NCBI GenBank assembly: GCA_016188045.1 | Contig: JACPIM010000003.1 | Span: 181-64,180, forward strand | Source: Candidatus Woesearchaeota archaeon | GTDB taxonomy: Archaea; Nanobdellota; Nanobdellia; SCGC-AAA011-G17; JACPIM01 | Length of the DNA stretch: 64,000 nucleotides | Direction of reading: 5' to 3' | Shown here: positions 1 to 64,000 of the stretch, in pieces | Layout: every line of letters starts with the position of its first letter | How positions within the stretch are numbered: the first letter of the stretch is position 1 | The notes under the pieces: model-generated | Database searches by the model: none | What the model was told of the DNA's origin: nothing | What the model saw: the letters and a program-made list of their open reading frames with translations, nothing else | Program-made: the position numbers and the translations under genes

Positions 1-96
1 AATGATATATCTAAGATAATGGCAGTTTTAAGGAAAGTTGAAGATTATCTGTATTTTGAAGCTGGAAAAGAAGAAGAGGTGAGTGATGATGAGTAA
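1..96 (+). CDS. 3' end of an upstream CDS (partial, unknown product)
   Basis: Open frame from base 1 ([31 protein letters not shown]) ending TAA at 94-96, overlapping the radA start. Confidence 0.5.
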
Positions 97-1132
97 GAAC
101 GTTGGCGAAGAAAAAATAATAAAGAAAGAGGAAAAAAAGGAAGCTTCTAGTAAAGAGGTTACCGAACAAGTTGTTGTTAAGAAAAAAGAAGAAATTAAGA
201 TTGATGAATTGCCTGGGGTTGGTGCTGCAACTGCTGAAAAATTAAGAGAGGCAGGATATACTACTTTGATGAGCTTGGCTGTTGCTAGTCCTGGTGAATT
301 AGTTGAAGTTTGTGCTATTGGAGAGGCGGTTGCCAAAAAAATAATTAACAATGCCAGAAGCAAATTAGATATGGGTTTTGAATCTGGTGAAGACTTATTG
401 AGGAAAAGGCTTAGCGTTATAAAAATAACTACGGGTTCAAAAGCGTTGGATGGTTTGTTTGGTGGTGGTATTGAAACTGGGGCTGTAACTGAAGTGTATG
501 GAGCTTATGGATCAGGAAAAACTTCTTTGGCGCATCAATTGGCTGTTAGTGTGCAGTTGCCAAAAGAAAAAGGTGGTGCAGATGGAATGGCCTTGTGGAT
601 AGATTCAGAAGGAACTCTAAGACCAGAATTCATAGAGAGAATTGCAAAGGTAAATGGTTTTGATCCTACTATAGCTTTGAAAAATTTTAGAGGCGCGAGA
701 GCCTTTAACAGTGATCATCAAATGCTAATGATTGAGAAAATAGAGGAATTGATAAAAGATCAGGGATTGCCAATAAAATTAGTAATTGTAGATTCGTTAA
801 TGAGCCATTTTCGCAGCGAATTCTCAGGGCGTTCGATGTTGGCAGACCGACAACAGAAATTAAATAGACATATTCACGAATTACTTAGATTAGCGCATAC
901 TTATGATATAGCGGTTTATGTTACTAATCAGGTTATGTCAAAGCCAGATACTTTTTTTGGTGACCCAACTGAAGCGATTGGAGGGCATGTATTGCATCAT
1001 GCTTCAACGTATAGGTGTTATTTGCGTAGAGGAAAAAAAGGAAGCAGGGTCGCTAAACTAGTTGATGCTCCTGCTATGCCTGAGGGTGAATGTATTTTTA
1101 TAGTTACTGATGGTGGTATAAAGGATGTATAG
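83..1132 (+). CDS. radA: DNA repair and recombination protein RadA
   Basis: N-terminal HhH ([15 protein letters not shown]), Walker [44 protein letters not shown]. Confidence 0.97.
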
Positions 1133-2141
1133 AACCCATACTTTGGAAGAGTATGAAGAGGTTATGAAGTTAAGTAAACAGGGACTGCGTCCTATTAAGA
1201 TTTTTTCTCTTTTATCAGAAATGGGATTTAGTGTAAGCTATGGTGCCTTATATGATTGGATCCATACAAATAAAAAACCGTTTCAGGATAAGGTACTAAG
1301 CAAAATTTCACAACAAAGTAATTTTTTAACAGAAGAAAAGGCTTATATTTTAGGTGTTTTATGTGGGGATGGTTACATAAGAATTCATAATTCAGGTAAT
1401 GGGTTTTTAGTGGGATTAGACGTATGTGATGAGGATTTTGCGGATGAATTTCGTAGATGTTTAAAGGAAGTTTATGGTCTTCTACCAAGTAAGAAAAAAA
1501 GAGAACTAGAATTTACAAATTTTTCTTTAAATCCAAAACCAAGATATGTTATAAATCTTACATCCAAATTGGTAGTGAAAGATTTATTGCAGTATTCTAA
1601 ATCCTTTAAGACTAAAGAATGGGAAGTCCCTGAAAAAATTTTAAGATCTAGTTCTAAAGTAAAATCTGCTTTTCTGAGGGGATTTTTTGATTCTGAAGGA
1701 AGTATTAGTTTAAAAAAACCATACGGAGTCTATCTATCTGTTTGTTCTGGAAATGAAACCCCATTACTTAAAATTAAGGAAGTATTAAAAAACGATTTTA
1801 ATATTGATCTATCGGTTGTTTATTCTAAATCTGTTACAAGATTAAAATCTTCCGGGTACAAAAATGTTAAGACTTTTTATGAAAATATTAATTTTACTAT
1901 CAAAAGAAAGCGAGATAAATTGGGAACTGGTTTGTTGACCTATAAGAGGAAAGGCGTAAGAAGGTATTCTCCTGAGTTTAAGATGAAAGCACTGGAACTA
2001 TTAGATAAACATAAGGATCCTCATATTGTTGCGAGTTTATTGGGCATTAATAGTGCAAATATATATGATTGGAAAAATGGTCGATATATCGGCAATATAA
2101 GAGTTGAGATATGTGGCAGAAGCAATATTTATGATAACTGA
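1125..2141 (+). CDS. Free-standing LAGLIDADG (intein/DOD-type) homing endonuclease with HTH-like termini
   Basis: Two LAGLIDADG motifs ([26 protein letters not shown]); HTH-like N-terminus; C-terminal [13 protein letters not shown]...[16 protein letters not shown]; no intein splicing motifs. Confidence 0.88.
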
Positions 2142-2166
2142 TAAGGGAATTAGAGATTTAGAATAA
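2116..2166 (+). pseudogene. Second, displaced copy of the radA 3' end
   Basis: Reads [16 protein letters not shown], aligning with the radA end [15 protein letters not shown]; no start codon upstream of the aligned segment. Confidence 0.8.
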
Positions 2167-2238
2167 TTTTTTTCTTTTTTAATCCTTAGAATTAACTTAA
2201 TGATCTTTTCTTAAGAATGAAATTCCTTTTTTTATTTC

Positions 2239-3156
2239 TTATAAATCATTGTCTTCCAATCTTTTAATCTTTTCTTGTAAGTCTATAACTAACCAAATCG
2301 CTGACGATATCAAAGTTCGTGCCCTTTCATTATCAACGTTTCCTAACTCTGGATGGCCTCCCTTATCCCTATCAAAAGAAAAAGACTTTAGTTTTGAAAA
2401 CTCTTCTTCATTGATAAATCTGTTTTTTAAGAATCCTATTTTATTGTTATAGCTATTATTTATAAATTCATCAAATTCTTCTTTGTTTATTTTATTATTT
2501 TTATTTAACTTTCTCAAACAATTATTAATTACTTTCTCAATGGTCCTACCAGCGCATAATACTGAAGTTTTTCCGAAACCAAACGAACTTATGTTTATTG
2601 CTTCTTTAATGTCTTTATGATAGTCTTTATTAATTTGATCTATCCCATCATAATTTTCTAATGAATTGAAATAATCAAGCAATACTTTCAAAGAGTCTGA
2701 GACCTTGCGACATTCAAAAGATAATTTTAATTTCAAATTCTCATTAGATAATTTTATAGATTGATCGCTTTCGGTAACGTTCTTAATTCTTTTTGTCATC
2801 AAAGAGCAAATATACTTTTCGTTAATCTTATCTATTCTTTTTGGAATTCCTAACTCGGCTAATATTTCAGTATTAATCTCTGATATGTTCTTGTTTATGG
2901 CGCAGATCTTTTTTTGTAGATCATTAACAAATCCTTTTTGTTTCTTAGTCGTTAAGTATTTTGATCTAAGTTCTTTTGATTCTCCGATTATACACTCTTG
3001 AAGACTCCTCATCATAACAAATTTGTTAACTCTCTCTAGCATATCACGAATTTCTAATCCTATACCTGATAATACCATTCCCAAAAGTACTGATGTATGT
3101 ATACTTACACCCCTTCTTTCTTTCTCTAATTTTTTGTTCATTTTACTACCTACCAT
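2239..3156 (-). CDS. Hypothetical protein with a C-terminal HEPN/DUF4145-like domain
   Basis: 305-aa ORF; C-terminal CAGRTIEKVI...DRDKGGH gives an Rx4H pattern in a helical context. Confidence 0.5.
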   Translation of the reverse strand: MVGSKMNKKLEKERRGVSIHTSVLLGMVLSGIGLEIRDMLERVNKFVMMRSLQECIIGESKELRSKYLTTKKQKGFVNDLQKKICAINKNISEINTEILAELGIPKRIDKINEKYICSLMTKRIKNVTESDQSIKLSNENLKLKLSFECRKVSDSLKVLLDYFNSLENYDGIDQINKDYHKDIKEAINISSFGFGKTSVLCAGRTIEKVINNCLRKLNKNNKINKEEFDEFINNSYNNKIGFLKNRFINEEEFSKLKSFSFDRDKGGHPELGNVDNERARTLISSAIWLVIDLQEKIKRLEDNDL

Positions 3157-3318
3157 AAAATTCTTCTTGAATTACCTTCATTATGGTCTCCAAGTTTAAG
3201 GGCTTTTTGGGGATCTGTGTTTAGGTACCCAACCATTTAGTTCAACTTCCTCCTCGTTCCTTGAACCATAAACTTCGTAATATTTGGTTTGTCTAGGAGA
3301 TTTAATCCTAAGGATAAA

Positions 3319-3439
3319 CGCCCCCACGAGGATTTGAACCTCGGTCTCAACCTTTTTGCTAAAAAGCCGCAAGGTCGAATTCTTACTGGTAATTAACCAT
3401 CAATTTAGGGTTAATAAATCCAGGCTAAACTATGGGGGC
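3319..3439 (-). tRNA. tRNA-Arg(GCG) with two BHB introns (left att copy)
   Basis: Acceptor GCCCCCA/TGGGGGC, T arm CGAGG-TTCAAAT-CCTCG; 34-nt D-loop intron (3384-3417, central helix CTGG/CCAG); 13-nt 37/38 intron (3354-3366, helix TTGC/GCAA); spliced loop TTGCGGA. Confidence 0.92.
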
Positions 3440-3458
3440 AATAAGAAACTATGTTTCT
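3320..3458. repeat. 139-bp direct repeat, left att site
   Basis: Identical by eye to 14712-14850. Confidence 0.95.
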
Positions 3459-3476
3459 ATTTTCTATGGCCTTATT

Positions 3477-3632
3477 ATGGTTAAAGTTCAAAGACATAAG
3501 AACGGATATTTTATATCAATACCAAAATCTAAAGCGAGGCTTATGGGATTAAACGGTGGAGAAGAATTTGATGTTGAATATGACAGGATAAATAAGAACT
3601 TGGTATTCATTTTGATTAATAATAAGGTGTGA
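3477..3632 (+). CDS. AbrB/MazE-like antitoxin
   Basis: MVKVQRHKNGYFISIPKSKARLMGLNGGEEFDV pattern; overlaps the PIN gene start. The track's upstream ATG lies inside the tRNA. Confidence 0.75.
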   Translation: MVKVQRHKNGYFISIPKSKARLMGLNGGEEFDVEYDRINKNLVFILINNKV

Positions 3633-4054
3633 TTAGTTTGGTAGAAAAATATTACGTCGATACTTCAATATGGATTGACCTTTATGAAGATAGGAAAGGC
3701 TATAATCAAGAGCCATTGGGAGATTTTGCCTTAGGATTATTTGCTTTGATAAGAGCAAAGAACAATAAATTAATTATTACGGATATTTTGATTAAAGAAT
3801 TAGAAATGAATTATTCTTTGGAAGAGATAAATGGAATGATCAAACCTTTTGAAGATATTATTGAAAAAATTATTAGTACAGGAAAACAACGTGAAGAAGC
3901 AAGAAATATTGCTAATAACAGGAATATACCTGCTGGAGATGTTTTACCTGCTATTATAGCAAGAGACCATAAACTGATTCTTATAACAAGAGACAATCAT
4001 TTTAAACAATTAGTGGATATTTCTGGATATTATAAACCAGAAGATATCATTTGA
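3629..4054 (+). CDS. PIN-domain (VapC-like) toxin
   Basis: YYVDTSIWID, IPAGDVL, LITRDNHF. Confidence 0.85.
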   Translation: MISLVEKYYVDTSIWIDLYEDRKGYNQEPLGDFALGLFALIRAKNNKLIITDILIKELEMNYSLEEINGMIKPFEDIIEKIISTGKQREEARNIANNRNIPAGDVLPAIIARDHKLILITRDNHFKQLVDISGYYKPEDII

Positions 4055-4307
4055 GTTTCTTTGAGATTTCTTCAAAAGCTTTTTTTCTAATTTCTTCATA
4101 TTCTTTCTCTGTTGTTTTCTTTTTTGATGCTCCTTTTAGATGAGATATACTAATCATTGCTTCTTTTAACTTTGTTTCTTCTACCTTTTCCCTTAAAGCA
4201 TTTCTAATGAATTCTGTTCTATTCTGATAGCCTTCTTTCTTGACAATACTGTCTATATCTACTAGAAATTTATCTTCTAATTTAACCGTTATCATTTCAG
4301 TTACCAT
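4047..4307 (-). CDS. Ribbon-helix-helix (CopG/NikR-like) protein
   Basis: ITVKLEDKFLVDIDSIVKKEGYQNRTEFIRNALRE. Confidence 0.85.
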   Translation of the reverse strand: MVTEMITVKLEDKFLVDIDSIVKKEGYQNRTEFIRNALREKVEETKLKEAMISISHLKGASKKKTTEKEYEEIRKKAFEEISKKLK

Positions 4308-4397
4308 ATAGTTATTGTATATACTATAGATATATAAAGATTTCTATTTTATTTTGGGTATATTTTAAATATTCGCAATACTTTCTGTTTAAACACA

Positions 4398-4682
4398 ATG
4401 TATATATCCTCAAGAGTATTCAGTAGTTCAAGAAATTTTGGATTAGTTATTATGGCCGTTATACTTTTTTCTAGTGGATATTTATATTTCTTTGAAAATA
4501 AGAGGGAATGGCTAATAGGTTTAATGTTTATTGCTTCTGCTCTTGGTATTGCAAAAGATCTTTATGGGTGGCATAAAGAAGATGAAGAATTAAAGAAAAG
4601 AAGAGATACGTTCCATATTGCTGGTGGTTCATCAAAAAAAGAAGAACCTTACAAACATATCAAAGAGTTATTAAAAAAATGA
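4398..4682 (+). CDS. Small membrane protein
   Basis: Two hydrophobic segments and a charged C-terminal tail. Confidence 0.6.
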   Translation: MYISSRVFSSSRNFGLVIMAVILFSSGYLYFFENKREWLIGLMFIASALGIAKDLYGWHKEDEELKKRRDTFHIAGGSSKKEEPYKHIKELLKK

Positions 4683-4816
4683 GACTAACAAAAAACAATG
4701 AATCTTTTATGGTGATATTGCCTAAACAGATAGCCCTAGCTAAAGGATGGGAACATGGGCAACCCTTGGAATGTAAAATAACAGAAAGAGGAGATTTATT
4801 GATAAAAGAGAAATAA
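4679..4816 (+). CDS. Small AbrB/SpoVT-like protein (not in ORF track)
   Basis: Manual translation MRLTKNNESFMVILPKQIALAKGWEHGQPLECKITERGDLLIKEK*; ATGA overlap with the upstream gene. Confidence 0.75.
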   Translation: MRLTKNNESFMVILPKQIALAKGWEHGQPLECKITERGDLLIKEK

Positions 4817-4874
4817 TAAAAATACTAATCGTGATACGGAATATTTAAAAATATAGGGGTTTATGTCTTAGATA

Positions 4875-5054
4875 ATGAGTAAAGAAAAATTTATAAAAAT
4901 ATATTCTAACCTTCCACTAAATCTTCGTAGAGAGATAATTACTATTATTGATAAGGAACCTATAACATGGAATGTTGCTTATTTAGAGATTAGAAATAAT
5001 ACCGAATTAGGTAAAAAAGTTTTAAAAAATCTGGAGGATTTAAAGATAATCTAA
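4875..5054 (+). CDS. 59-aa hypothetical protein (not in ORF track), first gene of the protease module
   Basis: MSKEKFIKIYSNLPLNLRREIITIIDKEPITWNVAYLEIRNNTELGKKVLKNLEDLKII*; TAATG coupling to the next gene. Confidence 0.8.
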   Translation: MSKEKFIKIYSNLPLNLRREIITIIDKEPITWNVAYLEIRNNTELGKKVLKNLEDLKII

Positions 5055-5263
5055 TGGTTAGTCAAGAAGAAATTAAAAACCTTGTAATAGCTAGGCTAGA
5101 GACTCTCCCTAGCAATAAAAAGATATCTATAGGTTCTAAGGGAGAGTTTACAAAAGAAGAAATTATTGAACATGTAAAAAAAGGAGATTCTATAGGTAAA
5201 ATGATGGAAGATATTGAATTGGGATTCTTGAGGGCTATGAAAGGTGGTTTATTGAATGAATAG
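5054..5263 (+). CDS. 69-aa hypothetical protein, second gene of the protease module
   Basis: Translationally coupled on both sides; weak similarity to 4875-5054. Confidence 0.8.
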   Translation: MVSQEEIKNLVIARLETLPSNKKISIGSKGEFTKEEIIEHVKKGDSIGKMMEDIELGFLRAMKGGLLNE

Positions 5264-5897
5264 TCTTCTTTTAACTAGACCAGACCACGATGATACTACA
5301 CATTATTTGTATCATTGGAGTATTGAATTTATTGAATTGGCGCAGAAGAAAAATATTAGGGTATTTGACCTAAAGGGTGAAAAAGCAACTAGAAAACAAG
5401 TGGAAGGTCATTTATCAAAAAAAGAGCCCAATTTGGTTATCTTCAATGGGCATGGCGATGTTAATATTATTGCAGGATATAAAGATGAGCCTTTGATCAT
5501 TTTGGGTGAAAATGATAGTTACCTAAACTCAAAAATAGTCTATTCTCGGTCTTGTAAATCTGCTAAGGGACTAGGTAGAAATTCTAATGCTAAGGCATAT
5601 ATTGGTTATAAAGAGGATTTTATCTTTTTTTATGAACCAGATAAACTTTCAAGACCACTTATAGATAAGACGGCACAACTATTTTTGGAGCCCACTAATA
5701 AGTTTGTGACTTCTTTAATCAAAGGTAATAGCATAGCTGAATCTCAGGATAAATCTAGTCAAGAATACCAGAATAATATACAAAGATTATTAGTTAATGA
5801 TATTAATAAGGAAGATACCCATATGGCTAAATATCTTTGGTGGAATTGGAAAAGTCAGACTATTACTGGAGATACTGATGCAAGAATTGAAACCTAA
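5256..5897 (+). CDS. Putative caspase/gingipain-like (clan CD) cysteine protease
   Basis: VIFNGHG and IVYSRSC motifs (His-Gly ... Ser-Cys) about 33 aa apart, followed by AYIGY. Confidence 0.6.
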   Translation: MNSLLLTRPDHDDTTHYLYHWSIEFIELAQKKNIRVFDLKGEKATRKQVEGHLSKKEPNLVIFNGHGDVNIIAGYKDEPLIILGENDSYLNSKIVYSRSCKSAKGLGRNSNAKAYIGYKEDFIFFYEPDKLSRPLIDKTAQLFLEPTNKFVTSLIKGNSIAESQDKSSQEYQNNIQRLLVNDINKEDTHMAKYLWWNWKSQTITGDTDARIET

Positions 5898-5922
5898 TTT
5901 TTGATATTAATTTTAATAACTA

Positions 5923-6126
5923 CTATTTCTTTTTCCAAAAAAATCCAGCCTTAGCTTTTAGTCTTTCTATTTTGCCTTCTTTTTCTAGGTCTGCTAAAAC
6001 CCTATATAGTAAATGCCAATTTATTATTTTCTTAGCTTTTTTCTGCAAATCATTGAGAACTTCATTTGTAGACTTTATTGAATCTTTCTCTAAAACCTTT
6101 AAAACCGAATCCTTGTACTTTGACAT
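5923..6126 (-). CDS. Small winged-helix DNA-binding protein
   Basis: STNEVLNDLQ...NWHLLYRVLADLEKEGKIER...FFW. Confidence 0.7.
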   Translation of the reverse strand: MSKYKDSVLKVLEKDSIKSTNEVLNDLQKKAKKIINWHLLYRVLADLEKEGKIERLKAKAGFFWKKK

Positions 6127-6256
6127 ACAAAGAGTTGTATCAAATGTTTAAATAAGCTGATATCCAAATGTTTGTATCAAATATTTTATCTATTTTTGTT
6201 ACTATAAGTAGTCAAATAAGTTTATAAATAAATGATTAAACCAAATTAATGTAAAA

Positions 6257-8362
6257 ATGTCAACTAAATTATATAAACCAAGTTTTTTAAAAAAATTAGC
6301 TATCAACGGATTAGCTTCTATTGTTGGTTTAAGTAATGTGGCCTGTTCACCAGACAGCATTCTTTCTGGATTAATTGGTTTTGGATTTGGGCATATTACT
6401 CAGCAACAAGTACAACAAACATCTACGCCAACACTTGAAGGAATTATAAAACCTACTATGACTCCTCAATTTACTGAAGAGCCAAAGCCAACAGCCACGC
6501 AAACAAATACTCCTGTTCTTCCTACTTATACGCCAACATTTATGTCTACATCAACAGGAATAAGTACCCCGATCAATACGCTTGTACCTACATATACACC
6601 ATCACCTGTTCCAATAAATACATTTACAATAACTCCTACACCAACTAAAACTACAGCTTATACACCGATGCCAACATCATCCTATACTCCTACAAGTATA
6701 CCTACAATAATATTCACAAATACTCCTGAAAGTACCATAACACCAATTCAAACTTCAACATTTACCCCTACACAAATAGAAACATCTATTCCAACTGAAA
6801 TTCCTACTGCAACTTATACTTTTACTCCGACAGCAATAAATACCATTACATCCACTAACACACCACCATCAACGTCAACACCTACTGAAACAAAAACTCC
6901 AACTTTAGAAGCAACTTTAACAGAAACTCCAATTGATACTCCTACTATAATTCCAACAATTGAATCTACATTAACTCCAACATTTACTAATACTCCTTAT
7001 GATACAAATACACCAACTAAAACACCCACATTAACAGATACACCTACTGCTACGGTTACACATACATTTACACCAACTATAACTCCAACAGAAACACCAT
7101 TGCCAACATCAACTCCCATACCAAGTGCAACACCAATACCAACTAATACTTATACACTTACGCCTACTGAAACATTTACTAGTACGATTACTCCTACTTT
7201 AACATTTACGCCAACAGCTACATCTACTTATACTGAAACTGCTACAGATACTCCAACTGTAACTAACACCCCTACTATAACTTCAACAAGCACTAGTACT
7301 TTCACAGTAACACCAACGAATACTAACACACCTACAGCAACTCCTACGTTTACTTCAACTCCAACTGATACAGCTACACCTACAAGTACGCCAACTCTTG
7401 AATATATAACTGGAACAGAATGGGAAGAAATTGCTTCATTAAATATTGCTAGGGAAAGTCATGGAGCAGCCATAGGTAATGATGGTAAAATATATGTTGT
7501 AGGCGGTGTTGTTTTGAATGAAGAACAAGGAAGATTTGTATCTCTAGATACAATAGAGAGATATGACTTTGATCAAAATAGTTGGGAAATATTAAATTCT
7601 AAACTAAACGTATCAAGACATGATTTAGCAGTTGCTTCAGATAATAACGGAAGAATATATGCTATTGGCGGGATACATAATGATTTGAGCAATATACTTA
7701 AAACTGTTGAAAGATTTGACCCATCTAAACCAGAAGATGGTTGGATTTTTGTTGCTGATTTACCTGAAATAACATATGGGTTAAAAACAATACTTGCTCA
7801 AAATAAGATATATGCTATAGGTGGTGCACATCAAGGACTTACCATAGATTATATTCCAGATAAAAAAGTTATAAAATATAATCCTGATAGTAATGCTTGG
7901 GAGTTTGGTAATGAATTAAATATTCCTCGGCTAAATTTTGGAGTAGCAAAAGATAATGAAGATAAGTTATATGTATTTGGTGGCCAAACCCTTGTTTATG
8001 GACCAGATGGACCACTTTATACATATACACTTACAACCGAAAGATTTGACTTAAATGCACCTGATTATGGTTGGAGATTTGTTGCTCCCATATTAATTTT
8101 TGGTGCTGGTGGTGGCGGTATAAGTGTTTCAAGTGCAATGGGTGACTCTGGTAGCATATTCCATATTGGAATAGATAGTGTTGGTACCGTTCAAGTATAT
8201 AAACCACAAAATGGGTTTTGGGAAATTCACTCTAATTTAAATCTCGGTAGATTCAATGCTGTTGCAGTAACGGACGACAAAAACCGTATTTATGTTATAG
8301 GTGGAAGTGCTCCCTTTCAACGTTTATCCTCTGTCCAAAGAACCGTTCTTACAACAAAATAA
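6257..8362 (+). CDS. Surface protein with Thr/Pro-rich stalk and C-terminal Kelch beta-propeller
   Basis: Lipobox-like SNVAC; about 330 aa of TPT repeats; Kelch repeats (KIYVVGG, RIYAIGG, KIYAIGG, KLYVFGG, RIYVIGG). Confidence 0.85.
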   Translation: MSTKLYKPSFLKKLAINGLASIVGLSNVACSPDSILSGLIGFGFGHITQQQVQQTSTPTLEGIIKPTMTPQFTEEPKPTATQTNTPVLPTYTPTFMSTSTGISTPINTLVPTYTPSPVPINTFTITPTPTKTTAYTPMPTSSYTPTSIPTIIFTNTPESTITPIQTSTFTPTQIETSIPTEIPTATYTFTPTAINTITSTNTPPSTSTPTETKTPTLEATLTETPIDTPTIIPTIESTLTPTFTNTPYDTNTPTKTPTLTDTPTATVTHTFTPTITPTETPLPTSTPIPSATPIPTNTYTLTPTETFTSTITPTLTFTPTATSTYTETATDTPTVTNTPTITSTSTSTFTVTPTNTNTPTATPTFTSTPTDTATPTSTPTLEYITGTEWEEIASLNIARESHGAAIGNDGKIYVVGGVVLNEEQGRFVSLDTIERYDFDQNSWEILNSKLNVSRHDLAVASDNNGRIYAIGGIHNDLSNILKTVERFDPSKPEDGWIFVADLPEITYGLKTILAQNKIYAIGGAHQGLTIDYIPDKKVIKYNPDSNAWEFGNELNIPRLNFGVAKDNEDKLYVFGGQTLVYGPDGPLYTYTLTTERFDLNAPDYGWRFVAPILIFGAGGGGISVSSAMGDSGSIFHIGIDSVGTVQVYKPQNGFWEIHSNLNLGRFNAVAVTDDKNRIYVIGGSAPFQRLSSVQRTVLTTK

Positions 8363-8431
8363 ACTCATACTTTACTCGTTATAATACTCAATTCAATAAT
8401 AAAGAAATATTTAGGAGATACTGAAATACTA

Positions 8432-9271
8432 ATGAAGAAAGTATATGAATGTGGGAAATGTGGAATAAATATTAAACCACCGATTCCAGACACTTGTCCT
8501 AATTGCGGTAAAACATTTAACAAAGAATTAATTCCCTTTTCAGCTTCTAAAAAAAGAAACAAGGTTCTAGGTTGGGTCGGGGTTTCAGTTAGTGTTTTAA
8601 CTTTAATCTCTTTAGTGGTTTTATTTGTAATCCCTGTTTCATATCCTATCACTGTAGGTTATACAATAAAAGAACCATATGATGCTCAAGAGGCTTATAC
8701 TGTTGATGTTCCATATGAAGTAACTGTTCCTTATCAAGAAAGTCTTCCTTATACTGATGTAGAAGAGATTAAAGGTGAAGAATTAAAATATGATATTATT
8801 GGTGAAAAAAATCCACAGCCAACAAGCGAGTATCAGTGCTTTTTAGTGGTATTTTGTAATTATTTTTATGAGATTACAATAAAATTAAAGAATACCGATA
8901 GTATTGCAGGAGAGTTTACCATTAATGGTGAATGGAGAGATGGTCAAGACAAAGTTTTTTCAGATGGAAAAAGAAAAGAAACTAGGAGACTAGAACCCGG
9001 AGAAACTTACAAGTTTGATTTTAAATATGACCAAGCAAAAACACAAGATGTAAAGTTCCAATATACTGTTTCTGCTAGTGAAACAACTTATCAACAAGTA
9101 ACTAAGTATAAAACTGAAACGAAGTCTAAGACTGAGACGAGATATAGAACTGAAACAAGATACAGGACAGTAATAAGATATAGAGATGTACCTAAAGAAA
9201 GAATAGAATATGGAAAGGCCAATTTATGGAGAATATGGACTAATAAAGTTAGTTATTACAGGAGAGAATAA
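8432..9271 (+). CDS. Zn-ribbon, TM and repeat-stalk membrane protein
   Basis: CGKC/CPNC, one TM helix, (E/V)PY repeats and RYRTET repeats flanking a beta-rich domain. Confidence 0.7.
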   Translation: MKKVYECGKCGINIKPPIPDTCPNCGKTFNKELIPFSASKKRNKVLGWVGVSVSVLTLISLVVLFVIPVSYPITVGYTIKEPYDAQEAYTVDVPYEVTVPYQESLPYTDVEEIKGEELKYDIIGEKNPQPTSEYQCFLVVFCNYFYEITIKLKNTDSIAGEFTINGEWRDGQDKVFSDGKRKETRRLEPGETYKFDFKYDQAKTQDVKFQYTVSASETTYQQVTKYKTETKSKTETRYRTETRYRTVIRYRDVPKERIEYGKANLWRIWTNKVSYYRRE

Positions 9272-9693
9272 TGGCAAGATGTGCAGATTGTGATAGAAAA
9301 GTGGGTGGGTTATTTGGTAGAGCTGGATATACTTGTGATAGGTGTGGTTGTGACATTTGTGGTAATTGTGTTAATCGAGAAGATGGGGAAGATTATTGTA
9401 AGAGGTGTTGGGCAAATAAATCTGGTCGTGGTTGTTTTATAGCTACTGCTGCTTATGGAACTCCTTTTTCTGAAGAGATTAATGTTTTACGTGATTGGAG
9501 AGATAAATCTTTGATAACTAATAATTTTGGCAGGTTATTTGTTAAAACCTATTATAGATTTAGTCCACCCATTGCTCAGTTTATTGAAAATAAAGAAGGG
9601 TTAAAAAAGGCTGTAAGGGTAGTATTAAATCCTTATATCAAATTTTTAAAAAATAAGGGGTATAATAAAAGAGATAAATACACTACTAAATAG
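9271..9693 (+). CDS. Zn-finger plus CFI-box-CTERM domain protein
   Basis: Four CxxC pairs, then GCFIATAAYG...LRDWRD...FVKTYYRFSPPIA. Confidence 0.8.
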   Translation: MARCADCDRKVGGLFGRAGYTCDRCGCDICGNCVNREDGEDYCKRCWANKSGRGCFIATAAYGTPFSEEINVLRDWRDKSLITNNFGRLFVKTYYRFSPPIAQFIENKEGLKKAVRVVLNPYIKFLKNKGYNKRDKYTTK

Positions 9694-9878
9694 TATATTA
9701 TGATTTAGCTTTTTTATAATGCTTTTAAATAAAATTTTCTCTATTGTAACTAACCTGTTTTACAATAAATAACTTCGTTTATACTTGGTTCTTTACTAAA
9801 ATCAATCATTTAAAACTGAGCAGAATTACTTTATTGATTCAACTTAATGAAATTCTTTGTTTATAACATCTAATTTTA

Positions 9879-10100
9879 TTAAAAATGCCTAGCTCTAACC
9901 CAAAAACCTTTTTTATATGCTCTCAACTCGTGTTCCTTTTCTGCTCTCTTGGTAGCATCCTCAATAATCTTATTTATTTTTTCATAGATTATTGGGTAGC
10001 ATTCTTTAGTTAATGTTGCATTTTGATTTATGCTTTTTACTAAAAATCTTAAATATTTTTTAATTAAAATTCTTTCTTTGTAATATGGAGTATAAACCAT
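9879..10100 (-). CDS. Putative minimal histone-fold protein
   Basis: Helix1 (IKKYLRFLVKS), loop (ATLTKE), long helix2 (…KINKIIEDATKRAEKE), terminal VRARHF. Confidence 0.55.
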   Translation of the reverse strand: MVYTPYYKERILIKKYLRFLVKSINQNATLTKECYPIIYEKINKIIEDATKRAEKEHELRAYKKGFWVRARHF

Positions 10101-10101
10101 C

Positions 10102-10590
10102 TTACTTAAAAGAATTTCTCCATGTAGTTGATAGTGAGTCTAGTAGGTTATGCCCTAATAAGCCTATTGCACTTGCAATTCCAATTATGGGCGGGAAAGC
10201 AATAAATAATATAGCTAAAACTATCAAGATAAAACTTTTTTTATGTAACCATAATGATTGGAGTCTATGAAATGGGCCAATATTACTCATGGATTTAATT
10301 GCTAAAAGTGTAAGCAGGATAATAAGAGAAATGGCTTTTTTATCTAGAACAATAAAATAAATGGCTAGTATTAGTCCTATGATTGTAAAATATCTATGAG
10401 CTAAACTTGTTTCATTATCTAAATCTGGTAACAACGTAAAAAATAAACCAATAAGTAAAAAAACTGAGTAAGGATTCATATTAAAAGTGTTCTCTTGAGA
10501 AAAATTAATCCAGTGATACTGAGAATTTAAAGCTATAAATCCAATTAATAAAACTAATCCAAAGATTACGTGGCTCTTTAGGTCTGACAT
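10102..10590 (-). CDS. Membrane-bound metal-dependent hydrolase (YdjM/DUF457-like)
   Basis: SHVIFG, LLPDLD, FHR...WLH, GHNLLD motifs within TM segments. Confidence 0.75.
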   Translation of the reverse strand: MSDLKSHVIFGLVLLIGFIALNSQYHWINFSQENTFNMNPYSVFLLIGLFFTLLPDLDNETSLAHRYFTIIGLILAIYFIVLDKKAISLIILLTLLAIKSMSNIGPFHRLQSLWLHKKSFILIVLAILFIAFPPIIGIASAIGLLGHNLLDSLSTTWRNSFK

Positions 10591-10591
10591 T

Positions 10592-10774
10592 TTATAGCTC
10601 GTTAGATATTATTTCTTGTTTCTTTGGTTTTGGTTCATTCTTGAAGAGGTTGGCGGAATTCCCTATCCTCAAAGAAATATATTTTTTACCATTTTTATCT
10701 ATATTAATCCATCCTGCGACATCTAAATTGCCCTTATAATCTGGTTTCCTTCCATTTGATTTTTTATTTTCCAT
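10592..10774 (-). CDS. Small DUF736-like (putative ssDNA-binding) protein
   Basis: KPDYKG...AGWINIDKNGKKYISL. Confidence 0.5.
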   Translation of the reverse strand: MENKKSNGRKPDYKGNLDVAGWINIDKNGKKYISLRIGNSANLFKNEPKPKKQEIISNEL

Positions 10775-10786
10775 GTTTTATACCTC

Positions 10787-12226
10787 CTAAGATATTATTT
10801 CTAAGGTGTCAATTTTTTTCGGAAGTACTGTAGAAGACTTCCTTACTATGACAGTATATGGGAATAAATTCTTGACATCCTGCTCTTTATTCTGTCTCTC
10901 TAGGTCAAATATTAAGTCTAGAGAGAATTCTGGATGGTTTATTGGGGTGTAAATAGGAGTATATTCCTTGATAGCTTCAATTATATTAAAATGACTTAAA
11001 TGCTCAAATAAGTCATCAAAGGGCATATTGATTAACCCACTTTGACTCCCTCCTTGACATCTTCTATAGAAGACGGAGTTGCCTTCTTTATGTGAAAATT
11101 CAATTAGGTTCTTATCCTCTAGTTCCCTAATCCTTTTCTTTATGGTATTTTTTGATTTTATACTTAAACTCCTTTGTATTATCTCCCTAGGTATTGGTTT
11201 AGTAAAATCTCCTTTAGTGTATTCTTCAACAAAGTCTAAAATTGTTTGTAACCTTTCATCAAAACCCTTATATGATTGGTTAAAGAATCTGCCACATATT
11301 TTGACGGCGTTTAGAAAATCTTGTGGCTCTGAAACAACAAACATAATTCCATTAATTTCTATGGTGTATCTTTGTAATTGAAAAAGCCAAGATATAGCAC
11401 AAGTGAAGGCTAGAAGTTTTTTTAAGTCTCTTTGGGATCGAGGATTATCATAATTTATAATTTCCTTTCCTTCTTCATCCTCTAATAAATAATTCCAATA
11501 TGGTATTAATACATAATCTACTTTCAATGATTCAAATCCTTTTTTTATCCATGAATTATTATTTCCTTGAGACTCAATAAGGGTTAAGGGGTCACCATGT
11601 TTAATAATCGTGTCTTCATTCACTGCCCTTGTTTTATTAGGATTTCCTCTTAAGGCTATATCTATAAAACGAGTTGCCGATTCTTCATCATTCGAAATTT
11701 CTGTTGTAGAATACAATACCGTCTTTTGTTCTTGCTTGCTTGTTCTTGTTGTTTTATAACCAGTTAAAACATCTTTTTTTAATGAAATAGTTCCACCTTC
11801 ACTCATTTGTTTTATGGTTTCTTTTAAATGGTAGTTTGCACCATCAATTTGTTCTTTGTTAACTTCCGAATAACAGATTATATCATATTTAGCTATATCA
11901 TCTTCCATCACGCTTCTAGTTGCGTTAGTTAAGAAAATATAAGAGTCATCTGGAAAGTGTTTCAAGATTGATCTCATTAAATTATCTTTTCCTACTGAAG
12001 TATCCCCAGAAAATTTTATTGATTTTCTTAAACTAGAAGGTTTTAATTTAGAGGTACATGTGCCTATGAATCCGGTCATCTTTTCGTTATCATCATTGAT
12101 GTGGTCTTTGGATAGTTCTTCATGAATATAATACAAAAGTTTAGGGCTTCTAAATTTTGTTTTGGCCTCCGTAAATAAACCAATTTCTTGTTCTGAAACT
12201 TCTTTAGTAGTTTTTATTAGAGTCAT
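10787..12226 (-). CDS. P-loop NTPase with C-terminal wHTH, putative replication helicase of the element
   Basis: Walker A GDTSVGKD, Walker B-like IICYSE, wHTH (NTIKKRIRELEDKNLIE). Confidence 0.65.
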   Translation of the reverse strand: MTLIKTTKEVSEQEIGLFTEAKTKFRSPKLLYYIHEELSKDHINDDNEKMTGFIGTCTSKLKPSSLRKSIKFSGDTSVGKDNLMRSILKHFPDDSYIFLTNATRSVMEDDIAKYDIICYSEVNKEQIDGANYHLKETIKQMSEGGTISLKKDVLTGYKTTRTSKQEQKTVLYSTTEISNDEESATRFIDIALRGNPNKTRAVNEDTIIKHGDPLTLIESQGNNNSWIKKGFESLKVDYVLIPYWNYLLEDEEGKEIINYDNPRSQRDLKKLLAFTCAISWLFQLQRYTIEINGIMFVVSEPQDFLNAVKICGRFFNQSYKGFDERLQTILDFVEEYTKGDFTKPIPREIIQRSLSIKSKNTIKKRIRELEDKNLIEFSHKEGNSVFYRRCQGGSQSGLINMPFDDLFEHLSHFNIIEAIKEYTPIYTPINHPEFSLDLIFDLERQNKEQDVKNLFPYTVIVRKSSTVLPKKIDTLEIIS

Positions 12227-12437
12227 CTGTTTTCCTCCAAAAACTTAAGAATAATTTTTCCCGAACTATTTGGCTAGGCGTAATCTTTTTATTTTCGAGA
12301 ATTTGTCTTGCAGTTCTTTCACGTTCGATAAGCTCTAAAATTTCTTCGTTAAGAAAAAAGGTGCTCTTCTTATAGATGCTCTTTGGTCGAGCAAAATTTA
12401 AATATAAGTTTTCTTTTAAATTATCTGTATTCGTCAT
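12204..12437 (-). CDS. Small RHH-like DNA-binding protein
   Basis: KKSTFFLNEEILELIER...TPSQIVREKL. Confidence 0.55.
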   Translation of the reverse strand: MTNTDNLKENLYLNFARPKSIYKKSTFFLNEEILELIERERTARQILENKKITPSQIVREKLFLSFWRKTDDSNKNY

Positions 12438-12534
12438 AATACCTTCTTGAGGGAAAAATTTCCTCTATTATTTTTCTTCTTCTTTTATCGTATCAATTAA
12501 ACATTGAAGCCAGTCATCTTTTTTGTTTTCCATT

Positions 12535-12599
12535 TTACTTACTTGATAAAGTAAGTAACTTTATAAATCTTTTGGTTACTTACTTTAGAGAGTAACTAA
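12535..12599. promoter_or_regulatory. Paired palindromic operators flanking a TATA box in the divergent promoter
   Basis: TTACTTAC-N8-GTAAGTAA (12535-12558) and TTACTTAC-N8-GTAACTAA (12576-12599) around TTTATAAA (12560-12567). Confidence 0.7.
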
Positions 12600-12631
12600 A
12601 TTTTATAAAGGATTAAATTAGTAAATTATTT

Positions 12632-13372
12632 ATGGAACATTACAAACAAAAGAAATTTTATAGCATTATTAATAGTGCCCCACTATCACACATAATCTTT
12701 CTTGTAATCGGTGGCATAAAAACTACTACAGATTTAATAAAAACTACCAAGTTAAGGGATAGTTTATTATCAAAAAGATTAAGGATTCTAGAAGATAATG
12801 GTTTTATAATTAAGAAGAGGGAAGGTAAAACAAGATATCTTTATATTAACAATGAACCCCTGATTGAAACTTTTATTATTGCAGCTCTTTCTTACAGATT
12901 TAGTATAACTAATAATAAAATAAATAGGTGGGTGGAATCAAAAGAAATTAAAAATATTTTTAAAAAAGTAAAGAAAAATAAACTCTTGTTTGGTCTGATT
13001 GATTCTATTATCGAGTCTTATTTTAAATCTATTAAAATTAGGCGTTCTATGATTCATGAAACTTGTCCATTATGTAAACATCCTTTATCTATAGAAACTC
13101 ATGGTACATCTTGCACTAATCCAGAATGCGATTTTATTTATATTATAAAAGAAATTTTTACCTTATATGAAGTTATGTATGATTTGGTCGATCTTATAGT
13201 AATATCTCTTGAAGATACACGTGGTTTTTGGCCATATTTAACTAAGAAGGAAAAAAAAGAGTTAAAAGACTTAGATATAATTTTTGGTCTTGGTAAGATT
13301 AAATTAATTGATTTTAGTATGAATATCTATCATAATTATTTTAGTAGTATAAATAAAAAAAAGGAAAAATAA
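12632..13372 (+). CDS. wHTH (ArsR/MarR-like) regulator with Zn ribbon
   Basis: LLSKRLRILEDNGFIIKKREGKTRYLY; CPLC...CTNPEC. Confidence 0.7.
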   Translation: MEHYKQKKFYSIINSAPLSHIIFLVIGGIKTTTDLIKTTKLRDSLLSKRLRILEDNGFIIKKREGKTRYLYINNEPLIETFIIAALSYRFSITNNKINRWVESKEIKNIFKKVKKNKLLFGLIDSIIESYFKSIKIRRSMIHETCPLCKHPLSIETHGTSCTNPECDFIYIIKEIFTLYEVMYDLVDLIVISLEDTRGFWPYLTKKEKKELKDLDIIFGLGKIKLIDFSMNIYHNYFSSINKKKEK

Positions 13373-14659
13373 CTATTTTAATTTATTTATTATCTCTATT
13401 AATCTAGGATTTTCCTTTATTTTTTCAGCTAAGGCTTCTTTCATTGAAGGTATTAGAGCATTTAGCAACTCTTCTTTTAGTTGTTCTCTTTCTATTGCCT
13501 TTTTTCTATCTAATAACCTTTTACAGAATGGACAAACCTTTTCAGCAAAACCAACACTTCGACCGCAGATACATGTTTTAGTCTTTGGCAAAAATTGTTT
13601 ATATTTTGGGTCATCGATTAATCCTCTTTTAGCTAATTCTTTCCTATATGAGTCTAAATTATTACTTAGATCATAAGTAGATAATTGTCTTGTAGAAGTC
13701 CAACCTGCTCTATGTTGTATTTCAACATCACTGTCTCCTCTTAGTCTGCTAAACGTAACACCATTCCTTTTTAACGAATAAGCTGTAATTCTTTTATTTA
13801 ATCCTATTTTTTTACATGCTTTCCTTAATTTCTTATTTATATTATAAGGAGTTAATTGTTTATCTTTTCTTCCATTTGCTATAAATAAAAATGAATCTTT
13901 ATCTTGTTTAAACTTGTGTTGGTCATAAAATTTTAGTAAATAAGGATAACTGTCAATACATTGTAGAAATTTAGTTCCTTCTTTACCATGGGAACTAATA
14001 AAAATTCTCGCATGATTTTCATTTATTTCTAAATCACTTATTCTAGTGTAGCATATTTCTTGTGGTCTCCCAAGCGATTCAACAGATAAATTAAGGTAAA
14101 ATTGCATTTGTGGATCATTACTAAAATAATTCACTAATTTTTCAAATTCTTCCCATGTTAATCTATCATCTTTCAGTTTTTGTTTGCTTTTATCAATTCT
14201 TTTAGATAGGTGTCTTACAACAAAAGGAGTTAATGTATCATCTGTTCTGCCTTTTTCGTCTTTTTCTGGGAATAGGTCTTTCCATATGAATTTTAGATTT
14301 TTAATAAAGTCGGCTTTAGATTGAGAACTTTTGTTTACTTCATGAGCTAAGGCTACTATTTCATTAATATCATCCCTATCACATTCTGTTAAGTTTTTTT
14401 TGGTTGTGTTTACTATAAATAATAATGTACAAAATACTCTTAATCTTCTTACATAACTAGTATCCCTACTTTCAAAGATTTTAGCTAATTTCTTAAAATA
14501 GGTTAAATTGGATGGATTTTTACAATAATATTTCCTAGTAGCTCCTTTTTTTGATTTTGCTTTGGGCAATTCTTTTAACTGCTCTAAATTAGCTATAAAT
14601 CTTTCATACCTTGCTTTATTTCCATATATGTCATCCTCAGCCATTTTAAACTCCTGCAT
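13373..14659 (-). CDS. int: Tyrosine recombinase/integrase with C-terminal Zn ribbon
   Basis: LGRPQEI (R), HGKEG (K), YSLKRNG, HRAGW, STYD (Y); CICG...CPFC; 52 bp from the att repeat. Confidence 0.92.
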   Translation of the reverse strand: MQEFKMAEDDIYGNKARYERFIANLEQLKELPKAKSKKGATRKYYCKNPSNLTYFKKLAKIFESRDTSYVRRLRVFCTLLFIVNTTKKNLTECDRDDINEIVALAHEVNKSSQSKADFIKNLKFIWKDLFPEKDEKGRTDDTLTPFVVRHLSKRIDKSKQKLKDDRLTWEEFEKLVNYFSNDPQMQFYLNLSVESLGRPQEICYTRISDLEINENHARIFISSHGKEGTKFLQCIDSYPYLLKFYDQHKFKQDKDSFLFIANGRKDKQLTPYNINKKLRKACKKIGLNKRITAYSLKRNGVTFSRLRGDSDVEIQHRAGWTSTRQLSTYDLSNNLDSYRKELAKRGLIDDPKYKQFLPKTKTCICGRSVGFAEKVCPFCKRLLDRKKAIEREQLKEELLNALIPSMKEALAEKIKENPRLIEIINKLK

Positions 14660-14710
14660 CGTTACTAGTTTATATTATTTAGTCGACTGAGCATTGGAAA
14701 ATAGAAATCT

Positions 14711-14831
14711 TGCCCCCACGAGGATTTGAACCTCGGTCTCAACCTTTTTGCTAAAAAGCCGCAAGGTCGAATTCTTACTGGTAATTAACCATCAATTTAG
14801 GGTTAATAAATCCAGGCTAAACTATGGGGGC
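14711..14831 (-). tRNA. tRNA-Arg(GCG) with two BHB introns (right copy, native upstream flank)
   Basis: Same sequence as the left copy; introns 14746-14758 and 14776-14809; discriminator A versus G in the left copy. Confidence 0.92.
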
Positions 14832-14850
14832 AATAAGAAACTATGTTTCT
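14712..14850. repeat. 139-bp direct repeat, right att site
   Basis: Identical by eye to 3320-3458. Confidence 0.95.
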
Positions 14851-14904
14851 TATCAACTTCCTTGTAATCACTCGTTTCTTATCAACTTCTTTAAAAACAA
14901 GGGG

Positions 14905-14918
14905 GAAAGGTTTATAAA
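14905..14918 (+). promoter_or_regulatory. BRE/TATA promoter of the Zn-finger/ef1b operon
   Basis: GAAAGG-TTTATAAA ending 22 nt before the ATG at 14941. Confidence 0.6.
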
Positions 14919-14940
14919 TATTTATTGGGGCGGTTTAAGG

Positions 14941-15204
14941 ATGGTTAAAAAAGAAAAAGTTGTTGAGGAAGTTGTATTAGATAAGCCTGTTTTAGAAGAA
15001 GTTAAAGCAGAAAGTAAATTAGAACTTAAAGAAGAAAATCTAATAGATATTAGTAAAGAGCAAGAAATTAGGCTTATACCTGTGGGTTCTGTAATTTTTC
15101 CTTGTCCTAATTGCGGTAAAACTACAGTTAGTAGGACTTTTAGTGAAAGAAGGTTAGCTACACCTTATAAATGTGAAAACTGTAGTTTTGTAGGTCCTAA
15201 TTAG
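14941..15204 (+). CDS. HVO_2753/DUF1610-family Zn-finger protein
   Basis: FPCPNCG...YKCENCSFVGPN; canonical position upstream of aEF-1beta. Confidence 0.85.
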   Translation: MVKKEKVVEEVVLDKPVLEEVKAESKLELKEENLIDISKEQEIRLIPVGSVIFPCPNCGKTTVSRTFSERRLATPYKCENCSFVGPN

Positions 15205-15207
15205 AAA

Positions 15208-15483
15208 ATGGGATTTGTTTTAATAACTTACAGATTAATGCCTGAATCGGTTGAAACTGATTTGGATAAGATGAAAGAAGAAGTTGAGCTTATTATTAAT
15301 AAATTTGGTGGCAAGATAGAGAAAGTTGATAAAGAACCTGTTGCTTTTGGTTTGGTTTCTTTAATTATTGTTATAAGTTTAAATGAAAGCATAACTAATC
15401 TAGATCCTTTAGAGGACTTATTAAGAAATGTTGTTGGTGTTGAGAGCGCTGAATCTATAGATGTTAGAAGAATGGTAGGCTAA
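15208..15483 (+). CDS. ef1b: Translation elongation factor aEF-1beta
   Basis: RLMPESVETDL...EPVAFGLVSL...VESAESIDVRR. Confidence 0.93.
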   Translation: MGFVLITYRLMPESVETDLDKMKEEVELIINKFGGKIEKVDKEPVAFGLVSLIIVISLNESITNLDPLEDLLRNVVGVESAESIDVRRMVG

Positions 15484-15642
15484 ATAAGAAACTACGTTTT
15501 TTATCATCTTCCTTTTTAAAAATTACATAACTTCCATCATATCCTTAACTTGTTGTTTCTAATAAGTAGTAAAAATAGTAAGATTTATATATTAGTTCTA
15601 CTACTATTATTACTATCAATTAATAATAAAAATGAGGTTAAA

Positions 15643-16014
15643 ATGTTAAATTTAGAAAATATGGTTAGAACTGCTCCTAAAGTTGGAGAAATTGGTGGCG
15701 GATTAGCTACTGCTACAGCTGGTGCTGTAACTGGTCCTGGTTTACTAGGGCAGTATATTACCGGAGCTACTGTTGGTTATTCAAATGCGGCTATAGCAGG
15801 TAGTGTTATTGGAACTCCTGTAGGAATGGTTTTAGGTTATGCTGGCGTAAATACGGCTTTGAAAGGAATATATGACTTGTATTATACTATGAGACATCCC
15901 ATTAAACAAACTAAAAGAATCTTGTCTACATTAGGAAATATTATAAAAAGACCTTATAGAATTTTAACTAAGCCATTAGAATATGTATTTAAACCTGTTA
16001 GACTGATAAGATGA
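15643..16014 (+). CDS. Gly/Ala-rich hypothetical membrane protein
   Basis: ORF with a hydrophobic Gly-rich stretch; ATG at 15643 preferred. Confidence 0.55.
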   Translation: MLNLENMVRTAPKVGEIGGGLATATAGAVTGPGLLGQYITGATVGYSNAAIAGSVIGTPVGMVLGYAGVNTALKGIYDLYYTMRHPIKQTKRILSTLGNIIKRPYRILTKPLEYVFKPVRLIR

Positions 16015-16232
16015 AGGAGGGATGTAAAATGCCCGAATATGAAGAAGTTTCACTTATAAAAGGAGGTCATCTTTACATAATTAGGTTTAGGCCTCTAGAA
16101 GAAAATAGAGCTTTTGAAGAATTATTGAGGTTAGTTGATGACCCCGACCATAATTTTGATGGTTTAGATGCTAAAGTTATGTTAGAAAAGATAAATGAAA
16201 GAGCAAAAAATAGGGAGAATGCAAATGAGTAA
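16011..16232 (+). CDS. Hypothetical protein
   Basis: ORF in a coupled operon. Confidence 0.6.
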   Translation: MKEGCKMPEYEEVSLIKGGHLYIIRFRPLEENRAFEELLRLVDDPDHNFDGLDAKVMLEKINERAKNRENANE

Positions 16233-16662
16233 TGAATTTTGTTGGAGATACACTATGGGCAAGCAGAACCTTGCATTATTTGTAGCTGGTTCTGATGAAA
16301 GAGTTGGAACTCTTAGTGTTCAACGCGATCAAGATGGAAGAATTGTTGCTGGAAAAGTTTTTACATATAATCCTAGATTAATTAATTATGTTGATTTTTT
16401 TGATAAAGTTAGTTCTGTTCCTGGTTTAGATAAAAGAGATATATCAGATGTATTTAAGATAAAAGATGGTTTCTTTAGACTAGAAGGTTATGTTAGAGAT
16501 AGAGAAAGTTTTTGTATTTATGCTTATGAACCAGATCCTAAAAAAAGATCTGAATTGCTTAGGAAGGCAACATTAGCTAGAATCGATCTTGGAATGAGAT
16601 TTGGAGATTTTGTGGATGGTTTTGTAGAAAAAGCGATCAGTGGAGAAATAAAAGGAGAATAA
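16195..16662 (+). CDS. Hypothetical protein
   Basis: ORF in a coupled operon. Confidence 0.6.
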   Translation: MKEQKIGRMQMSNEFCWRYTMGKQNLALFVAGSDERVGTLSVQRDQDGRIVAGKVFTYNPRLINYVDFFDKVSSVPGLDKRDISDVFKIKDGFFRLEGYVRDRESFCIYAYEPDPKKRSELLRKATLARIDLGMRFGDFVDGFVEKAISGEIKGE

Positions 16663-16917
16663 ATGGGATATGATCAAAACATACCAGAGGTAAATTGGAG
16701 CAAACTCGATAATATAGCTTGTGCTTCTGTATATTGCTCAAAAGTATTAAGAAAACGTATTAGATTATGGTCGCGTGTTAATTATTGGTTTACTAAAGAG
16801 TTTATGGATTTTGTAGGAAAGAGGCTTCAAAGTGAACAAGGAGAATACGAAAGACTAAAAAGTGTTTTTGATAGAAGGGATATTGATTATTTGGATGAAA
16901 GATTGAGGCAATTTTAA
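16663..16917 (+). CDS. Hypothetical protein
   Basis: ORF abutting the previous stop. Confidence 0.55.
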   Translation: MGYDQNIPEVNWSKLDNIACASVYCSKVLRKRIRLWSRVNYWFTKEFMDFVGKRLQSEQGEYERLKSVFDRRDIDYLDERLRQF

Positions 16918-16921
16918 GAAA

Positions 16922-17554
16922 ATGGAAAGTCCGTTAACAAAAGAACAAATAGATGAATTAAATAGTATAGTTAAATTACCTGTGGAAGAGCAAAGGAAAG
17001 CTTTAGCAGAATTTACTAAAAAATTAAGTCCTGAACAATTAGAGTTTTTAAAAAAAGGACAAGGTTGTGTTTTTTGTAGTATTGCAGAAGGAAAAATTGA
17101 AAGCAAGAAAGTTTATGAGGATGAAAAATTTTTAGCTGTTTTAGACATTAATCCTGCTAATAAGGGTCATGTTTTATTATTTCCTAAAAAACATTATGAA
17201 GTTTTAGCTCAAATGGAAGATGTTTCTGAATTATTTAATCTAGCAAATAATATTGCTAAAAGCGTTTTTGAAATTGTAAAAGCAGAGGGGACGAATATTG
17301 TTGTGAATAATGGAACTGTTGCTGGCCAAATGGTACCTCATGTAGTTGTGAATATTATTCCTAGATTTAAAGATGATAAAGTCAGAATTGGCTGGGAAAA
17401 AACGGATGTCAATGAAGAAGAGATGAGTGAACTTGCAGATGAAATTTTTAAAAATTTAAAAAATAAAGTAGTTAAGAAAGAAGAAAAAATAGAAGAAAAG
17501 AAAATTAAAGTTGTTAAAGTAAGTAATGTTGGTTATTTAGAAAGGGTGCCTTAG
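16922..17554 (+). CDS. HIT-family protein with degenerate triad
   Basis: CVFCSIAEG, LDINPANKGHVL, GQMVPHVVVNIIPRF. Confidence 0.85.
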   Translation: MESPLTKEQIDELNSIVKLPVEEQRKALAEFTKKLSPEQLEFLKKGQGCVFCSIAEGKIESKKVYEDEKFLAVLDINPANKGHVLLFPKKHYEVLAQMEDVSELFNLANNIAKSVFEIVKAEGTNIVVNNGTVAGQMVPHVVVNIIPRFKDDKVRIGWEKTDVNEEEMSELADEIFKNLKNKVVKKEEKIEEKKIKVVKVSNVGYLERVP

Positions 17555-17786
17555 AAGGGTATGTTATAAGACAGTAATCTTTTTATATTTGTGTTTTAAA
17601 TAAAATATTATGTTAAATTTGTCAGTTGGAGAATCTTCTCCTTTAAATACCTTGGAATCAAAGCAAAGATTAGAAGTTGTGTTAGCCAGAATGTGTGCTG
17701 ATACTGAAGCCGAAATTAAAAGAAGAGATGAACAAAGACGTAGAGCAGAATTGACTGTATACAAATTGAGGCCCAATTATTCTTAA

Positions 17787-18635
17787 TCAAATAAAAGGAT
17801 TGCCAAAAATTAAGGCTATTATTGTTCCTATTAAAAAAGGCGGAACAAATGGGATGCCTTCCTTTACTAAAACCTTTTTAACTCCCAATTTTATTAAATG
17901 GTCTATATCTTTTTTTTCTATACCTAATTCTTTTTTATGAAAAACAATTTCGTTTTTGAGTTTAATGTCTTTAGCTATCCAATCCCCTTCAACCAGTTTT
18001 TCAGTTTCCTTATACATATAAAAATGAATATTTTCCAGTGCTTTAATTGCTATGAATAAATAAGGATAAATCAATAACAAAAGAGCTAATATTATTGAAG
18101 CAAGTTTAAAATTGCCTAAATAAAACGAAAATAAGACTAAAGAAATACTTAAAATTAAAGTTAATATTTTTATTATCTTATAATTTTGAGAATTTAGTTT
18201 TGAGAATTCTTCCTTAAAACTTTTAGGATTTTTAAATATTAAGATTATTGACCAGATGAAGCCATACAGAGAACCGATTATAAAGATTAGAACTATTAAA
18301 GTTAGTAAAAAAGGTAGATATGAGTTTTCTAAATAAAATGGTTTAGTTGCCAATGTTGCGCCTAGGCCCATTGCTAGTTTTGCATCTCCACCGCCCCATT
18401 GTTTTAGATGATATAAAATATTGCCTAGTAAAAACATAGAGCCAAAACCTATTAAACCATAGATAAAATAGTAAAAATCTGAGAAAATTAATGAATAGAT
18501 TAACCTCACTGATAAGCCTGAAAAAATTAAAGCATAGCTTATCCAATCTGGAACTTCTTTTGCTTTAATATCTGTTATTGTAGAAGAGATTAAAGCTGCC
18601 ATTGTTGCTGCAATTAAAAAAATATCACCAATCAT
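17787..18635 (-). CDS. Prepilin peptidase (A24 family)
   Basis: TDIKAKEVPD, WGGGDAKL, multiple TM segments, GIPFVPPF. Confidence 0.9.
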   Translation of the reverse strand: MIGDIFLIAATMAALISSTITDIKAKEVPDWISYALIFSGLSVRLIYSLIFSDFYYFIYGLIGFGSMFLLGNILYHLKQWGGGDAKLAMGLGATLATKPFYLENSYLPFLLTLIVLIFIIGSLYGFIWSIILIFKNPKSFKEEFSKLNSQNYKIIKILTLILSISLVLFSFYLGNFKLASIILALLLLIYPYLFIAIKALENIHFYMYKETEKLVEGDWIAKDIKLKNEIVFHKKELGIEKKDIDHLIKLGVKKVLVKEGIPFVPPFLIGTIIALIFGNPFI

Positions 18636-18691
18636 TATGTCTTTTTACTTATTAGGTAGATTTATAAATTTTTTTGAGATGTAGGATAGAA

Positions 18692-19777
18692 ATGATATCT
18701 ATTATTGGGGCTGGACCAAGCGGAAGTTATTTAGCCTATTTGCTGGCTAAGAAAGGAGAGAAAGTTAGGTTATTTGAAGAGCACAAAGTAATCGGAAAAC
18801 CAGTTCAATGCACTGGAATAATAACTAGTTCTGTTGAAGATTTAATCAAAATTAAAAAAGACATACTAGTTAATAAATTTTATCTTGTTAGGGTTTATAG
18901 TCCTGATGGAGAATTTGTTGATGTGAAACTTAAGGGAGACAATATATTTGACAGGGCTAAATTTGATCAGTATTTAGCTGAAATGGCTGTTGATAAGGGA
19001 GCCGAGATTTGTTTAGGTGAAAAGTATTTAGATTTTAAAAATAATGAAATAATAACCAATAAAAGAAAAAGTAAAACTGATTTTTTAGTTGGAGCTGATG
19101 GGCCTTTGAGTGCTGTTGCCAAGACTAATGGATTGTTCATTAATAGAAAATTTGTTACAGGATTACAGGCAAGGATTAAAGCTAAAGTTAGTGATGATCA
19201 TTATGAAGTTTATTTAGGCAAGGGTTATTTTGGGTGGAGTGTTCCTGAAGATTCTAATGTTACTAGGCTGGGATTTATAGCTAATTTTAATCCTAAAAGC
19301 TTATTCGAGAGTTATTTGAAAAAAATGAATGGAGCAATAGTGGAATATCAATCTGGGATAATTCCTGTTTATGATAATAAAGTTATAACTAGTAAAGAAA
19401 GAGCCTTTCTTGGAAAGAAACCTTTAGGAAAGAAAAACGTGTTTTTAACTGGAGATGCAGCGACGTTTGTTAAAGCCACGACTTATGGCGGGATACTGCA
19501 GGGAATGTTAGCAAGTGAAGAATTATGCAAGGCTATACTAGAAGATGAAAATTATGATAAATTATGGAGAAAAAGAATTGGAAAAGATTTATGGTTGCAT
19601 TTGAAATTAAGAAATAAATTAGATAAAATGGATGATGAAAAATATAATGAATTAATCAAATTAGTAAAAAAAGAAAAAATAAGAAAAATATTAAATGAAT
19701 ATGATAGGGACTTTGTTTCTAAGATGGTAATTAGTCTTATCTTAAAAGAACCTAGATTTTTGAAGTTTGTTTTGTAA
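18692..19777 (+). CDS. Geranylgeranyl reductase-family FAD oxidoreductase
   Basis: IIGAGPSGS, QCTG, DRAKFD, VGADG, LTGDAA; contains a 12-aa repeat-derived segment. Confidence 0.88.
   Translation: MISIIGAGPSGSYLAYLLAKKGEKVRLFEEHKVIGKPVQCTGIITSSVEDLIKIKKDILVNKFYLVRVYSPDGEFVDVKLKGDNIFDRAKFDQYLAEMAVDKGAEICLGEKYLDFKNNEIITNKRKSKTDFLVGADGPLSAVAKTNGLFINRKFVTGLQARIKAKVSDDHYEVYLGKGYFGWSVPEDSNVTRLGFIANFNPKSLFESYLKKMNGAIVEYQSGIIPVYDNKVITSKERAFLGKKPLGKKNVFLTGDAATFVKATTYGGILQGMLASEELCKAILEDENYDKLWRKRIGKDLWLHLKLRNKLDKMDDEKYNELIKLVKKEKIRKILNEYDRDFVSKMVISLILKEPRFLKFVL
19400..19435 (+). repeat. Dispersed repeat family B (other copies 21555-21591, 22757-22792, 41903-41940, 63800-63832)
   Basis: Approximate consensus GCYTTTCTT-n-AAGAAA-n-TT(n)GGAAAGAAA. 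Confidence 0.6.
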
Positions 19778-19845
19778 CTATTTTATGGTAGTTAAACATA
19801 GAAAGATTTATAAACAAGTTATTTTTGTTACTGGACGTGATAAAA

Positions 19846-20307
19846 ATGGCATCTATTGATGATAAAGTGATTGATGGAGAAAGCATAGCTTATACAGCTG
19901 GTGGTGCTGCTGTTGGTGTTGGTTTAGATCTAGTTGGTATTGTAGATAAGCTTGCAGAGAGATTTTACGATGCTACTAATTTAGTTGTTACACAATATGA
20001 TGCTTTAGCTCCAAGTTTTTATAATAGCGCTAATTATTTTGGATTTGATTTAGGTTTTTTCGGTGCCGCTTTCTCAGCTATGGCTAATAAACCTAAAGGA
20101 ATTTTATATTCTTGGTTAGCTTCTGGTGCTTATTTGTTAGGTAGTGCTGCACTAGATTATGGTGCTGGTTATTCTGTTGGAAGTTTAGGTAGTGTTCTTG
20201 CTGCTAGTGTGGTGGCTAGTGGTGGTTATGTTGGATTAGGTTTAGCTGCCGGTTATCTATTAAGGGCAGCATGGAAAGGATTAAAGAGCATATTCAAGAG
20301 AGGGTAA
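19846..20307 (+). CDS. Hypothetical membrane protein
   Basis: Several Gly/Ala-rich hydrophobic helices. Confidence 0.6.
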   Translation: MASIDDKVIDGESIAYTAGGAAVGVGLDLVGIVDKLAERFYDATNLVVTQYDALAPSFYNSANYFGFDLGFFGAAFSAMANKPKGILYSWLASGAYLLGSAALDYGAGYSVGSLGSVLAASVVASGGYVGLGLAAGYLLRAAWKGLKSIFKRG

Positions 20308-20328
20308 TCTTTATATATAAATAAAAAG

Positions 20329-21555
20329 ATGTTATTATTTATGAAATCGAAAAGAGGGGCAGCTCCTGAAAGTGCTACAGCATCTGTTGCAACATTAATT
20401 CTTTTAATATTGTTATTCTTATTAGCTTATTTGGTTTTATTGCCTAAAGAGGCAAGAGAAGATGTTTTAGAAGGAAGGAATATTAGTTTTGATGATTTCA
20501 ATGGTAATGGAGATGACAACGGAGATAATGGTGATGTAGACAAAGAAGTGTTATTGTTAAGAGAGCCGGGGGTTGTATTGCCTCCAGGAAAAAATGAAGT
20601 TAAAAAAGATTTTGCTTCTATAAACTTGATGGAGAGTTCTCAAAGAAGCGCCAGAAAATTAGCTGACAGAATAACTGTTACAAGGACGCTATTTAATAAT
20701 AATTATAAGGATGTTGATTTTGAAATTAAAGATGATAATTTAGAAGATTTGAACTTATTTTTTAATGTTGTTGAACAAAAAGGTGGTTTAATAATAGAAT
20801 TAAATGGAAGAGTTATTTTTGAAGGAGTTTTCGATATTAATGATTTACCTATCAAACTGCCTGTCGATGATTTAAGCAGAGTAAATAAATTAAGGTTTAT
20901 GGCTGAGAATCCTGGCTGGGCGTTGTTAAGTACTAATAAATATGTAATCAGGGACATAGATTTGATTAAGGAGTCTAGCGTTGTGAATAAACAGGAGTTA
21001 AGAAAATTTGAAATTGCGAGAGCTGAGGCCATAAGTGATGCTAAACTTGAATTTTTTGTAAACTGCATTGAAATTAACAGAGATCAAGGTATTTTGAAAG
21101 TGTTTATGAATAGGAGAAATGTGTTCTTAAGTAAAGTTGTTTGTGATGCTTCTCAGATGAGTTTTGACGTACCAGATGATTATTTTAACGATGGAACTAA
21201 TTATTTGACTTTTGAAATTGATAAAGGAAATTATGTAATTGAACAAATAAGATTAAAATATAAATTTGATGAAGGGTTTAATCCACAGTATTTTTTCACT
21301 ATTGATGAAGATCAATTTGATGATATAAAAAAAGAAGATGCTAAAGTTAAATTGAAACTGAGATTTGATAATGATGAAGACAGGAAAAGAGCTGAAATCA
21401 GAGTTAATTCTGGGACTGTTTTTTTAGACCAAAATGATGATAAGTTTGAGAAAGATATTAGCAAGCATATAGAAGAAGGAGAGAATTTCATTAAAATCTT
21501 TGCTAAAGATGAGTTTAATATTGTTTTATTAGAAGTTGATTTTATTAAGGAATAG
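20329..21555 (+). CDS. Secreted protein with class III (pilin-like) signal
   Basis: KSKRG followed by a hydrophobic helix; beta-rich body. Confidence 0.65.
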   Translation: MLLFMKSKRGAAPESATASVATLILLILLFLLAYLVLLPKEAREDVLEGRNISFDDFNGNGDDNGDNGDVDKEVLLLREPGVVLPPGKNEVKKDFASINLMESSQRSARKLADRITVTRTLFNNNYKDVDFEIKDDNLEDLNLFFNVVEQKGGLIIELNGRVIFEGVFDINDLPIKLPVDDLSRVNKLRFMAENPGWALLSTNKYVIRDIDLIKESSVVNKQELRKFEIARAEAISDAKLEFFVNCIEINRDQGILKVFMNRRNVFLSKVVCDASQMSFDVPDDYFNDGTNYLTFEIDKGNYVIEQIRLKYKFDEGFNPQYFFTIDEDQFDDIKKEDAKVKLKLRFDNDEDRKRAEIRVNSGTVFLDQNDDKFEKDISKHIEEGENFIKIFAKDEFNIVLLEVDFIKE

Positions 21556-21631
21556 GGTTTTTTCTTAAAATAAAAACTTTGGAAAAAGAAATTTCGAAAA
21601 GTTTTTAAATAGTACGTACTTAATACGTATT

Positions 21632-22399
21632 ATGAGATTTATTCATAAGGTTTCTAAAGGTAGCAAATTTAATCAGATTTACATACCAAAGGAAATGGAA
21701 AATGTATTTGGGATTGGAGATATAGTTGAAGTAAGACTTTTAGAGAAAAGTTTGAAGTTATGTTATTCTAAGAACTTATTGAAGCTTACAGAATTTAAAG
21801 AGAAGCTGATTAGGGAAATATTTTCATTTTTGAGTAAATTTAAAGAAATAGAACAAATATTTGTGGTAGGTTCTTTTTTAATCCGGAAAATAGAGTATAA
21901 TGATATTGATATAGTAGTAATAACTGATAATAAAAAACTTGAAGAAACAGTTTATAATAAATTAGTTGACAGATTTAATCTGAAGTTTCATATAATTTCT
22001 ATTTCGAAAAAGAATTTGAGTAGTTTAGAACAGATTTGTCCTTTAACTAGAAGTATGTTTCATTATAATATTTCTAATAAAGAGTTTAATCTTTCTTTAG
22101 ATAAAAAAATAGATAAAAAACATATTGAATTTCTTTTAATGATGCCAGAAGATATATTAGAAATAAATGTTAATAGTAGAGTTTTTTATGATAATATGAG
22201 AAGGTTAATAACTATTGAGGGGTTTTTAGAAGGGAAAGATGAAGACCCTATCAAAGTAGATAGCGAATTGAAAGTATTAATTGGTGAACTTTTGTTTAAT
22301 TATGTTAAAAATAATGAAGGCTTAGATATAAAAGAGCTAAAAAAAGTAAGAGAAGTAATAAAAATGAAATTGGATAAAATAAAGAGATTATTAAAATGA
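21632..22399 (+). CDS. AbrB-like domain fused to a minimal nucleotidyltransferase
   Basis: KVSKGSKFNQIYIPK...GDIVEV; VGSF...NDIDIVV. Confidence 0.7.
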   Translation: MRFIHKVSKGSKFNQIYIPKEMENVFGIGDIVEVRLLEKSLKLCYSKNLLKLTEFKEKLIREIFSFLSKFKEIEQIFVVGSFLIRKIEYNDIDIVVITDNKKLEETVYNKLVDRFNLKFHIISISKKNLSSLEQICPLTRSMFHYNISNKEFNLSLDKKIDKKHIEFLLMMPEDILEINVNSRVFYDNMRRLITIEGFLEGKDEDPIKVDSELKVLIGELLFNYVKNNEGLDIKELKKVREVIKMKLDKIKRLLK

Positions 22400-22710
22400 A
22401 TAAAACAAAGATTATCCACGAGTTAACTAATTTGTTAGCTAGGGCTTTAAGGCATAAAATTGGTTTTATTGTTAATCCTAATGAAATTTATGCTCAGAAA
22501 TATGTCAAAGATTCTGAGATATTAATGAAAGAAGCTCAGAAAATTGCTATAAAGGAGAATTGGAATAGTTATGACAAGGTTAAGATTAAAGAAGAACTTA
22601 ACAGAAAATTGAAATTGGAACTAGAGAAAAAAGACTTTTTAGATAATAGAAAATTTGAGATTATGGATGATGAGGTTGGGAAGGCATTAAGTTTTTTGAG
22701 TTTGAAATGA
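22396..22710 (+). CDS. Helical hypothetical protein, partner of the nucleotidyltransferase
   Basis: ATGA overlap with the upstream gene. Confidence 0.65.
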   Translation: MNKTKIIHELTNLLARALRHKIGFIVNPNEIYAQKYVKDSEILMKEAQKIAIKENWNSYDKVKIKEELNRKLKLELEKKDFLDNRKFEIMDDEVGKALSFLSLK

Positions 22711-22831
22711 TTGTGAAAGTTTAAATATTAATTAATCAGTAATTTATAATTAAAATGCTCTTTCCTTGGAGAAGAAAGCCTTGGGAAAGAAAAGAGGAAG
22801 AAAATGAGATTAAAAGAAGAGGCGGAGTTTT

Positions 22832-25618
22832 ATGCTTGAAGACGATTCGGTATACTTGCCGCCTGAGTCATCTGAAAAAACAGAAGAAAAATCAATAAAA
22901 CCAGTTGGTGGTAAAAGTGGTCTTTCAAGTGTTACTAAGCAAGCGGCAAGAGTGCTTAGGACTAGAGAAAAGGCAGCAAAGCAGCAAATTATAGCACAAA
23001 GAGGTGCTGGTGGGGGGCCACCCAGCGCTCCATCACCACCATCTATGGGTGGGTCTAGAAATTGGAGATCTTCGTTGCCAGGAATTATATTGAGTATTAT
23101 TTTTTTAATTGGGGGATTTCTTTTAATGTGGTCTGGCATTATACGTTATTTAATAGGATCTGGTAATATACCACTTTCTGGTTATATTCTTGGGTTCATA
23201 GGTTTAATGGTAATTGTTGCTGTTTTATTGGCTTTAAGGAAAATTGGTCCAAGTAGATTGTTTGGTGCTGCTAGTGCTGGTTATAATAGAGTAGCACCTA
23301 AACGTAAAGGATTTTCATTGTTAATACTTGGGCTTTTTGTTGTTATAATCCTTATTGTATTCTTTTTTTTAGGTCCACTTAGTGGTCTCGGTGCAACTGG
23401 GTTGGTTATTCTTTTTTCACTATTAGGATTACTAATTCTTTCTTATGTAATCTTTTATGGAAGAAAAAGTAAACTCTTGACTAAAGAATTACATTTACCA
23501 AAATTTGGTCTTGGATGGATATTAGTTGGTGCAATAATCTTACTGCTTGGAATTTTAATATGGAAAAGTGGATTTTCATCAATATACATATACGGTGGTA
23601 TAGCACTAGTTTTGCTTTTTACTGGTTTATACTTTCTTTCTAGAAAAGATAAGAAATTTTTGGGCTGGAGTTTTATTATTATTTCAATTCTGGTCGTGTT
23701 TATAACATTTGCTCCTGCTTCTATCCTTAAAATACTACCATATAATCAATTAAAAACTTGGTTATTGTTAGGGTCATTATTTTTAACAATAGTCTTTTTG
23801 TTTAGTAAAAAATATAAGTTATTAGGGTTACTTTTTCTTTTAATAACAATAGGGATTTGGTATTTTGGAAGTGAAGGAGGTTCATTATTTTTAGAGAGTT
23901 TAGGAACCAAAGCACAAGTTGCCGGGGGGGAAAGTTTTTCGGCAAAATTAGGTAAATATTTGAATTATATAAAAAACCCAGAACAGTTTTTTGCAAGATA
24001 TGGTGAGTTTGGAAATCCAAATATTGAGAATAAAGCTCCTGTTGGATTAAAAATTGATAAATTTGAGCCTTTAATAAAGGAGTTTAGAAGTAATCAAGAT
24101 TTAAGGTTTACAGCAGAGGTAAAACATTATGCTCTACCAAAATTTAAAGAGGATGATAAGGTAAAATCACAGCTTGGTTTTCTTTGTTATATTCCTGAAG
24201 AGAAACATCAAACTGAAAAAGGCAGAACAATAGAACCAACTTTAGTGTCATATTTTGGCAATATAGATGTCAAACCTGGAAAAATCGCTAAAGTTCCATT
24301 TATCGAGGGAGGCATAGATAAAGGTACTCTCCAGGGGGCAATTTATGAGGAAAAAGGTCCTTCAACAGTATATAAAATCATATTAGAGAATGAGGATTTA
24401 TTTAAAAATTTCACTAAGTTTGTTACTTGTACTTTTAAAGCCGAAACTGTTCCTGCATTTTTAGATAAAGAAACTAGGAGAGCTTATTTAAATATAAGTT
24501 ATGAAAATTTTATAACAAGATCTGATATTTATGTTTATTTATTAGGGAAAGAAGTTTATGATAAAATAGAAGGTGGTGTTTTACAGGCTGGAGGTGATTT
24601 GGACACGGAATTCTTGTATCAATTAAGAAGCGCTGCAAGTTATCCCGGTTTAATTGATAATGAGAGAAGAACTATATCTGAATTTAGCAGTGGGCCTGTG
24701 TGGCTGCAAACTAATATTTTAGATCAACAGCCATTAAAATCTGGAAGTAACGATCAGTATACTTTGAGAGTAAAATCAATGCCAAATTCTGTAGATTGGA
24801 CTAATGCAATTAATATTAAAAATATCTATTTAGAAGTTCCATCTTGGTTTAGTCCTGTTGATAATAGATGTGATTTTAGTAGTGGAAGTGTTGAACCTAC
24901 AGGAACAAGTTCTTCAAAAACTAAAAGATTAGTGTTAAAAGATAAAAAAGAGTTGTTGCTTGGATGTGGGGGAAGTGGTGCTGGTTGTGGGTTTACTTGT
25001 GATTTTACTGTCGGTAGCGGAAATGAGCAAAATGTTCAGGAATATAGAATAAGTGCTTATCAAGTGACTGATTATACCATAAGTCAAGGAACTAGTTTCG
25101 ATTATGTAAAAAGCAGGACTACTGGAGTTATAACTGAGAATGAAAAAGCCGAAAATTTCCCTCCTGAATTTATGGATGGGTTAGCTACTAGCAGTAAAAA
25201 AGAAGATCTTGAGAGGTATGTTAGCATATGTACGCAAGGTAAAGATACTACTAATCTTTTATATACGGAAACAATAACCCTTTTAAAAAAGTATTGTGCT
25301 AAAATAAAAGAAGTTAATGATAAATTAAATTTAATTAATACAGTTACAGGAGCAGATACTGGTTCAACGTCACCAACAACACAACCAGTAGGAACAGGAA
25401 GCGAAGAGTTTAAAGCAGGGCAATTATTAATATCAAAAGAGCAACTTGACAGATTGCCTATTGAGAGCATCGTTGATGATTCTACATACATATCTTATAA
25501 AAAGGGTAATGATGGTTGGTATGTTACGAATATAAAAGAGATATTAATAAGAAAAGTTAGTACAGATGATATATGGGCTAATAAACCAATTAAAATATAC
25601 AGAGTGGGAACAATGTAG
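22832..25618 (+). CDS. Large polytopic membrane protein with extracellular domain
   Basis: About 10 TM segments followed by a Cys-containing soluble domain. Confidence 0.7.
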   Translation: MLEDDSVYLPPESSEKTEEKSIKPVGGKSGLSSVTKQAARVLRTREKAAKQQIIAQRGAGGGPPSAPSPPSMGGSRNWRSSLPGIILSIIFLIGGFLLMWSGIIRYLIGSGNIPLSGYILGFIGLMVIVAVLLALRKIGPSRLFGAASAGYNRVAPKRKGFSLLILGLFVVIILIVFFFLGPLSGLGATGLVILFSLLGLLILSYVIFYGRKSKLLTKELHLPKFGLGWILVGAIILLLGILIWKSGFSSIYIYGGIALVLLFTGLYFLSRKDKKFLGWSFIIISILVVFITFAPASILKILPYNQLKTWLLLGSLFLTIVFLFSKKYKLLGLLFLLITIGIWYFGSEGGSLFLESLGTKAQVAGGESFSAKLGKYLNYIKNPEQFFARYGEFGNPNIENKAPVGLKIDKFEPLIKEFRSNQDLRFTAEVKHYALPKFKEDDKVKSQLGFLCYIPEEKHQTEKGRTIEPTLVSYFGNIDVKPGKIAKVPFIEGGIDKGTLQGAIYEEKGPSTVYKIILENEDLFKNFTKFVTCTFKAETVPAFLDKETRRAYLNISYENFITRSDIYVYLLGKEVYDKIEGGVLQAGGDLDTEFLYQLRSAASYPGLIDNERRTISEFSSGPVWLQTNILDQQPLKSGSNDQYTLRVKSMPNSVDWTNAINIKNIYLEVPSWFSPVDNRCDFSSGSVEPTGTSSSKTKRLVLKDKKELLLGCGGSGAGCGFTCDFTVGSGNEQNVQEYRISAYQVTDYTISQGTSFDYVKSRTTGVITENEKAENFPPEFMDGLATSSKKEDLERYVSICTQGKDTTNLLYTETITLLKKYCAKIKEVNDKLNLINTVTGADTGSTSPTTQPVGTGSEEFKAGQLLISKEQLDRLPIESIVDDSTYISYKKGNDGWYVTNIKEILIRKVSTDDIWANKPIKIYRVGTM

Positions 25619-25740
25619 AAGTTGCTGAAGCAATAACCTAATCAGAAAGAATGGTGGTTAGAGGATGTTACTGAGATACATATTTTAAAAAGATAACAAA
25701 ATAATTTAAATAACAAAATTATTAATAAAATAAAAAAGAG

Positions 25741-26784
25741 ATGAAAAAAATAAAAATTATACTGCTTTTAGTATTAATCTTAACTTTGTTAGTTGGATGT
25801 ACTAGTTTGCCTGGCTTGTCTTTTTTAGGTGGAAAACAGGATAAACCTGTAATAGGCAGAGGAATAAAAATGTATTTTATGCCTGGAGCTCCACCTACAG
25901 ATAAATTATTGATAGGTCAAGATTCAATTGCCTTAGTTAGAGTTGCAATTGAGAATTATGGGCCTGGTCTGAATGGAAATTTAAAATTTTGGGATAGTGT
26001 TCCTGGTGGTATAGAAGGGGATCGAGGAGTAGTTAGCGTTGGTGTAACTCTTAAAAATGGGGATACGATTCCAGATCAGAATACCGGTCAGATAATCAAG
26101 ATTGATCCTGATAGGGTTTTTTGTTCTCCTGATAGTGGAAGTTGTTCTTCAGATAATCCGAGTGGTACTGGAGAAGTTCAATATAATTTACAAAAGTTGA
26201 ACATTGTACCGGGTATGAAATTAAATGTTTTTGCTGAATTGGTTATAGATGATTACAACGTTGGAGGTGTTTGTGACCCTCGTGATGTAGGCAGTCAAAA
26301 TTCTGGGATACAAACTACTTTTTGTTTGAAAAGAGAAGCGGATACTAATGTTCCTTGTTCAAATCAAGAGATTATAACCTCAAGTAAATTAGGACAAGTT
26401 GCAAGTTATGTTCCTGTTACGGTTGATAGAATTGAAAAAACCGCAACACCAATAAGTAATGATCGTTTTTTTGTTACCTTGAAAATTGTTTTAAAAAATT
26501 TAGGTGGAGGTGAAATCGTTGATGATCTAACTGGTAAAAAGGATTTTTTAAAAAACTTTAAAATTTTAGTTGATGGTACTGATGCTGATAGGGTTTGTTC
26601 CCCAAATGCTGGTCAATTAGTATTTAATAATAACGAAGCAGTAATAAATTGTGCCATAAAAGATCTTACAGCTGGTCAAAGTTTTACTGATCATACTTTG
26701 AAGATATGTTATAGTTTTCCTTATAGACTTAGGATAAAAGCAGGACCAATACCTTTATCAGTGATAGAAAACAAGCAAGTTTAA
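25741..26784 (+). CDS. Lipoprotein (unknown function)
   Basis: Signal peptide with LLVGC lipobox. Confidence 0.75.
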   Translation: MKKIKIILLLVLILTLLVGCTSLPGLSFLGGKQDKPVIGRGIKMYFMPGAPPTDKLLIGQDSIALVRVAIENYGPGLNGNLKFWDSVPGGIEGDRGVVSVGVTLKNGDTIPDQNTGQIIKIDPDRVFCSPDSGSCSSDNPSGTGEVQYNLQKLNIVPGMKLNVFAELVIDDYNVGGVCDPRDVGSQNSGIQTTFCLKREADTNVPCSNQEIITSSKLGQVASYVPVTVDRIEKTATPISNDRFFVTLKIVLKNLGGGEIVDDLTGKKDFLKNFKILVDGTDADRVCSPNAGQLVFNNNEAVINCAIKDLTAGQSFTDHTLKICYSFPYRLRIKAGPIPLSVIENKQV

Positions 26785-26839
26785 AATAATTAACTTTAAA
26801 TATAAGAAAGTACTTGGATTTAATATTGAAAGGAGGGAT

Positions 26840-27790
26840 ATGTTGATGAAAAAGAGGATACTATTCATTTTTTTACTAGCTTTAATGCTTTTAATTGTTG
26901 GTTGTGCTCAAAAAGCAGAAACCCCTACTGGTCCGTTTGTTGGCGGAGAAAATGGGTTGGAAATTGGCTATGTAAGTGGTGAACCTCCTGAGAGTGTATT
27001 TGATAATAATCAAGAAGATTTTGACATTACTGTTAAAGTTGAAAACGTTGGTGAATTTGATATCCCTGCCAATAAAGTTATAGCTACTTTAAGCGGAATT
27101 AGTGCGCCAGATTTTAGTATTTCTAATCCAAATATAATTTTAAAAAATCCTTTAGAAGGAACACATAAAGTAAATAGTGAAATTATTAAAGGAGATGAGG
27201 ATGAATTAAGATTTGAGAATGCAAAGTATAAGCATGATTTGGTTGCTGATTTTAGTACTTCTGTTAGGACAGATATTTGCTATCTGTATGAAACAAAAAC
27301 AACAACTAAGGCTTGTTTGAAAAGAAAAGCTACTCAAAGAGATATAGATGATGCCTGTCAAGTTAATAATGATAATATAAGAGTTGACAATTCCGGAGCA
27401 CCAATACAAATAAGCGGTGTTAGAGAAAGAAGTGCAGGAACTAATGAAGTACAATTAACATTTACTGTAGAAAATAGAGGAAGCGGCATTACTTATCCAC
27501 CAGATACATTTACAAATACCTGTGTAAGAAAGAAAGATAAAGAGGACAGATTAAAAATAGAAGTTAGAACTGGATCTAACAGGCATACTGTTAAATGTGC
27601 TCAGTTAAATGATGGAGCTACTGGGGAGATTAAGTTAAGTGAGAACAAAAGACCATTAAGATGTACTATTAGTACTAATAATGCTCCTGAGGGTGGTGGC
27701 GCATTTGAAGAGCCGATTAATATTATAGCGAGTTATTTTTATAAAAATGCTATAACAACGCCTTTAGATGTACAAGATTCAGAAGAATAA
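26840..27790 (+). CDS. Lipoprotein (unknown function)
   Basis: Signal peptide with IVGC lipobox. Confidence 0.75.
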   Translation: MLMKKRILFIFLLALMLLIVGCAQKAETPTGPFVGGENGLEIGYVSGEPPESVFDNNQEDFDITVKVENVGEFDIPANKVIATLSGISAPDFSISNPNIILKNPLEGTHKVNSEIIKGDEDELRFENAKYKHDLVADFSTSVRTDICYLYETKTTTKACLKRKATQRDIDDACQVNNDNIRVDNSGAPIQISGVRERSAGTNEVQLTFTVENRGSGITYPPDTFTNTCVRKKDKEDRLKIEVRTGSNRHTVKCAQLNDGATGEIKLSENKRPLRCTISTNNAPEGGGAFEEPINIIASYFYKNAITTPLDVQDSEE

Positions 27791-27823
27791 TACTTTTAAA
27801 TTCTTTTTTATATCTTTTATTTA

Positions 27824-30286
27824 ATGGAGATAATTGGAGATTTACAAATACACTCGCGTTTTTCTAGAGCTTGCAGCAAAGATATAACTTTAGATAATTT
27901 AGAGAAATATGCAAGAATTAAAGGAATAGGTCTTTTAGGTTGTGCTGATTTTCAACATCCTAGGTGGAATAAAGAAATTAAAGATAACTTAAGTGAAGAT
28001 GAAAATGGTATATTATGGAGTAAAAATAAATTTCCTTTTTTATGGCAAACTGAAATTAGTTTAATGTATAAAGATGTTAAACGAAGAGCCGTTCATTTAT
28101 TGGTTTTTAGTCCGAATAAAGAAGTAGCTGGTCAAATAATAGATATTTTAGGTAAAAGAGGAAGATTAGATTATGATGGAAGACCTATTTTTGGTATTCC
28201 AAGTGTTGAATTTGTTGAAATGATGAAAGAAATTGATGATAAAGTTGAGGTTATTCCTGCACATTGTCTATTGCCGAATGAAAAAGTTATATGCAATCCT
28301 AACTCAAAGAAAATTTCAGATATTAAAGCTGGTGATAAAGTCCTAACTCATACGGGCTTATATAAAAAAGTTATAGAAACATATGTGCGGCCTTATAGCG
28401 GTATATCCTATAGAATACAACCATATTATTTTAGAGAAGGTGGAATAAATGTGACTAAAGAACATCCTTTTTTGGCTATAAAAACTGTTAAGGCTTGTTC
28501 TTTTATTGGTGGTTTATGTAAACCAAATAGTATATCTAAAGGAAAACATAAATGTGGTAAGAAACATTATGAAAAATATAAACCACAGTGGATTTCAGCC
28601 GATAATTTGGAGATAAATGATGTTTTATTATATCCTCGACAGAATAATATTATTGACATTGATAGTATTAAAATATCTGATATAATTGGTAATTATGATT
28701 ATAGGATTAGTGATGATTATATCAGACCAAATATTGGTAGGCAAGATAAAGGGATAATAAACACCATAAATATAACCCCCGATTTTTGTAGACTTATTGG
28801 GTATTATCTAGCTGAAGGCTATTTTAGTAGAAAAAATGTTCTATTATTTTCTTTTGCGGATTATGAGGCAGAATATATAAATGATGTAGAAAAGTTAATG
28901 AAAAATTGTTTTGGGGTTAATATTAGGAAAAGGAAAGTTGGGAATGCTTATGAGTTATACATATATTCAAAGGTTCTTGTTGAATTTTTTAAAAATCTTT
29001 TTTATGAAGGGATGCGATTTAGAGCCTTTTCAAAAAGACTGCCCAATTGGGCCTTATATTTGCCGAAGGATAAGCAAGTAGAATTTTTTTATGGGTGGTG
29101 GTGTGGTGATACTGGTGTTACAACTTCTGAAATATTAGCTATGCAAATGAAAATGATCTGCTTGAGATTAGGAATTATACCATCGATATATGTTAAAACA
29201 AAAGAAGAACATAACAAAAGGAGTCCAAAGATATTAAACAGAAAAATTGTTTCCAATTATGATTATTATGTATTTCAAAATCTTTCTTTTTATAACGATG
29301 ATTTTAGCTTATTAAATAGTAAGCCCTTTAGTAAGTTTAAAACAAAGATACTCAGAAAACATGGGTGGATAGATGAGAATTATGTTTATATTCCAATAAA
29401 AAAGATTGATGTCAATTATTATAGCGGGCAAGTTTATAATTTAGAAGTTGAAGATGATAATTCTTATGTCACTCCTGCTGCGACGGTTCATAACTGTATG
29501 ACCTCTTGGTTTGGTGTTTTTGGCAGCAAGTCTGGGTTTGATAGTTTGAAAGAATGTTTTAAAGATAAAGTGAATAAGATATATGCTATTGAAAGTGGAA
29601 TGTCAGCTGATCCTCAGATGCTGTGGAGATTAAAGGAAAATGTTAATATTGTAAGTTTTTCAGATGCACACTCATTTTGGCCTTATAGAATTGGAAGAGA
29701 AGCAACTATATTTGACTTAAAAGAACTAACTTATGATAATGTAATAAAAGCAATAAGAACAGGAGAAGGATTAAAAGGAACAGTGGAAGTTTTTCCTGAA
29801 TATGGAAAATATCACATAGATGGGCATAGGAATTGCGGGTTTAGTTGTGATTATATTGAAAGCAAAAAATTAAATAAAATGTGCCCTAAATGTGGAAAAG
29901 AAATGACTATTGGTGTTGAATATAGAATTGAGGAATTAGCTAAAGAAAAAAAAGGTTTTAAACCTACTAATTTTAAAGATGTTATTGAAGTTATACCATT
30001 ACAGGAAGTAATTGCTTCTGTTTTAGATGCCAAACAATTAAATTCTAAAAAAGTATTGGAGATTTATAATAAATTAATCAAGGAATTTAAAGATGAGTTT
30101 AATGTTTTATTGAATGTTAATTATGATGATTTAGTTAAAATTGTTCATGAAAAATTAGCTAAAATTATTATTAAAAATAGAAATGGCGAATTAAATATTC
30201 GTGCAGGTTTTGATGGGGTTTATGGAACGATAGTTTTAGATAAAGAAGAAAAAATAGAAGAACAGAAGTCTTTGGGAGAATTTTAA
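27824..30286 (+). CDS. endoQ: Endonuclease Q-family PHP nuclease, intein-containing
   Basis: DLQIHSRFSRA, EISLMY, IPAH|C...SGMSADP, SDAHS, GKYHIDGHRNC, CPKCGK, GFDGVYG. Confidence 0.85.
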   Translation: MEIIGDLQIHSRFSRACSKDITLDNLEKYARIKGIGLLGCADFQHPRWNKEIKDNLSEDENGILWSKNKFPFLWQTEISLMYKDVKRRAVHLLVFSPNKEVAGQIIDILGKRGRLDYDGRPIFGIPSVEFVEMMKEIDDKVEVIPAHCLLPNEKVICNPNSKKISDIKAGDKVLTHTGLYKKVIETYVRPYSGISYRIQPYYFREGGINVTKEHPFLAIKTVKACSFIGGLCKPNSISKGKHKCGKKHYEKYKPQWISADNLEINDVLLYPRQNNIIDIDSIKISDIIGNYDYRISDDYIRPNIGRQDKGIINTINITPDFCRLIGYYLAEGYFSRKNVLLFSFADYEAEYINDVEKLMKNCFGVNIRKRKVGNAYELYIYSKVLVEFFKNLFYEGMRFRAFSKRLPNWALYLPKDKQVEFFYGWWCGDTGVTTSEILAMQMKMICLRLGIIPSIYVKTKEEHNKRSPKILNRKIVSNYDYYVFQNLSFYNDDFSLLNSKPFSKFKTKILRKHGWIDENYVYIPIKKIDVNYYSGQVYNLEVEDDNSYVTPAATVHNCMTSWFGVFGSKSGFDSLKECFKDKVNKIYAIESGMSADPQMLWRLKENVNIVSFSDAHSFWPYRIGREATIFDLKELTYDNVIKAIRTGEGLKGTVEVFPEYGKYHIDGHRNCGFSCDYIESKKLNKMCPKCGKEMTIGVEYRIEELAKEKKGFKPTNFKDVIEVIPLQEVIASVLDAKQLNSKKVLEIYNKLIKEFKDEFNVLLNVNYDDLVKIVHEKLAKIIIKNRNGELNIRAGFDGVYGTIVLDKEEKIEEQKSLGEF
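28265..29494 (+). mobile_element. 410-aa intein with LAGLIDADG endonuclease
   Basis: Starts CLLPNEKV, block B TKEHPFL, RLIGYYLAEG, ends VYNLEV...TVHN followed by Cys+1. Confidence 0.93.
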
Positions 30287-30312
30287 AAAATAACAAAAAA
30301 TTTTGCGCGCGA

Positions 30313-30965
30313 CTACGGACGTACCCCGACAAGACGGCCACTGTCGCAGTCAAGATGATCCCTGTCAAAAGCAACAGACCCGCCCTCAAGCAAGTCAACA
30401 ACAAACAGATTCATTAAAACTAGTTGTTCTTGTGGAGAACTAACATAAATCCCCATGTTTTCATCATATCTAAATCTAGTTTTAGCTTGTGAAAAAACCG
30501 CATTAACATAATCATTTAATAAATCCTGATCATTTCCAGCAAAAGTCCTCCAAATTGGATTAGATTTTGCTTGTCTTTTTGTTAATGGCTCTCCTGTGTA
30601 TTTCTCTATATCTCTTTTTGATAATTCTAAATCCGCATCTAATGATTCATAAGCTCCATCTGGTAATACTAAAGCACCTAAGCTTAAAGGACTATCTGGA
30701 TTAATTTTTCTCAAGTCTTGGGAGCTACGAACAATTTTTGCTTTACCATCAGGATGATAAGCAAGACCATCTCCTGTATCAGAATGATAATCCCACCAAG
30801 CAGATTTAACTTCATCATAGGGAAGGCTAATACTTCTTGTTTTCTTTGCATTAATCCCTGAACTGATAATGGGCTTCTTCCACTTTTAATAAGCAAAGGC
30901 ATTTGATCTACGATTCTACCTGGAAATAGTTCATATTTTCCTGGTTCGTTTAATTGTGAAGACAT
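30313..30965 (-). pseudogene. Frameshifted hypothetical gene (two ORFs forming one protein)
   Basis: The -1 frame near 30825 continues as PYDEVKSAWWDYHSDTGDGLAYHPDGKAKIV directly into ORF 30313-30714. Confidence 0.7.
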
Positions 30966-31093
30966 TTTTATTCTCCTTTATTATGAATTAATCATAATTT
31001 ATACTATTATTACTTTCATATGTGGTATATAAATCTTTTGTTTTGTTATTACTTATTAGTTGCTATTATTTTAGTTAGAAAAGCTTATAAGCT

Positions 31094-31116
31094 ATAGCAA
31101 GTTATATAGTTGCTAT
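31094..31116. promoter_or_regulatory. Putative TA operator palindrome
   Basis: ATAGCAA-N9-TTGCTAT overlapping the antitoxin start. Confidence 0.5.
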
Positions 31117-31339
31117 GGAAACAACAATACAAGTTAGTCGGGATTTGCTTGAGACTTTAAAAAAAAGAAAAATGAGCGAAAAAGAAAGTTATGAAGAAGT
31201 AATCTGGGACTTAATAGAGGATACAATGGAATTATCTGAAGAAACTAAAAAAGATATTGAAGAAGCACGTAAGGAAGTTAAAGAAGGAAAAGTGCATAAG
31301 TGGGAAGATATAAAAAAGGAGCTAAAACTGAATGTATGA
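31115..31339 (+). CDS. Antitoxin of a RelE module
   Basis: METTIQVS...ESYEEVIWDL...EEARKEVKEGKVHKWEDIKKEL. Confidence 0.8.
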   Translation: METTIQVSRDLLETLKKRKMSEKESYEEVIWDLIEDTMELSEETKKDIEEARKEVKEGKVHKWEDIKKELKLNV

Positions 31340-31586
31340 GCTTATTTTTACTGATAAAGCAAAAAAACAATTTCTTAAACTTGAAAAACAAACTCAAGAA
31401 AGAATAGGCTCTGTTCTTGAGCGTATTAAGCTGAGACCAGAACATTTTGTTGAAAAACTTATTGGTGAACTGGGTTATAGATTAAGAGTTGGTGATTATA
31501 GAATAATCTTGGATATTGATAAAAATAGATTAATAATCCTTATTTTAAAAGTCGGACATCGAAAAAATGTTTATGATAATCTTTAA
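31332..31586 (+). CDS. RelE/ParE-family toxin
   Basis: YELIFTDKAKKQFLKL, YRLRVGDYRII, VGHRKNVY. Confidence 0.92.
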   Translation: MYELIFTDKAKKQFLKLEKQTQERIGSVLERIKLRPEHFVEKLIGELGYRLRVGDYRIILDIDKNRLIILILKVGHRKNVYDNL

Positions 31587-32353
31587 CCAATGTAATTAAT
31601 GTCTTTTCCAGGCATTGGCGGGAATTTTAGTTTCTTCATTCTTGTTTTTTGTCTTTCTGTTTCTTCTCTTTCAATATCTGTTATTTCACCGTCTAAATTT
31701 GATAAATTCAGGTTTAACTTCAATTTTTGATTTAATACTTTTAATATTTCACGGGCGGATTTTATGCCTAAGTGATTTGGATGCCCGTATGTTTCTGCCA
31801 ATAAAGAAATTGCTGGTATCTTTCTTTTTCCTGCCAAGCCAACTAATAAACCCGAAACTCCAACTATTGGGCCAACCATACCATAAATATTCTCTTGAAT
31901 TAGCCTATTTGCATATTTTTTTCTTATTTTATGATCATTAGCAGTGCAGTATACTTTTGGTTTTTTTGGATTTTTGTCTAGAGCTATGCCTCCTAGTGTT
32001 ATTATTTCTTTTGCTCCTGTGTGTTGTTCAATCATATCTAAAACACTATCGCAGAATTCATAGCAGGAAGTTTCATCTAAAGGCTGAATATCTCCTGCTA
32101 ATAATAATAAGGTATAGTCTTTGTAATTTTTATAATATATTTCAATAGAAGGCAATTCTACTAGATTATCTTCATTTACAAAAACACAATGTGGGAAGCT
32201 ATAAGAAGTAAGTTCATATAATTTTTTAGCATTAAGATTGTCTATTATGAAATCGGTTGCAATTTTTCCTACGTTACCTACGCCAGGAAGTCCCTCTATT
32301 AAAACAGGGTTCTTTATTTTTATATCTGATATTTTATTTATTTTCCAGGTCAT
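31583..32353 (-). CDS. PAC2-family proteasome assembly chaperone
   Basis: LIEGLPGVGNVGKIA, ITLGG, GPIVGVSGLL; conserved eif2a-nop10-PAC2 gene order. Confidence 0.9.
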   Translation of the reverse strand: MTWKINKISDIKIKNPVLIEGLPGVGNVGKIATDFIIDNLNAKKLYELTSYSFPHCVFVNEDNLVELPSIEIYYKNYKDYTLLLLAGDIQPLDETSCYEFCDSVLDMIEQHTGAKEIITLGGIALDKNPKKPKVYCTANDHKIRKKYANRLIQENIYGMVGPIVGVSGLLVGLAGKRKIPAISLLAETYGHPNHLGIKSAREILKVLNQKLKLNLNLSNLDGEITDIEREETERQKTRMKKLKFPPMPGKDINYIG

Positions 32354-32507
32354 TTTTTAATCTTAATTTTTCCTTTCTTCTGTAAATACCATATTTATCT
32401 TCTGGACTAAATTTTGCTGGTTTTATAGTTATTGTTTTTTCATTACAATGGATCTCTTTTAAGGTATATGTGTGGCATTTTTGGCACATTAAGATTTCTT
32501 TTGCCAT
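32334..32507 (-). CDS. nop10: H/ACA RNP protein Nop10 (not in ORF track)
   Basis: MAKEILMCQKCHTYTLKEIHC...PAKFSPEDKYGIYRR. Confidence 0.92.
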   Translation of the reverse strand: MAKEILMCQKCHTYTLKEIHCNEKTITIKPAKFSPEDKYGIYRRKEKLRLKNDLENK

Positions 32508-33280
32508 TCTGCTTCACATCCTTCTTTTTTTGCTTCAGTTACTAAATAATTTGAAACTTCAGTAAGGATTTTATCTGCATTTTTAAGGTTATCTGAGGTT
32601 ATCTCTATACTATATTTTGGGGCACTTACATACTTTATATCTGCTTTATATCTTTTATTATTAATAAATTCTTTTGTCTTGCTAAATAATTGTTTTATCT
32701 TAATTATTCCATTCTTTTCTTTATTTAATATGGAAATGTTAGCTTTTAATTTCACTTCTGGTAATTTTATTTTTTCTTTAATTTTTTTGATTAAACTATC
32801 TAATAATTTCTTTTCTACTTTAATGTCTTTATTTGTATCTTTATTCTCCAGTACCAAGAGATAGAAATTAGTTAAGGAACTAAATTTTTCATATATCTGG
32901 TTGCCTATTTTTTTGTAGACTTCTTCTATTGTTATTTTATTCTCTTTTGCTAATTGTTCTAATAGCTTTTCTGCCTTATTTTCTTGCTTAAATTCTTCCT
33001 CTTTTTTTCTTCTTAACGTTACAGGAACTCTTCGCAATGATAAGTCTATATGGCCCCTTTCTTTGTCTATCCTTAAGATTTTACAAACTATTGTCTTGCC
33101 TTCTATTACGAAATCGCGTAAATTTCTTATCCTTCCAGGTGCAATTTCTGAAATATGTATCATGCCCTCTTTGTTTTGATATTCATTTAGAATTACGAAA
33201 ACAGCGTTTGGTAGAATTTTTTTTACTGTGCAAATGACTAGATCATCAATTTCTGGAATTCCTTGCTTTTTGTAAAACAT
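32489..33280 (-). CDS. eif2a: Translation initiation factor aIF-2 alpha
   Basis: S1 domain EGMIHISEIAPGRIRN, GHIDLSLRRV, YVSAPKY. Confidence 0.95.
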   Translation of the reverse strand: MFYKKQGIPEIDDLVICTVKKILPNAVFVILNEYQNKEGMIHISEIAPGRIRNLRDFVIEGKTIVCKILRIDKERGHIDLSLRRVPVTLRRKKEEEFKQENKAEKLLEQLAKENKITIEEVYKKIGNQIYEKFSSLTNFYLLVLENKDTNKDIKVEKKLLDSLIKKIKEKIKLPEVKLKANISILNKEKNGIIKIKQLFSKTKEFINNKRYKADIKYVSAPKYSIEITSDNLKNADKILTEVSNYLVTEAKKEGCEAEWQKKS

Positions 33281-33460
33281 TTATTCTAGAACCTCCAAAA
33301 TCCTGGCCTTTACCCTTCCTTTTCCGCCAGATGGTTCCATTAAAAGTTTACTGCAAACTAAGCATTTTACTTCTGTTGATGGTTTTCCGAATACTATTTG
33401 CTCATTTTTACATTTTAAGCAACGTAGCTTTATGAATCTTGATGTTGGTTCTCTTCTCAT
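33281..33460 (-). CDS. rps27e: Ribosomal protein S27e (not in ORF track)
   Basis: SRFIKLRCLKCKNEQIVFGKPSTEVKCLVC...PSGGKG. Confidence 0.95.
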   Translation of the reverse strand: MRREPTSRFIKLRCLKCKNEQIVFGKPSTEVKCLVCSKLLMEPSGGKGRVKARILEVLE

Positions 33461-33768
33461 TTTATCTCAACCTTTTTTGCCCTTTTACCTTTTCCTTGAA
33501 CTGATATTTTTCCGCAGGTTTTGCATTTATATCTTAAATCCGGTTTCTTTGAAGATTTAGCACCTGACATTTTCCAAGCTGATTTAGCTTTTCTTGAATA
33601 TTTACCATGATTACCAAAGCCTTTTGTTCCTGAGCCGCGGTTTTCTAATCTTGGTAATGAGCCTTTTTTAAGACTACCTCTGTCTCTTTTTTTTGCTACT
33701 GAAACTTCGTGTTCTTGATGCTTCTTACAATATTTACAATATCTGTTAACTTTTTTTGGTTTTTTCAT
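33457..33768 (-). CDS. rpl44e: Ribosomal protein L44e
   Basis: RYCKYCKKHQEH, GFGNHGKYS, LRYKCKTCGK. Confidence 0.95.
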   Translation of the reverse strand: MKKPKKVNRYCKYCKKHQEHEVSVAKKRDRGSLKKGSLPRLENRGSGTKGFGNHGKYSRKAKSAWKMSGAKSSKKPDLRYKCKTCGKISVQGKGKRAKKVEIK

Positions 33769-34370
33769 TTGATTTCATAAGCTCTTTTTTTGGTGATAAG
33801 TATTTGAGCTGCCCTTGTTGGTATATTTGCAATGTCTTCTTCGCTAAATGGGCCATATATCTTAAGGTCTTCCCCAACAAATTTTGGAACTGGATGAATG
33901 AACCTTATTAATTTTGATGTTTCCTTATTTTCAGTTTTTATATCTTTCGGTAGTGATAATGTTGGCAATTTTAAGTCTAGTATGTTATCTAATATGCCTG
34001 TTCTGTAACTATCTAACAATCTAAGGATGGAATTAAAAAATTCTTGTTCTTCGGGCAACATATTTTTATATTCGTGACTTAGGTTTGTTCTAGATGAAAA
34101 TAGTGCTAATTGGATAATTTTGTTTTCTCTTTTTTCATAGAGTTCTTTCAGAATTCTTTTAACATTTTGAATCTGTTTTCCGGTTTTTTCTGATTCTTTT
34201 GAAAATATTGAATCTTGTGCTTTTTGTGATTCTAATATTGTTTGTTTTTCTGTTAAATATTCTATAACATTGTTAAAGAAGGTTTGTGGTAGTGGTTGTA
34301 ATTCTGTTTCATATTTCTCTTTTCTTAATAATTCATAAATAGTTTCGTAAGTTATATTAATATCTGACAA
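33765..34370 (-). CDS. GINS-family replication protein
   Basis: ELLRKEK...LQPLPQTFF, NMLPEE, VPKFVGEDLKIYGPF. Confidence 0.8.
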   Translation of the reverse strand: MSDINITYETIYELLRKEKYETELQPLPQTFFNNVIEYLTEKQTILESQKAQDSIFSKESEKTGKQIQNVKRILKELYEKRENKIIQLALFSSRTNLSHEYKNMLPEEQEFFNSILRLLDSYRTGILDNILDLKLPTLSLPKDIKTENKETSKLIRFIHPVPKFVGEDLKIYGPFSEEDIANIPTRAAQILITKKRAYEIK

Positions 34371-34536
34371 TTTTCCCCCTAAAAACTAATAAAAAGTAAA
34401 TTTAAGTTATAAATATTGTTGTCTTTTAATATTTATGCTTAAGAAATCTTAATAAGGTAATACTCTATAAAAAGTACTACTTAATAGTAAGTATTAATGC
34501 AAAGATTTATAAATGATTTTTTTCTTATTTTGTGTT

Positions 34537-35619
34537 ATGGCAGAACAACCAGATAATTCGAGAGAAAAACAAAAGTCCGATATTGAACAGAGAAGATATA
34601 ATATGACTTTGTCCGAGAAGGTTTATGAATTGTTTAAGCCGATGTTTCTTACTTTTTATGTCGGGTTGCCTTTTTTAGCGGTTTATTCTGTTAAACCCTT
34701 AAGTTCTTATCTTGGAATAGGTGAAATTCCTGAGGATGTTACTATTGGTGCCGGTGCAGCGGCTTCTGTTATGGCTGGTATAGATCTGACTGTTAGGTAT
34801 TTTAGGGGTAAATGGCCGTTTACTAGTATTGATAAAAATGTTTGGCAGCCCACTCTTTGGATTAATGAAAAACGTGGGCCAATATTGGAACAGGGTACTA
34901 GTTTATTAATATCTCCTTTAGTAAAAAAAGTCTTGGATGAAGAGGGGAAACCATTATCAATACCTGGAACTCAACAGGAATTGGATATGACCCTTCGTTT
35001 TACGACTGAAGCCGGATATCAGGGAAGTATAGCTGTACAAGCAATATATCAAATTCGTGATCCATATATTTTTCACTGGATCGCTGAGGGTAGGGTTGGA
35101 AAACTTGACGGTTTGATTTCTGGTAAATTATCTGAAAGAATAGGCGATATTGTTGCTAATAAAATAACGAAGTCAGATTATGTTGATGATGTAGTAAAAA
35201 AGCTTAATGGTAAAGGAAGTATGTTTGAGCTTACTGGTTGTGAGACTTTGAATATTTCAATATCAGATCCCACTTATGATCCTGAGTCTGAAAAGATACG
35301 TCTTATTCCTATAAAAGCTGAGAAGGACGCTGAGGCCACGGAGAGGATGGCGGAAGCTACGAAAAAGAATTATGCTACATATTTAGAGATTGCCCGTGAC
35401 ATATATAAACTAGATAAGAGTACTCCTCTTTCTAGTCTCTTTATGAAACTAATAACTATGGATAACACTCAACAAGTTGCTGAATCTGGTAAAGCAACAA
35501 TAGTTAGTATTGATACACCGATACCAATGTTTCAGGTTCAACCTAAGAATCCTACTTCAGATGATTCACCAGATGGTCCAAATTTAAAATATCATTCAGG
35601 AGAACCTGAAGAGGAATAA
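34537..35619 (+). CDS. SPFH/Band-7-like membrane protein
   Basis: Two TM segments, then YQIRDP...GCETLNISISD...AEKDAEA. Confidence 0.55.
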   Translation: MAEQPDNSREKQKSDIEQRRYNMTLSEKVYELFKPMFLTFYVGLPFLAVYSVKPLSSYLGIGEIPEDVTIGAGAAASVMAGIDLTVRYFRGKWPFTSIDKNVWQPTLWINEKRGPILEQGTSLLISPLVKKVLDEEGKPLSIPGTQQELDMTLRFTTEAGYQGSIAVQAIYQIRDPYIFHWIAEGRVGKLDGLISGKLSERIGDIVANKITKSDYVDDVVKKLNGKGSMFELTGCETLNISISDPTYDPESEKIRLIPIKAEKDAEATERMAEATKKNYATYLEIARDIYKLDKSTPLSSLFMKLITMDNTQQVAESGKATIVSIDTPIPMFQVQPKNPTSDDSPDGPNLKYHSGEPEEE

Positions 35620-35627
35620 GATAAAAC

Positions 35628-36215
35628 CTAGATCTTTATATTATATTCAAAATAATTATCATATGGGTTTTCTAATTGCAACATTTGTTTTATTGTTAAT
35701 TTTTCAAAATATCTACGAAAAGGACGCATGGAATTTCCATGGGCGGAGATTGCAACGTTAACTTTATTTTGTTTAATGAATCTAATTAGATCTTTAATAA
35801 ATAATAAAACTCGTTTTTCTACTTGTTTTATTGATTCTCCTTTAGGTGGCGGGATGTTGTAAGAGCGGTGATAAATATCATATGATTTTGGGCTGTTCTT
35901 TACAATAAAGTTATAGTGGCTTATTCCTGATAATTTACCGTATGAACGCTCAATCATTCTATCATCTGTAATTATTTTTTTACATTCTGGATGATATTTT
36001 AGTATATATCTTAAAGTGTCTTTTGATCTTGAAAGCCTAGTTTGAAATGCTACCTCTATTTTTTTATCTTTTAATCTTATAGCTATAATTTTTGCATCTT
36101 CTATGCCTTTTTTAGTAAGTTTTGTATCTAACCACCCAGAAAAAATACCATCCCGATTATGATAGGTTTGACCATGCCTGAACAAGTAGATTTTATATTC
36201 CTCCTCTTTAACCAT
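35628..36215 (-). CDS. gpmA: 2,3-bisphosphoglycerate-dependent phosphoglycerate mutase
   Basis: FRHGQT, ERSYG, PPKGES, AHGNSMR. Confidence 0.85.
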   Translation of the reverse strand: MVKEEEYKIYLFRHGQTYHNRDGIFSGWLDTKLTKKGIEDAKIIAIRLKDKKIEVAFQTRLSRSKDTLRYILKYHPECKKIITDDRMIERSYGKLSGISHYNFIVKNSPKSYDIYHRSYNIPPPKGESIKQVEKRVLLFIKDLIRFIKQNKVNVAISAHGNSMRPFRRYFEKLTIKQMLQLENPYDNYFEYNIKI

Positions 36216-36316
36216 ATAAAAAAATAGTATTATTATATATAAAAAACTATTGAAACTATTTTCATGGCTAAAAACCTTTATAAATAATGATAAACCCTTC
36301 TCAACTCTGAATAAAT

Positions 36317-37513
36317 ATGTTTAAATTTTTGAAAAATAAATTAAAGAATGCTATTTCTAATATTGGGAAAAAGGTTGAAAAGGAAGTTAAAGATGAAGAA
36401 ATTGAGATAAAAGATGTAAAAAATATTGAGCCCATTGAAGAGAAGCTCAAGGAAGAAAAGAAAGGATTTTTTGCACGATTTAAAAAAGAGGAGAAACATA
36501 AGGAAGATAAAGAAGAAATTAAAGAAAAAGAGACTAAGAAAAAAACCATTATTGAAGAGAAGCTTAAGGAAGAAGAAGTTATAGAGAAAAAAGAAAAAGC
36601 TGATGAAATAAAAGCGGGACCGGAAATAGAAATTAAAGAAATTATTACTGAGCCAAAAGAGGATGAAAAGAGAAGTTTTTTTAGTAAAATTAAAGAAAAA
36701 ATAATAACCAAGAAAATTTCTGAAGAAAAATTTGAAGAGTTATTTTTTGATTTAGAAGTTGCCTTGTTGGAAAATAATGTTGCTATTGAAGTTGTTGAGA
36801 AAATTAGAGACGATTTAAAGAAAGAAATTGTTGACAAGCCAATTTTAAGGGGCAAAGTTGAGGAAGTTATAAAAGAAGGATTAAAAAGCTCTATTGATGG
36901 ACTATTTTTAGATAAAAACTTTGATTTTATTAAAGAAATTAAGAAAAAGAAATTATATGTTATTCTATTTTTAGGTATAAATGGGAGTGGAAAAACTACT
37001 ACAATAGCTAAAGTTGCCTATATGTTGAAAGAGAATAAATTAAAAGTGGTTTTGGGTGCTGCAGATACCTTTAGGGCTGCAAGTATAGAGCAATTAAAGA
37101 GTTGGGGGGATAAATTAGGAATAAAGACAATAGCCCATAATTATGGAAGCGATCCTGCGGCTGTTGCTTTTGATGCTAAGAAATATGCTGAAGCACATGA
37201 TATTGATGTTGTTTTAATTGATACTGCTGGTAGATTACAGAGCAATAAAAATCTGATGGAGGAGATAAAAAAAATTGACCGGGTTGTTAAACCGGATATG
37301 AAAGTATTTGTAGGTGAAGCCATTACTGGAAATGATTGTATTGAACAGGCTAAAAGCTTTAATGACGCGGTTAATTTAGATGGAATAATATTAACTAAGA
37401 TGGATGTTGATGAGAAAGGCGGGGCTTTTATTTCTGCTACTTTTGTTACTAAAAAACCCATTTTATTAGTAGGAAACGGGCAAAATTTAAAGGATATTAA
37501 AGAATTACTCTAA
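36317..37513 (+). CDS. ftsY: Signal recognition particle receptor FtsY
   Basis: Charged N-terminus, GINGSGKTTT, DTFRAA, DTAGR, TKMD. Confidence 0.95.
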   Translation: MFKFLKNKLKNAISNIGKKVEKEVKDEEIEIKDVKNIEPIEEKLKEEKKGFFARFKKEEKHKEDKEEIKEKETKKKTIIEEKLKEEEVIEKKEKADEIKAGPEIEIKEIITEPKEDEKRSFFSKIKEKIITKKISEEKFEELFFDLEVALLENNVAIEVVEKIRDDLKKEIVDKPILRGKVEEVIKEGLKSSIDGLFLDKNFDFIKEIKKKKLYVILFLGINGSGKTTTIAKVAYMLKENKLKVVLGAADTFRAASIEQLKSWGDKLGIKTIAHNYGSDPAAVAFDAKKYAEAHDIDVVLIDTAGRLQSNKNLMEEIKKIDRVVKPDMKVFVGEAITGNDCIEQAKSFNDAVNLDGIILTKMDVDEKGGAFISATFVTKKPILLVGNGQNLKDIKELL

Positions 37514-37912
37514 GGGATCAATAACTTCGATGAAATCTATTTTTTTAAATGATTTATCATGTGTTAACAGTTTTTTTATATCTAACCTTTTCATTGTGGC
37601 CAATATTGTAGCATCCCTGCCGCCTATTCCTGTATGATTGTATTGTGCTAATAGATCTATTGAAGTGATAAGGAGATCATAATTAAAATCTTCTATTATA
37701 AACGGAAAAGCTAATAGTTTTTTTATCTTTTCTTGGCCCTTGATTGACCCTAAATTTTTTATTAAATAATGTGAAAGCTCTATGATTATTAAATTATTAA
37801 TTACGATTTCCTCTTTGTCTAATATTTTTTCTATATATTTAGAAACTACTATATGCTCTTTTGAAGATTCATCAAAATAGTAGCACCATATATTGCTATC
37901 TATAAATAGCAT
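37505..37912 (-). CDS. PIN-domain (VapC) toxin
   Basis: LFIDSNIW, GGRDATI, LTHDKSF. Confidence 0.88.
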   Translation of the reverse strand: MLFIDSNIWCYYFDESSKEHIVVSKYIEKILDKEEIVINNLIIIELSHYLIKNLGSIKGQEKIKKLLAFPFIIEDFNYDLLITSIDLLAQYNHTGIGGRDATILATMKRLDIKKLLTHDKSFKKIDFIEVIDPLE

Positions 37913-37915
37913 AAT

Positions 37916-38152
37916 TTATGTACTCCATATTTTTTTTAATTCCAACGGGTTTGTTTTACTTTCTTTTATACATCCTTTAAACTCTAAAGAAAAATCTGAA
38001 ATTGATTTTAGTGGTTTTAGTATTATTTCATCGTTTCTGACTTCAATAATCATATCTTCTCCTGTTCTTAGTTTTAGATTATTTCTAATACTTTTAGGAA
38101 TGAGTATTCTACCTTGTTTTTCTAACATTATTTTTTCCATTTTTTTCTCCAT
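37916..38152 (-). CDS. AbrB/MazE antitoxin
   Basis: EKQGRILIPKSIRNNLKLRTGEDM. Confidence 0.88.
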   Translation of the reverse strand: MEKKMEKIMLEKQGRILIPKSIRNNLKLRTGEDMIIEVRNDEIILKPLKSISDFSLEFKGCIKESKTNPLELKKIWST

Positions 38153-38257
38153 TCCAGATTAGTTTCCTTAATTTAAATAGTTGTTGGTTTTATTTTAATT
38201 ACTTATAAGTAGTTATAAATAGTAAGGTTTAAATATTAGTTCTTACATAAAAATTAT

Positions 38258-38848
38258 ATGGAACTTGACGAATTATTATTAAAAACCGCTGGATTTGATC
38301 TTTATTCTGTACATCCTGATAGACCGCATGATGGTTATGAAAGTTTGGGAAGAAAGGGTTTTAAAGACGGGTTTAGATTTAGTCCGTCTGCAGAAGTTGG
38401 TTCTAGATATGTAGAGCAATTGCAAGGATTTCCTTCATACGATACAAATGTATTAATAAGTACACCTTTAGTTATTAATTCTCGTAAAAGAGAACTTGTC
38501 AAACAAGGAAGAAAAGGTTTTCTTGGATTTTTCAAGAGAGATCCGGTTTATAGAGAAGTTAGAGTTGAGTTAAGACCTAAAGCAAATGAAGTTCTAGCTA
38601 ATGGAAATGAAGAGCCAGCATTTGTTATGATGAACAGAACTTATTCACTCGCCACTAAAACCGGAAGAGTTGCGGATTGTCATTTTGCAATTACAAGTCC
38701 AGAATCTATTCATAGAGAACTTGTAAAAGCAGCTGAAGATAATTCTTTATTTCTTAAAAGACTATATGAAAGAGTTTTTCCTGAGATTGTTCATAAAAAT
38801 ATGTATGTTGTTTCTCCAGAAACGAGAGTAGTTAGGATGAATTTTTAA
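38258..38848 (+). CDS. Hypothetical protein
   Basis: 196-aa ORF preceded by a TATA-like sequence. Confidence 0.6.
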   Translation: MELDELLLKTAGFDLYSVHPDRPHDGYESLGRKGFKDGFRFSPSAEVGSRYVEQLQGFPSYDTNVLISTPLVINSRKRELVKQGRKGFLGFFKRDPVYREVRVELRPKANEVLANGNEEPAFVMMNRTYSLATKTGRVADCHFAITSPESIHRELVKAAEDNSLFLKRLYERVFPEIVHKNMYVVSPETRVVRMNF

Positions 38849-38915
38849 AATTTTAGAATCAAGACCATTTGGGAAAAATATAGTTTTTGTTTTGAAAAAC
38901 TAAGATTAATTTTTA

Positions 38916-40640
38916 TTAACCTAAATATGCGGGTGGAAGAACCCAAACCATATGACAATTTATCTCATTCCTAATATTCAAATCAGAACATACAATATTC
39001 TCACATTCATCACGCTTTTTTGAACATTTTTTATCAATCTTACCATCAATAAGAAAAGTGACATCTTGATTAGGACTATAGGGACTACCACTAGAAAGAT
39101 AAGATTTTACCTTAAGATCTTTATAATCAATAAGACCTATGTACTGCATAGCTACACAATTATCTAAATCTTGAATCTCCATATGGAGATAATCAATATT
39201 TTCTTCATGTTGTTGAAATAGGTCCATTAACTTATCAGAGGGATAACTATCTTGATTGCTTTTTTCATACCAATAGGTTGGCCAAATACTAGCGCTTTGA
39301 TCAATACTATCAATTATTTTAGTTCCACTTGAAGTCTGAGTACCTGTTTTGGCACACCCGTTCCATTGCCCATCGTTAGGACCAAAAAAAGAATCAGAAT
39401 GGTCATTACAGATCTTACTTATACCACCAACAATATCAACCCAACTATATGGTTGAGTATGACTAACATCTCCACATTTTAATAAACCACATTCAAATTG
39501 AGTTGGATTATTCATCTCTCTAACAGTTGTAAATGCCTTCCAATTACCCTGAACACAACTCCATTCAATATCAAGACAAACGGGTGGATTCTGATCCTTA
39601 CAAAATTTCATTCCTCCACAAAAAATATTTTCTTCTTTAGGTTGTCCTGTCATTTTGGTATTTGATTCGCAACTAAAAGTGATTATACTCTTTTTGTCGT
39701 CACTACATTTATTTGTATAAATATTTTGACTTCCGGTTGGTCTATAGGTTACTTCAACTACGCCTCTTTCCTTAACTTCCGTACATTCAAATAATTCTTG
39801 TGGTGGATTGAGAGGCGAAGTTTCAGTTGCTTGAGTATGCTGTGATATACAGCCTTTCATTCCTAAGATTGAATTAAATAGGTTTCTGATAGAGCTTGCT
39901 ATTACAGGTAAAGCATCATTTATTGCAGTTCCCAGACCTGATAAATCTGGCGTGCTTGGAGAACTTGGCGTACCAGAAGTATCTTGAGGATTAGTATTAG
40001 AAGTGGTTGTTGAAATTGGTATATCCCAGCTTTTTGGTCCTGGGCAAGGTCCATAAACTCGGCTAGTCATGAGAAAAGGAGATATTTCATTTAAATAAAT
40101 AGAGTTAGTCAAAATTCTTAGGTCATCAAGATTATTATCAACTGTGCAGCTACATTGACCCGCGCTAGGATCTCCAGCAATATTAGCTGATGCCCAAGTA
40201 CACCTTCCTTCAATATGTACAACTTCTTGTGCACTTTCTCTCTGTCCTACTTTATTATTTTGAATTGCGCTAATAATATTACCACAATCGGTATTAGGAT
40301 CTAAGCTTAAATAAATAACTTTATCGCCATTATTTTCAGTATGGACTAGAATTGCATTTTCATTTGGTATTTTTTCATAGCTTAATATATTAGATGTTCC
40401 TGTATATTGTTCTGTGATTTCTCCATAAACTAATAAATTTTCAAAATTGATTTCAGTATCTGCTGGAGAAGGACTATATCTTATAGAAGTAATTCCTGGT
40501 ATGTTATTAACTGATATTTGAACAGGACCGTTGCATTTATCTATCAAAATATTATTATCTTCTTGTGGAAAAACAATACTTGATTCTAAACAAATTAATA
40601 AAAGTAAACATACTAAAAATAGTAAAGTACCTCTTTTCAT
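38916..40640 (-). CDS. Secreted Cys-rich hypothetical protein
   Basis: Signal peptide, many Cys, Thr/Pro/Ser linker. Confidence 0.7.
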   Translation of the reverse strand: MKRGTLLFLVCLLLLICLESSIVFPQEDNNILIDKCNGPVQISVNNIPGITSIRYSPSPADTEINFENLLVYGEITEQYTGTSNILSYEKIPNENAILVHTENNGDKVIYLSLDPNTDCGNIISAIQNNKVGQRESAQEVVHIEGRCTWASANIAGDPSAGQCSCTVDNNLDDLRILTNSIYLNEISPFLMTSRVYGPCPGPKSWDIPISTTTSNTNPQDTSGTPSSPSTPDLSGLGTAINDALPVIASSIRNLFNSILGMKGCISQHTQATETSPLNPPQELFECTEVKERGVVEVTYRPTGSQNIYTNKCSDDKKSIITFSCESNTKMTGQPKEENIFCGGMKFCKDQNPPVCLDIEWSCVQGNWKAFTTVREMNNPTQFECGLLKCGDVSHTQPYSWVDIVGGISKICNDHSDSFFGPNDGQWNGCAKTGTQTSSGTKIIDSIDQSASIWPTYWYEKSNQDSYPSDKLMDLFQQHEENIDYLHMEIQDLDNCVAMQYIGLIDYKDLKVKSYLSSGSPYSPNQDVTFLIDGKIDKKCSKKRDECENIVCSDLNIRNEINCHMVWVLPPAYLG

Positions 40641-40740
40641 TAAGAAATATAAACCTTCTATTTATTTAAATAGTTTCTCCCGTTTGTTATAGTTGTTTAA
40701 TATAGAAAACATTTTAAATTAAATAAACAATTACTTTTCT

Positions 40741-41115
40741 ATGTCTAGAGTCCTTGAAGCCATAACAAGAGTTAGAAGTAATCCTATAAAAAGCAATTTA
40801 CCACCATTAGAGGAGTTTAAACCAAAAATTCAAGTCAAAGAAGAAGAGTTTATCGATGAAAATACTAAAAAACTATTACAAAAACTAGAAAATTTACTTA
40901 AGAGAATTGATGATGCTGAGAGAAAGTTAAAAACTAGTGAAAATTACTTAACTAACTATTCTGAACTACAGGAATTTGAAAAGAAGTTTTTAGAGATATA
41001 TGTTGAATTTGATAAAATAAAACAAGTCGATTTAGAAGAAATACCGGGTTCCTTAATAAACAGAATTAAATTCAGGAAAGAAATAATTGATAGGAAACTA
41101 GTGAAAAGGCGATAA
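40741..41115 (+). CDS. Hypothetical coiled-coil protein
   Basis: 124-aa helical ORF. Confidence 0.55.
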   Translation: MSRVLEAITRVRSNPIKSNLPPLEEFKPKIQVKEEEFIDENTKKLLQKLENLLKRIDDAERKLKTSENYLTNYSELQEFEKKFLEIYVEFDKIKQVDLEEIPGSLINRIKFRKEIIDRKLVKRR

Positions 41116-41164
41116 ATTCTCTTATAAATAAATTTATATTCTAACGGTTTCTTGATATTATTTA

Positions 41165-41902
41165 ATGAAAAAAGGGCAAACAACAATATATGTTGCATTA
41201 GGGTTAGTTTTGATTATGGTAATTGGTGGCTTAGTTTACTTCTTGTCTAGGCAGAATCAAACACCGCCAATTTCTAGTTTAAGGCAACAAAGTGAAGATG
41301 TTAAAAATTTAATAAAAACCTGTTTTGAGGAAAACTTGCTACAAGCCTTATATTTGGTGGGTGTACAAGGAGGGCATATAAAAGGAAATGAAAAAAGCGT
41401 TGCTATTAATAGTGAATTAAGCGTTGGTTATGGTTATTATGAAGGAGAAGATGTCTTAGTAACAAATAATGAAATTGTTAATGAAGTTACTAACTATCTG
41501 AACTTTGCCGTTTCTAGATGTGCTGATTTTTCAAGATTTAATAGTTTTGATATTAAAAAATTAGGAGAAGCAAGATCTAGAATTGATATATTTGATGATA
41601 AGGTAGTTGGAAGATTAAGCTATCCTGTTTCTGTAAGTAAAGGAGATGAGATAATTAATTATGATGAATTGTATATTGCTGAATATGGAATAAGGTTGGG
41701 AAAAATGCTAAAAACTGCTAAAGGTATAATTGAAAATGAGAAAATAAATCCTGATTTTATAGATATAGATTTTTTGAAAGAAGCTGATTTGAATATTAGG
41801 ATATATGATATTGATGTTAATACTAACTTATATATAATTACAGATGATCAATCTGTTGTAAATGGAGTTCAATATGTATTTGAATTTGCGAATAAGTTTT
41901 AG
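41165..41902 (+). CDS. Pilin-signal (class III) protein, paralog 1
   Basis: MKKGQ followed by a hydrophobic helix; ends YVFEFANKF. Confidence 0.75.
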   Translation: MKKGQTTIYVALGLVLIMVIGGLVYFLSRQNQTPPISSLRQQSEDVKNLIKTCFEENLLQALYLVGVQGGHIKGNEKSVAINSELSVGYGYYEGEDVLVTNNEIVNEVTNYLNFAVSRCADFSRFNSFDIKKLGEARSRIDIFDDKVVGRLSYPVSVSKGDEIINYDELYIAEYGIRLGKMLKTAKGIIENEKINPDFIDIDFLKEADLNIRIYDIDVNTNLYIITDDQSVVNGVQYVFEFANKF

Positions 41903-41956
41903 AGCCTTTCTTTTAGAAAAAGAAAGCTTCGGGAAAGAAAATAAAAAATAAGCAGA

Positions 41957-43225
41957 ATGATAAACAAGAAGATTATTTTGGCTTTTATCTTTGTTTTAAT
42001 TAGTCTGGTTTTTGCTAGTGCTGAAAATGATTTTTTTCAAATTAAAAATGGATTAAATGTAAATGGACTGGGAAGTTTTGAAAGCAATTTACCTGAAAGC
42101 AGCGTAATAAACGGAAATGTAACTAAAGTAGGAAATGAATATATTATTGAATTATTGGAAGGAGAGAAATTTGTTCCTGAAAAAAAATATGTGAACAATA
42201 TTTTTGGAATTATTAATTTTAGAACTTTAGTTAAAGTTAATTTATTAGAAAATGGAGAGAAAGCTGTTATTACTGGAGATGGAAGTTTAACCTTGCCGGC
42301 TATTAGAGGATATATAATCAAAGGAAGCAATATGAATCTGACTTTGAAAAATGGTGTCTTTTCTGAGATTAAAAGTTTAGAAATAAACGGAGATTCTAGT
42401 TTTGAGTTTAATGGAATAAATTTGTATATACCAGAAGGCGTTGTTTTTAATGATGTTAAAATCGTTGGTAATGTTGTTAAGAGCTTTACTTTAAGGAATA
42501 AGTTAGATAAAGATATTAGCAAAATTGATGTTGACAAAATAAAAGATATTAGGATTAAAGAAGGAAATGAGAATTATATTAAAATCAATTCTGATGGAAA
42601 AGTAGGATATGAATTAACTGGTGAAGGAGCTAGTATAGGAGAATTGTACGAATTAAAAGAAGAACAAAAGTTGACTGTTGATAGTTCTGGAAAAATTTCT
42701 GTTCCTGGTGTTGAGGAAAAAATCATTACTTTGAAAAGTGGAAACAGGGAAGTTTTGATAAATAAACTTGAAAGTGATGTTAGAGGAGTAAAAGAAGTTA
42801 AGCCTTTTGCCAGAGGTGATGTTAAAGTTGTTGATCCTGGACAAAGCATTAGAGACATTGAAGGCGCGGCTGTTCAATTTGGAGAAGACAAAGATGATAA
42901 ATTAAACTTGGTTTTTAAGGATTTTAGCGCTGCAGATATTATTGGATATGGAAAGATTGAAAATGGAAAACCCTATCCTTCGAGAATTAGTTTTGATGTT
43001 GGGACTACTTCTTTTGTTAATAGGGTTGTTTTTTATAATGGGAATAAAAAGATTGAACAAGTTTATGAAGGAAATGGCTGGAAAGAGATAAGTTCTGGTA
43101 AAATTGTCAAAACTAAATTAGATGATGGGGTTTCTAATGATGAAAATGTTGCTGATGTTCTAAGTTTATTGGGCGATATTAGGGGTATTGGAAGAGGGGC
43201 GTTTTTGGAATATCGAAAAATTTAA
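41957..43225 (+). CDS. Secreted beta-rich hypothetical protein
   Basis: Signal peptide MINKKIILAFIFVLISLVFASA. Confidence 0.7.
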   Translation: MINKKIILAFIFVLISLVFASAENDFFQIKNGLNVNGLGSFESNLPESSVINGNVTKVGNEYIIELLEGEKFVPEKKYVNNIFGIINFRTLVKVNLLENGEKAVITGDGSLTLPAIRGYIIKGSNMNLTLKNGVFSEIKSLEINGDSSFEFNGINLYIPEGVVFNDVKIVGNVVKSFTLRNKLDKDISKIDVDKIKDIRIKEGNENYIKINSDGKVGYELTGEGASIGELYELKEEQKLTVDSSGKISVPGVEEKIITLKSGNREVLINKLESDVRGVKEVKPFARGDVKVVDPGQSIRDIEGAAVQFGEDKDDKLNLVFKDFSAADIIGYGKIENGKPYPSRISFDVGTTSFVNRVVFYNGNKKIEQVYEGNGWKEISSGKIVKTKLDDGVSNDENVADVLSLLGDIRGIGRGAFLEYRKI

Positions 43226-43267
43226 ATATAACTTGATGTTATATTTTATATAACTAAAGGTGTAATA

Positions 43268-43465
43268 ATGGAAGCTTTAACAAAAACTAGGAAAATTGGG
43301 GGGTCTTTGGTAGTTACCATACCCAAAATTATAGTTGAAGGAGAAGGACTTATAGAAGATCAAATGGTTAAGATAGAAGTTGAAAAAATTAAGAAAAGTG
43401 GATTTGGATTACTTAGGGGTATGAGGTCCTTTACTAAAGAGGATGAGCTTGATGCCCATGAATAA
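43268..43465 (+). CDS. AbrB-like antitoxin
   Basis: KTRKIGGSLVVTIPK. Confidence 0.85.
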   Translation: MEALTKTRKIGGSLVVTIPKIIVEGEGLIEDQMVKIEVEKIKKSGFGLLRGMRSFTKEDELDAHE

Positions 43466-43844
43466 ATATGTTATTGATACATATGCTTGGGTTGAATATT
43501 TTATAGGTAGTGAAAAGGGGGAGAGAGTTAAACAATTTGTTGAGACATCTGAAAATGAAATCTTCACGTCTATTGTAACTATAGCAGAAATAACTAGTAT
43601 TACCAAAAGAGAAAATAGAGATGCTGAACAGATATATTTAAAGATTATTGATTTATCTACTGTTTATGGTTTAGATAAAGAATTCTCAAAAGAAGGCGGC
43701 TTATTACATGCAGAGATAAAGAAAAAAATAAAAGATTTTGGTTTAATAGATGCTTTTATCTTATTAACTGCTAGAAAATTAAATGCAAAAGTTATTACAG
43801 GAGATAAGCATTTTAAAGGTTTTAAAGAGGCAATTTTGATATAG
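43458..43844 (+). CDS. PIN-domain (VapC) toxin
   Basis: YVIDTYAWVEY, GLIDAFI, ITGDKHF. Confidence 0.88.
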   Translation: MNKYVIDTYAWVEYFIGSEKGERVKQFVETSENEIFTSIVTIAEITSITKRENRDAEQIYLKIIDLSTVYGLDKEFSKEGGLLHAEIKKKIKDFGLIDAFILLTARKLNAKVITGDKHFKGFKEAILI

Positions 43845-43902
43845 TTAAATTTATCATTACAAAAAAGAAAAATTTATAAATCTGTAATGGTAAAATAGTT
43901 TT

Positions 43903-44841
43903 ATGTTTTTTACAAATAAGACCATAAACGGTAAGAAGTACAAGTATGTTGTAGAATCAGTTAGATTACCAAATGGAAAAGTAAAAACTCTAGAAAAAAT
44001 ATATAAGAATGAAACTAAAGAAGAGTTAAATACCTTCTTTGAGGAAAAAGAAAAGCTAGAGAATATAAAATATGCTTTGGAGAAATTTAAAATTGATCAT
44101 ATCATTACAAAAGAACAATTAGAAAAAATAGAGAGAATAAGATTAGATTATAGAAAACTTTTAAGAAAACTATCAAAAGAAAATATTAAAGATTTATTAG
44201 ATAGATTTACCTGTAATTTCACTTATGAAAGCAACGCTTTAGAAGGAAATTCTTTAACTTTAAAAGATGTTGCTATTATACTGTTTGAAAAATTATCTAT
44301 TGAAGGAAAAGATTTAAGGGAGATATATGAAACAAGTAATTCAAGAAAGGTCGTTGATTTATTATTTAAAAATAGTTTTAATATTTCTCACAAAGATATA
44401 ATCAGGATGCATAAGATTCTTATGAATGATATTGATACTAGGGTCTCTTATAAAAAAATTCCAAACATTATTCTCGGCAGTAAAGTGAAAACTGTTGCGC
44501 CTGAAAAAGTCTATAGCGCAATGGATGATTTGATAAAATGGTATGATGGGAATAAGGAAAATGTTCATCCTATTAGGTTGGCTGCTTTGTTTCATGGAAA
44601 ATTTGAACAGATTCATCCTTTCGAAGATGGAAATGGAAGAGTTGGTAGGTTTTTGATTAATATCATATTACTAAAGAATAAATATCCCCCTTTGGTAATA
44701 AGAAAAAGCCAAAGAATAGCTTATTTAAAAACACTAAGTGATCTTGATAATGGTTATTATGATAATTTAGAGAGGTTTATTTTGGAGCGATTTAAAGAAA
44801 CATATAATAAATTCTTTGGAGTTTATGTAAAGTATGTCTAG
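43903..44841 (+). CDS. Fic-domain protein
   Basis: HPFEDGNGRVGR; inhibitory-helix-like SNALEGN. Confidence 0.92.
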   Translation: MFFTNKTINGKKYKYVVESVRLPNGKVKTLEKIYKNETKEELNTFFEEKEKLENIKYALEKFKIDHIITKEQLEKIERIRLDYRKLLRKLSKENIKDLLDRFTCNFTYESNALEGNSLTLKDVAIILFEKLSIEGKDLREIYETSNSRKVVDLLFKNSFNISHKDIIRMHKILMNDIDTRVSYKKIPNIILGSKVKTVAPEKVYSAMDDLIKWYDGNKENVHPIRLAALFHGKFEQIHPFEDGNGRVGRFLINIILLKNKYPPLVIRKSQRIAYLKTLSDLDNGYYDNLERFILERFKETYNKFFGVYVKYV

Positions 44842-44876
44842 AAAAGCTTATATTTTGTTGAAATATCAATATTTAT

Positions 44877-45653
44877 ATGTTTAAAAAAGGACAAGTAAGT
44901 ATTTCTGTAGTTATTGGTGTGGTGTTATTAATTTTAATTGGGATGTTGGTTGTTTTGTATCAACAAGGATATTTTTCTAGACTTTCGGAAGTTCCTAAAA
45001 GTACGGTATTAAAAGGTCAAGCTGAAGATGTTAAAGTTGTATTAGGACAATGTTTTAAAGATAAGTTCTTACAAGCGGTTTACATGGTTGGATTAACCGG
45101 AGGGCATTTAGCTACTCCTAATCCTAGATTAAACTTAGCTAGAGGGTTAGATGTTGGTTATGGCTATTTTTTAGGAGGAAACGAATTACCTAATAGGGAA
45201 GAAGTTGAGCTTGAGATTAGTGACTTTTTGAATTTTGCTGTTCCTGATTGTTTGAACTCTATTGAAATTAAAGAATTTACAATTGTTAATAGCTCTGTTC
45301 CTAGTACCAGGGTTAATATTTATGATAATAAAGTTGAAGCTAAATTAAGTTATAATCTAGTTGTAAGTAAAGAAGGGGTTAAATACACTTATGATAATAT
45401 ATATGATTCAAGTTATGATATAAGATTAGGAAGATTACATAAATTTGCTCTGGATATTACTAACAAAGAGATTGATGATCCCGATTTTATTCCTTTTGAT
45501 TTTATTGAGAACTTTATTGATGAAAATGGAGTTTTAGTTGATATTATTGATATTGATGGAAATACTGATTTGAATGTTTATGTAATTTATGATGAAAAAT
45601 CAAATATAAACGGGGTGCCTTATGTTTTTGAATTTGCGAATAAATTTAGTTAA
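44877..45653 (+). CDS. Pilin-signal (class III) protein, paralog 2
   Basis: FKKGQ followed by a hydrophobic helix; ends YVFEFANKFS. Confidence 0.75.
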   Translation: MFKKGQVSISVVIGVVLLILIGMLVVLYQQGYFSRLSEVPKSTVLKGQAEDVKVVLGQCFKDKFLQAVYMVGLTGGHLATPNPRLNLARGLDVGYGYFLGGNELPNREEVELEISDFLNFAVPDCLNSIEIKEFTIVNSSVPSTRVNIYDNKVEAKLSYNLVVSKEGVKYTYDNIYDSSYDIRLGRLHKFALDITNKEIDDPDFIPFDFIENFIDENGVLVDIIDIDGNTDLNVYVIYDEKSNINGVPYVFEFANKFS

Positions 45654-47515
45654 TGTGTAAAATGAAAAATAAGATTAGAGGAATAAGAGAAATTTCACTG
45701 TTTTTAATAATTGTTTTAGTTTTTTCTATCATTGGTTTTAGTTGGGATGTGAGTGCTGCGGTTAGTAAGTCTCCAAATAATCTGGTTGTTATAAATATGC
45801 AGCAAGGACAGAAATGCGGGATTGAGGTTGGTAAGGAAGAAGAGTTCGCAAAATATGAAGCAGATGTAGAAAACGGTGGCAATGGATTAGTAAATTCTTT
45901 TGATAAGGTTAAAGATAAAACTAAAGATATACATCTTGCAATGAATCCTGGTTTTAATGGTATAGATAAAGCGACCGAAGAGGCTATTAAAACAAGATGT
46001 CATGAGAATGTTTTTAATTTAGCTAAACAAGTAAGTAATAAGCCAGATAGTTTTAGTGGTAAAATTAATTTTGAAAAAGGAGAGTTAAAAGAGTTTAAAA
46101 ATTTCCAATTTGAAAAATTGGATAAGCCATTGAAGATAGGCGGATTTGGGGAAATAAAAGGCGATGGTGGGATAAATACCGCTGAAGATATAAATAATCT
46201 TGTTCTTGATAATGGTGGTAGTTTTAAGTTTGATGAAAACGCTTTTGGTAAAGTAAACACTAAATTAAATAAATTAGGTAAAGGTAATTGGTACCTTCAA
46301 AATGGGGATAATAGTATAAATATTGAAGGGGGAGGGTTAATTAATATTAAAGGGGCAAATGGTTGGGAGAATAATCCACTTAATGTTAAAAGTTTTAAAG
46401 CCACATTAGATAAGAATGGGAATTATGTTAATTATTTCAATGCAAAACTAGATGATAGCCTGTTTGATAATAAAAATCCATATAGGACAATAGATTTAAA
46501 CGGTAGATTTGCAGATTTAACAAAAAATACAAATTTAGGGGCTAATTTTAATGAGAAGGGTTTGCTTACTGAAATGAGAATAAATGCTGTCGGTGGCGAT
46601 GTTAATGGCTTTGGTTATGATGGCATTAAAGGAATTGATATTGATACAAATAGTTTTGTTAACTTAAAACCGGCAGCATATAATGATCAAGGTGGGCAAT
46701 ATAGACTTTTTGCTAGTAAGGAATATAGTACTTCTTGGCAATTTGATAAAAATAATGCGGATGTTAAATATCTGTTAAGTAATAATGAAGGAGATTTACT
46801 TGTTAATACTAATGGAAAGGAAGTAACTTCTGCTTCCTTGGATAACACACAGGGGCATAGTTTTTTGGTTAAAAAAGAACTAGTTGAAGTATCCAAATTA
46901 ACTAAAATGTCCGCTACTGCGCCAGCTACACGACCTGCAGTTAATACTCCTTTGGATATAGCAAAGGAGAGAATAAATCTTATCACTTCTGGTGATCCTA
47001 ATCATATTGGTAAAATTAGAAATCCAGCAATACAATTTGTAACAAAAAATGGTGAAACTGGTTTAATTATGAATGATAAGGTTACCAATATGAATATACT
47101 TGGGAATACTAAGTCCTTGGCTAATGTGCAGGATGGTGTCTTTGAGATAGGAAGAGACTTAAGAGGGTCTCCATTATCGCAGATTGCACATGTGGAAAAC
47201 AATGGTGTTCTCAGGACATATGATATTAATCCACAAACAGGACAAATTAGAGATTTAAAGGAGACTCTTGTTAAAACTGATGTTAGAAAAGAGGAAATCC
47301 GTAATTTGTTTACTGGCAAAAAAGAACTTATTGGTGATGTTTCTAGTAAGAGTGCTCCTAGTAAGATAGGTTCAGGTGCAACTGAAAAATCCGGTAATGG
47401 ATTAACTTGGCTACTAGTAATAGGTGGTGTTGGTGCTGTTGCTGCTTATGCATTTTCTAAATCAGGAGATAAAGACAAAGATAAAAACAAAGAAAAGGAT
47501 GTTAAGAATAAGTAA
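45653..47515 (+). CDS. Large surface protein with C-terminal membrane anchor
   Basis: Signal peptide; Asn/Gly-rich body; TM (LTWLLVIGGVGAVAAYAF) and charged tail. Confidence 0.7.
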   Translation: MCKMKNKIRGIREISLFLIIVLVFSIIGFSWDVSAAVSKSPNNLVVINMQQGQKCGIEVGKEEEFAKYEADVENGGNGLVNSFDKVKDKTKDIHLAMNPGFNGIDKATEEAIKTRCHENVFNLAKQVSNKPDSFSGKINFEKGELKEFKNFQFEKLDKPLKIGGFGEIKGDGGINTAEDINNLVLDNGGSFKFDENAFGKVNTKLNKLGKGNWYLQNGDNSINIEGGGLINIKGANGWENNPLNVKSFKATLDKNGNYVNYFNAKLDDSLFDNKNPYRTIDLNGRFADLTKNTNLGANFNEKGLLTEMRINAVGGDVNGFGYDGIKGIDIDTNSFVNLKPAAYNDQGGQYRLFASKEYSTSWQFDKNNADVKYLLSNNEGDLLVNTNGKEVTSASLDNTQGHSFLVKKELVEVSKLTKMSATAPATRPAVNTPLDIAKERINLITSGDPNHIGKIRNPAIQFVTKNGETGLIMNDKVTNMNILGNTKSLANVQDGVFEIGRDLRGSPLSQIAHVENNGVLRTYDINPQTGQIRDLKETLVKTDVRKEEIRNLFTGKKELIGDVSSKSAPSKIGSGATEKSGNGLTWLLVIGGVGAVAAYAFSKSGDKDKDKNKEKDVKNK

Positions 47516-47527
47516 ATTCATTTTTGG

Positions 47528-47704
47528 TTAATATTTATTCTTGGATGCCTCAATCATTTTTTGTGTTTCATCTTCAAAAGGAAATTCTTCATCACATTTG
47601 GTGCATCTTTCGCCCTTTACCACAAAAACGTAATTTTCTATTTCCATTATAACATTATCTACTTTAATTAATTCTCCTTTTTCACATGATGGACAGGTTT
47701 TCAT
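47528..47704 (-). CDS. YgiT/MqsA-type Zn-finger small protein (possibly truncated)
   Basis: Manual translation MKTCPSCEKGEL...VKGERCTKCDEEF. Confidence 0.6.
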   Translation of the reverse strand: MKTCPSCEKGELIKVDNVIMEIENYVFVVKGERCTKCDEEFPFEDETQKMIEASKNKY

Positions 47705-47762
47705 CTTTTCATAATTTTTAAATTTGTTAAGCTTTATAAATGTAGTTTTCTAGGATTTTATT

Positions 47763-49103
47763 ATGGTTTTAGACAAATTAGGAGATTCATTAAAAAGCAT
47801 ATTAAAAAAGATAGCTAGAGCCGGGTCGATTGATAAAAAATTAATAGACGAGCTAGTCAAAGAAATTCAAAAAGCCCTATTATATGCTGATGTTAATGTA
47901 AAATTAGTTTTTGAGTTAACAAATAAAATTAAAGAAAGAGCATTAAATGAAAAAGTTCCTAGTGCGGTAACACAAAAAGAATATTTGATTAACATTGTTT
48001 ATGAGGAATTGGTTAGATTCCTTGGTGAAGAGAAAAAAGAATTGAATTTAAAAAACAAACCCAGCAAAATAATGTTTGTTGGTTTATACGGTAGTGGTAA
48101 AACAACTACAATTTCAAAATTGGGGAAATACTATCAAAACAGAGGAAAAAAAGTTGCTTTTTTAGCTTTAGATGTTCATAGGCCCGCTGCGATAGATCAG
48201 TTAGAGCAATTAGGTAATAAATTAAAGATTAAGGTTTTTTCAGATAGAAAAGAAAAAGATCCTGTTAAAGTTTATAAGAAGTTTAAAGAAGAATTAAACA
48301 AATTTGATCTTGTTTTTATAGATACTGCTGGAAGAGATGCCTTAAGCAAGGAATTGATCAAGGAAATTGAAGATTTGAATAAAGAGATAAAGCCTGATGA
48401 AAGAATACTCGTGATAAGTGCAGATATAGGGCAAGCTGCTGAAAAACAAGCTAAACAGTTTCATGAGTCTGTGAATATTACGGGAGTAATTGCAAGCAAG
48501 ATGGATGGAACTGCTAAGGCTGGAGGGGCTTTAGTTGCATGTGCTGTTTCTAAAGCACCCATAAAGTTTATTGGTGTTGGTGAAAAAGTTGATGACTTAG
48601 AAGAATTTAATCCTAAAGGTTTTGTTGGAAGATTATTGGGACTGGGTGATTTAGAGGCTTTATTGGAAAAAGCCAAAGTTGCTATTGATGAAGAAAAAGC
48701 TGAAGATTTGGGAAAGAAATTATTGAAAGGGGAGTTTAACTTTTTAGATTTATATGAACAGATGCAGGCAATGAGTAAACTTGGACCGTTAAATAAAATT
48801 TTAGATATGATTCCTGGAATGGGCAATTTGAATATTCCAAAAGAAATGTTGGATGTACAGGAAGAAAAATTAGAGAAGTGGAAATATATTATGCAATCTA
48901 TGAACAAAAAAGAATTAGAAGATCCAGAAATAATTGATAGTGATAGAATTGAGAGGATTGCAAAGGGGTCTGGAACTACCGCTCATGATGTTAGGGAATT
49001 ATTAAAACAATATAGACAAGCTAAAAAATTAATGAAAGTTATGAAAGGAAAAGATCCTAGTAAATTAATGAAGAAATTTAAAGGAAAATTTCCTGGGCTC
49101 TAA
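47763..49103 (+). CDS. srp54: Signal recognition particle protein SRP54
   Basis: GLYGSGKTTT, DTAGR, SKMDG, GRLLGLGD, M domain. Confidence 0.96.
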   Translation: MVLDKLGDSLKSILKKIARAGSIDKKLIDELVKEIQKALLYADVNVKLVFELTNKIKERALNEKVPSAVTQKEYLINIVYEELVRFLGEEKKELNLKNKPSKIMFVGLYGSGKTTTISKLGKYYQNRGKKVAFLALDVHRPAAIDQLEQLGNKLKIKVFSDRKEKDPVKVYKKFKEELNKFDLVFIDTAGRDALSKELIKEIEDLNKEIKPDERILVISADIGQAAEKQAKQFHESVNITGVIASKMDGTAKAGGALVACAVSKAPIKFIGVGEKVDDLEEFNPKGFVGRLLGLGDLEALLEKAKVAIDEEKAEDLGKKLLKGEFNFLDLYEQMQAMSKLGPLNKILDMIPGMGNLNIPKEMLDVQEEKLEKWKYIMQSMNKKELEDPEIIDSDRIERIAKGSGTTAHDVRELLKQYRQAKKLMKVMKGKDPSKLMKKFKGKFPGL

Positions 49104-49115
49104 ATTGCATTTCTT

Positions 49116-49337
49116 TTATTTAGCGTGATATGGCGGTTTATCTTCTGTTCTTTTTTCTTTTTTTGCTTCAGTTAGAGATGTTATGTAGATTACTCTTCTC
49201 TGCCCCAAATCATATACTTGTCTAAGTGAAGATAATGTTTCTTCGGTTGTCGGAATTGCTGTTATTTTGAATTCCATCTTCCTTAATACATCTTCTATTC
49301 TTTCTGGTGGTTGATTTTCTTTTTCGCTTGTTGCCAT
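49116..49337 (-). CDS. Hypothetical protein
   Basis: 73-aa ORF filling the gap between genes. Confidence 0.45.
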   Translation of the reverse strand: MATSEKENQPPERIEDVLRKMEFKITAIPTTEETLSSLRQVYDLGQRRVIYITSLTEAKKEKRTEDKPPYHAK

Positions 49338-49404
49338 TTTTCAATAACACTGTTTGCTGTTTTACTTTGAATAGGTTTAAATACATTATCCTTTTCATTA
49401 AAAT

Positions 49405-50076
49405 ATGGAATTAGTACAAATCGGGGCTGAAGCGGTTTTAACTAAAGAAGATAATAAATTAATAAAATATCGGGTTTCTAAAGGATATAGATTAAAAGAA
49501 ATTGATGAAAAATTAAGAAAATTTAGGACCAGAAGAGAGAGTAAAATACTTGAAAAATTAAGTTTTGTTCCTAAGGTTTTTAGTTCTGATGATAAAGATA
49601 TGAAGATAATTATGGAATTTATTAATGGTAATTTAGTTAAGAATGTTTTAGATGAGTTAACTGAAAAAGAAAGAAGAGAAATTTGTGAAAAAATTGGTGA
49701 ACAAATTGGAGAAATGCATGATTTAGGAATTATACATGGTGATTTGACTACTAGCAATATGATTATAAGGCAACCTTCTTTAGAACAACCATTTAAAAAA
49801 GCGTTCGCGAAAAAAGTTGGTGGAGAAACAGATATTAAAGAAAAAGAAATTGTTTTTATTGATTTTGGTTTGGGATTTTTTTCTAAAAAAATTGAGGACA
49901 AGGCTACTGACTTAAGATTACTTAGGCAGGCTCTGGAGAGCAAGCATTATACTGTCTTTGAAAAAAGTTATAAGGCTGTTTTAAATGGATATAAAAAAAG
50001 TGAAAATAGCAAAGAAGTTTTAAAATGGCTTGAAGAAAAAGTTGAAAAAAGAGGAAGATATAAAAGGAAGGTTTAA
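49405..50076 (+). CDS. bud32: KEOPS kinase Bud32
   Basis: GAEA, RTRRESKIL, IHGDLTTSNM, FIDFGLG; extra segment of about 20 aa after NMII. Confidence 0.92.
   Translation: MELVQIGAEAVLTKEDNKLIKYRVSKGYRLKEIDEKLRKFRTRRESKILEKLSFVPKVFSSDDKDMKIIMEFINGNLVKNVLDELTEKERREICEKIGEQIGEMHDLGIIHGDLTTSNMIIRQPSLEQPFKKAFAKKVGGETDIKEKEIVFIDFGLGFFSKKIEDKATDLRLLRQALESKHYTVFEKSYKAVLNGYKKSENSKEVLKWLEEKVEKRGRYKRKV
49787..49815 (+). repeat. Dispersed repeat family A (other copies 51182-51214, 51261-51288, 53196-53223, 54914-54943)
   Basis: Approximate consensus AACCCTTT-n-AAAAAAG-CG-NNNN-CG-GAAAA. Confidence 0.7.
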
Positions 50077-50105
50077 AAATATTGTATTCTGTTCTATTTC
50101 TATAC

Positions 50106-50229
50106 AGCCCCGTGGTCCAGTGGCCAACGACACAGGCCTTTGGTTTACTAGTTAAGAAGTAAGCCTGTAACCCAGGTTCAAATATAAAGGCATCTTATTG
50201 GTACTTTACGGAAAGTCCTGGCGGGGCTA
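50106..50229 (+). tRNA. tRNA-Gln(TTG) with two introns
   Basis: AGCCCCG/CGGGGCT acceptor; 18-nt 37/38 intron 50144-50161; 33-nt T-loop intron about 50183-50215. Confidence 0.88.
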
Positions 50230-50292
50230 TGATTTTATTACTGACAGTAATAACAATAACTTTTTATACTGTTTTATGTTGATTTTTATCCC

Positions 50293-50823
50293 ATGTCAGA
50301 ATTAAGTTTGCCTGAAAGGTTGTATCAAGAAGATCCTAAAAAGTATCAAAGAATTTCTCGTGAATTATATAGTGAAATTCATAGACTAATGCCTCTAGTT
50401 TGTGTTGATGGATATGTTATGACTAAAAATGGTGTTTTATTAGTTAAAAGGAAAGAAGAACCTGCTAAAGATTTGTGGTGGCCTTTAGGTGGAAGAAGGC
50501 CAAGAGGTTCAAAGAGCGATGATGCTATAAAAGTGATCGCAAGAAGAGAGACTGGTTTAGATGTTGAGATAGTAGCAAAATTAGGTGTTGAAGACACTTT
50601 GTTCGATACTGAACCCGAATGGTTAAATCATGGTGAAGGCACTGATACGACTAACACGGTTTATGCTCTAAGGTTAGTTAATCCTACTTTAGAATTAGAT
50701 TTTGATAGAACTATTTCAGGAGCTAGGATTATTACGGTAGAAGAGTATTTCCAAAAAGAAAAAGGAACTTTTCATTCGTATGTTGATGAATACTTGCCAA
50801 AAGTGTTTGGGCTTCCATTATAA
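50293..50823 (+). CDS. NUDIX hydrolase
   Basis: LLVKRKEEP...WWPLGGR...ARRETGL. Confidence 0.85.
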   Translation: MSELSLPERLYQEDPKKYQRISRELYSEIHRLMPLVCVDGYVMTKNGVLLVKRKEEPAKDLWWPLGGRRPRGSKSDDAIKVIARRETGLDVEIVAKLGVEDTLFDTEPEWLNHGEGTDTTNTVYALRLVNPTLELDFDRTISGARIITVEEYFQKEKGTFHSYVDEYLPKVFGLPL

Positions 50824-50873
50824 TAATTTTTATATAGTTCTAAGTTTTAGTTTTTAAGGGGGTGTTCTGTAAA

Positions 50874-51128
50874 ATGGAACAAGAAAAGGAAATCGGGGAG
50901 GTTTTTTCGTATTATAATAATATAGGGGTAATAGCTGTAAAATTAAAAGATAAACTAAAGGCAGGTGATAAAATCAGAATAAAGGGAAGTACTACTGATT
51001 TTGAACAGATAGTTGAGAGTATGCAAGTAGAACATGAGGTAGTAAAGGAAGCTAAAAAAGGAACACAAGTCGGAATAAAAGTAATGGATAAAGCAAGAAA
51101 AAACGATAAAATTTACAAGGTGGCCTAG
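50874..51128 (+). CDS. Small EF-Tu domain II-like beta-barrel protein
   Basis: IGEVFSYY...LKAGDKIRIKGSTTDFEQIVESMQVEH...VGIKV. Confidence 0.7.
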   Translation: MEQEKEIGEVFSYYNNIGVIAVKLKDKLKAGDKIRIKGSTTDFEQIVESMQVEHEVVKEAKKGTQVGIKVMDKARKNDKIYKVA

Positions 51129-51317
51129 AAAAAGGTTTATAAAGGGAAAATTAAGGATAAACGAATAGGATAAGTTGGTACAACCCTTTTTGGAAAAAAA
51201 GCGTTGGCGGAAAATTCGGAAAACAAAACTTACTTATACCAGATAGCTTTCTTAAGAAGAGCCCTTTGAAAAAAGCGCTTGCGGAAAAAAAGAAAATTAT
51301 TCTGGTTAATTTCAAAA

Positions 51318-51773
51318 ATGGCAAAAATGCATAGTAGGAAGAAAGGAAAATCAGGTAGCAATAAGCCTAGTGCGAAGATTAAGAGATCATGGAATATTCA
51401 CTCTGCAAAAGAAGTAGAGCAATTAGTTATTAAACTAGCAAAAGCAGGAAATAATTCTTCAGGTATCGGCTTAACTTTAAGGGATAGCTATGGTATTCCA
51501 GATGTTAAACTTGTTACAAATAAAAAGATAACTCAGATATTAGAGGAAAACAAATTAAATAAAAAACTACCAGATGATTTAATTGCTTTGATTAAAAAAG
51601 ACATAAAATTAATGAAACATATTGAAAATAATAAAAAAGACATGACTGTTAAAAGGGGATTAATACTGACTGAAAGCAAAATTAACAGATTGGCAAAATA
51701 TTACAAAAGAAGTAATAAACTGCCGGTTGACTGGACTTATGATAGAAGTAAAGCTAAGTTATTGATAGAGTAA
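51318..51773 (+). CDS. rps15: Ribosomal protein S15 (uS15)
   Basis: MAKMHSRKKGKSGS, LRDSYGIP, ESKINRLAKYYK. Confidence 0.96.
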   Translation: MAKMHSRKKGKSGSNKPSAKIKRSWNIHSAKEVEQLVIKLAKAGNNSSGIGLTLRDSYGIPDVKLVTNKKITQILEENKLNKKLPDDLIALIKKDIKLMKHIENNKKDMTVKRGLILTESKINRLAKYYKRSNKLPVDWTYDRSKAKLLIE

Positions 51774-51774
51774 A

Positions 51775-53184
51775 ATGGAGTTTTTTCTTAATAAAATAAA
51801 AGAGGGGGTTAATAAATTAAAAAAACTAAGTGGTGTTGTAAAAATCATAACTCATATTGATGCTGATGGATTGAGCTCTGGTGCCATAATAATAAAAGCC
51901 TTGCAAAGAGAAGGAATAAATTTTTCTTTTTCTTCAGTTAGATTAATAGATGAGAACGTTATTGATGAGATGAGCAGGGAGAATTGTGATATTTTTTTAT
52001 TTTTGGATCTTGGAAGCGGTAGCTTAAGTAAGATTGATGAAAAATTAGGAGACAGAGAAGTTTTCATATTGGATCATCATAAACTTGAAGATTATGATTC
52101 TAAGAAAATATTCTTGATTAATCCACATAAGTTTAACTTAGATGGCGGTGTTGAAATATCAAGTTCGGGTATATGTTATTTTTTTGCTAAGTATCTAAAT
52201 TCAAAAAACCAGGATTTAGCGCACATTGCCTTACTTGGCGCTATAGGTGATATGCAGGAAAATAATGGCTTTAAGTCTGAACTTAATGATTATATTTTAC
52301 AGGATGCAATAAATGAAGGCAAGATAGAAGTTAAGGTTGGATTGAGAATGTTTGGGATGCAGACCAGACCGATAAATAAAGTACTTGAATACAGCATTGA
52401 TCCTTATATACCGGGTGTTACGGGAAATGAAGGTTTGGCTAATAGATTTATTGAAGAACTAGAAATAAATGCCACAATTGATGGAAGATATAAAAAATTA
52501 GTTCAACTTGATAAAGAAGATATGAAAAAATTAGTGGCTGGAATAATATTAAAAAGAATTGGTGTTGAGGAAAATCCTGATGATATTCTTGGTTCTATTT
52601 ATTTATTGACTGAAGAGGAAGACGAAAGTCCTATGAAAGATGCAAAAGAATTCAGTACATTATTAAATTCTTGCGGAAGAATGAACAAAGCCAGTTTAGG
52701 TATTGGTTGCTGCTTGGGTGATAAAAAAAGCAAGAATGAAGCACTTATGTTGCTGAATAATTATAAGAGGGAGATAATTAATGCACTGAACTGGTATAAC
52801 TTAAATAAAGATAAGTTTATTGAGGAAAACGGATATGTAATAATAGATGCTAGCAATAATATCAGGGATACTTTAATAGGGACTTTAGGCAGCATATTAT
52901 GCAGGAGCAATTTATACGGAGACGGAACTATTGTGATTACAATGGCGTATACTATAGACGGAAGCATAAAGATAAGCCTTAGATTAGTTGGAAAGAAAGA
53001 AATTGATTTAAGAGAGGTTATTAATAATATTATTAATAAAGTTGGCGGTGTTTGCGGGGGTCATAGGCAAGCTGCCGGAGCGTTAATAGACCAAGAGAAA
53101 GAGGAAGAATTCATTAAAATAACTAAACTTGAATTGAATAAGCTGGTGCTGGAAGAAAATGCAAACGGAAAGCTTTTAAAATGA
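51775..53184 (+). CDS. RecJ-like DHH/DHHA1 phosphoesterase
   Basis: HIDADG, FLDLG, LDHH, GGHRQAAG; canonical rps15-recJ-rps3ae order. Confidence 0.9.
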   Translation: MEFFLNKIKEGVNKLKKLSGVVKIITHIDADGLSSGAIIIKALQREGINFSFSSVRLIDENVIDEMSRENCDIFLFLDLGSGSLSKIDEKLGDREVFILDHHKLEDYDSKKIFLINPHKFNLDGGVEISSSGICYFFAKYLNSKNQDLAHIALLGAIGDMQENNGFKSELNDYILQDAINEGKIEVKVGLRMFGMQTRPINKVLEYSIDPYIPGVTGNEGLANRFIEELEINATIDGRYKKLVQLDKEDMKKLVAGIILKRIGVEENPDDILGSIYLLTEEEDESPMKDAKEFSTLLNSCGRMNKASLGIGCCLGDKKSKNEALMLLNNYKREIINALNWYNLNKDKFIEENGYVIIDASNNIRDTLIGTLGSILCRSNLYGDGTIVITMAYTIDGSIKISLRLVGKKEIDLREVINNIINKVGGVCGGHRQAAGALIDQEKEEEFIKITKLELNKLVLEENANGKLLK

Positions 53185-53263
53185 GCTTTTCTTTGAACCC
53201 TTTAAAAAGGCGTTCACGGAAAATAAATAAAACTTCGGAAAAGAAAATATGTGGTAACTAAAA

Positions 53264-53827
53264 ATGGCTGAAGAAGAAACAAAGAAAAAGAGAAAAGTCT
53301 GGGTTAGAATAGTTGGACCAAAAGAATTTAAAAATACTGAGCTTGGTGAAAGCTATGTTAATGATGCTAACTTTTTGATGGGCAAAAAACTAAAAATTGA
53401 TCTATCTCACTTAACAGGAGATTTTAGGAGACAGAGCGTTTCACTTGGTTTTTTAATCACAGAAGTTAGCGGGAATCAAGCCAAAGCTGAAGCAATTTTG
53501 TATGTTGTTTCAAATGCGCACATTAGGAGAATGATTCGGGCTGGGAAAGAGAAGTTTGAGTATTCATTTGTTTCTGCTATAAAAGATAATAAAAAAGTGA
53601 GGGTTAAGGTTTTAGTTTTAACTAAAACGAAAACTAAAAACTCTGTTTTAACTTCTATTAGGAAAGGAACAAATAATTATTTTGATGAATTAGGCAAAAT
53701 ATCTAATTTTTATGATATATTGAACAGGGCTATTGGTGGCGAGCTTGTTAGGAATTTGAAAGGACAGTTAAAAAAGATTTACCCTTTGAGTGTTTTTGAA
53801 ATTAAAAGCATTGAATTAATGAAATAG
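53264..53827 (+). CDS. rps3ae: Ribosomal protein S3Ae (eS1)
   Basis: KVWVRIVGPKEF, LSHLTGD, KKIYPL...EIK. Confidence 0.9.
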   Translation: MAEEETKKKRKVWVRIVGPKEFKNTELGESYVNDANFLMGKKLKIDLSHLTGDFRRQSVSLGFLITEVSGNQAKAEAILYVVSNAHIRRMIRAGKEKFEYSFVSAIKDNKKVRVKVLVLTKTKTKNSVLTSIRKGTNNYFDELGKISNFYDILNRAIGGELVRNLKGQLKKIYPLSVFEIKSIELMK

Positions 53828-53866
53828 TTAAATTTTTAAAGAATTCTTTTGTAATTCTTATTATAA

Positions 53867-53956
53867 GCCGCCGTAGCTCAATGGCAGAGCATATCTTTAT
53901 AAGAGCTTAGCTGCCTTGTAAGCAGAAGGTTATCGGTTCGAGTCCGATCGGTGGCT
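53867..53956 (+). tRNA. tRNA-Thr(TGT) with a non-canonical intron (about position 27/28)
   Basis: GCCGCCG/CGGTGGC; 18-nt intron 53893-53910 with BHB helix GAGC/GCTT; spliced arm TCTGC-CTTGTAA-GCAGA. Confidence 0.88.
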
Positions 53957-53957
53957 T

Positions 53958-54575
53958 TTATTTCTCCAATACAAAAACCAGATTTTTTCCAAATGGTTTT
54001 GCTTCTATAATTTTGAATTTAGTTTTTTTAATCAATCTTTTTAATTCAAAATAAGTGAATAAATGGTAGTATCTTTTGTATCTTTTATTATTTATCTTCC
54101 ATGAAACATAAGTATCTTTAGGTTTAAATAAAAACTTTAACTGTAATTTATTCCATACTGTTAATAAAACTAGGCCGTTTTGTTTTAAAACGCGATATGT
54201 TTCTTGCAATGATTTGAGTTGTTCTTCTTTTAGATTTAAATGATGTAAAGAAGCTATATGTAAACAATAATCAAATGAATTATTTGGATAAGGTATTTTT
54301 GTAATGTTTGCTAATTCTAAACTAATTTTTACTTTATTCTTATCAGCTAAGGTTTTTGCGTTTTTTAACATATTTTCTGAGAAATCTATGCCATAGCATT
54401 CAAAATTTAATTTTGCAAAGTGGATCAAGTTTCTTCCATTTCCGCAACCAATATCAAGGAGTTTTCCTTTGTTTTTGTAATACTTATTTAGAAACCAAAT
54501 TACTTCTTCTGTTGGCTTTTGCCTAAAATTGTGCCATTGAAATGCTAGTTTATCCCAGATTTGTTTTTGATTCAT
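53958..54575 (-). CDS. Class I SAM-dependent methyltransferase
   Basis: LLDIGCGNG, GIDFS, IASLHH; start moved to MNQKQIW to avoid overlap with the tRNA. Confidence 0.85.
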   Translation of the reverse strand: MNQKQIWDKLAFQWHNFRQKPTEEVIWFLNKYYKNKGKLLDIGCGNGRNLIHFAKLNFECYGIDFSENMLKNAKTLADKNKVKISLELANITKIPYPNNSFDYCLHIASLHHLNLKEEQLKSLQETYRVLKQNGLVLLTVWNKLQLKFLFKPKDTYVSWKINNKRYKRYYHLFTYFELKRLIKKTKFKIIEAKPFGKNLVFVLEK

Positions 54576-54583
54576 GTTTTTAA

Positions 54584-54672
54584 TGGGCCCAGCAGGAATT
54601 GCACCTGCGAATTCCACCAGTTTGAATATACTTTCGTCAAGGTGGCGTCATAGCTACTAGACCATGGGCCCC
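54584..54672 (-). tRNA. tRNA-Val(GAC) with 37/38 intron; atypical acceptor stem and T loop
   Basis: CCACC/GGTGG anticodon stem; 15-nt intron 54621-54635 (helix TTGA/TCAA); T loop TGCAATT; one extra G in the 3' acceptor strand. Confidence 0.75.
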
Positions 54673-54786
54673 TAAACTAAGAATTTTAGTTTACATTTTT
54701 TAATCCTTTTCTTAGTAATTAACTTACTTAGTAACTTAATAAGTAAAGTTTATATAGTATCAAATTTATTAAAAATTAAAAAAAGG

Positions 54787-54912
54787 ATGAAAAAATACTT
54801 GCTTCTTGTAGAGGATGAGAAACTCTGGAGTAGATTTAAATCTACTATTAAAAAAGATATTAATACTGAGATTATGGAGTTAATCAAGAAAAAAATAGAG
54901 GGAAAGCCATGA
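54787..54912 (+). CDS. 41-aa putative DNA-binding peptide (not in ORF track)
   Basis: MKKYLLLVEDEKLWSRFKSTIKKDINTEIMELIKKKIEGKP*; ATGA overlap with the next gene. Confidence 0.5.
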   Translation: MKKYLLLVEDEKLWSRFKSTIKKDINTEIMELIKKKIEGKP

Positions 54913-56858
54913 TAACCCTTTTAAAAAAAGCGTTAACGGAAAAACTATTTGGAAAAAGAGGGCAAGTAACTGTTTTTATATTATTAGGAATTTTAATAGT
55001 TGTAATAGCTGGTGGAATATACTATACTGTGTCAAGACAAAATCAGACTCTAGAACCGAAAGAAACAGAAGTTCCAAGCCAAGCTCAAACTGTTAATTTA
55101 TATATAAAACAGTGTGTAAATACAGTTTTAGAAAGCGGAGTTAATATAATTGGAAGACAAGGAGGTTATATTGAAATTCCTCAAGATCCAGTTGGCGTTG
55201 GAGAATTTAAGAACTATTTGCCTCTATCCATAAATAACAAAGTTGTTTATTGGTATTACAAAGCGGATAATAATGTTGATTTTATACAGAAACCAAGCAT
55301 AGAGAGTATGGAGCAAGAAGTTACTAATTATATTGATAATAATTTAATGAACTGCTTAGGGGGATTTAACGAATATCAAGGATTTAATGTTAGGAAAGGG
55401 AAAATAAGTGTCTTAGTTGATATACAGAAATCTAAAGTTGTTACAAGAGTTGATTTTCCGGTAAGAATTGAAAAAGGAGATTTTAGCTTTGATTTTGATA
55501 CTTTTTACGGGGAATATAATGCTCCTTTAGGCGAATTATTTGAAATTGCTGAGAAAGTTTACGATAAAGAGCAAGGAGATTATTTTTTAGAGAAAAAAAC
55601 ATTAGATATGATGAGTGTTTACGATGAAATACCCTATGTTGGTGAAGTTGACAGTTGTGTTGCTCCTGTATGGGTCAAATATACAGTGATTAAAGATTTC
55701 AAGAGAATAATAAGGGATAATACTTTATTTTATAAAATAAAAGGAACTGATTATGTCTTAAGCAGAGATAAAAATTCTTATTATGAAATTGATGCTGGTG
55801 TTGGAAATGCGAAAGATGTTCATGGTGGTTTCTTGTTTTCTGAAACATGGCCATTTACATTAGAAGTATTTCCAGAAGAAAATGGATTATTGAAAGGACA
55901 TAGCGTAACTGAAAATTTAGGAGAGGCGAGGGGATTAGCAGAGGCCTTTGTTTGTATGAGCACTTATGAGTTTATTTACAATGTGCAATATCCTGTTTTG
56001 ATAATATTAAATAAAAACGATTATACTTTCCAGTTCAGCAATATGGTTGTTATAGACAAGAATACCCCCAGAGTAAATAAAGATGAATTTTTCACAGTTG
56101 ATAAGGAATATGACCAAAGATTCTGCCAAAAACAAATTGATTTTAATGTAGATGTTGTTGATGAAAAATTCAATGTTATTGATAAGGCAGATGTTAAATA
56201 TAAATGTATAACGCACTCGTGCAAATTAGGACAAAGTGATAATGGTTTGTGGAAAGGACAAGTTCCTTTATGCATTAATGGGGAATTTGTTGGTGAAAAA
56301 GAAGGATATCATTTTGGTAGGGCACAGATTAGCACCAATGAGCCTGGAAGTGCTTTATTGGTATTAGAGAAATTGAAGAAAATCAAAGTTGATGTTATAG
56401 CAATAAGAGCTGGAAGCGGTGAAGTGAGAGAAGGTGAAAAAGTATTTATTGATTTAGAAGAAAAGAATAAGAAGTTTAGCAGATTTATAATTTATCCAGA
56501 GCAAAATGAAATTGAATTAATACCTGGAGTTTATACTGCTAAAATATTTATGACTAGTCCTGTTACTGGTGGATTAACTGTGCCTGAAAAAACAATTAAT
56601 AACTGTGCTACTGTTCCTAGGGGAGCGTTTGGGGCTTTATTTGGGATAAATGAAGAAAAATGCGAGGATGTAACAATACCAAGTACTACTGTAGATCAAA
56701 TGATGACTGGAACAAAAGACTTTACTTTTTTAGTAACTGAGAATGATCTTAAGAAAAACAAATTAATATTTTACGCTCCGTATTATGGTGTTGTGAAAGA
56801 CGTTACTGATATTGGAAAATTAATGGAGCAAGAGGGAAAAAATCCTACTTTCGAATGA
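54909..56858 (+). CDS. Large pilin-signal (class III) protein, paralog 3
   Basis: KRGQVTVFILLG; V...IKQC...G..IIGRQGGY resembles paralogs 1 and 2. Confidence 0.75.
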   Translation: MITLLKKALTEKLFGKRGQVTVFILLGILIVVIAGGIYYTVSRQNQTLEPKETEVPSQAQTVNLYIKQCVNTVLESGVNIIGRQGGYIEIPQDPVGVGEFKNYLPLSINNKVVYWYYKADNNVDFIQKPSIESMEQEVTNYIDNNLMNCLGGFNEYQGFNVRKGKISVLVDIQKSKVVTRVDFPVRIEKGDFSFDFDTFYGEYNAPLGELFEIAEKVYDKEQGDYFLEKKTLDMMSVYDEIPYVGEVDSCVAPVWVKYTVIKDFKRIIRDNTLFYKIKGTDYVLSRDKNSYYEIDAGVGNAKDVHGGFLFSETWPFTLEVFPEENGLLKGHSVTENLGEARGLAEAFVCMSTYEFIYNVQYPVLIILNKNDYTFQFSNMVVIDKNTPRVNKDEFFTVDKEYDQRFCQKQIDFNVDVVDEKFNVIDKADVKYKCITHSCKLGQSDNGLWKGQVPLCINGEFVGEKEGYHFGRAQISTNEPGSALLVLEKLKKIKVDVIAIRAGSGEVREGEKVFIDLEEKNKKFSRFIIYPEQNEIELIPGVYTAKIFMTSPVTGGLTVPEKTINNCATVPRGAFGALFGINEEKCEDVTIPSTTVDQMMTGTKDFTFLVTENDLKKNKLIFYAPYYGVVKDVTDIGKLMEQEGKNPTFE

Positions 56859-59800
56859 ACAAAATTAAATTAATCGGGATATTTTGTATTTTTTTGATAG
56901 TTAGTTTACCTATCGCTTTTGCACAGACTATTAGTTCTGGTAGCAATTTACCAAATATAGACCCTAGAAATTATGCTGGTGGTGTGAATGATCCCAACTA
57001 TGTAAGAGATTATTACTCAAGATATGGTAGTTATCCTCCCGGTTATTCTGCTGCTAGTCAACCAAATATTTATGCTGGTCAAGTTAATCCTTATATTGAT
57101 CAAAATGGGAATGTTCTTCCTCAATATTCTCAAGTATATTATAAAGATGCTAATGGAAATATAATAGATAAATCAACTGGTAGGCCAGTATATCAAGCAC
57201 AAGTCTATCCTTATTCAAGTTACCCTTATTCTGGACAGATTCCTTCTGGACAAGTGCAATTTAATACGGGGCCAAGTTTTATACCAAGTTATATGGATAG
57301 AGGTGGAAATTTATTGCCGGGCTATACAAGAGATTCTAATACAGGAGAGATAAGAGATCAAAATGGAAGAATTATTGCTACAAAAGACGAAGCTGATAGA
57401 ATCGGTGCTTCGCTTAGGGTTGGAGCGGGTGAAATTAACTTTAATTATATAGGGCCAACTAATGGCAGTGGATTAAGTTTAGGTACAAGTACTGGTAATT
57501 TATTATTGAATGTTAATAGATATGAACCAATGGTTTTAACTGCTAATTTAATTGAAGAGCAGAGTGTTCCTGTTTATGCTTTTTTATCTGGAAGCATTGC
57601 TACTGCTCCTGGAATTGCTCCTAAAATAAGTTATATGGATGTTAATGTTATAGGAGGAGATGTACAATATGTTGCTGGAAAGCCAAGATTTAATCCACCA
57701 ATAGCTTATACTTTGGAAGATTTGGGTTATGTTGAAACTTGGTTAAATAGAATTCCAAAAGAAACTCAAGTTCCAAATAAAATTGATTTGACCTTACAAG
57801 CAAGAGTTCAATTTGAAGGCGATAGTACTGTGCCAATATTTGGTGGGGAAGAGAGGAAAATTTTACAAGAAAACAGAAAAAGAGATATTTTCATTAGTGG
57901 CGGTTTTGCAAATCAAGATTTGAGAATTTTTGGAGGAAGAGCTTATTTGAGGGCCAAATATATTAGTGATAATAGGGCTTCTTTTGATGTTTATACTGGA
58001 GATGGAGTTTACATTGGGGAATTAAGTGCCAGTCCTGGACAAGAGACTTATCCAATTTCAATAGTTCCAGGAAGCAATTTTATAGGCGATCAATTAAGAG
58101 TTAGAGTTGAAAGAATATTTGGTGGAAATCAGGATAGTGTTAAATTTAATAATCTTAAAGGAAAAGATTATATTTTTAATAGAGGACAAGAAATTCAAGT
58201 TGAAAAAGAAGTTCCTGGAGAAGATAAAAGAATAAAACCAACTGGTTGGTTGGTGCAGGATATTTTTGTCCCTGGTTCTAGTACTGGACCAAATTTTCTC
58301 AATGCTAATCAACAAAATAGTGGTACTTCTCCTAGTTCTTCAAGTGGGTCTGGACAACCAGTAGCGATAACTGTGGGCGGACTAGTAACCTTAGATAATG
58401 AAAAACAACTTTCTGATGGTTCTGTAATTAAGGATAGTACTAACAATTTTTATAAAAGATATGGTGGGCAGTGGTATATTATTCAAGACGCAAATTCTGA
58501 TGTTATAGATCCAGATGCTAGAAGGATAATTGTCTTTTCTAACATTAACCAACCTACTTTAGTAAAGGTTGGTGGGCAACCAACCATCGGTCCTACTTCA
58601 GATCTAAACATAGATAATACAAGGCGTCCAGTTGTTCCGTCAGGTATGGTTGTACTAGAACCATCAAAACAAGGGAGTTATGGTTTTTTAGCTTTAAGAC
58701 AGGGGGCTTTATTGCCTAGTTATGGGAGTGCTAATTTTATTCCTAGTTTTGGGGGAGTTATACCTAATGTTGGTACTGGATATTCTAGCAGTAGTTATGG
58801 ACAAGGCGATGAGTTATTATTAGTTTATAATAGTCAACTAGGTGCGTCTCTTAACGGTCAGCAGCTTATTGATTGGTATAAAGGAATTATTTTAGACCAA
58901 GGTGTTTTGGATGAGCTAAAAAGTTGCACCTCTTTTAATCGGTTGGGTTCTTTAGGTATCAATGATGTAGCTGCTTGTAGGTTTGTTAGCCAAAAAATTT
59001 TGAGTAATCCTAATTTAGGAAAAAATAATGATGAAATAATAAGAAAAATAACAGAATTAGTTAGTACTATTAAAGTTGATTTTGATATAGGAGATTTACC
59101 TAGTTTTGTATTAGAAAAAGGTGCCGGTATTAAAGCTAGCTTAAGAGTTGGCGGAAGTGTAATACCCTTTGCTGAGGGAGATAAACTTCCTTCAAGTCAG
59201 ACTTGTAATGATGCAAATTCAAAAACGAATGACTATTCTTGTAAAGTTAAAACTATTCAAGATGATAAGGTTGTTATAACTCATTATGAACCAAGTACTT
59301 TAGGCGGTAATTGTGTTAGTGTAGATGAAACTTTATATTTAAATGCGAATACTTTAGGGCAAAGGTTCGATACATATACTAATCCTTTGGGTGGTTCTTT
59401 TAATATACCTCCAACTCCTGGAGTAAATTATCAAACTGGGACTAATAAGTGTGGTGGTTATATTGAACTAATGGAAATTTCTTCTGGTAGAAGTGTTGAA
59501 GTTACTGTTTTAGCTGGTCCTCCGAGAGGCTATGCTGAAGCGGTATTTAATTTACATATTCCAATTGAAAAAAGAGCAATTAACTTGAGTGTTGATAAGC
59601 TAGATGAGCAAATTAATTCTACTAAAAAAATGATTGAAAGTTTGAATAAAGTTATAGATAAGTTAGAGAAATTTGTAAGTGTTTGGATGAAAATTTGTTT
59701 AGCTATAAGTGCCTGGTTTACAATTGAAGCATTTTTAGTTGGGTTGCCTAAATATAATAAAGATACTTCTGCTGGACCACAAGCAGGGTATAGTACTGAG

Positions 59801-62800
59801 TTTAAATATGATAATAAAGATCCTAATGCTGGATTCTATGATTCTTATACTTCACAAACTATTCAAAAAGGTGCAACTACACAACCTTCTACAAGACCAA
59901 GTACACAACCACCAACTATGACTGGAAAGCCCGGCAATAAAATTGATGGCGTTGATGATGGAGGATTTTATTATTATGAAAGAGATAAGAGTGGAAACAT
60001 TGAAAAGGATAAAACTACGGGGTTGCCTAAAAAAATACCTTTGAAAGAGGTTGGTGTATTGTACGATGATAAAGGAAACCAATATGAATATGACTATTTC
60101 AAGAAACAGATGGTTCCTGTTACGGGGATAAGTGGCAAGGATAGAAATCAAGTGCAAGTATTTACAGGAGGAGATGGTAAAAAAAGATTAATAATAACTA
60201 CTGATAGCTTGGAAGATACTTCAAGTTGTTTAAGATACTATAGTGGTTCAAGGGCTGTTGATTTAAGTCAGTATAAACAAAAGTATGGCGATAAAGGGTA
60301 TTATATGGTTTTTGAAGAAGGAGACACTTTACAGTTATGGCATAAAAGTGGGAATAATATAGACTTTAATAATTTACAATTGGGGCAAAATGAGTTAAGA
60401 GATCAAGTTGTTACAGAATATCCAAAGACAGGTACTGGTGCATTACAAAGCATTGTTTACAGAGGAGCCGAACAAAATTTAGGAGTAATAAGGGAAGCAC
60501 AGATAAGAGGACAGTCAAGAGCAATGTTTTGCGGTAAGCCCTATCAAATAAATGATAGAGGTAGATTAGATAAGACTAAAGCTAAATGTGAGGATATTTT
60601 AGGAGAGAGTAAATGTAAACTATTGTTTAATGCTTGTGATCCTGTTGTTTGTCCAAGAAGCAGATGCAATTTAGGCGGGCAATATTATGCAACTGGTCCT
60701 GGTGGCGTTATTGGTAGTGGTTTAGTTGGCAGTTTATTGTTATGTCTGCCCAATATTAAAGATGGAGTTATAGTTCCAATTTGTTTATCTGGAATTTTAG
60801 CTTCTTTGAAAGGAATAAGAAGTCATTTGCAAAGCTATGTAAAATGCTTGGAAGCTGCAAGAACAGGACAAGTTTCTGTTGGTGTTTGTGATAAGGTAAA
60901 AAGTATATTTATTTGTGAGTTTATATGGAAAGAAGGATTAATGCTTTTGAATGCTAAGGCCGGATTAATAAATTTAGCAGGCGCTCAAGCTGGTGGTGGA
61001 GGAGAGTACTTTACTCAAGGTGTTGGTGGCAGTATACAGGAAGCCAATGAAGTTGTTAGTTTTATTGTAAATGATTATGCTGATGATGTTTTAGCTGCTT
61101 ATAAAGGAAAAGGACTTCCAGAAATTGGAGCTGAAATTTGTAAAGCTTCAATTGCACAGAGAATTCCATTTATGGATGCTTTATTGGGAGATGCGGCTAC
61201 ACCTCCTGATCCACCACAATTTACTGCTCATTTTGAAGAAACCCCCTATGCTCCTACTTTAGGGAAGTCTAAGTATCAAGTTTATTTCCATATTTATGCA
61301 GGAACTCCACAGAGAGAACAAGGCTTAAACTGGATGGTTTACTTGAAGAGTTTTGGAAGTAGTCCTATATTAAGAGTTGGAGCTGGAAGTTTGCCTCCTG
61401 GTGAAAGTGCGGATGAGACTATTGATGTTATTGGTGATAAAGGCTATCAGCAAGTATGTGTTGTATTGAATGGAGTAGAGCAATGTGGGTTTGGAAAGAT
61501 TGTAAGCAGTGATATGTTTTTGAATACTTTAAATGATTATATAACTAGTCAGGAATTAGGTGCTAATATTGAGACTGCCGTGCAATGCAAAGCCGATCCA
61601 ACTTCTGTTGTTAGTACTGTTGGAAATAGAGGAATATTACCTGGTGGACCTAGTGTAAGAAGAGGATGTTTTGCAAGTAATCCTGGAATTGGAATAGGTC
61701 AGGAAAAATTCTGGAGAAAAATTGGTGGTTGTGGTAGTGATAAACAAGGAGTAAGCTTGGGTGATTGTTATGAATATGCTGATTGGCAAAGATATCCGGG
61801 AATTGAAAATCAAGTTTTGGACTTGAGTTGCGATGGAAACATATGTGAAGCGAATCAACAATGCAATGGTCAAAGGACATTTATAACTAGCCAAGGAAAG
61901 ATGTGTTGTGAAAGAGGAAGTTGTGTTGATAAGGCCTATGTTGGTGAGATTAATAGTTTAACTGGGTTGTCTGGGGGATTAAGTGATGGTGATAAAGCAG
62001 CATTGGATGAAACAATAAGAAGAGATTGGCAGGGGGGTGGCGTAACTCAAGTTGGTCAAGTAGGTAGCGTGGGTAGGTCCTTCTTTGTAAATAATCCTAA
62101 AGAGGATGAGGCCAGATTTTATGTCGCTACTAGGATTTGTAGTGGTGAAGTAGTTCCTAGTTATGTTAATACTATGGTGGTTAGAACTAGCGAGTGTTTA
62201 GATACTGTAAATAAAATAAGTCCTGCTGGTCCGTATTATGCTCCAGCACATTATATGTTGGCTACAATTTATGATGATAAAAAAGAAGGTAATCTAAAAA
62301 AAGCCAAAGAAGAATATGAAAACTCCATTAAACAAGGAGTTAATACTGAATTGATTAGGGATAAAGTTGAGATTATTAAAAAGAGAATTGATGAAATTAA
62401 GAATGAATTAGAGAAAAGGCCACAAGAAGAAAGGAAGAAAGCTGAGGATGAAGCAAGAAAAAATAATGCTAATTTAATCAATCAAGAAATAAATCTTTTA
62501 ATCATTCAATATTCTGGGTTTGATAGTGTTGTTAAAAACTTAAATAATGCCAAAACACAATTTACGGAGATTATATTAAATCAAGCTGAAGCTGCTCAAA
62601 TTAGCCCTAACTACAATAGTGCTGTGGAAAATGCAGTAAAGTTTATTAATGAAATAAAAATAGCAAATGATAATAAATATAACGAAATAATTGGTAATCT
62701 CGAAATAGTAAAATCATTAATAGAACAAAACAAGTATGAAGAGGCAGCAAAAGGAATTGATGAAATTAAAAATAAAGTGGGTAGTTTTTCTGATATTCGA

Positions 62801-63022
62801 ACAAAATTAGAGGAGGTAGCTAGAAATCTTCGTAGCACTATAGATAAAGAAAAGGGTAAAACCTTTGTAAATAATCTAATATCAAATGAGATGTTAAATA
62901 TGTTACAAATTCCTCTTCAAAATTTAGGTGGTAAAATATCAAGTTTAAAAGTTTCTTCTTCCCAACAACCTCAGAATCCGTTAATAGTGGCTGCTCCGTC
63001 TCATAATCGTATTGGTGCCTAA
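56855..63022 (+). CDS. Giant 2055-aa secreted/surface protein
   Basis: Signal peptide, Y/P/Q-rich N-terminus, coiled coil with hydrophobic segments, Cys-rich region, TPR-like helix. Confidence 0.8.
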   Translation: MNKIKLIGIFCIFLIVSLPIAFAQTISSGSNLPNIDPRNYAGGVNDPNYVRDYYSRYGSYPPGYSAASQPNIYAGQVNPYIDQNGNVLPQYSQVYYKDANGNIIDKSTGRPVYQAQVYPYSSYPYSGQIPSGQVQFNTGPSFIPSYMDRGGNLLPGYTRDSNTGEIRDQNGRIIATKDEADRIGASLRVGAGEINFNYIGPTNGSGLSLGTSTGNLLLNVNRYEPMVLTANLIEEQSVPVYAFLSGSIATAPGIAPKISYMDVNVIGGDVQYVAGKPRFNPPIAYTLEDLGYVETWLNRIPKETQVPNKIDLTLQARVQFEGDSTVPIFGGEERKILQENRKRDIFISGGFANQDLRIFGGRAYLRAKYISDNRASFDVYTGDGVYIGELSASPGQETYPISIVPGSNFIGDQLRVRVERIFGGNQDSVKFNNLKGKDYIFNRGQEIQVEKEVPGEDKRIKPTGWLVQDIFVPGSSTGPNFLNANQQNSGTSPSSSSGSGQPVAITVGGLVTLDNEKQLSDGSVIKDSTNNFYKRYGGQWYIIQDANSDVIDPDARRIIVFSNINQPTLVKVGGQPTIGPTSDLNIDNTRRPVVPSGMVVLEPSKQGSYGFLALRQGALLPSYGSANFIPSFGGVIPNVGTGYSSSSYGQGDELLLVYNSQLGASLNGQQLIDWYKGIILDQGVLDELKSCTSFNRLGSLGINDVAACRFVSQKILSNPNLGKNNDEIIRKITELVSTIKVDFDIGDLPSFVLEKGAGIKASLRVGGSVIPFAEGDKLPSSQTCNDANSKTNDYSCKVKTIQDDKVVITHYEPSTLGGNCVSVDETLYLNANTLGQRFDTYTNPLGGSFNIPPTPGVNYQTGTNKCGGYIELMEISSGRSVEVTVLAGPPRGYAEAVFNLHIPIEKRAINLSVDKLDEQINSTKKMIESLNKVIDKLEKFVSVWMKICLAISAWFTIEAFLVGLPKYNKDTSAGPQAGYSTEFKYDNKDPNAGFYDSYTSQTIQKGATTQPSTRPSTQPPTMTGKPGNKIDGVDDGGFYYYERDKSGNIEKDKTTGLPKKIPLKEVGVLYDDKGNQYEYDYFKKQMVPVTGISGKDRNQVQVFTGGDGKKRLIITTDSLEDTSSCLRYYSGSRAVDLSQYKQKYGDKGYYMVFEEGDTLQLWHKSGNNIDFNNLQLGQNELRDQVVTEYPKTGTGALQSIVYRGAEQNLGVIREAQIRGQSRAMFCGKPYQINDRGRLDKTKAKCEDILGESKCKLLFNACDPVVCPRSRCNLGGQYYATGPGGVIGSGLVGSLLLCLPNIKDGVIVPICLSGILASLKGIRSHLQSYVKCLEAARTGQVSVGVCDKVKSIFICEFIWKEGLMLLNAKAGLINLAGAQAGGGGEYFTQGVGGSIQEANEVVSFIVNDYADDVLAAYKGKGLPEIGAEICKASIAQRIPFMDALLGDAATPPDPPQFTAHFEETPYAPTLGKSKYQVYFHIYAGTPQREQGLNWMVYLKSFGSSPILRVGAGSLPPGESADETIDVIGDKGYQQVCVVLNGVEQCGFGKIVSSDMFLNTLNDYITSQELGANIETAVQCKADPTSVVSTVGNRGILPGGPSVRRGCFASNPGIGIGQEKFWRKIGGCGSDKQGVSLGDCYEYADWQRYPGIENQVLDLSCDGNICEANQQCNGQRTFITSQGKMCCERGSCVDKAYVGEINSLTGLSGGLSDGDKAALDETIRRDWQGGGVTQVGQVGSVGRSFFVNNPKEDEARFYVATRICSGEVVPSYVNTMVVRTSECLDTVNKISPAGPYYAPAHYMLATIYDDKKEGNLKKAKEEYENSIKQGVNTELIRDKVEIIKKRIDEIKNELEKRPQEERKKAEDEARKNNANLINQEINLLIIQYSGFDSVVKNLNNAKTQFTEIILNQAEAAQISPNYNSAVENAVKFINEIKIANDNKYNEIIGNLEIVKSLIEQNKYEEAAKGIDEIKNKVGSFSDIRTKLEEVARNLRSTIDKEKGKTFVNNLISNEMLNMLQIPLQNLGGKISSLKVSSSQQPQNPLIVAAPSHNRIGA

Positions 63023-63799
63023 ATGAAAAAATTAAGCAAAGAAACAATATTGAAAGTAATTGTATTGGATTTATTAATTATATTTTTATTTTATTATATT
63101 TCTAAATTTTTTATTGATAAATCAAGAGGAATTTTATATGCTATGCAAGATTTAGGGTATCAATTTGGCGATATAAACAGCGTTTTAGAAACAAATCAAT
63201 CTAATTTTAATCCTATGGTTTTACAAAATTCTTTAGAAATATTAAATTCATATTTCTCTAAATTATTTATTTATGTTATAGTTTTAGTGATAATCTTATT
63301 TTTAATATATGTAGTTATTAAAAGCTTAATGTGGAATTTGATTTGCAATGATAAACTAAAAAATTATAAAAAATACTTTTTTAAGTTTTTAGGGTTGGCT
63401 TTTATTGCTTCTTTGTTGATATTGCCTCTAAGTTATTTTATTTTAGTAAACAGCAGAGAGTTTTTATTGGAATTTATGTTTGGAGAAAATTTCTTATGGA
63501 GTCAATTTATGTATTCCATATTTTACTTTTTACTATTAACTTTTATATTATATTTATTAGCTACAGGCTATGTGTATACTAATAATCTAAGTTTTATAAA
63601 CAGCCTAAAAGAAATATTTTCGTTTAATAAATTTTGGTTATTTTTGGTGTTTTTAGCGATGTTTTTAGCTAGTTTTTTAATAATTAGAATTGGGAATTTA
63701 ATTAGCCAATCAATTTATAGTTCTTTTTTACGGTTTTTTTTAATTTTAATCGTTTTTATTTGGTATAGGATATATTTAGCTAAGAAATTAGCCCCTTAA
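63023..63799 (+). CDS. Polytopic membrane protein
   Basis: About 6 TM segments. Confidence 0.7.
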   Translation: MKKLSKETILKVIVLDLLIIFLFYYISKFFIDKSRGILYAMQDLGYQFGDINSVLETNQSNFNPMVLQNSLEILNSYFSKLFIYVIVLVIILFLIYVVIKSLMWNLICNDKLKNYKKYFFKFLGLAFIASLLILPLSYFILVNSREFLLEFMFGENFLWSQFMYSIFYFLLLTFILYLLATGYVYTNNLSFINSLKEIFSFNKFWLFLVFLAMFLASFLIIRIGNLISQSIYSSFLRFFLILIVFIWYRIYLAKKLAP

Positions 63800-63849
63800 G
63801 CTTTTCTTAGTAAGAAAACATTGGAAAAGAAATGTGCTGAGACCTAAAA

Positions 63850-64000
63850 TTAAATCTTGTTTTTAAAATAATCTATTGTTTTTATAAGCCCGTCCTTAAG
63901 TGAAATTTCAGGTTTCCAATCTAGTTTCTTTAAAGCAAGAGAAATATCTGGTTTTCTTTTTTCAGGATCGTCTATAGGAAGCTCTTTGAAAATAAGTTTG
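63850..64000 (-). CDS. NAD-dependent epimerase/dehydratase, C-terminus (partial)
   Basis: ELPIDDPEKRKPDISLA...LDWKPEISLKDGLIKTIDYF*. Confidence 0.85.
   Translation of the reverse strand, partial: KLIFKELPIDDPEKRKPDISLALKKLDWKPEISLKDGLIKTIDYFKNKI

Follow-up and report, generated by a model that had tools for sequence, protein, structure and literature searches.

The closest described counterparts of the locus reported here are the mORFs of fungal mitochondria, which have been found in Allomyces macrogynus atp6, Rhizopus atp9, Mortierella cox2 and Glomus atp6, atp9, cox2 and nad3 (PMC3630166). A fungal mORF endonuclease has been shown biochemically to drive the mobility of its element, and in Glomus the displaced gene end is 91-98% identical to the gene end of relatives, compared with 64-81% for the inserted copy (PMC3630166). 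The architecture that we describe behind archaeal radA is not new in kind and matches that of the fungal elements. In both, a free-standing LAGLIDADG gene (or GIY-YIG gene, in fungi) lies in the 3' part of an essential protein gene, the host protein is completed by the inserted C-terminus, and the displaced C-terminus is found about 1 kb downstream and is closer to the end of relatives than the inserted copy is. At radA the displaced end is 98% and the inserted end 60% identical to the end of an uninterrupted relative (L197), which is similar to Glomus. Conservation of the protein sequence despite many nucleotide differences, and repeated gains and losses, are also common to both. Unlike the fungal mORFs, the radA cassette resides in an archaeal (DPANN) chromosome and not in an organelle, and its target is the recombinase of homology-directed repair, and so presumably of homing itself. 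Its endonuclease is a separate ORF with overlapping stop and start, whereas in Glomus atp6 and nad3 it forms an in-phase fusion. The protein belongs to the intein-type LAGLIDADG_3 class and has an HTH domain at either end, and over about 700 nt radA differs from an empty sister allele. The family is also large, and a sister subfamily is associated with a class-II aminoacyl-tRNA synthetase gene that is probably aspS.

The seg and mob free-standing endonucleases of T-even phages are also capable of intronless homing. Their spread depends on the repair of double-strand breaks, in which flanking markers are co-converted, and an invaded genome owes its protection to an altered target sequence, not to a split site. 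Most of these enzymes are of the GIY-YIG or HNH type and are encoded between genes, and they neither supply a replacement gene end nor leave an orphan. The radA cassette resembles them in having neither intron nor intein and, as proposed below, in spreading by break repair with flank co-conversion and in being protected by an altered target; it differs in its cellular host and in an insertion point inside coding sequence. Archaeal RadA inteins, for example that of Pyrococcus horikoshii, occupy the identical host gene and have an endonuclease domain of the LAGLIDADG_3 class. Unlike them, the radA cassette has no splicing domain and is not in frame within RadA, and it would preserve host function at the DNA level by gene-end duplication, where the inteins do so by protein splicing.

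In this paper we analyse the window, that is, the whole 64,000-nucleotide stretch of DNA from a Candidatus Woesearchaeota archaeon, and interpret its radA locus as an mORF-type homing cassette in an archaeal chromosome, the mobile unit being the working radA end (U) together with the endonuclease gene. From the comparisons below we give this reading a probability of about 75%. No archaeal, radA or DPANN description of such a cassette was found in the open-access literature, and within a limited literature search the strategy of gene-end duplication is otherwise documented for fungal mitochondria alone. An earlier note on this DNA had proposed homing of a free-standing LAGLIDADG gene into radA without intron or intein, which the comparative evidence supports; its remark that free-standing homing endonuclease genes are known mainly from phages understates the fungal-mitochondrial precedent (PMC3630166).

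Structure of the radA locus

The features of the locus are collected in Table 1. The radA gene is complete, its product matching positions 2-315 of 316 in profile NF003301 and 2-311 of 311 in TIGR02236, and it ends with a TAG codon at 1130-1132. The ATG of the endonuclease gene is found at 1125-1127, so that the two genes overlap by 8 nt, read as GATGTATAG; because this ATG falls in the last two codons of radA, translation of the endonuclease is probably coupled to that of radA. In frame 1, a stop codon at 2098-2100 is followed by a second radA end, the orphan (O), whose homology to RadA ends begins at the Glu codon at 2119 and which is closed by TAA at 2164-2166. In the sequence, the orphan is parted from radA by a stop codon and 1 kb and lies in a different frame. 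Much of this anatomy had been described in the earlier note: the overlap of the radA stop with the endonuclease ATG is borne out (1125-1132), the coordinates of the second terminus in another frame (2116-2166) are correct, and the full-length match to NF003301 agrees with the claim that a substitute C-terminus keeps RadA intact. The note's description of two ends with similar protein and many nucleotide differences is likewise accurate, since U and O have 8 of 15 residues in common and differ at 17 of 45 nucleotides, 9 of them at third codon positions.

Table 1. Features of the radA locus, in window coordinates
Feature	Position	Strand	Remarks
radA	83..1132	+	349 aa; HhH domain and Rad51/RecA ATPase core; PF08423 at 4.8e-84
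radA 5' part (HhH domain and linker)	170..409	+	vertical background identity with L197
radA ATPase core	410..1087	+	about 72% identical to L197; exchanged in one of the two alleles
U, working radA end	1088..1132	+	invariant Glu codon to TAG
Endonuclease gene, single-chain free-standing LAGLIDADG	1125..2141	+	338 aa; ATG inside last two radA codons
LAGLIDADG motif 1, LGVLCGDGY, residues 76-84	1350..1376	+	
LAGLIDADG motif 2, LRGFFDSEG, residues 184-192	1674..1700	+	
Spacer, conserved endonuclease end (WKNGRYIG) to orphan	2094..2118	+	ORF crosses spacer out of frame
O, orphan radA end	2119..2166	+	no radA body attached
Terminator-like T-run and short inverted repeat	2167..2196	+	after orphan, as after radA in L197

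The orphan end

A profile of 22 endonuclease-free RadA ends was searched against 4114 six-frame fragments of the window. The orphan was the second match (32.1 bits, E=1.4e-8), after radA itself, and these statistics indicate that its resemblance to RadA ends is not due to chance. A third RadA-end-like match, at 26724-26780 on the minus strand (E=0.003), lies antisense within an unrelated ORF and was attributed to chance.

Differences between U and O are rich in third codon positions (36:33:61), and in L057 the two ends have 12 of 15 residues unchanged despite 18 nucleotide changes, which include Ser TCC/AGC switches. This substitution pattern argues that U and O are diverged functional alleles and not a gene end and its decayed duplicate. 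In relatives the orphan decays: in L114 it differs by 4 non-synonymous and 0 synonymous changes, and in L115 it is broken by a stop codon and has lost 7 nt. The spacer is common to both of these loci in decayed form, and homology past the orphan stops at 2189 in L114 and at 2183 in L115. Across loci the orphan ranges from 48 nt through about 12 nt to none, a variation for which the cassette model needs later deletions. In L057, L048, L122, L195 and L119 the orphan is in frame with the endonuclease and forms its C-terminal tail.

Two further resemblances to RadA ends were rejected. An apparent extension of the orphan 5' of the Glu codon, suggested by the +1 reading GKMVD of the WKNGRY motif, which resembles RadA AKMVD, was indistinguishable from chance, and a supposed long orphan in P0009 (LDAPA…) proved to be a tRNA acceptor stem encoded on the other strand.

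An uninterrupted relative and the mosaic radA

The radA gene of metagenome contig L197, which comes from a close relative, is free of the endonuclease and ends with the sequence of the window's orphan (16/16 amino acids, 47/48 nt). Identity includes the terminator, positions 2119-2180 of the window matching positions 4024-4085 of L197 at 61 of 62 nucleotides, whereas U agrees with the working end of L197 at only 27 of 45. The earlier note had set against its own reading the case in which relatives match the upstream copy alone; the end of L197 is of the orphan type, and the outcome favours the note. This donor-type end was found in L197 only, and among 240 genomes of the order no other copy of the orphan above 82% identity was seen outside the window's own genus.

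The genes beside L197 radA are 89-90% identical to those of G000 and G003. Within radA, positions 170-409 of the window are 90% identical to L197 (212/235) and positions 410-1087 about 72% (485/676), the break falling sharply at about 409, where a conserved 10-residue block ends. The radA core of the window is typical of its genus (76% nucleotide and 82% amino acid identity to G002), and that of L197 has no close relative. Because the core of L197 is the outlier and that of the window is genus-typical, L197 is possibly the recombinant, and the polarity at the window locus is not clean; L197 may, for instance, have been cured of the endonuclease gene and have taken the orphan back into use.

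Between the window and L114, dS is 0.18 for the endonuclease gene compared with 0.67 for the radA core, and their orphans have 0 synonymous differences over 12 conserved codons. By this measure the endonuclease gene and the orphan of the window are younger than its radA core, so the orphan was probably co-converted from an already invaded, closely related allele and is probably not the former end of the window's own lineage. The earlier suggestion that the original end of radA was left orphaned therefore holds for the presence of a displaced end behind the endonuclease and probably fails for its origin in this lineage. The insertion into radA of a cassette of approximately 1 kb is supported, and from the identities on either side of position 409 the exchange may reach further upstream than had been supposed.

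The working end

U is nearly the same in L114 (43/45 nt, the adjacent radA being 88% identical) and in L194 (42/45 nt, adjacent radA 74%). In the three invaded alleles of the Ala type, the codon after Glu is GCG, GCT or GCC; the codon GCA is found at this position in 0 of 11 invaded and 10 of 27 empty alleles, a count that ignores shared ancestry. U appears to behave as a module linked to the cassette and presumably resistant to cleavage, the resistance being predicted from sequence statistics. It has the look of a naturally occurring allele of the radA end that is carried along by the endonuclease gene, and not of an end recoded for the purpose. Of the earlier claim that the cassette brought its own recoded radA end, the linkage is thus favoured, and the recoding is replaced by what seems to be ordinary allelic variation.

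It might be argued that the endonuclease gene inserts at or after the radA stop codon, that U is always the host's own, and that the orphan is an inert relic of an ancient accident unrelated to the cut. We consider this improbable, and it is the alternative that survives best. It would account for pairs of loci in which U tracks the lineage of the RadA body (L119/L013, L017/L022 and L118/L021), for the lack of a co-conversion signal in the last 90 nt of radA when lineages are averaged, and for the joint movement of endonuclease gene and orphan within the window's species group. Four endonuclease-free alleles in the L057 lineage (L231 and L241-L243) also have the U-type end and flank of L057, which could then be a simple insertion of 1.1 kb; either the endonuclease gene was lost there after invasion, or the U type is native to that lineage. 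In favour of the cassette, the displaced end O of L057 is closer to the working ends of relatives than the upstream copy is: it agrees with the end of L232 at 36 of 41 nucleotides, and an O-type end is present in about 100 of 120 relatives. That U follows the RadA tree was dropped as decisive evidence for a native U, since the radA core is exchangeable along with U and most donors are closely related.

The endonucleases of the family have diverged to 40% identity, and a relic of that age should have been obliterated, yet intact orphans, each with the signature of its own host lineage, are found in three distant subfamilies (those of the window, L057 and L195). The left edge of the orphan is the identical Glu codon in the window clade and in the L057 subfamily, whose endonucleases are 41% identical to each other, and the window's orphan matches the working end of a living relative at 47 of 48 nucleotides. 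Between the window and L194, identity rises to 93% in U from 74% and 76% on its two sides, and the junction E-C-I-F is confined to invaded alleles (8 of 11, against 0 of 27 empty alleles; p=3e-6, shared ancestry ignored). These observations speak against an insertion after the stop codon, and we prefer the homing cassette.

Proposed mechanism and its consequences

The anatomy of the locus, the family's association with radA, its patchy occurrence and purifying selection, the decay of the orphan, its match to a relative's working end and the association of U with the endonuclease are observations; the cut position, the resistance of U and the route of repair are predictions from sequence comparison. 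As a homing cassette, the locus would operate as follows. U runs from the invariant Glu codon, GAA TGT ATT TTT, to the stop, and the enzyme would cut endonuclease-free radA just 5' of this codon, 16 codons upstream of the stop, where sensitive alleles would typically read GAR GCA ATH TTT. At this point L197 has CCG GAG AGT GAG GCA ATA TTT, and the window has CCT GAG GGT GAA TGT ATT TTT ATA. Repair would copy U and the endonuclease gene from an invaded allele, so that RadA would remain intact, and the sequence 3' of the cut would stay behind as the untranslated orphan O. Co-conversion of the left flank would be zero, or would extend up to about 700 nt between divergent alleles; on the right it would take in O and the terminator T-run. 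The window's orphan would most likely have arrived by such right-flank co-conversion, the donor being an already invaded allele within the same species group; the type of end from which it derives survives as the working end of L197.

The comparative evidence suggests that homing endonucleases can colonise essential archaeal chromosomal genes by gene-end duplication, without the use of an intron or intein. A broader claim, to which we give even odds, is that active and undescribed cassettes of this kind replace gene ends in the chromosomes of DPANN and other archaea, with immunity set by codons and with reshuffling of radA. If this is true, members of one endonuclease family have come to occupy at least two essential genes, namely radA and the class-II synthetase gene (probably aspS), and immunity consists of one or two codons beside the cut, where radA would have TGY or a different Ala codon in place of GCA. 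Each invasion or loss would reshuffle as much as two-thirds of radA between lineages, cured alleles being able to reuse either end, and the phylogeny of radA would be partly written by a parasite that needs that recombinase to spread. RadA is a common phylogenetic marker, and a mosaic radA (with a break at nt 409 and swapped ends) beside an endonuclease gene calls for caution with RadA trees of these lineages. Comparison of orphans with living ends also makes it possible to date recent gene flow between DPANN lineages that have not been cultivated.

Distribution and mobility

Every relative of the endonuclease at about 40% identity or more, where enough flank was available, is located directly downstream of radA (approximately 35 loci, in Woesearchaeota and Nanoarchaeota), and none of the relatives below about 40% adjoins radA. 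Orphan remnants are present at many of these loci, and the search for further radA-LAGLIDADG junctions with duplicated ends that the earlier note had proposed is thus answered. The gene is found in 11 of 240 genomes of the order, in 7 families, and the invaded alleles are scattered on the RadA tree, where strongly supported branches force at least 6 changes. Degenerate copies of the endonuclease are found in G011, G014 and L193. A filled and an empty locus, L119 and L013, differ by a 972-nt insertion, and their downstream flanks are identical at 38 of 41 positions. A sister subfamily pairs likewise with a class-II aminoacyl-tRNA synthetase gene, probably aspS, and this lifestyle may be widespread in small-genome prokaryotes.

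On a further reading, that of site-specific integration, a tyrosine or serine recombinase acted on the 3' end of radA, the duplicated end is an att-type repeat and the endonuclease gene is mere cargo. The 3' end of radA does attract other insertions whose ends are duplicated: in L019 a Bro-N-like ORF lies between near-identical repeats of about 70 nt, and in G080 a VapBC pair is followed by a decayed 240-nt fragment of the radA 3' end. A tyrosine recombinase gene is located 3' of the endonuclease gene in L116 and L044; it was rejected as part of the element, since the empty alleles L016 and L005 also have such a gene beside radA and most invaded loci lack it. The insert that separates L119 from L013 contains the endonuclease gene alone, U and O are allelic variants of about 60% identity and not identical core repeats, and the strict pairing of the endonuclease with radA, and of the sister subfamily with the synthetase gene (probably aspS), is to be expected of target-specific homing. 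We therefore regard integration by a recombinase as very improbable.

The endonuclease

The endonuclease scores 50.4 bits, where the cut-off is 22.5, with PF14528, the intein-type domain LAGLIDADG_3. It also has an N-terminal HTH domain of about 65 residues and a C-terminal one of about 50 residues, the N-terminus being helical in the model. A domain profile search of the ORF found no Hint or splicing domain, and the intein-type motifs without splicing domain that had been recognised from the sequence are thereby borne out. Residues G81, D82 and G83 of motif 1 and D189, S190 and E191 of motif 2 are invariant in 34 family members. The dN/dS of the gene is 0.10-0.20, which indicates that purifying selection acts on it. 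The AlphaFold2 model (pLDDT 86) was compared with known structures by Foldseek, which gave I-DmoI at a TM-score of 0.72-0.74 and PI-PfuI, I-SceI and the TliVMA intein endonuclease at E values of about 1e-8. In the model, the fold is a duplicated alpha-beta-beta-alpha-beta-beta-alpha unit with two LAGLIDADG helices that carry the acidic residues. I-DmoI, PI-PfuI and I-SceI have this predicted two-domain, two-helix fold in common with the endonuclease at 15-18% sequence identity; the additional HTH domains distinguish it from them. With a concrete predicted target site and a candidate resistance determinant, the enzyme would represent a new LAGLIDADG specificity and a potential meganuclease scaffold.

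That the ORF descends from a RadA intein and has lost the ability to splice, or is a recruited WhiA-like LAGLIDADG/HTH regulator co-expressed with radA, is hardly credible, even with an intein-type domain, two terminal HTH domains, orphans read in frame as endonuclease tails at five loci and RadA inteins common among relatives, since no splicing blocks were found, radA has its own stop and the ORF its own start, the RadA inteins found in the order sit at other sites (at least three, at about residues 145, 180 and 307), both catalytic motifs are intact, and patchy presence, degenerate copies and orphan remnants are the marks of a selfish element and not of a conserved host function. In searches of the PDB, the single sequence gave weak WhiA matches alone, and with the family profile the best match was PI-PfuI. 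The family alignment of the endonuclease stops at residue 323, and in the model pLDDT is below 50 for residues 324-338.

Structure of the radA-endonuclease junction

The final codons of radA are GAT GTA TAG and, as the earlier note had described, the stop of the gene overlaps the start of a LAGLIDADG reading frame, whose ATG lies within GATGTA (Table). The 338-codon ORF is of the intein type (50.4 bits against PF14528) and a domain search of it found no splicing domain, both as had been claimed. A profile of the endonuclease family matched PI-PfuI in the PDB (E=1e-7), and the AlphaFold model (pLDDT 86) suggests a fold like those of I-DmoI, the TliVMA intein endonuclease, PI-PfuI and I-SceI. 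Helical HTH domains are present at the N- and C-terminal ends, and both LAGLIDADG motifs are invariant in 34 relatives. The conserved part of the protein stops at residue 323 (nt 2093), and the final 15 codons pass through a spacer and then, out of frame, enter a second radA end.

When all 4114 six-frame fragments of the window were scored with a profile built from 22 endonuclease-free RadA ends, this second end, hereafter the orphan (O), reached E=1.4e-8, and we therefore regard it as a real radA end. A weakly RadA-end-like peptide, FSITDKGIG (26724-26780, minus strand, E=0.003), lies antisense within the ORF at 25741-26784 and was judged a chance match. The endonuclease codons for DWKNGRY (2061-2085) give 'IGKMVDI' in the +1 frame, which resembles 'AKMVD' near the end of RadA and may be either chance or what is left of a once longer orphan. 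Homology to L114 and L115, both close relatives, ends approximately 20 nt past the orphan stop (window 2183-4054 region), and the downstream genes differ in all four related genomes.

Table. Features of the radA cassette in the window and at related loci
Feature	Position	Strand	Length or remark
radA	window 83-1132	+	complete against curated RadA models; covers positions 2-315 of 316 of NF003301
LAGLIDADG endonuclease ORF	window 1125-2141	+	single-chain
Orphan radA end, window	window 2119-2166	+	48 nt; matches profile of RadA ends
Uncharacterized ORF	window 2239-3156	minus	305 aa; downstream of orphan
AbrB/PIN pair	window 3432-4054		downstream of orphan
Orphan, L114			48 nt
Orphan, L057			45 nt
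Orphan, L115			41 nt; 7-nt deletion and a stop
Orphan, L195			30 nt
Orphan, L035			27 nt
Orphan, L119			about 18 nt
Orphan, L118			15 nt
Orphan, L120			12 nt
Orphan, L116 and several others			none
Synthetase-linked sister element	L049:856-3375		orphan of the gene's end behind endonuclease gene

An uninterrupted allele and the probable source of the orphan

One protein among 120 close RadA homologues, P0133, has a C-terminal end that is exactly that of the orphan. In its metagenome contig, L197, radA is uninterrupted and has no endonuclease gene. Window positions 2119-2180 match the L197 radA end and terminator at 61 of 62 nt (47/48 over the orphan alone), while the working end of the window (U, 1088-1132) matches at only 27 of 45. 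L197 is a close relative, since its upstream genes are 89-90% identical to those of genomes G000 and G003, compared with 72-80% for the other two genomes of the genus. Against L197:3001-4071, the window radA is a mosaic, with 90% identity up to nt 409 and then, abruptly, approximately 72% across the ATPase core; the break coincides with the end of a conserved protein block. A single replaced block, 410-2118, with the invariant Glu codon as its right edge, distinguishes the two alleles, as would be expected after homing with a long tract of co-conversion.

The earlier note had proposed that the cassette supplied a substitute C-terminus and left the original end orphaned. The match to L197 agrees with this for the founding event, in which the displaced end would have been the resident one, of the type still in use in L197. 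When the window and L114 are compared, dS is 0.18 for the endonuclease gene and 0.67 for the radA core, which makes the endonuclease gene the younger of the two. The orphans of these two loci have 4 non-synonymous and 0 synonymous differences, and the probability of zero synonymous change in 12 conserved codons, at the synonymous divergence of the core, is 0.001-0.008. The low dS and the lack of synonymous change in the orphan argue that orphan and endonuclease gene moved jointly inside the species group of the window. Co-conversion of flanking markers is usual in homing, and if some 50 nt to the right of the cut were co-converted the orphan would be carried along with the endonuclease gene. 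The orphan in the window's own lineage is thus most likely a co-converted copy and probably not a former end of that lineage. Alternatively, L197 could be a cured allele, in which recombination between U and O removed U and the endonuclease gene and left the orphan as the end in use; the unusual core of L197 would then be the co-conversion tract of an earlier visit. Under either history of L197, orphans would be made by the mechanism of the earlier note, and overall the comparisons support its interpretation in amended form.

Orphans and working ends in other lineages

Duplicated ends recur at other radA-LAGLIDADG junctions, as radA-end remnants of varying length that lie behind the endonuclease gene and are anchored on the former radA stop (Table). 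In the window clade and in L057, the endonucleases of which are only 41% identical, the orphan has a common start, the invariant Glu codon that lies 16 codons ahead of the stop. Differences between U and O over eight loci fall mostly at third positions (36:33:61 by codon position); in L057, 12 of 15 residues are retained despite 18 nucleotide changes, two serine TCN/AGY switches among them. The third-position excess and the retention of residues in L057 argue for U and O as functional alleles that have diverged, and against decay of a duplicate in place.

U tracks the RadA tree, which might be taken to make it native, but such agreement does not decide the matter, since a donor is usually a relative and U and the core can be exchanged jointly. 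Three findings would tie U to the endonuclease gene. First, U of the window is identical at 43/45 nt to that of L114 (core 88%) and at 42/45 to that of L194, a pair with 74% identity over the 285 nt of radA next to U and 76% over the endonuclease gene. Second, a Glu-Cys-Ile-Phe junction occurs in 8 of 11 invaded alleles of the window's endonuclease clade, from at least four RadA lineages, and is absent from all 27 empty alleles (p=3e-6, without correction for ancestry). Third, GCA follows the Glu codon in 10 of the 27 empty alleles and in every well-preserved orphan, but in none of the 11 invaded alleles. Ala is kept by three of the invaded alleles, as GCG, GCT and GCC, and invaded L119 differs from its empty sister L013 at exactly that codon (GAG GCG versus GAG GCA). 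From these patterns we infer that the Glu-Ala junction is what the enzyme would recognize, with U as a putative resistant variant.

A second lineage is that of L057, where the O-type end (EGEASFYVE…) is the usual one, found in approximately 100 of 120 relatives, and the U-type end (ESECSFYVE…) occurs only in L057 and its seven closest relatives. O of L057 agrees with the end of the empty allele L232 at 36/41 nt, among them the first 21/21 with an AGC serine codon, and U with that of the empty allele L231 at 47/48. The radA bodies of L057, L231 and L232 are all 85-90% alike, with the swap limited to the last 60-90 nt. Four U-type alleles of this lineage are empty, and we read them as cured alleles that retained the imported end; the same four would also suit the rival reading that the U type is native here and O a passenger, and this rival is what chiefly limits confidence in the homing reading.

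Distribution of the endonuclease family

Protein and locus searches gave approximately 55 relatives with at least 40% identity, each in a genome of the Woesearchaeota or Nanoarchaeota type, and radA is directly upstream in every one with enough flank; it is not directly upstream of the more distant relatives. In the closest clade the endonuclease ATG always overlaps the last Asp-Val codons of radA, and in a clade at approximately 42% identity a spacer of 40-125 nt separates the genes. Invaded alleles are dispersed on the RadA tree, with at least six changes forced by well-supported branches, and the gene is found in 11 of 240 species genomes of the order, in 7 families. Truncated or stop-containing copies occur in G011, G014 and L193, and dN/dS is 0.10-0.20. 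Judged from sequence comparison, family-wide linkage, scatter, decayed copies and low dN/dS are the marks expected of a homing endonuclease gene passing through invasion, decay and loss. In every pair compared, synonymous divergence of the endonuclease gene (1125-2093) is 1.6 to 3.8 times below that of the adjacent core (410-1087).

RadA of this order also has inteins at three or more sites, near residues 145, 180 and 307 (G004, G006, G008, G015, G023, G034, G037, G080), and at a single locus, L041, an intein occurs together with the endonuclease gene downstream. An opposite-strand tRNA gene abuts the 3' end of the endonuclease gene at L194:1270-1400, and the RadA-like 'LDAPA' of the L194 ORF is only a mimic, the translated acceptor stem of this tRNA gene. 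A XerC/D-like tyrosine recombinase gene lies directly 3' of the endonuclease gene in L116 (2846-3688) and L044; it is probably a host neighbor and not part of the element, because it adjoins radA in the empty alleles L016 and L005 as well.

Comparison with fungal mitochondrial mORFs

Mobile endonuclease ORFs (mORFs) of fungal mitochondria consist of an inserted C-terminus, an endonuclease ORF and a downstream native C-terminus, the last being nearer the gene of relatives (PMC3630166). The Glomus study calls the inserted C-terminus foreign, did not detect the native one in mRNA for atp6 and cox2, and cites a case in Allomyces (PMC3630166). The radA cassette appears to have the same architecture, here in an archaeal chromosome, and the kind itself is already known. 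Unlike mORFs, it targets a recombinase gene, its endonuclease has a separate, overlapping ORF and is not fused in phase, the enzyme belongs to the intein type of LAGLIDADG proteins and has HTH domains, and flanking exchange can be long. In open-access text we found no archaeal, radA or DPANN description of such an element.

Other genes and other cargo

Distant relatives of the endonuclease were screened for a duplicated end of whichever gene stands upstream. A subfamily 34-40% identical to the endonuclease of the window follows a class-II aminoacyl-tRNA synthetase gene (Pfam Asp/Lys/Asn family, PF00152, with an OB anticodon-binding domain), which from its C-terminal motif we take to be aspS, probably. 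Orphans of the last 13-38 synthetase codons lie behind the endonuclease gene in L049, L066, L169, L175, L179 and L180. That of L049 has at least 30 residues and 69% nucleotide identity to the working end, with differences of 5:3:20 by codon position, and in the other five the orphan (…FPRDRDRLTP*) is fused in frame to the endonuclease. Because these loci have an orphan end behind the endonuclease gene, gene-end replacement would seem to be used on a second essential gene.

An endonuclease-free radA with a different 1-kb insert was seen at L019:2401-3532 (G024), with a Bro-N-like ORF at 2550-3161. A near-identical repeat of the radA 3' end, approximately 70 nt long, flanks the insert, and immediately before the second copy there is an internal tandem duplication of 70 nt. 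At L240:699-3187 (G080:C29, minus strand), radA contains an intein, and behind the gene lie an AbrB/PIN (VapBC-like) pair and, next, a frameshifted radA 3' fragment of approximately 240 nt, which makes the pair a third type of cargo seen beside a duplicated radA end.

Follow-up and report, generated by a model that had tools for sequence, protein, structure and literature searches.

An integrated element of about 11 kb with a predicted MCM-like helicase in a tRNA-Arg gene of a DPANN archaeon

Gene content of the element

The window is a 64,000-nucleotide stretch of contig JACPIM010000003.1 from a Candidatus Woesearchaeota archaeon (GCA_016188045.1). It contains an element flanked by a perfect 139-nt direct repeat (3320-3458 and 14712-14850, spacing 11,392). 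Besides a tyrosine integrase of the non-partitioning type, the element encodes a wHTH/Zn regulator and a putative RHH-helicase operon; toxin-antitoxin genes and surface-protein cargo are also present (Table 1). The base composition of the element is that of the host. At E<=0.01, nine of its proteins are without any profile match; for the 279-aa protein, all matches are sub-threshold.

Table 1. Features of the element and its attachment sites, in window coordinates.
Feature	Position	Strand	Details
Left att copy, window form (V1)	3320..3458	-	complete tRNA-Arg(GCG) and 19-nt leader
tRNA-Arg in the left copy	5' end 3439, position 72 at 3320	-	introns: 34-nt in D-loop, 13-nt at 37/38
10-nt core GCCCCCACGA	3320..3329		tRNA positions 63-72; the only sequence that V2 attL and attR have in common
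AbrB/SpoVT-like small protein	3477-3632	+	candidate antitoxin, from position and weak PHROG match
PIN-domain toxin	3629-4054	+	PIN PF01850, E 7.7e-9
CopG-type ribbon-helix-helix protein	4047..4307	-	RHH_1, E 9.6e-7
94-aa protein, then 45-aa AbrB/MazE-like protein	4398..4816	+	MazE_antitoxin, E 4e-4, below family cut-off
Three coupled genes (59, 69, 213 aa)	4875..5897	+	213-aa family without profile
67-aa winged-helix protein	5923..6126	-	phrog_9799, E 8.7e-7
Surface cargo (701-aa, 279-aa, 140-aa proteins)	6257..9693	+	Kelch, CFI-box profiles
Replication operon	9879..12437	-	77-aa RHH-like, 479-aa helicase, 60-aa, 162-aa YdjM-like membrane and 73-aa basic proteins
479-aa MCM-like AAA+ helicase, C-terminal wHTH	10787-12226	-	AF2 and Foldseek
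77-aa RHH-like protein	12204-12437	-	no Pfam/NCBIfam match
Divergent control region	12438..12631		palindromic operators, TATA boxes
246-aa regulator, ArsR-like wHTH	12632..13372	+	HTH_metalloreg, E 1.1e-6 (below family cut-off); HTH_5, E 0.005
Tyrosine integrase, 428 aa	13373-14659	-	Phage_integrase, 3.5e-11; gene intact when integrated
Int-proximal arm site GAGCATTGGAA	14688..14698		12 nt from core
Right att copy	14712..14863	-	tRNA-Arg(GCG) with complete host promoter-like motif (14832-14863)
Inverted partner TTCCAATGCTC	in 63-nt arm, outside window		15 nt past core

The AbrB/SpoVT-like protein and the PIN toxin appear to form a coupled VapBC-type pair (3477..4054), which, together with the other small toxin-antitoxin-like genes, may favor retention of the element. 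By our reading, the 94-aa protein has two hydrophobic segments; neither it nor the 45-aa protein that follows matched a virion protein in PHROGs. The 213-aa protein belongs to a family of 1007 clusters at E<=1e-3 in which G65, H66, G67 and C100 are invariant (alignment A2). The first-pass annotation had called it a protease, but it has no match in Pfam, NCBIfam, PHROGs, PADLOC or the PDB and shows only the invariant GHG...C pattern, and its AF2 single-sequence model was unusable. A copy of the 67-aa winged-helix protein with 63% identity lies on another integrase-linked island (L110).

The 701-aa protein combines a Pro/Thr-rich stalk with a Kelch propeller (Kelch families, E 1e-24) and probably begins with a lipobox signal; the propeller has a host paralogue on contig C9 that is 43% identical. 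The 279-aa protein may be composed of a Zn-ribbon, a TM segment and a β-rich domain, and the 140-aa protein contains a Zn-ribbon and a CFI-box-CTERM (CFI_box_CTERM, E 1.5e-28). The cargo would then be a Kelch lipoprotein, a CFI-box protein and the GHG...C-family protein. Surface and toxin-antitoxin cargo had been proposed earlier, and the profile matches to PIN, RHH and Kelch families agree with this.

Within the replication operon, what had been described as a P-loop ATPase is refined by modeling to a predicted MCM-like AAA+ helicase without an N-domain and with a C-terminal winged helix. In support of this fold, the AF2 model scored well (pLDDT = 78.5, pTM = 0.80) and the best 50 Foldseek matches in the PDB were all MCM proteins (E 2e-11). 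The helicase belongs to a divergent MCM family that lacks the N-domain and has only 17 relatives in the databases (alignment A1); in some of these, the helicase is fused to a primase domain, either a DnaG-type Zn-ribbon or Toprim. One relative is on a 9,084-bp circular plasmid seen in two runs, and others adjoin integrases in the same tRNA-int-wHTH-RHH-helicase order (e.g. L048). Still others come from contigs of head-tailed archaeal viruses, where they neighbor terminase, portal and prohead-protease genes. The element is absent from 40 related genomes, three of them from the same genus, none of which yielded the helicase. The excised circle would be replicated by this helicase together with the host primase and polymerase.

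Profile searches were less kind to the remaining labels. Neither Pfam nor NCBIfam matched the proteins previously called DUF736-like (60 aa), histone-like (73 aa) and RHH (77 aa), and for the supposed hydrolase (162 aa) there is a sub-threshold YdjM match only (E 0.002). The repressor was recovered as an ArsR-type wHTH protein, but the match is weak; its Cys-rich C-terminal stretch resembles a Zn-ribbon. The divergent promoter is evident between this gene and the minus-strand operon, where a perfect palindrome TTACTTACTT/AAGTAAGTAA (12535-12558) is accompanied by TTTATAAA boxes and by a second palindrome related to it (12575-12600). Divergent transcription of the regulator and the RHH-helicase operon across these operators probably sets a switch between the integrated and replicating states. 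Overall, the first-pass annotation is partly confirmed: the repeat, the integrase and the lack of recognizable virion genes are borne out, and several gene labels found no profile support.

The tRNA-Arg(GCG) target and two left junctions

As had been suggested, the 139-nt repeat has the character of an att pair, with only two copies in the 1.02-Mb genome and none in shuffles. On the minus strand it comprises an entire two-intron tRNA-Arg(GCG) gene and 19 nt of the host promoter. The spliced sequence is identified by ARAGORN as tRNA-Arg(gcg), and the exons are preserved in the G001 orthologue, where the 26:44 change is compensatory and the intron measures 47 nt. The left copy is without the BRE/TATA part of the host promoter and has G as the discriminator base (3319). 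The right copy has A (14711), and its 3' trailer is supplied by the element.

This left junction, V1, is present in the assembly of the window alone. Assemblies made independently from three runs represent the same strain (100% identity over 10,098 nt) and present a second junction, V2, in which the 10-nt core is followed by a 63-nt arm in place of the left tRNA copy. The same break point, directly after GCCTCCACGA, occurs in the same-genus genome G003.

The element could be real and the left tRNA copy nevertheless an artefact of MAG assembly, the true structure always being the core and the 63-nt arm. The three V2 assemblies are unbranched through 3459 and 14850/14851, the arm was not found anywhere in the MAG, and no other record contains the V1-specific ORF, all of which fit such an error. 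It is unlikely, however, since the two sides of the V1 joint (GTTTCT/ATTTTCT) have no common k-mer and thus offer no path for a de Bruijn chimera. The joint is also within a 75-kb contig, and a capture resembling that of λ gal would yield exactly the V1 structure.

The 139-nt repeat is instead probably a derived variant in which the host tRNA was captured, since the 63-nt arm completes an inverted repeat whose spacing is found again in another element and the copy near int fits a motif present in half of the integrase family. V1 would have arisen by an aberrant excision that lost the left arm and gained the adjacent tRNA gene with 19 nt of its promoter, followed by a re-integration that duplicated the whole tRNA. 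Loss at one end and gain at the other is reminiscent of λ gal and bio excision; unlike these, the V1 event is deduced from two junction forms only and does not involve packaging. The 11,392-bp circle proposed earlier would accordingly apply to the variant of the MAG only, whereas the form in the other three assemblies would give a circle of about 11,326 bp with the 10-nt core. The interpretation as an integrated element was supported.

V2 attL contigs of runs -420, -430 and -384 start at 3300/3301, a left-flank contig ends at 3329, and right-flank contigs of four runs start exactly at 14712 and continue unbranched through 14850/14851. The positions 3300/3301, 3329 and 14712 are the k=31 branch points expected for an empty attB (flank-tRNA) path beside attL and attR; thus, empty and occupied sites co-exist. 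The break points imply that only part of the natural population carries the element. Excision, circles and coverage were judged solely by where contigs end. None of the Logan contigs contains a complete integrase gene, and two of them break at 13556.

Integrase family and attachment-site geometry

The integrase, recognized as such from the outset, starts 53 nt from the end of the tRNA and belongs to a family of more than 470 proteins that is found in 25 of 150 further genomes from the order. Residues R198, K226, R298, W320, Y329, C363, C365, C376 and C379 are invariant (alignment A3), and the conserved C-terminal four-Cys motif may be a Zn-ribbon. At 16-18 of 20 loci a tRNA gene is immediately upstream of int, although the tRNAs differ. 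The relatives carry the names Nanoarchaeota or Woesearchaeota, which, with the small genome and the tRNA-gene site, agrees with the earlier view of a mobile element of a DPANN-type archaeon.

The arm site near int and its partner in the 63-nt arm form an 11-bp inverted repeat straddling the core; 10 of 5000 shuffles matched it. The G003 attL arm and the L065 attR arm together give a 9-bp inverted repeat at identical 12/15-nt spacing. A WATGC motif is located 14-16 nt past the tRNA end at 8 of 20 integrase-family loci, and anywhere within 45 nt at 9 of 20 (1.6 expected). From this geometry, attP would consist of two inverted copies of TTCCAATGCTC, 12 and 15 nt to either side of the core, to which the integrase may bind. 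As a non-partitioning enzyme (type II, λ/pNOB8-like), it would recombine attP with the last 10 nt (63-72) of the host gene, placing the element just downstream of the tRNA body where it gives a new discriminator base and trailer.

Relation to viruses, satellites and integrated plasmids

In agreement with the first-pass annotation, which recognized no capsid, terminase, relaxase or VirB4-like gene, no match to these, to portal or to defence families was obtained in Pfam, PHROGs, NCBIfam or PADLOC. The capsid proteins of small archaeal viruses (spindle-shaped, pleomorphic) are often missed by profiles. Since the helicase family is also used by head-tailed viruses, a viral or satellite origin is possible.

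A provirus, either that of a small spindle-shaped or pleomorphic virus (intact or defective) with structural proteins that evade profiles or a head-tailed virus remnant reduced to its lysogeny and replication module, is quite improbable. BFVD structural matches do include fusellovirus proteins (e.g. SSV-K1 A460 at 1e-13), there are nine unannotated proteins, and the 94-aa, large stalked surface and small basic proteins recall a spindle virus set by our reading. However, no virion family was matched in PHROG, Pfam or NCBIfam at E<=0.1, the long charged tail of the 94-aa protein appears unlike known spindle capsid proteins, and the Kelch protein has its paralogue in the host. The terminase, portal and prohead-protease genes next to helicase relatives speak for a provirus, but the helicase is the only gene common to the element and the virus contigs. 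Furthermore, the integrase family is missing among 2.9 million IMG/VR contigs, and 20 islands with the same integrase have no terminase or portal relative within 14 kb.

The earlier labels satellite-like and mobilisable were drawn from the layout alone. With an integrase, repressor, divergent regulator and helicase ahead of accessory genes in 11 kb, the element does resemble P4 or PICI-type satellites and pSSVi, and another DPANN lineage has been proposed to harbor satellites of plasmid origin (bioRxiv 10.1101/2025.02.15.638363). It might replicate with its own helicase and depend for packaging or movement on a co-resident head-tailed DPANN virus, with which the helicase family is shared, or on another element. 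There is little chance of this, as known and proposed archaeal satellites have one or more morphogenesis genes of a helper, for an AAA+ ATPase or capsid protein (bioRxiv 10.1101/2025.02.15.638363), and the searches recovered neither such a gene nor a packaging gene, relaxase or oriT in the element. A small terminase, capsid-size redirection and a cos/pac feature are likewise absent, and the genome search found no helper virus, CRISPR array or second int or helicase copy. Like pSSVi and pSSVx of Saccharolobus and the proposed SRCE satellites of (nano)haloarchaea (bioRxiv 10.1101/2025.02.15.638363), whose hosts include a DPANN lineage, the element is small and plasmid-derived in character with its own replication protein, and pSSVi also integrates into a tRNA gene. 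In contrast, those elements are defined by spread in helper-virus particles, and pSSVx and SRCE have a morphogenesis gene in common with the helper; the present element has no such gene and no known helper.

The element is probably best considered a cryptic integrative plasmid whose host is a DPANN archaeon resembling Woesearchaeales, and it adds a further case to a type already known, the archaeal integrated plasmid. Among the closest counterparts are the cryptic integrated elements of Thaumarchaeota. These islands are bounded by att sites, are mostly <20 kb and frequently occupy the 3' portion of tRNA genes, some of which contain introns (Krupovic et al. 2019, PMC6563490). They encode an integrase, wHTH/RHH regulators and sometimes MCM or a primase-helicase but no virion or conjugation genes, and their att sites can be as short as 8 bp; the reported figures are a median of 17 bp in Thaumarchaeota and 29-69 bp in Crenarchaeota (PMC6563490). 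The present island shares this organization, but differs in its DPANN host, in its divergent helicase family and, in V1, in duplicating a whole 139-nt tRNA gene, far above these att ranges.

An MCM-type replicative helicase is also present in the TKV elements and in the pTN3 and pT26-2 families, whereas the helicase described here is without the N-terminal DNA-binding domain. These elements of Thermococcales and Methanococcales also integrate into tRNA genes and have free and integrated forms; however, their integrases are mostly of the SSV-type 'suicidal' class with a gene that is split on integration, while the present gene stays whole (PMC6972569, PMC8371274). In the model of Sugahara et al. 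(2012), as cited in PMC8371274, the attP sites of mobile elements serve as carriers of tRNA introns. The V1 form would be of this type, carrying an intron-bearing tRNA gene between cells.

A two-intron tRNA-Arg gene at both ends of the element

The element is bounded by a perfect direct repeat of 139 nt whose two copies are spaced 11,392 nt apart in the window. These are the only full copies in the genome (1.02 Mb in 24 contigs, 92.6% complete), and the first 33 nt of the repeat have no other occurrence in the window and none in shuffled sequences. A composition-based island signal was considered and rejected, the GC content being about 0.30 both inside and outside the element with no step between them.

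Read on the minus strand, the repeat contains a complete tRNA gene that both ARAGORN and Rfam missed when applied to the repeat. A call of tRNA-Phe made by ARAGORN in intron mode was wrong, and manual splicing gave tRNA-Arg(GCG). Folding of the repeat revealed an acceptor stem, a T arm and a bulge-helix-bulge at the anticodon. Removal of a 34-nt D-loop intron and a 13-nt intron at position 37/38 leaves a 74-nt sequence that ARAGORN identifies as tRNA-Arg(GCG). The orthologue in the same-genus genome G001 retains the exons, with a compensatory change at pair 26:44 and a 37/38 intron of 47 nt. For the entire genome, ARAGORN reports only 15 tRNAs; it is therefore probable that numerous tRNA genes in this lineage contain introns and have escaped annotation.

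The repeat extends from tRNA position 72 to a point 19 nt upstream of the tRNA gene, and the discriminator base differs between the copies (G at 3319, A at 14711). The 19-nt leader is part of a promoter-like motif, AAGGAAGwTGATAAGAAACnnnGTTTCTTAT, that is found across the host genome in about 25 copies, many of them followed by GGAGG (for example, on other contigs of the assembly, C5:21887, C12:500, C13:5191 and C24:64673). Since the motif is whole at the right tRNA copy and cut off at the repeat boundary at the left copy, the host promoter has stayed with the right copy and the 19 nt are host DNA. The motif is highly conserved, contains a palindrome of 7–9 bp, frequently lies directly 5' of GGAGG and a start codon, and has another copy in G001. 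It has the look of a strong consensus promoter or of an operator shared within this archaeon. The features of the element and its flanks are collected in the table.

Features of the integrated element and its flanks in the window
Feature	Position	Strand	Size	Remarks
radA and overlapping LAGLIDADG_3 gene	83-2141			left flank; Pfam tags
Region from endonuclease gene to tRNA	2184-3319			305-aa ORF, no family match
Left repeat copy	3320-3458	minus	139 nt	tRNA part 3320-3439
AbrB/MazE-like, CopG-RHH and AbrB-PIN genes				towards left end of element
Three-gene module, last gene	5256-5897		213 aa
wHTH protein			67 aa	within element
CFI-box-CTERM protein		plus		E 1.5e-28
279-aa protein		plus	279 aa	Zn-ribbon/TM/beta-rich in our reading
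Kelch protein		plus	701 aa	propeller and Pro/Thr-rich stalk
Tightly packed operon		minus		77-aa RHH-like, 479-aa ATPase, 60-aa, 162-aa membrane and 73-aa basic proteins
Divergent region			194 nt	perfect 10+10 palindrome TTACTTACTT, second related copy, TATA boxes
ArsR-like wHTH protein			246 aa	Cys-rich tail; next to integrase
Tyrosine integrase	13373-14659	minus	428 aa	intact; right end; Phage_integrase 3.5e-11; phrog_1
Right repeat copy	14712-14850	minus	139 nt	tRNA part 14712-14831
Promoter-like motif	14832-14863
Promoter-like motif	15483-15514

Integrase, arm sites and two junction forms

The integrase ORF is uninterrupted and lies 53 nt from the att core. The catalytic residues R, K, R, W and Y are invariant in an alignment of its family. 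With the gene intact after integration and the att site outside of it, the enzyme is of type II (pNOB8/lambda-like, non-partitioning). An integrase of the SSV type (type I, "suicidal", partitioning) was rejected since the gene is whole and neither repeat copy overlaps it. The family comprises more than 470 proteins at about 50–66% identity, those with names being mostly labelled Nanoarchaeota, Woesearchaeota or Nanoarchaeia. Its distribution is patchy: of 150 other genomes in the order, 25 have it, with at most three copies per genome. A tRNA gene lies just upstream of the integrase start at 16 of 20 loci according to ARAGORN, and at two more by eye, with targets that include Leu, Gly, Glu, Ala, Ser, Val and Arg. 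No relatives of the helicase, terminase or portal were found within 14 kb in 20 islands of this family, and TerL, portal and protease from the database contigs L023 and L046, used as tblastn queries, all gave no match in these islands; nor was any relative of the integrase family found in IMG/VR. Judged by its relatives, the integrase is a general tRNA-targeting enzyme of DPANN islands with varied content. The full integrase of the window has no record in other assemblies. Logan contigs from two runs both start at 13556, inside the integrase gene at its C-terminal Zn-ribbon, which may reflect a branch or a drop in coverage.

Contigs of the same strain in the independent Logan assemblies (SRR12113420, -430 and -384) match the window at 100% identity from 3459 on, over as much as 10,098 nt, and present a second form of the left junction (V2). 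This junction is made up of the chromosomal flank, GCCCCCACGA, 63 nt that are absent from the MAG, and then the sequence from 3459. The sequence common to the left and right ends (attL and attR) in V2 is 10 nt only. The form in the window (V1) is without the 63-nt arm and has in its place the rest of the tRNA and the 19-nt leader. A search of IMG/VR for the V2 attL returned no copy.

The ends of these contigs are informative. Those with the V2 attL begin at 3300/3301, a left-flank contig stops at 3329, and right-flank contigs from four runs start exactly at 14712 and continue unbranched past 14850. Since attL and attR have only 10 nt in common, branches at k=31 are impossible from these two alone. 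The break points at 3300/3301, 3329 and 14712 are expected if a third path joins the flank directly to the tRNA, and the lack of a break at 3458/3459 or 14850/14851 identifies this path as the empty site rather than the form in the window. The contig ends thus indicate that occupied and empty sites co-exist, which is indirect evidence of current polymorphism in a natural population. Apparent junctions at the ends of two other Logan contigs, L031 and L034, were rejected as Nextera adapter sequence; the adapter (AGATGTGTATAAGAGACAG) had been left on these public contigs at bases 1–19 of L031 and in the last 18 bases of L034, mimicking a junction.

When the integrase-side arm, the core and the 63-nt arm are joined, an 11-bp perfect inverted repeat is formed (GAGCATTGGAA/TTCCAATGCTC), one copy preceding the core by 12 nt and the other following it by 15 nt, an arrangement that was matched in 10 of 5000 shuffles. 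The flank in the same-genus genome G003 continues into GCCTCCACGA, beyond which the DNA is unrelated. The G003 arm, combined with the integrase-side arm of the metagenome contig L065, produces an inverted repeat of 9 bp (GTGTAACAA), again with the 12/15-nt spacing. Among the 20 integrase-family loci, a WATGC motif is present 14–16 nt past the tRNA end in eight, and anywhere within 45 nt in nine where 1.6 would be expected; TTCCAATGCTC of the element fits this motif. From these comparisons, the 63-nt arm is assigned to the element, the inverted arm repeats are putative integrase-binding sites, and V2 would represent the canonical attP. The findings add a widespread DPANN integrase family that is positioned beside many different tRNA genes, with a shared arm motif whose distance from the tRNA end is fixed.

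The simplest route to V1 would be a single aberrant excision from a V2 integrant, with one cut between the arm and 3459 and the other between 14850 and 14851. The excised 11,392-bp circle would then re-integrate into an empty tRNA-Arg gene. This scheme reproduces the observed structure of V1 exactly and is formally like the formation of lambda gal and bio phages. V1 is likely to be a tRNA-capture variant, and its origin fits the idea, cited in PMC8371274, that attP sites can carry tRNA introns between cells. The joint at 3458|3459 was seen in one assembly only, and the V1-specific ORF has no record in other assemblies; on that account V1 could be an assembly artefact. Both sides of the joint share no k-mer, which makes a graph chimera unlikely, and an artefact is considered improbable. 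Taken as a tRNA-capture variant, V1 is without one arm site, and its excision may rely on the 139-bp identity; one archaeal integrase recombines identical segments as short as 104 bp (PMC8371274). Pick-up of a whole tRNA has already been proposed as a mechanism for the spread of tRNA introns, and the two junction forms provide a concrete, testable case of an element acquiring a whole intron-containing tRNA gene.

The tRNA-Arg site is an integration hot spot. The 10-nt break recurs in G003 with a different insert, and the contigs of G001 and of a further related genome, G002, end at or near the tRNA-Arg gene. Seven metagenome contigs of another uncultured species with the same tRNA 3' end (within L053–L064; JGI samples Ga0208375, Ga0208958 and Ga0208245) have five different sequences beside the tRNA end, two of which start with integrase genes and one of which has a ParE toxin gene. 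This points to several elements competing for one tRNA-Arg site in that species. In several relatives, nothing lies between radA and tRNA-Arg, and about 10 nt separate the end of radA from the tRNA 3' end; in the window, the endonuclease gene and the 305-aa gene intervene. G003 has no nucleotide match to the region between the endonuclease gene and the tRNA, and two other small genes are found there instead. The region is variable and possibly consists of the remains of older insertions.

An MCM-like helicase family

Among 5.8 billion proteins, no more than 17 are related to the 479-aa protein of the operon, with identities of 38–50%. An alignment-based AlphaFold model (pLDDT 78.5, pTM 0.80) was searched against the PDB with Foldseek, and the best 50 matches were all MCM2-7 or archaeal MCM proteins (best E 2.3e-11, probability 1.0). 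These matches span the AAA+ core, the lid and the C-terminal winged helix, and a wHTH is located at residues 321–381. Two conserved motifs, TRF and EGGTxSLKKD, are in our reading similar to the SRF arginine finger and the EQQTISIAKAG motif of MCM. The Pfam MCM model (PF00493) gave no match to the protein; against the same model, the relative P0008 scored 21.1 bits (E 1.8e-4) where the cut-off is 23.3. A profile of the family matched nothing in the PDB sequences except the wHTH. The Walker A motif begins near residue 74, the AAA+ core of the model has just three helices ahead of it, and the N-terminal OB-fold/Zn DNA-binding domain is absent. Since this domain is missing and the Pfam MCM model is not reached, the protein is best described as an MCM-like AAA+ protein and predicted helicase rather than as a canonical MCM. 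Some relatives have an N-terminal DnaG-type Zn-ribbon or Toprim domain, and some have PF27228, a family named after a Methanothermobacter plasmid protein. Matches in BFVD were to viral primase-helicases and fusellovirus proteins.

The family occurs in varied surroundings. The relative P0011 is encoded on a contig of 37 kb together with a large terminase and a portal, P0012 adjoins a terminase, and genes for a terminase, a portal and a prohead protease are present on the IMG/VR contig L046. P0003 is encoded on a 9,114-nt contig that two runs yielded in rotated versions, its ends overlapping by 30 nt, as expected for a circle of 9,084 bp. P0008, P0013, P0016 and the L045 locus are near tyrosine integrases with small HTH/RHH genes upstream. 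Contig L048 presents the same order as the window: a tRNA, an integrase of the same family (46% identity), a divergent Zn-finger protein, an RHH protein and the helicase. The helicase is the sole gene common to these loci and the element. From its presence in tailed-virus contigs, a plasmid and integrated islands, it is a replication module that moves among them. This stripped-down MCM, with an ATPase core that has nearly no sequence-profile coverage, connects archaeal plasmids, integrated islands and tailed viruses. It was not found among 40 related genomes.

The 9,084-bp circle (L028/L029; Logan SRR26113682/SRR26113681), whose starts differ between the runs, is probably a small plasmid of an archaeon; its genes include those for an MCM-like helicase (45% identity) and a resolvase as well as an HNH gene. 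L048 (MFUO01000018.1) and the contigs L047/L050, with the archaeal integrase of this family and the helicase, have been binned as Nomurabacteria (a CPR bacterium) and Methanosarcinales; they are probably mis-binned mobile-element contigs.

Class and gene content of the element

Profile searches of the element against four libraries (Pfam, PHROGs, NCBIfam and PADLOC) matched no capsid, terminase, portal, relaxase or VirB4 gene and no defence family, a result that holds within the sensitivity of profile HMMs and with nine ORFs unannotated. The first-pass annotation had likewise recognized no capsid, terminase, relaxase or VirB4-like gene. No profile match was obtained for the relaxase, oriT, coupling protein or VirB4 that mark an integrative mobilisable or conjugative element, or for the virion hallmarks of a provirus (a major capsid protein, terminase and portal, or any other). 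What remains is an att-bounded island at the 3' end of tRNA-Arg(GCG) with an integrase and variable presence, as in cryptic integrated elements (CIEs) and integrative plasmids. The closest described class is that of the Thaumarchaeota CIEs, which are att-flanked, integrase-bearing, often located in tRNA genes and free of virion genes; some contain MCM or primase-helicase genes, and their att sites may be as short as 8 bp (PMC6563490). The element is probably an integrative plasmid. With nine ORFs unannotated, a cryptic small virus is a possible but improbable alternative.

The element had also been called satellite-like. Satellite status, as for pSSVx/pSSVi and the proposed SRCE of (nano)haloarchaea, requires a morphogenesis function derived from a helper, and none was found: no profile matched a capsid protein, morphogenesis ATPase, small terminase or cos/pac site with which such satellites, including P4/PICI-like ones, hijack the virion of a helper, and the only gene in common with the virus contigs is the replication helicase. 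A satellite of head-tailed DPANN viruses, sharing their MCM-type replication module, dormant in tRNA-Arg and packaged by a helper, is improbable. If the element were one, tailed archaeal viruses would have their first satellite, and the tRNA-capturing variant would show that such elements move intron-bearing tRNA genes between ultra-small archaea.

As an integrative plasmid, the element is a well-defined new example and not a new kind of system, and current views are not overturned. Nearly all that is known of DPANN mobile elements comes from surveys of viruses in metagenomes. For the small element described here, base-level resolution extends to the target, the core, the arm sites, the regulatory region and the replication gene. 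What is new is the host lineage, the poorly covered helicase family, the conserved att geometry and the likely tRNA-capture variant.

PADLOC identified no defence system on the element, and the MAG has neither a CRISPR array nor a spacer-like match. The labels "DUF736-like", "histone-like" and "protease" that had been given to three of its genes found no profile support. The 162-aa membrane protein has a match to YdjM that is below threshold, and the Kelch protein carries, in our reading, a putative lipoprotein signal. The 279-aa protein has 12 weak relatives and no match in the PDB. The 213-aa protein, to which the protease label had been attached, belongs to a family of 1007 clusters at the 50% identity level, all of about 215 aa, for which profile searches of Pfam, NCBIfam, PHROG and the PDB found no relative. 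A single-sequence AF2 model was unusable (pLDDT 38). Residues G65, H66, G67 and C100 are invariant in the family, and the GHG motif and cysteine are compatible with a Cys-His enzyme.

Follow-up and report, generated by a model that had tools for sequence, protein, structure and literature searches.

A predicted minimal caspase-fold protease and its two small companion proteins in a gene cassette of DPANN archaea and CPR bacteria

Three tightly coupled genes, here named A, B and C, form a conserved cassette in the window (the whole 64,000-nt stretch of a Candidatus Woesearchaeota contig that was analysed). The largest product, C, is modelled as a minimal caspase fold of clan CD and represents a new family inside that clan, outside the families already named. 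The reading that we prefer is that A and B gate this new protease in trans, and that the three genes constitute a module resembling toxin-antitoxin (TA) or abortive-defence systems; we consider it a plausible proposal, its likelihood falling somewhat short of even.

The genes overlap on the ORF map. Gene A (4875..5054, plus strand) encodes 59 aa, gene B (5054..5263, plus strand) 69 aa and gene C (5256..5897, plus strand) 213 aa; the A stop codon TAA (5052-5054) and the B ATG (5054) have one base in common, and B and C share 8 nt (5256-5263). The original prediction of three coupled reading frames of these lengths was correct in its coordinates, and its observation that A was absent from the ORF track is explained by the size of the protein, just under the 60-aa default of an ORF lister. 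A BRE/TATA-like promoter element, AATATTTAAAAATATA (4840..4855, plus strand), is centred about 27 nt 5' of the A ATG. In 21 archaeal loci, TATA-like motifs upstream of A gather in the -30..-26 bin, with 14 hits and 1-4 in the other bins, and their usual form is AAAG-xTTTAAAT. Such an element implies, as far as sequence can tell, a leaderless or very-short-leader transcript beginning at A, and the trio would be a self-contained operon with a promoter of its own. Archaeal transcription terminates at oligo-T, and the gene 3' of C is convergent on the ORF map; hence the transcription unit probably ends at the oligo-T run directly 3' of the C stop codon (5898..5902, plus strand). The genes proposed to flank the trio, one AbrB-like (4679-4816; MazE/AbrB, E=4e-4) and one wHTH (5923-6126; MCM4_WHD/FUR, E about 0.004-0.007), obtained weak, sub-threshold Pfam support; neither of them travels with the trio elsewhere, and the same is true of the local TM gene.

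C contains the two motifs attributed to it, FNGHG with His66 (codon 5451-5453) and SRSC with Cys100 (codon 5553-5555), and, as had also been stated, no signal peptide. It likewise lacks a prodomain, an inter-subunit linker and a sensor domain; a hydrophobic N-terminus is absent from A, B and C, and the first beta strand of C begins at residue 3. The AlphaFold (AF2) model of C (pLDDT 95, pTM 0.91) runs through the elements E3-8, H13-31, E35-40, H46-55, E60-64, E71-73/E79-82, H87-90, E94-98, H103-109 and E114-118, and on to E201-205. The clan CD fold consists of a central sheet b2-b1-b3-b4-b5-b6 with flanking helices, its elements following in the order b1-a1-b2-a2-b3-(small beta section)-a3-b4-a4-b5...b6, with the catalytic His (then Gly) and the catalytic Cys at the C-terminal ends of b3 and b4, respectively (PMC4357240). 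The order of secondary structure along the modelled chain is that of the clan, and both His66-Gly67, after strand E60-64, and Cys100, after E94-98, occupy the canonical positions. The top Foldseek matches of the model all belong to clan CD: the best is SAVED-CHAT (8tl0, E=1e-6, probability 1.0), and further ones are legumain (4awb), the gingipain RgpB (4ief, E=7e-4), caspase-4, C11 and a giant-virus caspase domain. Among 255 sequences His66 is kept in 254 and Cys100 in all 255, Gly65 in 253 and Gly67 in 254, and the near-invariance of these four residues holds even in branches at 34-40% identity. The caspase-like fold and the conserved dyad, on which the first proposal of a protease depended, were therefore both recovered. 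The model indicates that C has a minimal clan CD caspase fold, and the near-invariant dyad with its flanking glycines points, in the alignment, to an active site that has been retained.

The sequence profiles place C apart from the known members of the clan. C has no Pfam or NCBIfam match at E<=1 except noise and no match to any PDB entry by profile search, and precomputed Pfam domains are absent from all of about 170 homologues. As it has no significant match to the Pfam profiles of the named clan CD families (C14 caspase/metacaspase, C13 legumain, C25 gingipain, C11 clostripain, CHAT), C is set outside them as a new family, of about 1000 clusters at 50% identity, for which no descriptive paper was found in the searched literature. 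C also carries T7-R8-P9, and the candidate S1 residues in its sequence are R8 on loop L1 (229/255, 90%), position 12 at the start of a1 (D or E in 253/255) and D137 after b5 (253/255). The acidic residues at the start of helix 1 and after strand 5 would favour Arg or Lys at P1, by analogy with MALT1 and with gingipain, where the helix 1 Asp163 of RgpB sets Arg specificity. R8 would instead favour Asp or Asn, as in caspases and legumain; the legumain S1 pocket, in which an Arg at L1/helix 1 is combined with an Asp on L5, is loosely paralleled by R8 and D137.

A is near-neutral (family median pI 6.2) and B acidic (5.4), in contrast with the basic C (8.7). F6, P14, R18 and W32 of A are invariant, its C-terminal ...LKII is conserved, and its predicted elements are helix, short helix, beta-hairpin, helix and helix. 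B is predicted to form helix, beta-hairpin, helix and long helix; it bears the motif RL..LP..kiSIGs.GeF.k.ELI.HV...d.iGkKi.e.E..FL with near-invariant R14, K50 and K63, and its C-terminal tail is variable in both length and sequence. Neither protein has a Pfam, NCBIfam or PDB sequence match, nor a match to antitoxin, HTH or RHH families, and nothing significant was returned by profile searches or by Foldseek against solved structures, where the best matches were prefoldin beta (E=0.2), sigma-E region 4 (E~0.9) and, for the joint A~B model, Z-alpha (E=4.6). The predicted folds of A and B are thus unclassified. The joint model, an artificial single chain built from an unpaired alignment with nine read-through anchors, reached pLDDT 88.9 and pTM 0.79 with a low-confidence linker, and in it A and B are predicted to pack together into one unit. 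The loose pattern first noticed in both proteins (LP..., I, (P/F)T, (EI/HV), (L/I)GK) is present, is conserved within each family and maps onto equivalent predicted elements (helix, beta-hairpin, helix, helix), but homology did not follow from it: with an hhalign probability of 4.5%, A and B have the same topology and are not demonstrable paralogues. In Planctomycetes, a B-like gene precedes distant C-like genes whose products are only ~26% identical to C. The B HMM finds this B-like domain at E=2e-5 to 5e-4 (hhalign 92%, E=6e-7); the domain bridges the motif E[VI]xNNTxLG, and A scores only 10% against it. By these matches the B-C pairing persists in Planctomycetes. The ending of B (...KGGLLNE) raised the idea of a ubiquitin-like modifier, which was discarded because 69 B sequences show no conservation of the GG and because the predicted fold (helix, hairpin, helix, helix) is not a beta-grasp.

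The co-occurrence of the three genes was confirmed beyond this genome. Directly upstream of C, in 80 loci, A is found in 72 and B in 73, and the fixed A-B-C order with the same tight spacing recurs, far more often than chance would allow, in some 70 independent loci from DPANN archaea and CPR bacteria; 4- and 8-nt overlaps are the commonest junctions. The C family is almost wholly confined to these two groups. Its tree separates archaeal and bacterial copies cleanly, which argues that the cassette is not rampantly swapped between domains. The source genome holds a single copy; the cassette occurs in 2 of the 4 genomes of the genus, in 11 of 61 relatives (18%) and in 27 of 301 high-quality genomes of the phylum (9%), with up to three copies, some with stops. 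Two pairs of copies (L055/L057 and L056/L073) lie each within one MAG. The C copies of congeners are only 41-43% identical, whereas a flanking housekeeping protein reaches 82%; the congener copies share no other gene with the island of the source genome. Disrupted copies affect C in ~5 loci and A or B in ~2. This bias was considered as a sign of toxicity and rejected, since it is roughly what gene length predicts and therefore says nothing about toxicity. The cassette is accessory: it is patchy, it occurs in multiple divergent copies, some copies are decayed, and here it lies in an integrase-bounded island.

That island measures 11.4 kb and is delimited by two copies of a perfect, att-like 139-nt direct repeat, 100% identical and 11392 nt apart from start to start, the left one at 3320..3458 and the right one, which marks the island boundary, at 14712..14850. 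A tyrosine integrase is encoded at 13373..14659 on the minus strand (PF00589 Phage_integrase, E=3.5e-11, above the gathering score). The left repeat opens with a tRNA 3' end in reverse complement; a tRNA T-loop, GGTTCAAATCC, and acceptor sequence are visible by eye in the repeat, and neither ARAGORN nor Rfam called a tRNA there. At the corresponding site of a congener the contig stops right at the tRNA, with no conservation of the left flank. The setting also includes an adjacent PIN/AbrB-like pair. The proposal that the trio is the cargo of an element is therefore supported for the source genome by the repeat and the integrase; in the other genomes, however, the contexts are many and unrelated.

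The surroundings of the other copies do not show the defence function initially suggested. No conserved fourth gene or defence-island signature was found, and no neighbour family is present in more than 5 loci, the biggest cluster being Fic-like with 5. Many neighbours are housekeeping genes (sigma factors, aldolase, RNase J, glycosyltransferases), and defence-type genes are only a minority of them. Stray A/B copies and some trio neighbours adjoin AbiEii, DUF4143 ATPases, YhcG nuclease, SoFic and Cas1/Cas4. PADLOC-DB 2.0 gave no match for A or C and, for B, only a noise-level Cas7 (E=0.03). A viral origin was also rejected, as no copy of the cassette was found among the IMG/VR viral contigs and no PHROG matches A, B or C.

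To our knowledge, all structurally studied clan CD enzymes are kept latent by a cis element or by a trans inhibitor. The precedents include the AP/LSAM of legumain, Arg126 of the RgpB prodomain and XIAP (PMC4357240). C lacks prodomain, linker and sensor, and A and B are predicted to pack together, which makes gating in trans by the small proteins the likeliest arrangement. A and B would pack as one unit, bind C and keep it latent, acting as inhibitor, pseudosubstrate or cleavable latch; their loss or displacement would allow C to cleave cellular targets, and the cassette would work like a three-component TA or abortive-defence module. Omega-epsilon-zeta and paaR-paaA-parE are examples of three-component type II TA operons. 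The trio is like them in that two small coupled genes precede a larger basic enzyme, and in its patchy, multicopy distribution, its decayed copies and its location in a mobile island among other TA genes. It differs in that A and B show no match to an antitoxin or regulator family and seem not to bind DNA, with neither a family match nor a significant structural neighbour among TA-type autoregulatory DNA-binding domains (RHH, HTH, AbrB, Phd); moreover, we know of no TA toxin that is a caspase-fold protease. A more specific version of this proposal, which we regard as rather doubtful, is that the trio is an undescribed proteolytic conflict system of DPANN and CPR in which an A-B heterodimer of novel fold holds the smallest self-contained caspase-fold protease so far known latent. 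Infection, element loss or other stress would then free C and lead to dormancy or death, and B would be a reusable small regulator pairing with other effectors, for example the YhcG nuclease in locus L092.

Comparison with the structural matches of C delimits how far each can serve as a guide. SAVED-CHAT, of CBASS/type III CRISPR signalling, is like C an intracellular prokaryotic His/Cys protease of caspase fold, and it acts as a switch in conflict systems. However, C, at ~213 aa, carries no SAVED, TPR or other sensor and has no Pfam CHAT match, no cyclic-nucleotide or CRISPR genes are conserved near it, and it is partnered by two novel small proteins. Legumain has a six-stranded caspase-like core, is active as a single domain and owes its latency to a helical cap, but it is secreted or lysosomal, is activated by pH and bears its C-terminal prodomain (AP + LSAM) in cis, while C is cytoplasmic, has no prodomain and shows no sequence similarity to it. 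RgpB has its S1 pocket blocked by a prodomain segment that acts as a pseudosubstrate, the model proposed for A/B; gingipains are nevertheless large, secreted, multidomain enzymes, their inhibitor is a cis prodomain, and they have no sequence-level relation to C. Securin is a pseudosubstrate inhibitor of separase. Both separase-securin and HetF-PatU3 resemble the trio in that one dedicated small protein defines the biology of a caspase-fold protease, but HetF and separase are large and multidomain, their partners are not in a fixed co-transcribed cassette, and neither pair is homologous to A, B or C.

In Anabaena the protease HetF cuts the small protein PatU3 (PMC9457339), and this precedent, like that of separase and securin, introduces the alternative of a physiological switch outside any conflict, which we judge unlikely. 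C would be a specific processing protease with A and/or B as its substrates or targeting adaptors, and cleavage would mature or inactivate A/B, thereby regulating the episymbiotic lifestyle common to DPANN and CPR. It agrees with the near confinement of the family to two ultra-small symbiont radiations, with the many copies among housekeeping genes, with the narrow specificity typical of clan CD switch proteases (PMC4357240) and with the presence of possible P1 residues, the invariant Arg18 of A and R14, K50 and K63 of B. However, the patchiness within one genus, the multiple divergent copies, the pseudogenes and the integrase island are unusual for a lifestyle-critical function and disfavour a housekeeping role, and no conserved target gene lies nearby.

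An improbable alternative is the control of a mobile element in the manner of ImmR/ImmA, where A and/or B would be DNA-binding repressors and C an anti-repressor protease whose cleavage of them would lead to excision or replication of the element. The integrase-bounded island would suit such a role, as would the small helical nature of A and B, the weak sub-threshold matches of one B member to winged-helix/HeH-type models and the weak Z-alpha match of the A~B model. Against it, the proteins are acidic to neutral without HTH or RHH family match, no integrase or element gene is a conserved neighbour in the ~70 other loci, and the congener copies have none of the genes of the source island. Some clan CD enzymes catalyse the reverse or transfer reaction. 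C could accordingly be a transpeptidase or ligase (legumain-type ligase, GPI transamidase-like) that joins or cyclises A and/or B, or attaches them to a target. The strictly conserved C-terminus of A, the place of legumain among the top structural matches and the loose likeness of R8 and D137 to its zwitterionic Arg44/Asp231 pocket speak for this possibility; it is very improbable, as the B tail is variable and its GG unconserved, no propeptide or recognition tail follows a conserved Asn/Asp near the C-terminus of A or B, and nothing at the level of sequence or model separates ligase from hydrolase. Finally, caspase-fold pseudo-enzymes exist (PMC6426788), but a non-catalytic scaffold binding A and B, comparable to the Raptor N-terminal domain or the pseudo-orthocaspases, is scarcely credible for a family in which the catalytic His, the Cys and both glycines are essentially invariant.

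The reading in which A and B gate C in trans bears on a wider group of enzymes. Caspase-fold proteases are executioners and switches of eukaryotic cell death and, more recently, have been recognised in bacterial immunity (CHAT, Craspase, gasdermin-activating proteases). If true, gating in trans would make the C family a bare-bones caspase-type protease, reduced to its catalytic domain, with regulation moved to two co-encoded mini-proteins. The family is abundant and yet missing from Pfam, NCBIfam, PADLOC, PHROGs and the searched literature, and the trio is among the few gene modules that are specifically common to DPANN and CPR, whose accessory biology is almost wholly unexplored. The structure of an A-B-C complex could reveal a minimal solution to caspase latency. 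The three proteins are tiny and soluble-looking.

The cassette consists of three forward-strand genes, A (4875-5054, 59 aa), B (5054-5263, 69 aa) and C (5256-5897, 213 aa), and the coordinates and lengths of these open reading frames agreed exactly with the original prediction. The stop codon of A and the ATG of B have one base in common, while B and C overlap by 8 nt. C contains the FNGHG and SRSC motifs that include His66 and Cys100, its candidate catalytic dyad. Its many homologues, of about 205-220 aa, are all annotated as 'hypothetical' and all devoid of a Pfam domain; when 1.84 billion representatives were scanned exhaustively with HMMER, 1007 clusters reached E<=1e-3, 161 of them E<=1e-30. 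A, B and C gave no meaningful match in Pfam, NCBIfam or PADLOC and no match in PHROG or among PDB sequences, and no comparable family was found in these resources or in the literature searched.

The structure of C was predicted by AlphaFold2 on a 35-sequence alignment (pLDDT 95, pTM 0.91). Its elements are arranged in the order b1(3-8), a1(13-31), b2(35-40), a2(46-55), b3(60-64), a small beta section (71-73, 79-82), a3(87-90), b4(94-98), a4(103-109), b5(114-118), a helical segment of about 80 residues and b6(201-205). The same order was described for clan CD, the caspase/legumain/gingipain/CHAT fold group, by McLuskey and Mottram, the catalytic His and Cys lying at the C-terminal ends of b3 and b4 (PMC4357240), and it is at the ends of these strands that His66 and Cys100 are positioned in the model. 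The top Foldseek matches in the PDB were exclusively clan CD proteins: SAVED-CHAT 8tl0 (E=1e-6), legumain 4awb (1e-4), gingipain RgpB 4ief (7e-4), caspase-4 and a C11 protease. In BFVD, a giant-virus 'caspase domain protein' was matched (E=2e-4, rmsd 3.6 A). The caspase-like fold anticipated from the motifs is thus borne out by the model and its structural matches, and so is the conservation of the dyad: among 255 full-length members, His66 is present in 254 and Cys100 in all, accompanied by Gly65 (253) and Gly67 (254). Given this near-invariance of the dyad and its flanking glycines, C is almost certainly an active enzyme. Fold and dyad place C in clan CD, and at the sequence level it belongs to none of the named families C11, C13, C14, C25 or CHAT. 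Its dyad being intact and its trans partners novel, C is classified as a new family of clan CD.

P1 preference in clan CD is set by whichever residue lies at L1 or begins a1. Asp/Asn is accepted by caspase-7 through Arg87 and by legumain through Arg44/His45 (plus Asp231), and Arg by MALT1 through Asp365 (plus Glu500) and by RgpB through Asp163 (PMC4357240). C combines R8, at the end of b1 (229/255 members, 90%), with an invariably acidic residue 12 (D in 220, E in 33 of the 255) and with D137, after b5 (253/255). Residue 12 and D137 would be the S1 candidates. Since this acidic pair is more strictly conserved than R8, our guess tilts to a preference for Arg/Lys at P1.

That the three genes form a unit, as had been proposed, was corroborated at 80 fetched homologous loci, where tblastn located A in 72 and B in 73, directly 5' of C and in the fixed order A-B-C. 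Departures from this pattern were confined to contig edges, to a small number of decayed copies and to four distant relatives. The most frequent overlaps across loci are 4 nt for A/B and 4 or 8 nt for B/C. In 21 archaeal loci a BRE/TATA-like element, typically AAAG-xTTTAAAT, is fixed at -32 to -25 from the ATG of A, with 14 occurrences in that bin and 1-4 in others; in the window it reads AATATTTAAAAATATA (4840-4855). The fixed position implies that the trio would be an independent leaderless-type transcript starting at A, and it corroborates A as a genuine first cistron. By their gene arrangement, A and B appear as an obligate small-protein pair co-transcribed with C. Downstream of C there is an oligo-T run (5898-5902) and then a convergent gene.

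No further neighbour of the trio recurred in more than five loci when three genes on either side were clustered. The Pfam tally of the immediate neighbours was heterogeneous, with RadC, DUF4143 ATPases, helicases, Fic, GNAT, methyltransferases and Cas1 as well as sigma-70, aldolase, T2SSE and glycosyltransferases. The neighbours in the window, a 94-aa membrane protein, a 45-aa AbrB/MazE-like protein and a 67-aa wHTH-like protein, accompany the trio at no other locus. The gene of the last, convergent with the trio (5923-6126, reverse strand), matches a phage family (phrog_9799, unknown function, E=8.7e-7), as no other gene immediately around the trio does. No copy of the trio was found in the viral contigs of IMG/VR.

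In the A family, F6, P14, R18 and W32 are invariant and the C-terminus ...LKII is conserved; the B family follows the motif RL..LP..kiSIGs.GeF.k.ELI.HV...d.iGkKi..E..FL. The proposed relatedness of A and B held as to a shared helix-turn motif (E[VI]xNNTxLG in A, HVxxGDxIG in B); homology was not established by profile-profile comparison (4.5%). A ubiquitin-like reading of B was discarded, as 'KGG' is not conserved across the family. Both proteins were also modelled as one chain, by reading through the single stop at nine loci that have A and B in one frame, the linker being the unconserved N-terminus of B. The model of the first row, a CPR homologue (L059) that shares 54% identity with the A and 49% with the B of the window, reached pLDDT 88.9 and pTM 0.79, each half forming an N-terminal helix, beta-hairpin, helix and helix. 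The high pTM with a low-confidence linker suggests mutually placed halves, and packing of A against B is suggestive only, the chain being artificial, the alignment rows unpaired and the model without PAE. Foldseek found no significant PDB neighbour of this model, the best being prefoldin beta (E=0.2). Median pI values are acidic to neutral for A (6.2) and B (5.4) and basic for C (8.7), which speaks against a role as DNA-binding regulators and is in keeping with small proteins that partner a basic enzyme.

The cassette behaves as an accessory and mobile unit. The window's genome (1.02 Mb, 92.5% complete) has a single copy, and the cassette occurs in 2/4 genomes of the genus, 11/61 close relatives and 27/301 high-quality genomes of the phylum, with at most three copies per genome and in-frame stops in some. 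Adjacent C, B and A matches were found in 10 of the 61 relatives. Two CPR MAGs carry two copies (L055/L057 and L056/L073). The two copies of a congener share with the window locus A-B-C alone; their C proteins are 41-43% identical to that of the window, whereas a flanking housekeeping protein is 82% identical, so that divergent cassette lineages coexist in one genus. In a maximum-likelihood tree of C, a single change splits archaeal (Woese-, Nano-, Aenigm- and Micrarchaeota) from bacterial sequences (many CPR lineages and one Omnitrophota), with weak branch support (54/40), and lineages are intermixed inside each domain. Judged from this split, exchange between domains would be rare or ancient. 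The cassette also occurs in MAGs labelled 'Methanosarcinales' or 'Gammaproteobacteria' (L008, L038, L039, L041, L062, L065), whose C nests in DPANN or CPR (Saccharibacteria/Microgenomates) clades. Either mislabelling or mis-binning of the contigs is probable here.

In the window, the trio would indeed be element cargo, since it lies within a putative integrated island of 11.4 kb (3320-14850) whose borders are formed by perfect direct repeats of 139 nt (3320-3458 and 14712-14850), with a tyrosine integrase at the right end (13373-14659; PF00589, E=3.5e-11). The remaining cargo comprises an AbrB-like/PIN pair (3432-4054, AbrB-like match sub-threshold), an RHH gene (4047-4307), a 701-aa Kelch-repeat protein with a long Thr/Pro-rich region (6257-8362), an ArsR-like wHTH (12632-13372), Zn-ribbon proteins and a 479-aa protein with a weak LexA-type wHTH match. 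The repeat begins with the reverse complement of a tRNA 3' end; neither ARAGORN nor Rfam called a tRNA there, and in the empty-site comparison the congener contig ends at the tRNA. Two ORFs, the island AbrB-like gene (3432-3632) and a chromosomal Zn-ribbon gene (14824-15204), open with the final 27 nt of the repeat, ATGGGGGCAATAAGAAACTATGTTTCT (3432-3458 and 14824-14850), which give each its start codon and its first 9 codons (MGAIRNYVS). Integration therefore keeps the chromosomal 5' end and gives the island gene the same start.

Structurally characterised clan CD enzymes are all kept latent, either by a prodomain or linker in cis (AP/LSAM of legumain, the RgpB prodomain, whose Arg126 enters S1, and the N-terminus of metacaspase) or by an inhibitor in trans such as XIAP (PMC4357240). 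As C has nothing in cis to impose latency, A and B are natural candidates for a trans latch, and would act as inhibitor, pseudosubstrate or cleavable safety. Gene polarity and charge pattern are toxin-antitoxin-like, the distribution is patchy and multicopy, some copies are decayed, and the island site lies among other toxin-antitoxin genes. Taken together with the candidate latch, these traits lead us to propose, tentatively and as the likeliest reading, a three-component toxin-antitoxin-like or abortive-defence module with a minimal caspase-fold protease as effector. The main rival, a physiological processing switch with A and/or B as substrates or adaptors, seems rather unlikely, and still lower probability attaches to an ImmR/ImmA-like system, a ligase or a pseudo-enzyme.

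B-C pairing extends beyond the trio and appears to be older. At three Planctomycetes loci, where A was not detected, a C-like protein (about 26% identical) is directly preceded by an ORF whose C-terminal domain is B-like (HMM E=2e-5 to 5e-4; hhalign 92%, E=6e-7, 60 columns). A Chloroflexota MAG (L077, 3980-4903) encodes a distant C-like protein of 307 aa fused to a C-terminal CarboxypepD_reg domain, among short coiled-coil ORFs of phage-like look; the preceding 81-aa ORF has by eye a B-like stretch, 'LSALP...RIG', which the B profile did not match. Strong B-like proteins (55-68 bits) occur without A or C at three loci. One gene (L092 3621-4870, G037:C40) overlaps the stop of a YhcG/DUF1016 PD-(D/E)xK nuclease gene, to which it is translationally coupled, and has a membrane-protein gene and a Cas4-like gene downstream; another is solitary (L093 1104-1325); the third (L094 3082-3312) adjoins an archaeal ATPase and two convergent genes that look AbiE-like by eye only. 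Stray A is coupled to a Zn-ribbon protein of 89 aa, with NYN and RNase H-like genes close by (L096 2504-2949), lies 5' of a wHTH-like and nucleotidyltransferase-like pair seen by eye, neither matched in Pfam (L097 2489-2659), or stands beside a chimera of a B N-terminus and a DUF488 C-terminal fragment, neighboured by an AbiEii toxin and a DUF4143 ATPase (L098 2398-2927). The surroundings of these copies are rich in conflict-type genes. Having such other partners, B, and perhaps likewise A, is a more widely used small module, and B may be a reusable partner for other effectors. At L061 no B was detectable between A and C. In decayed cassettes (L070, L071, L073, L075, L076 and copies in the relatives' genomes G004 and G091), for which MAG assembly errors are possible, C is frameshifted, N-terminally truncated or stop-bearing, B is intact and A usually so.
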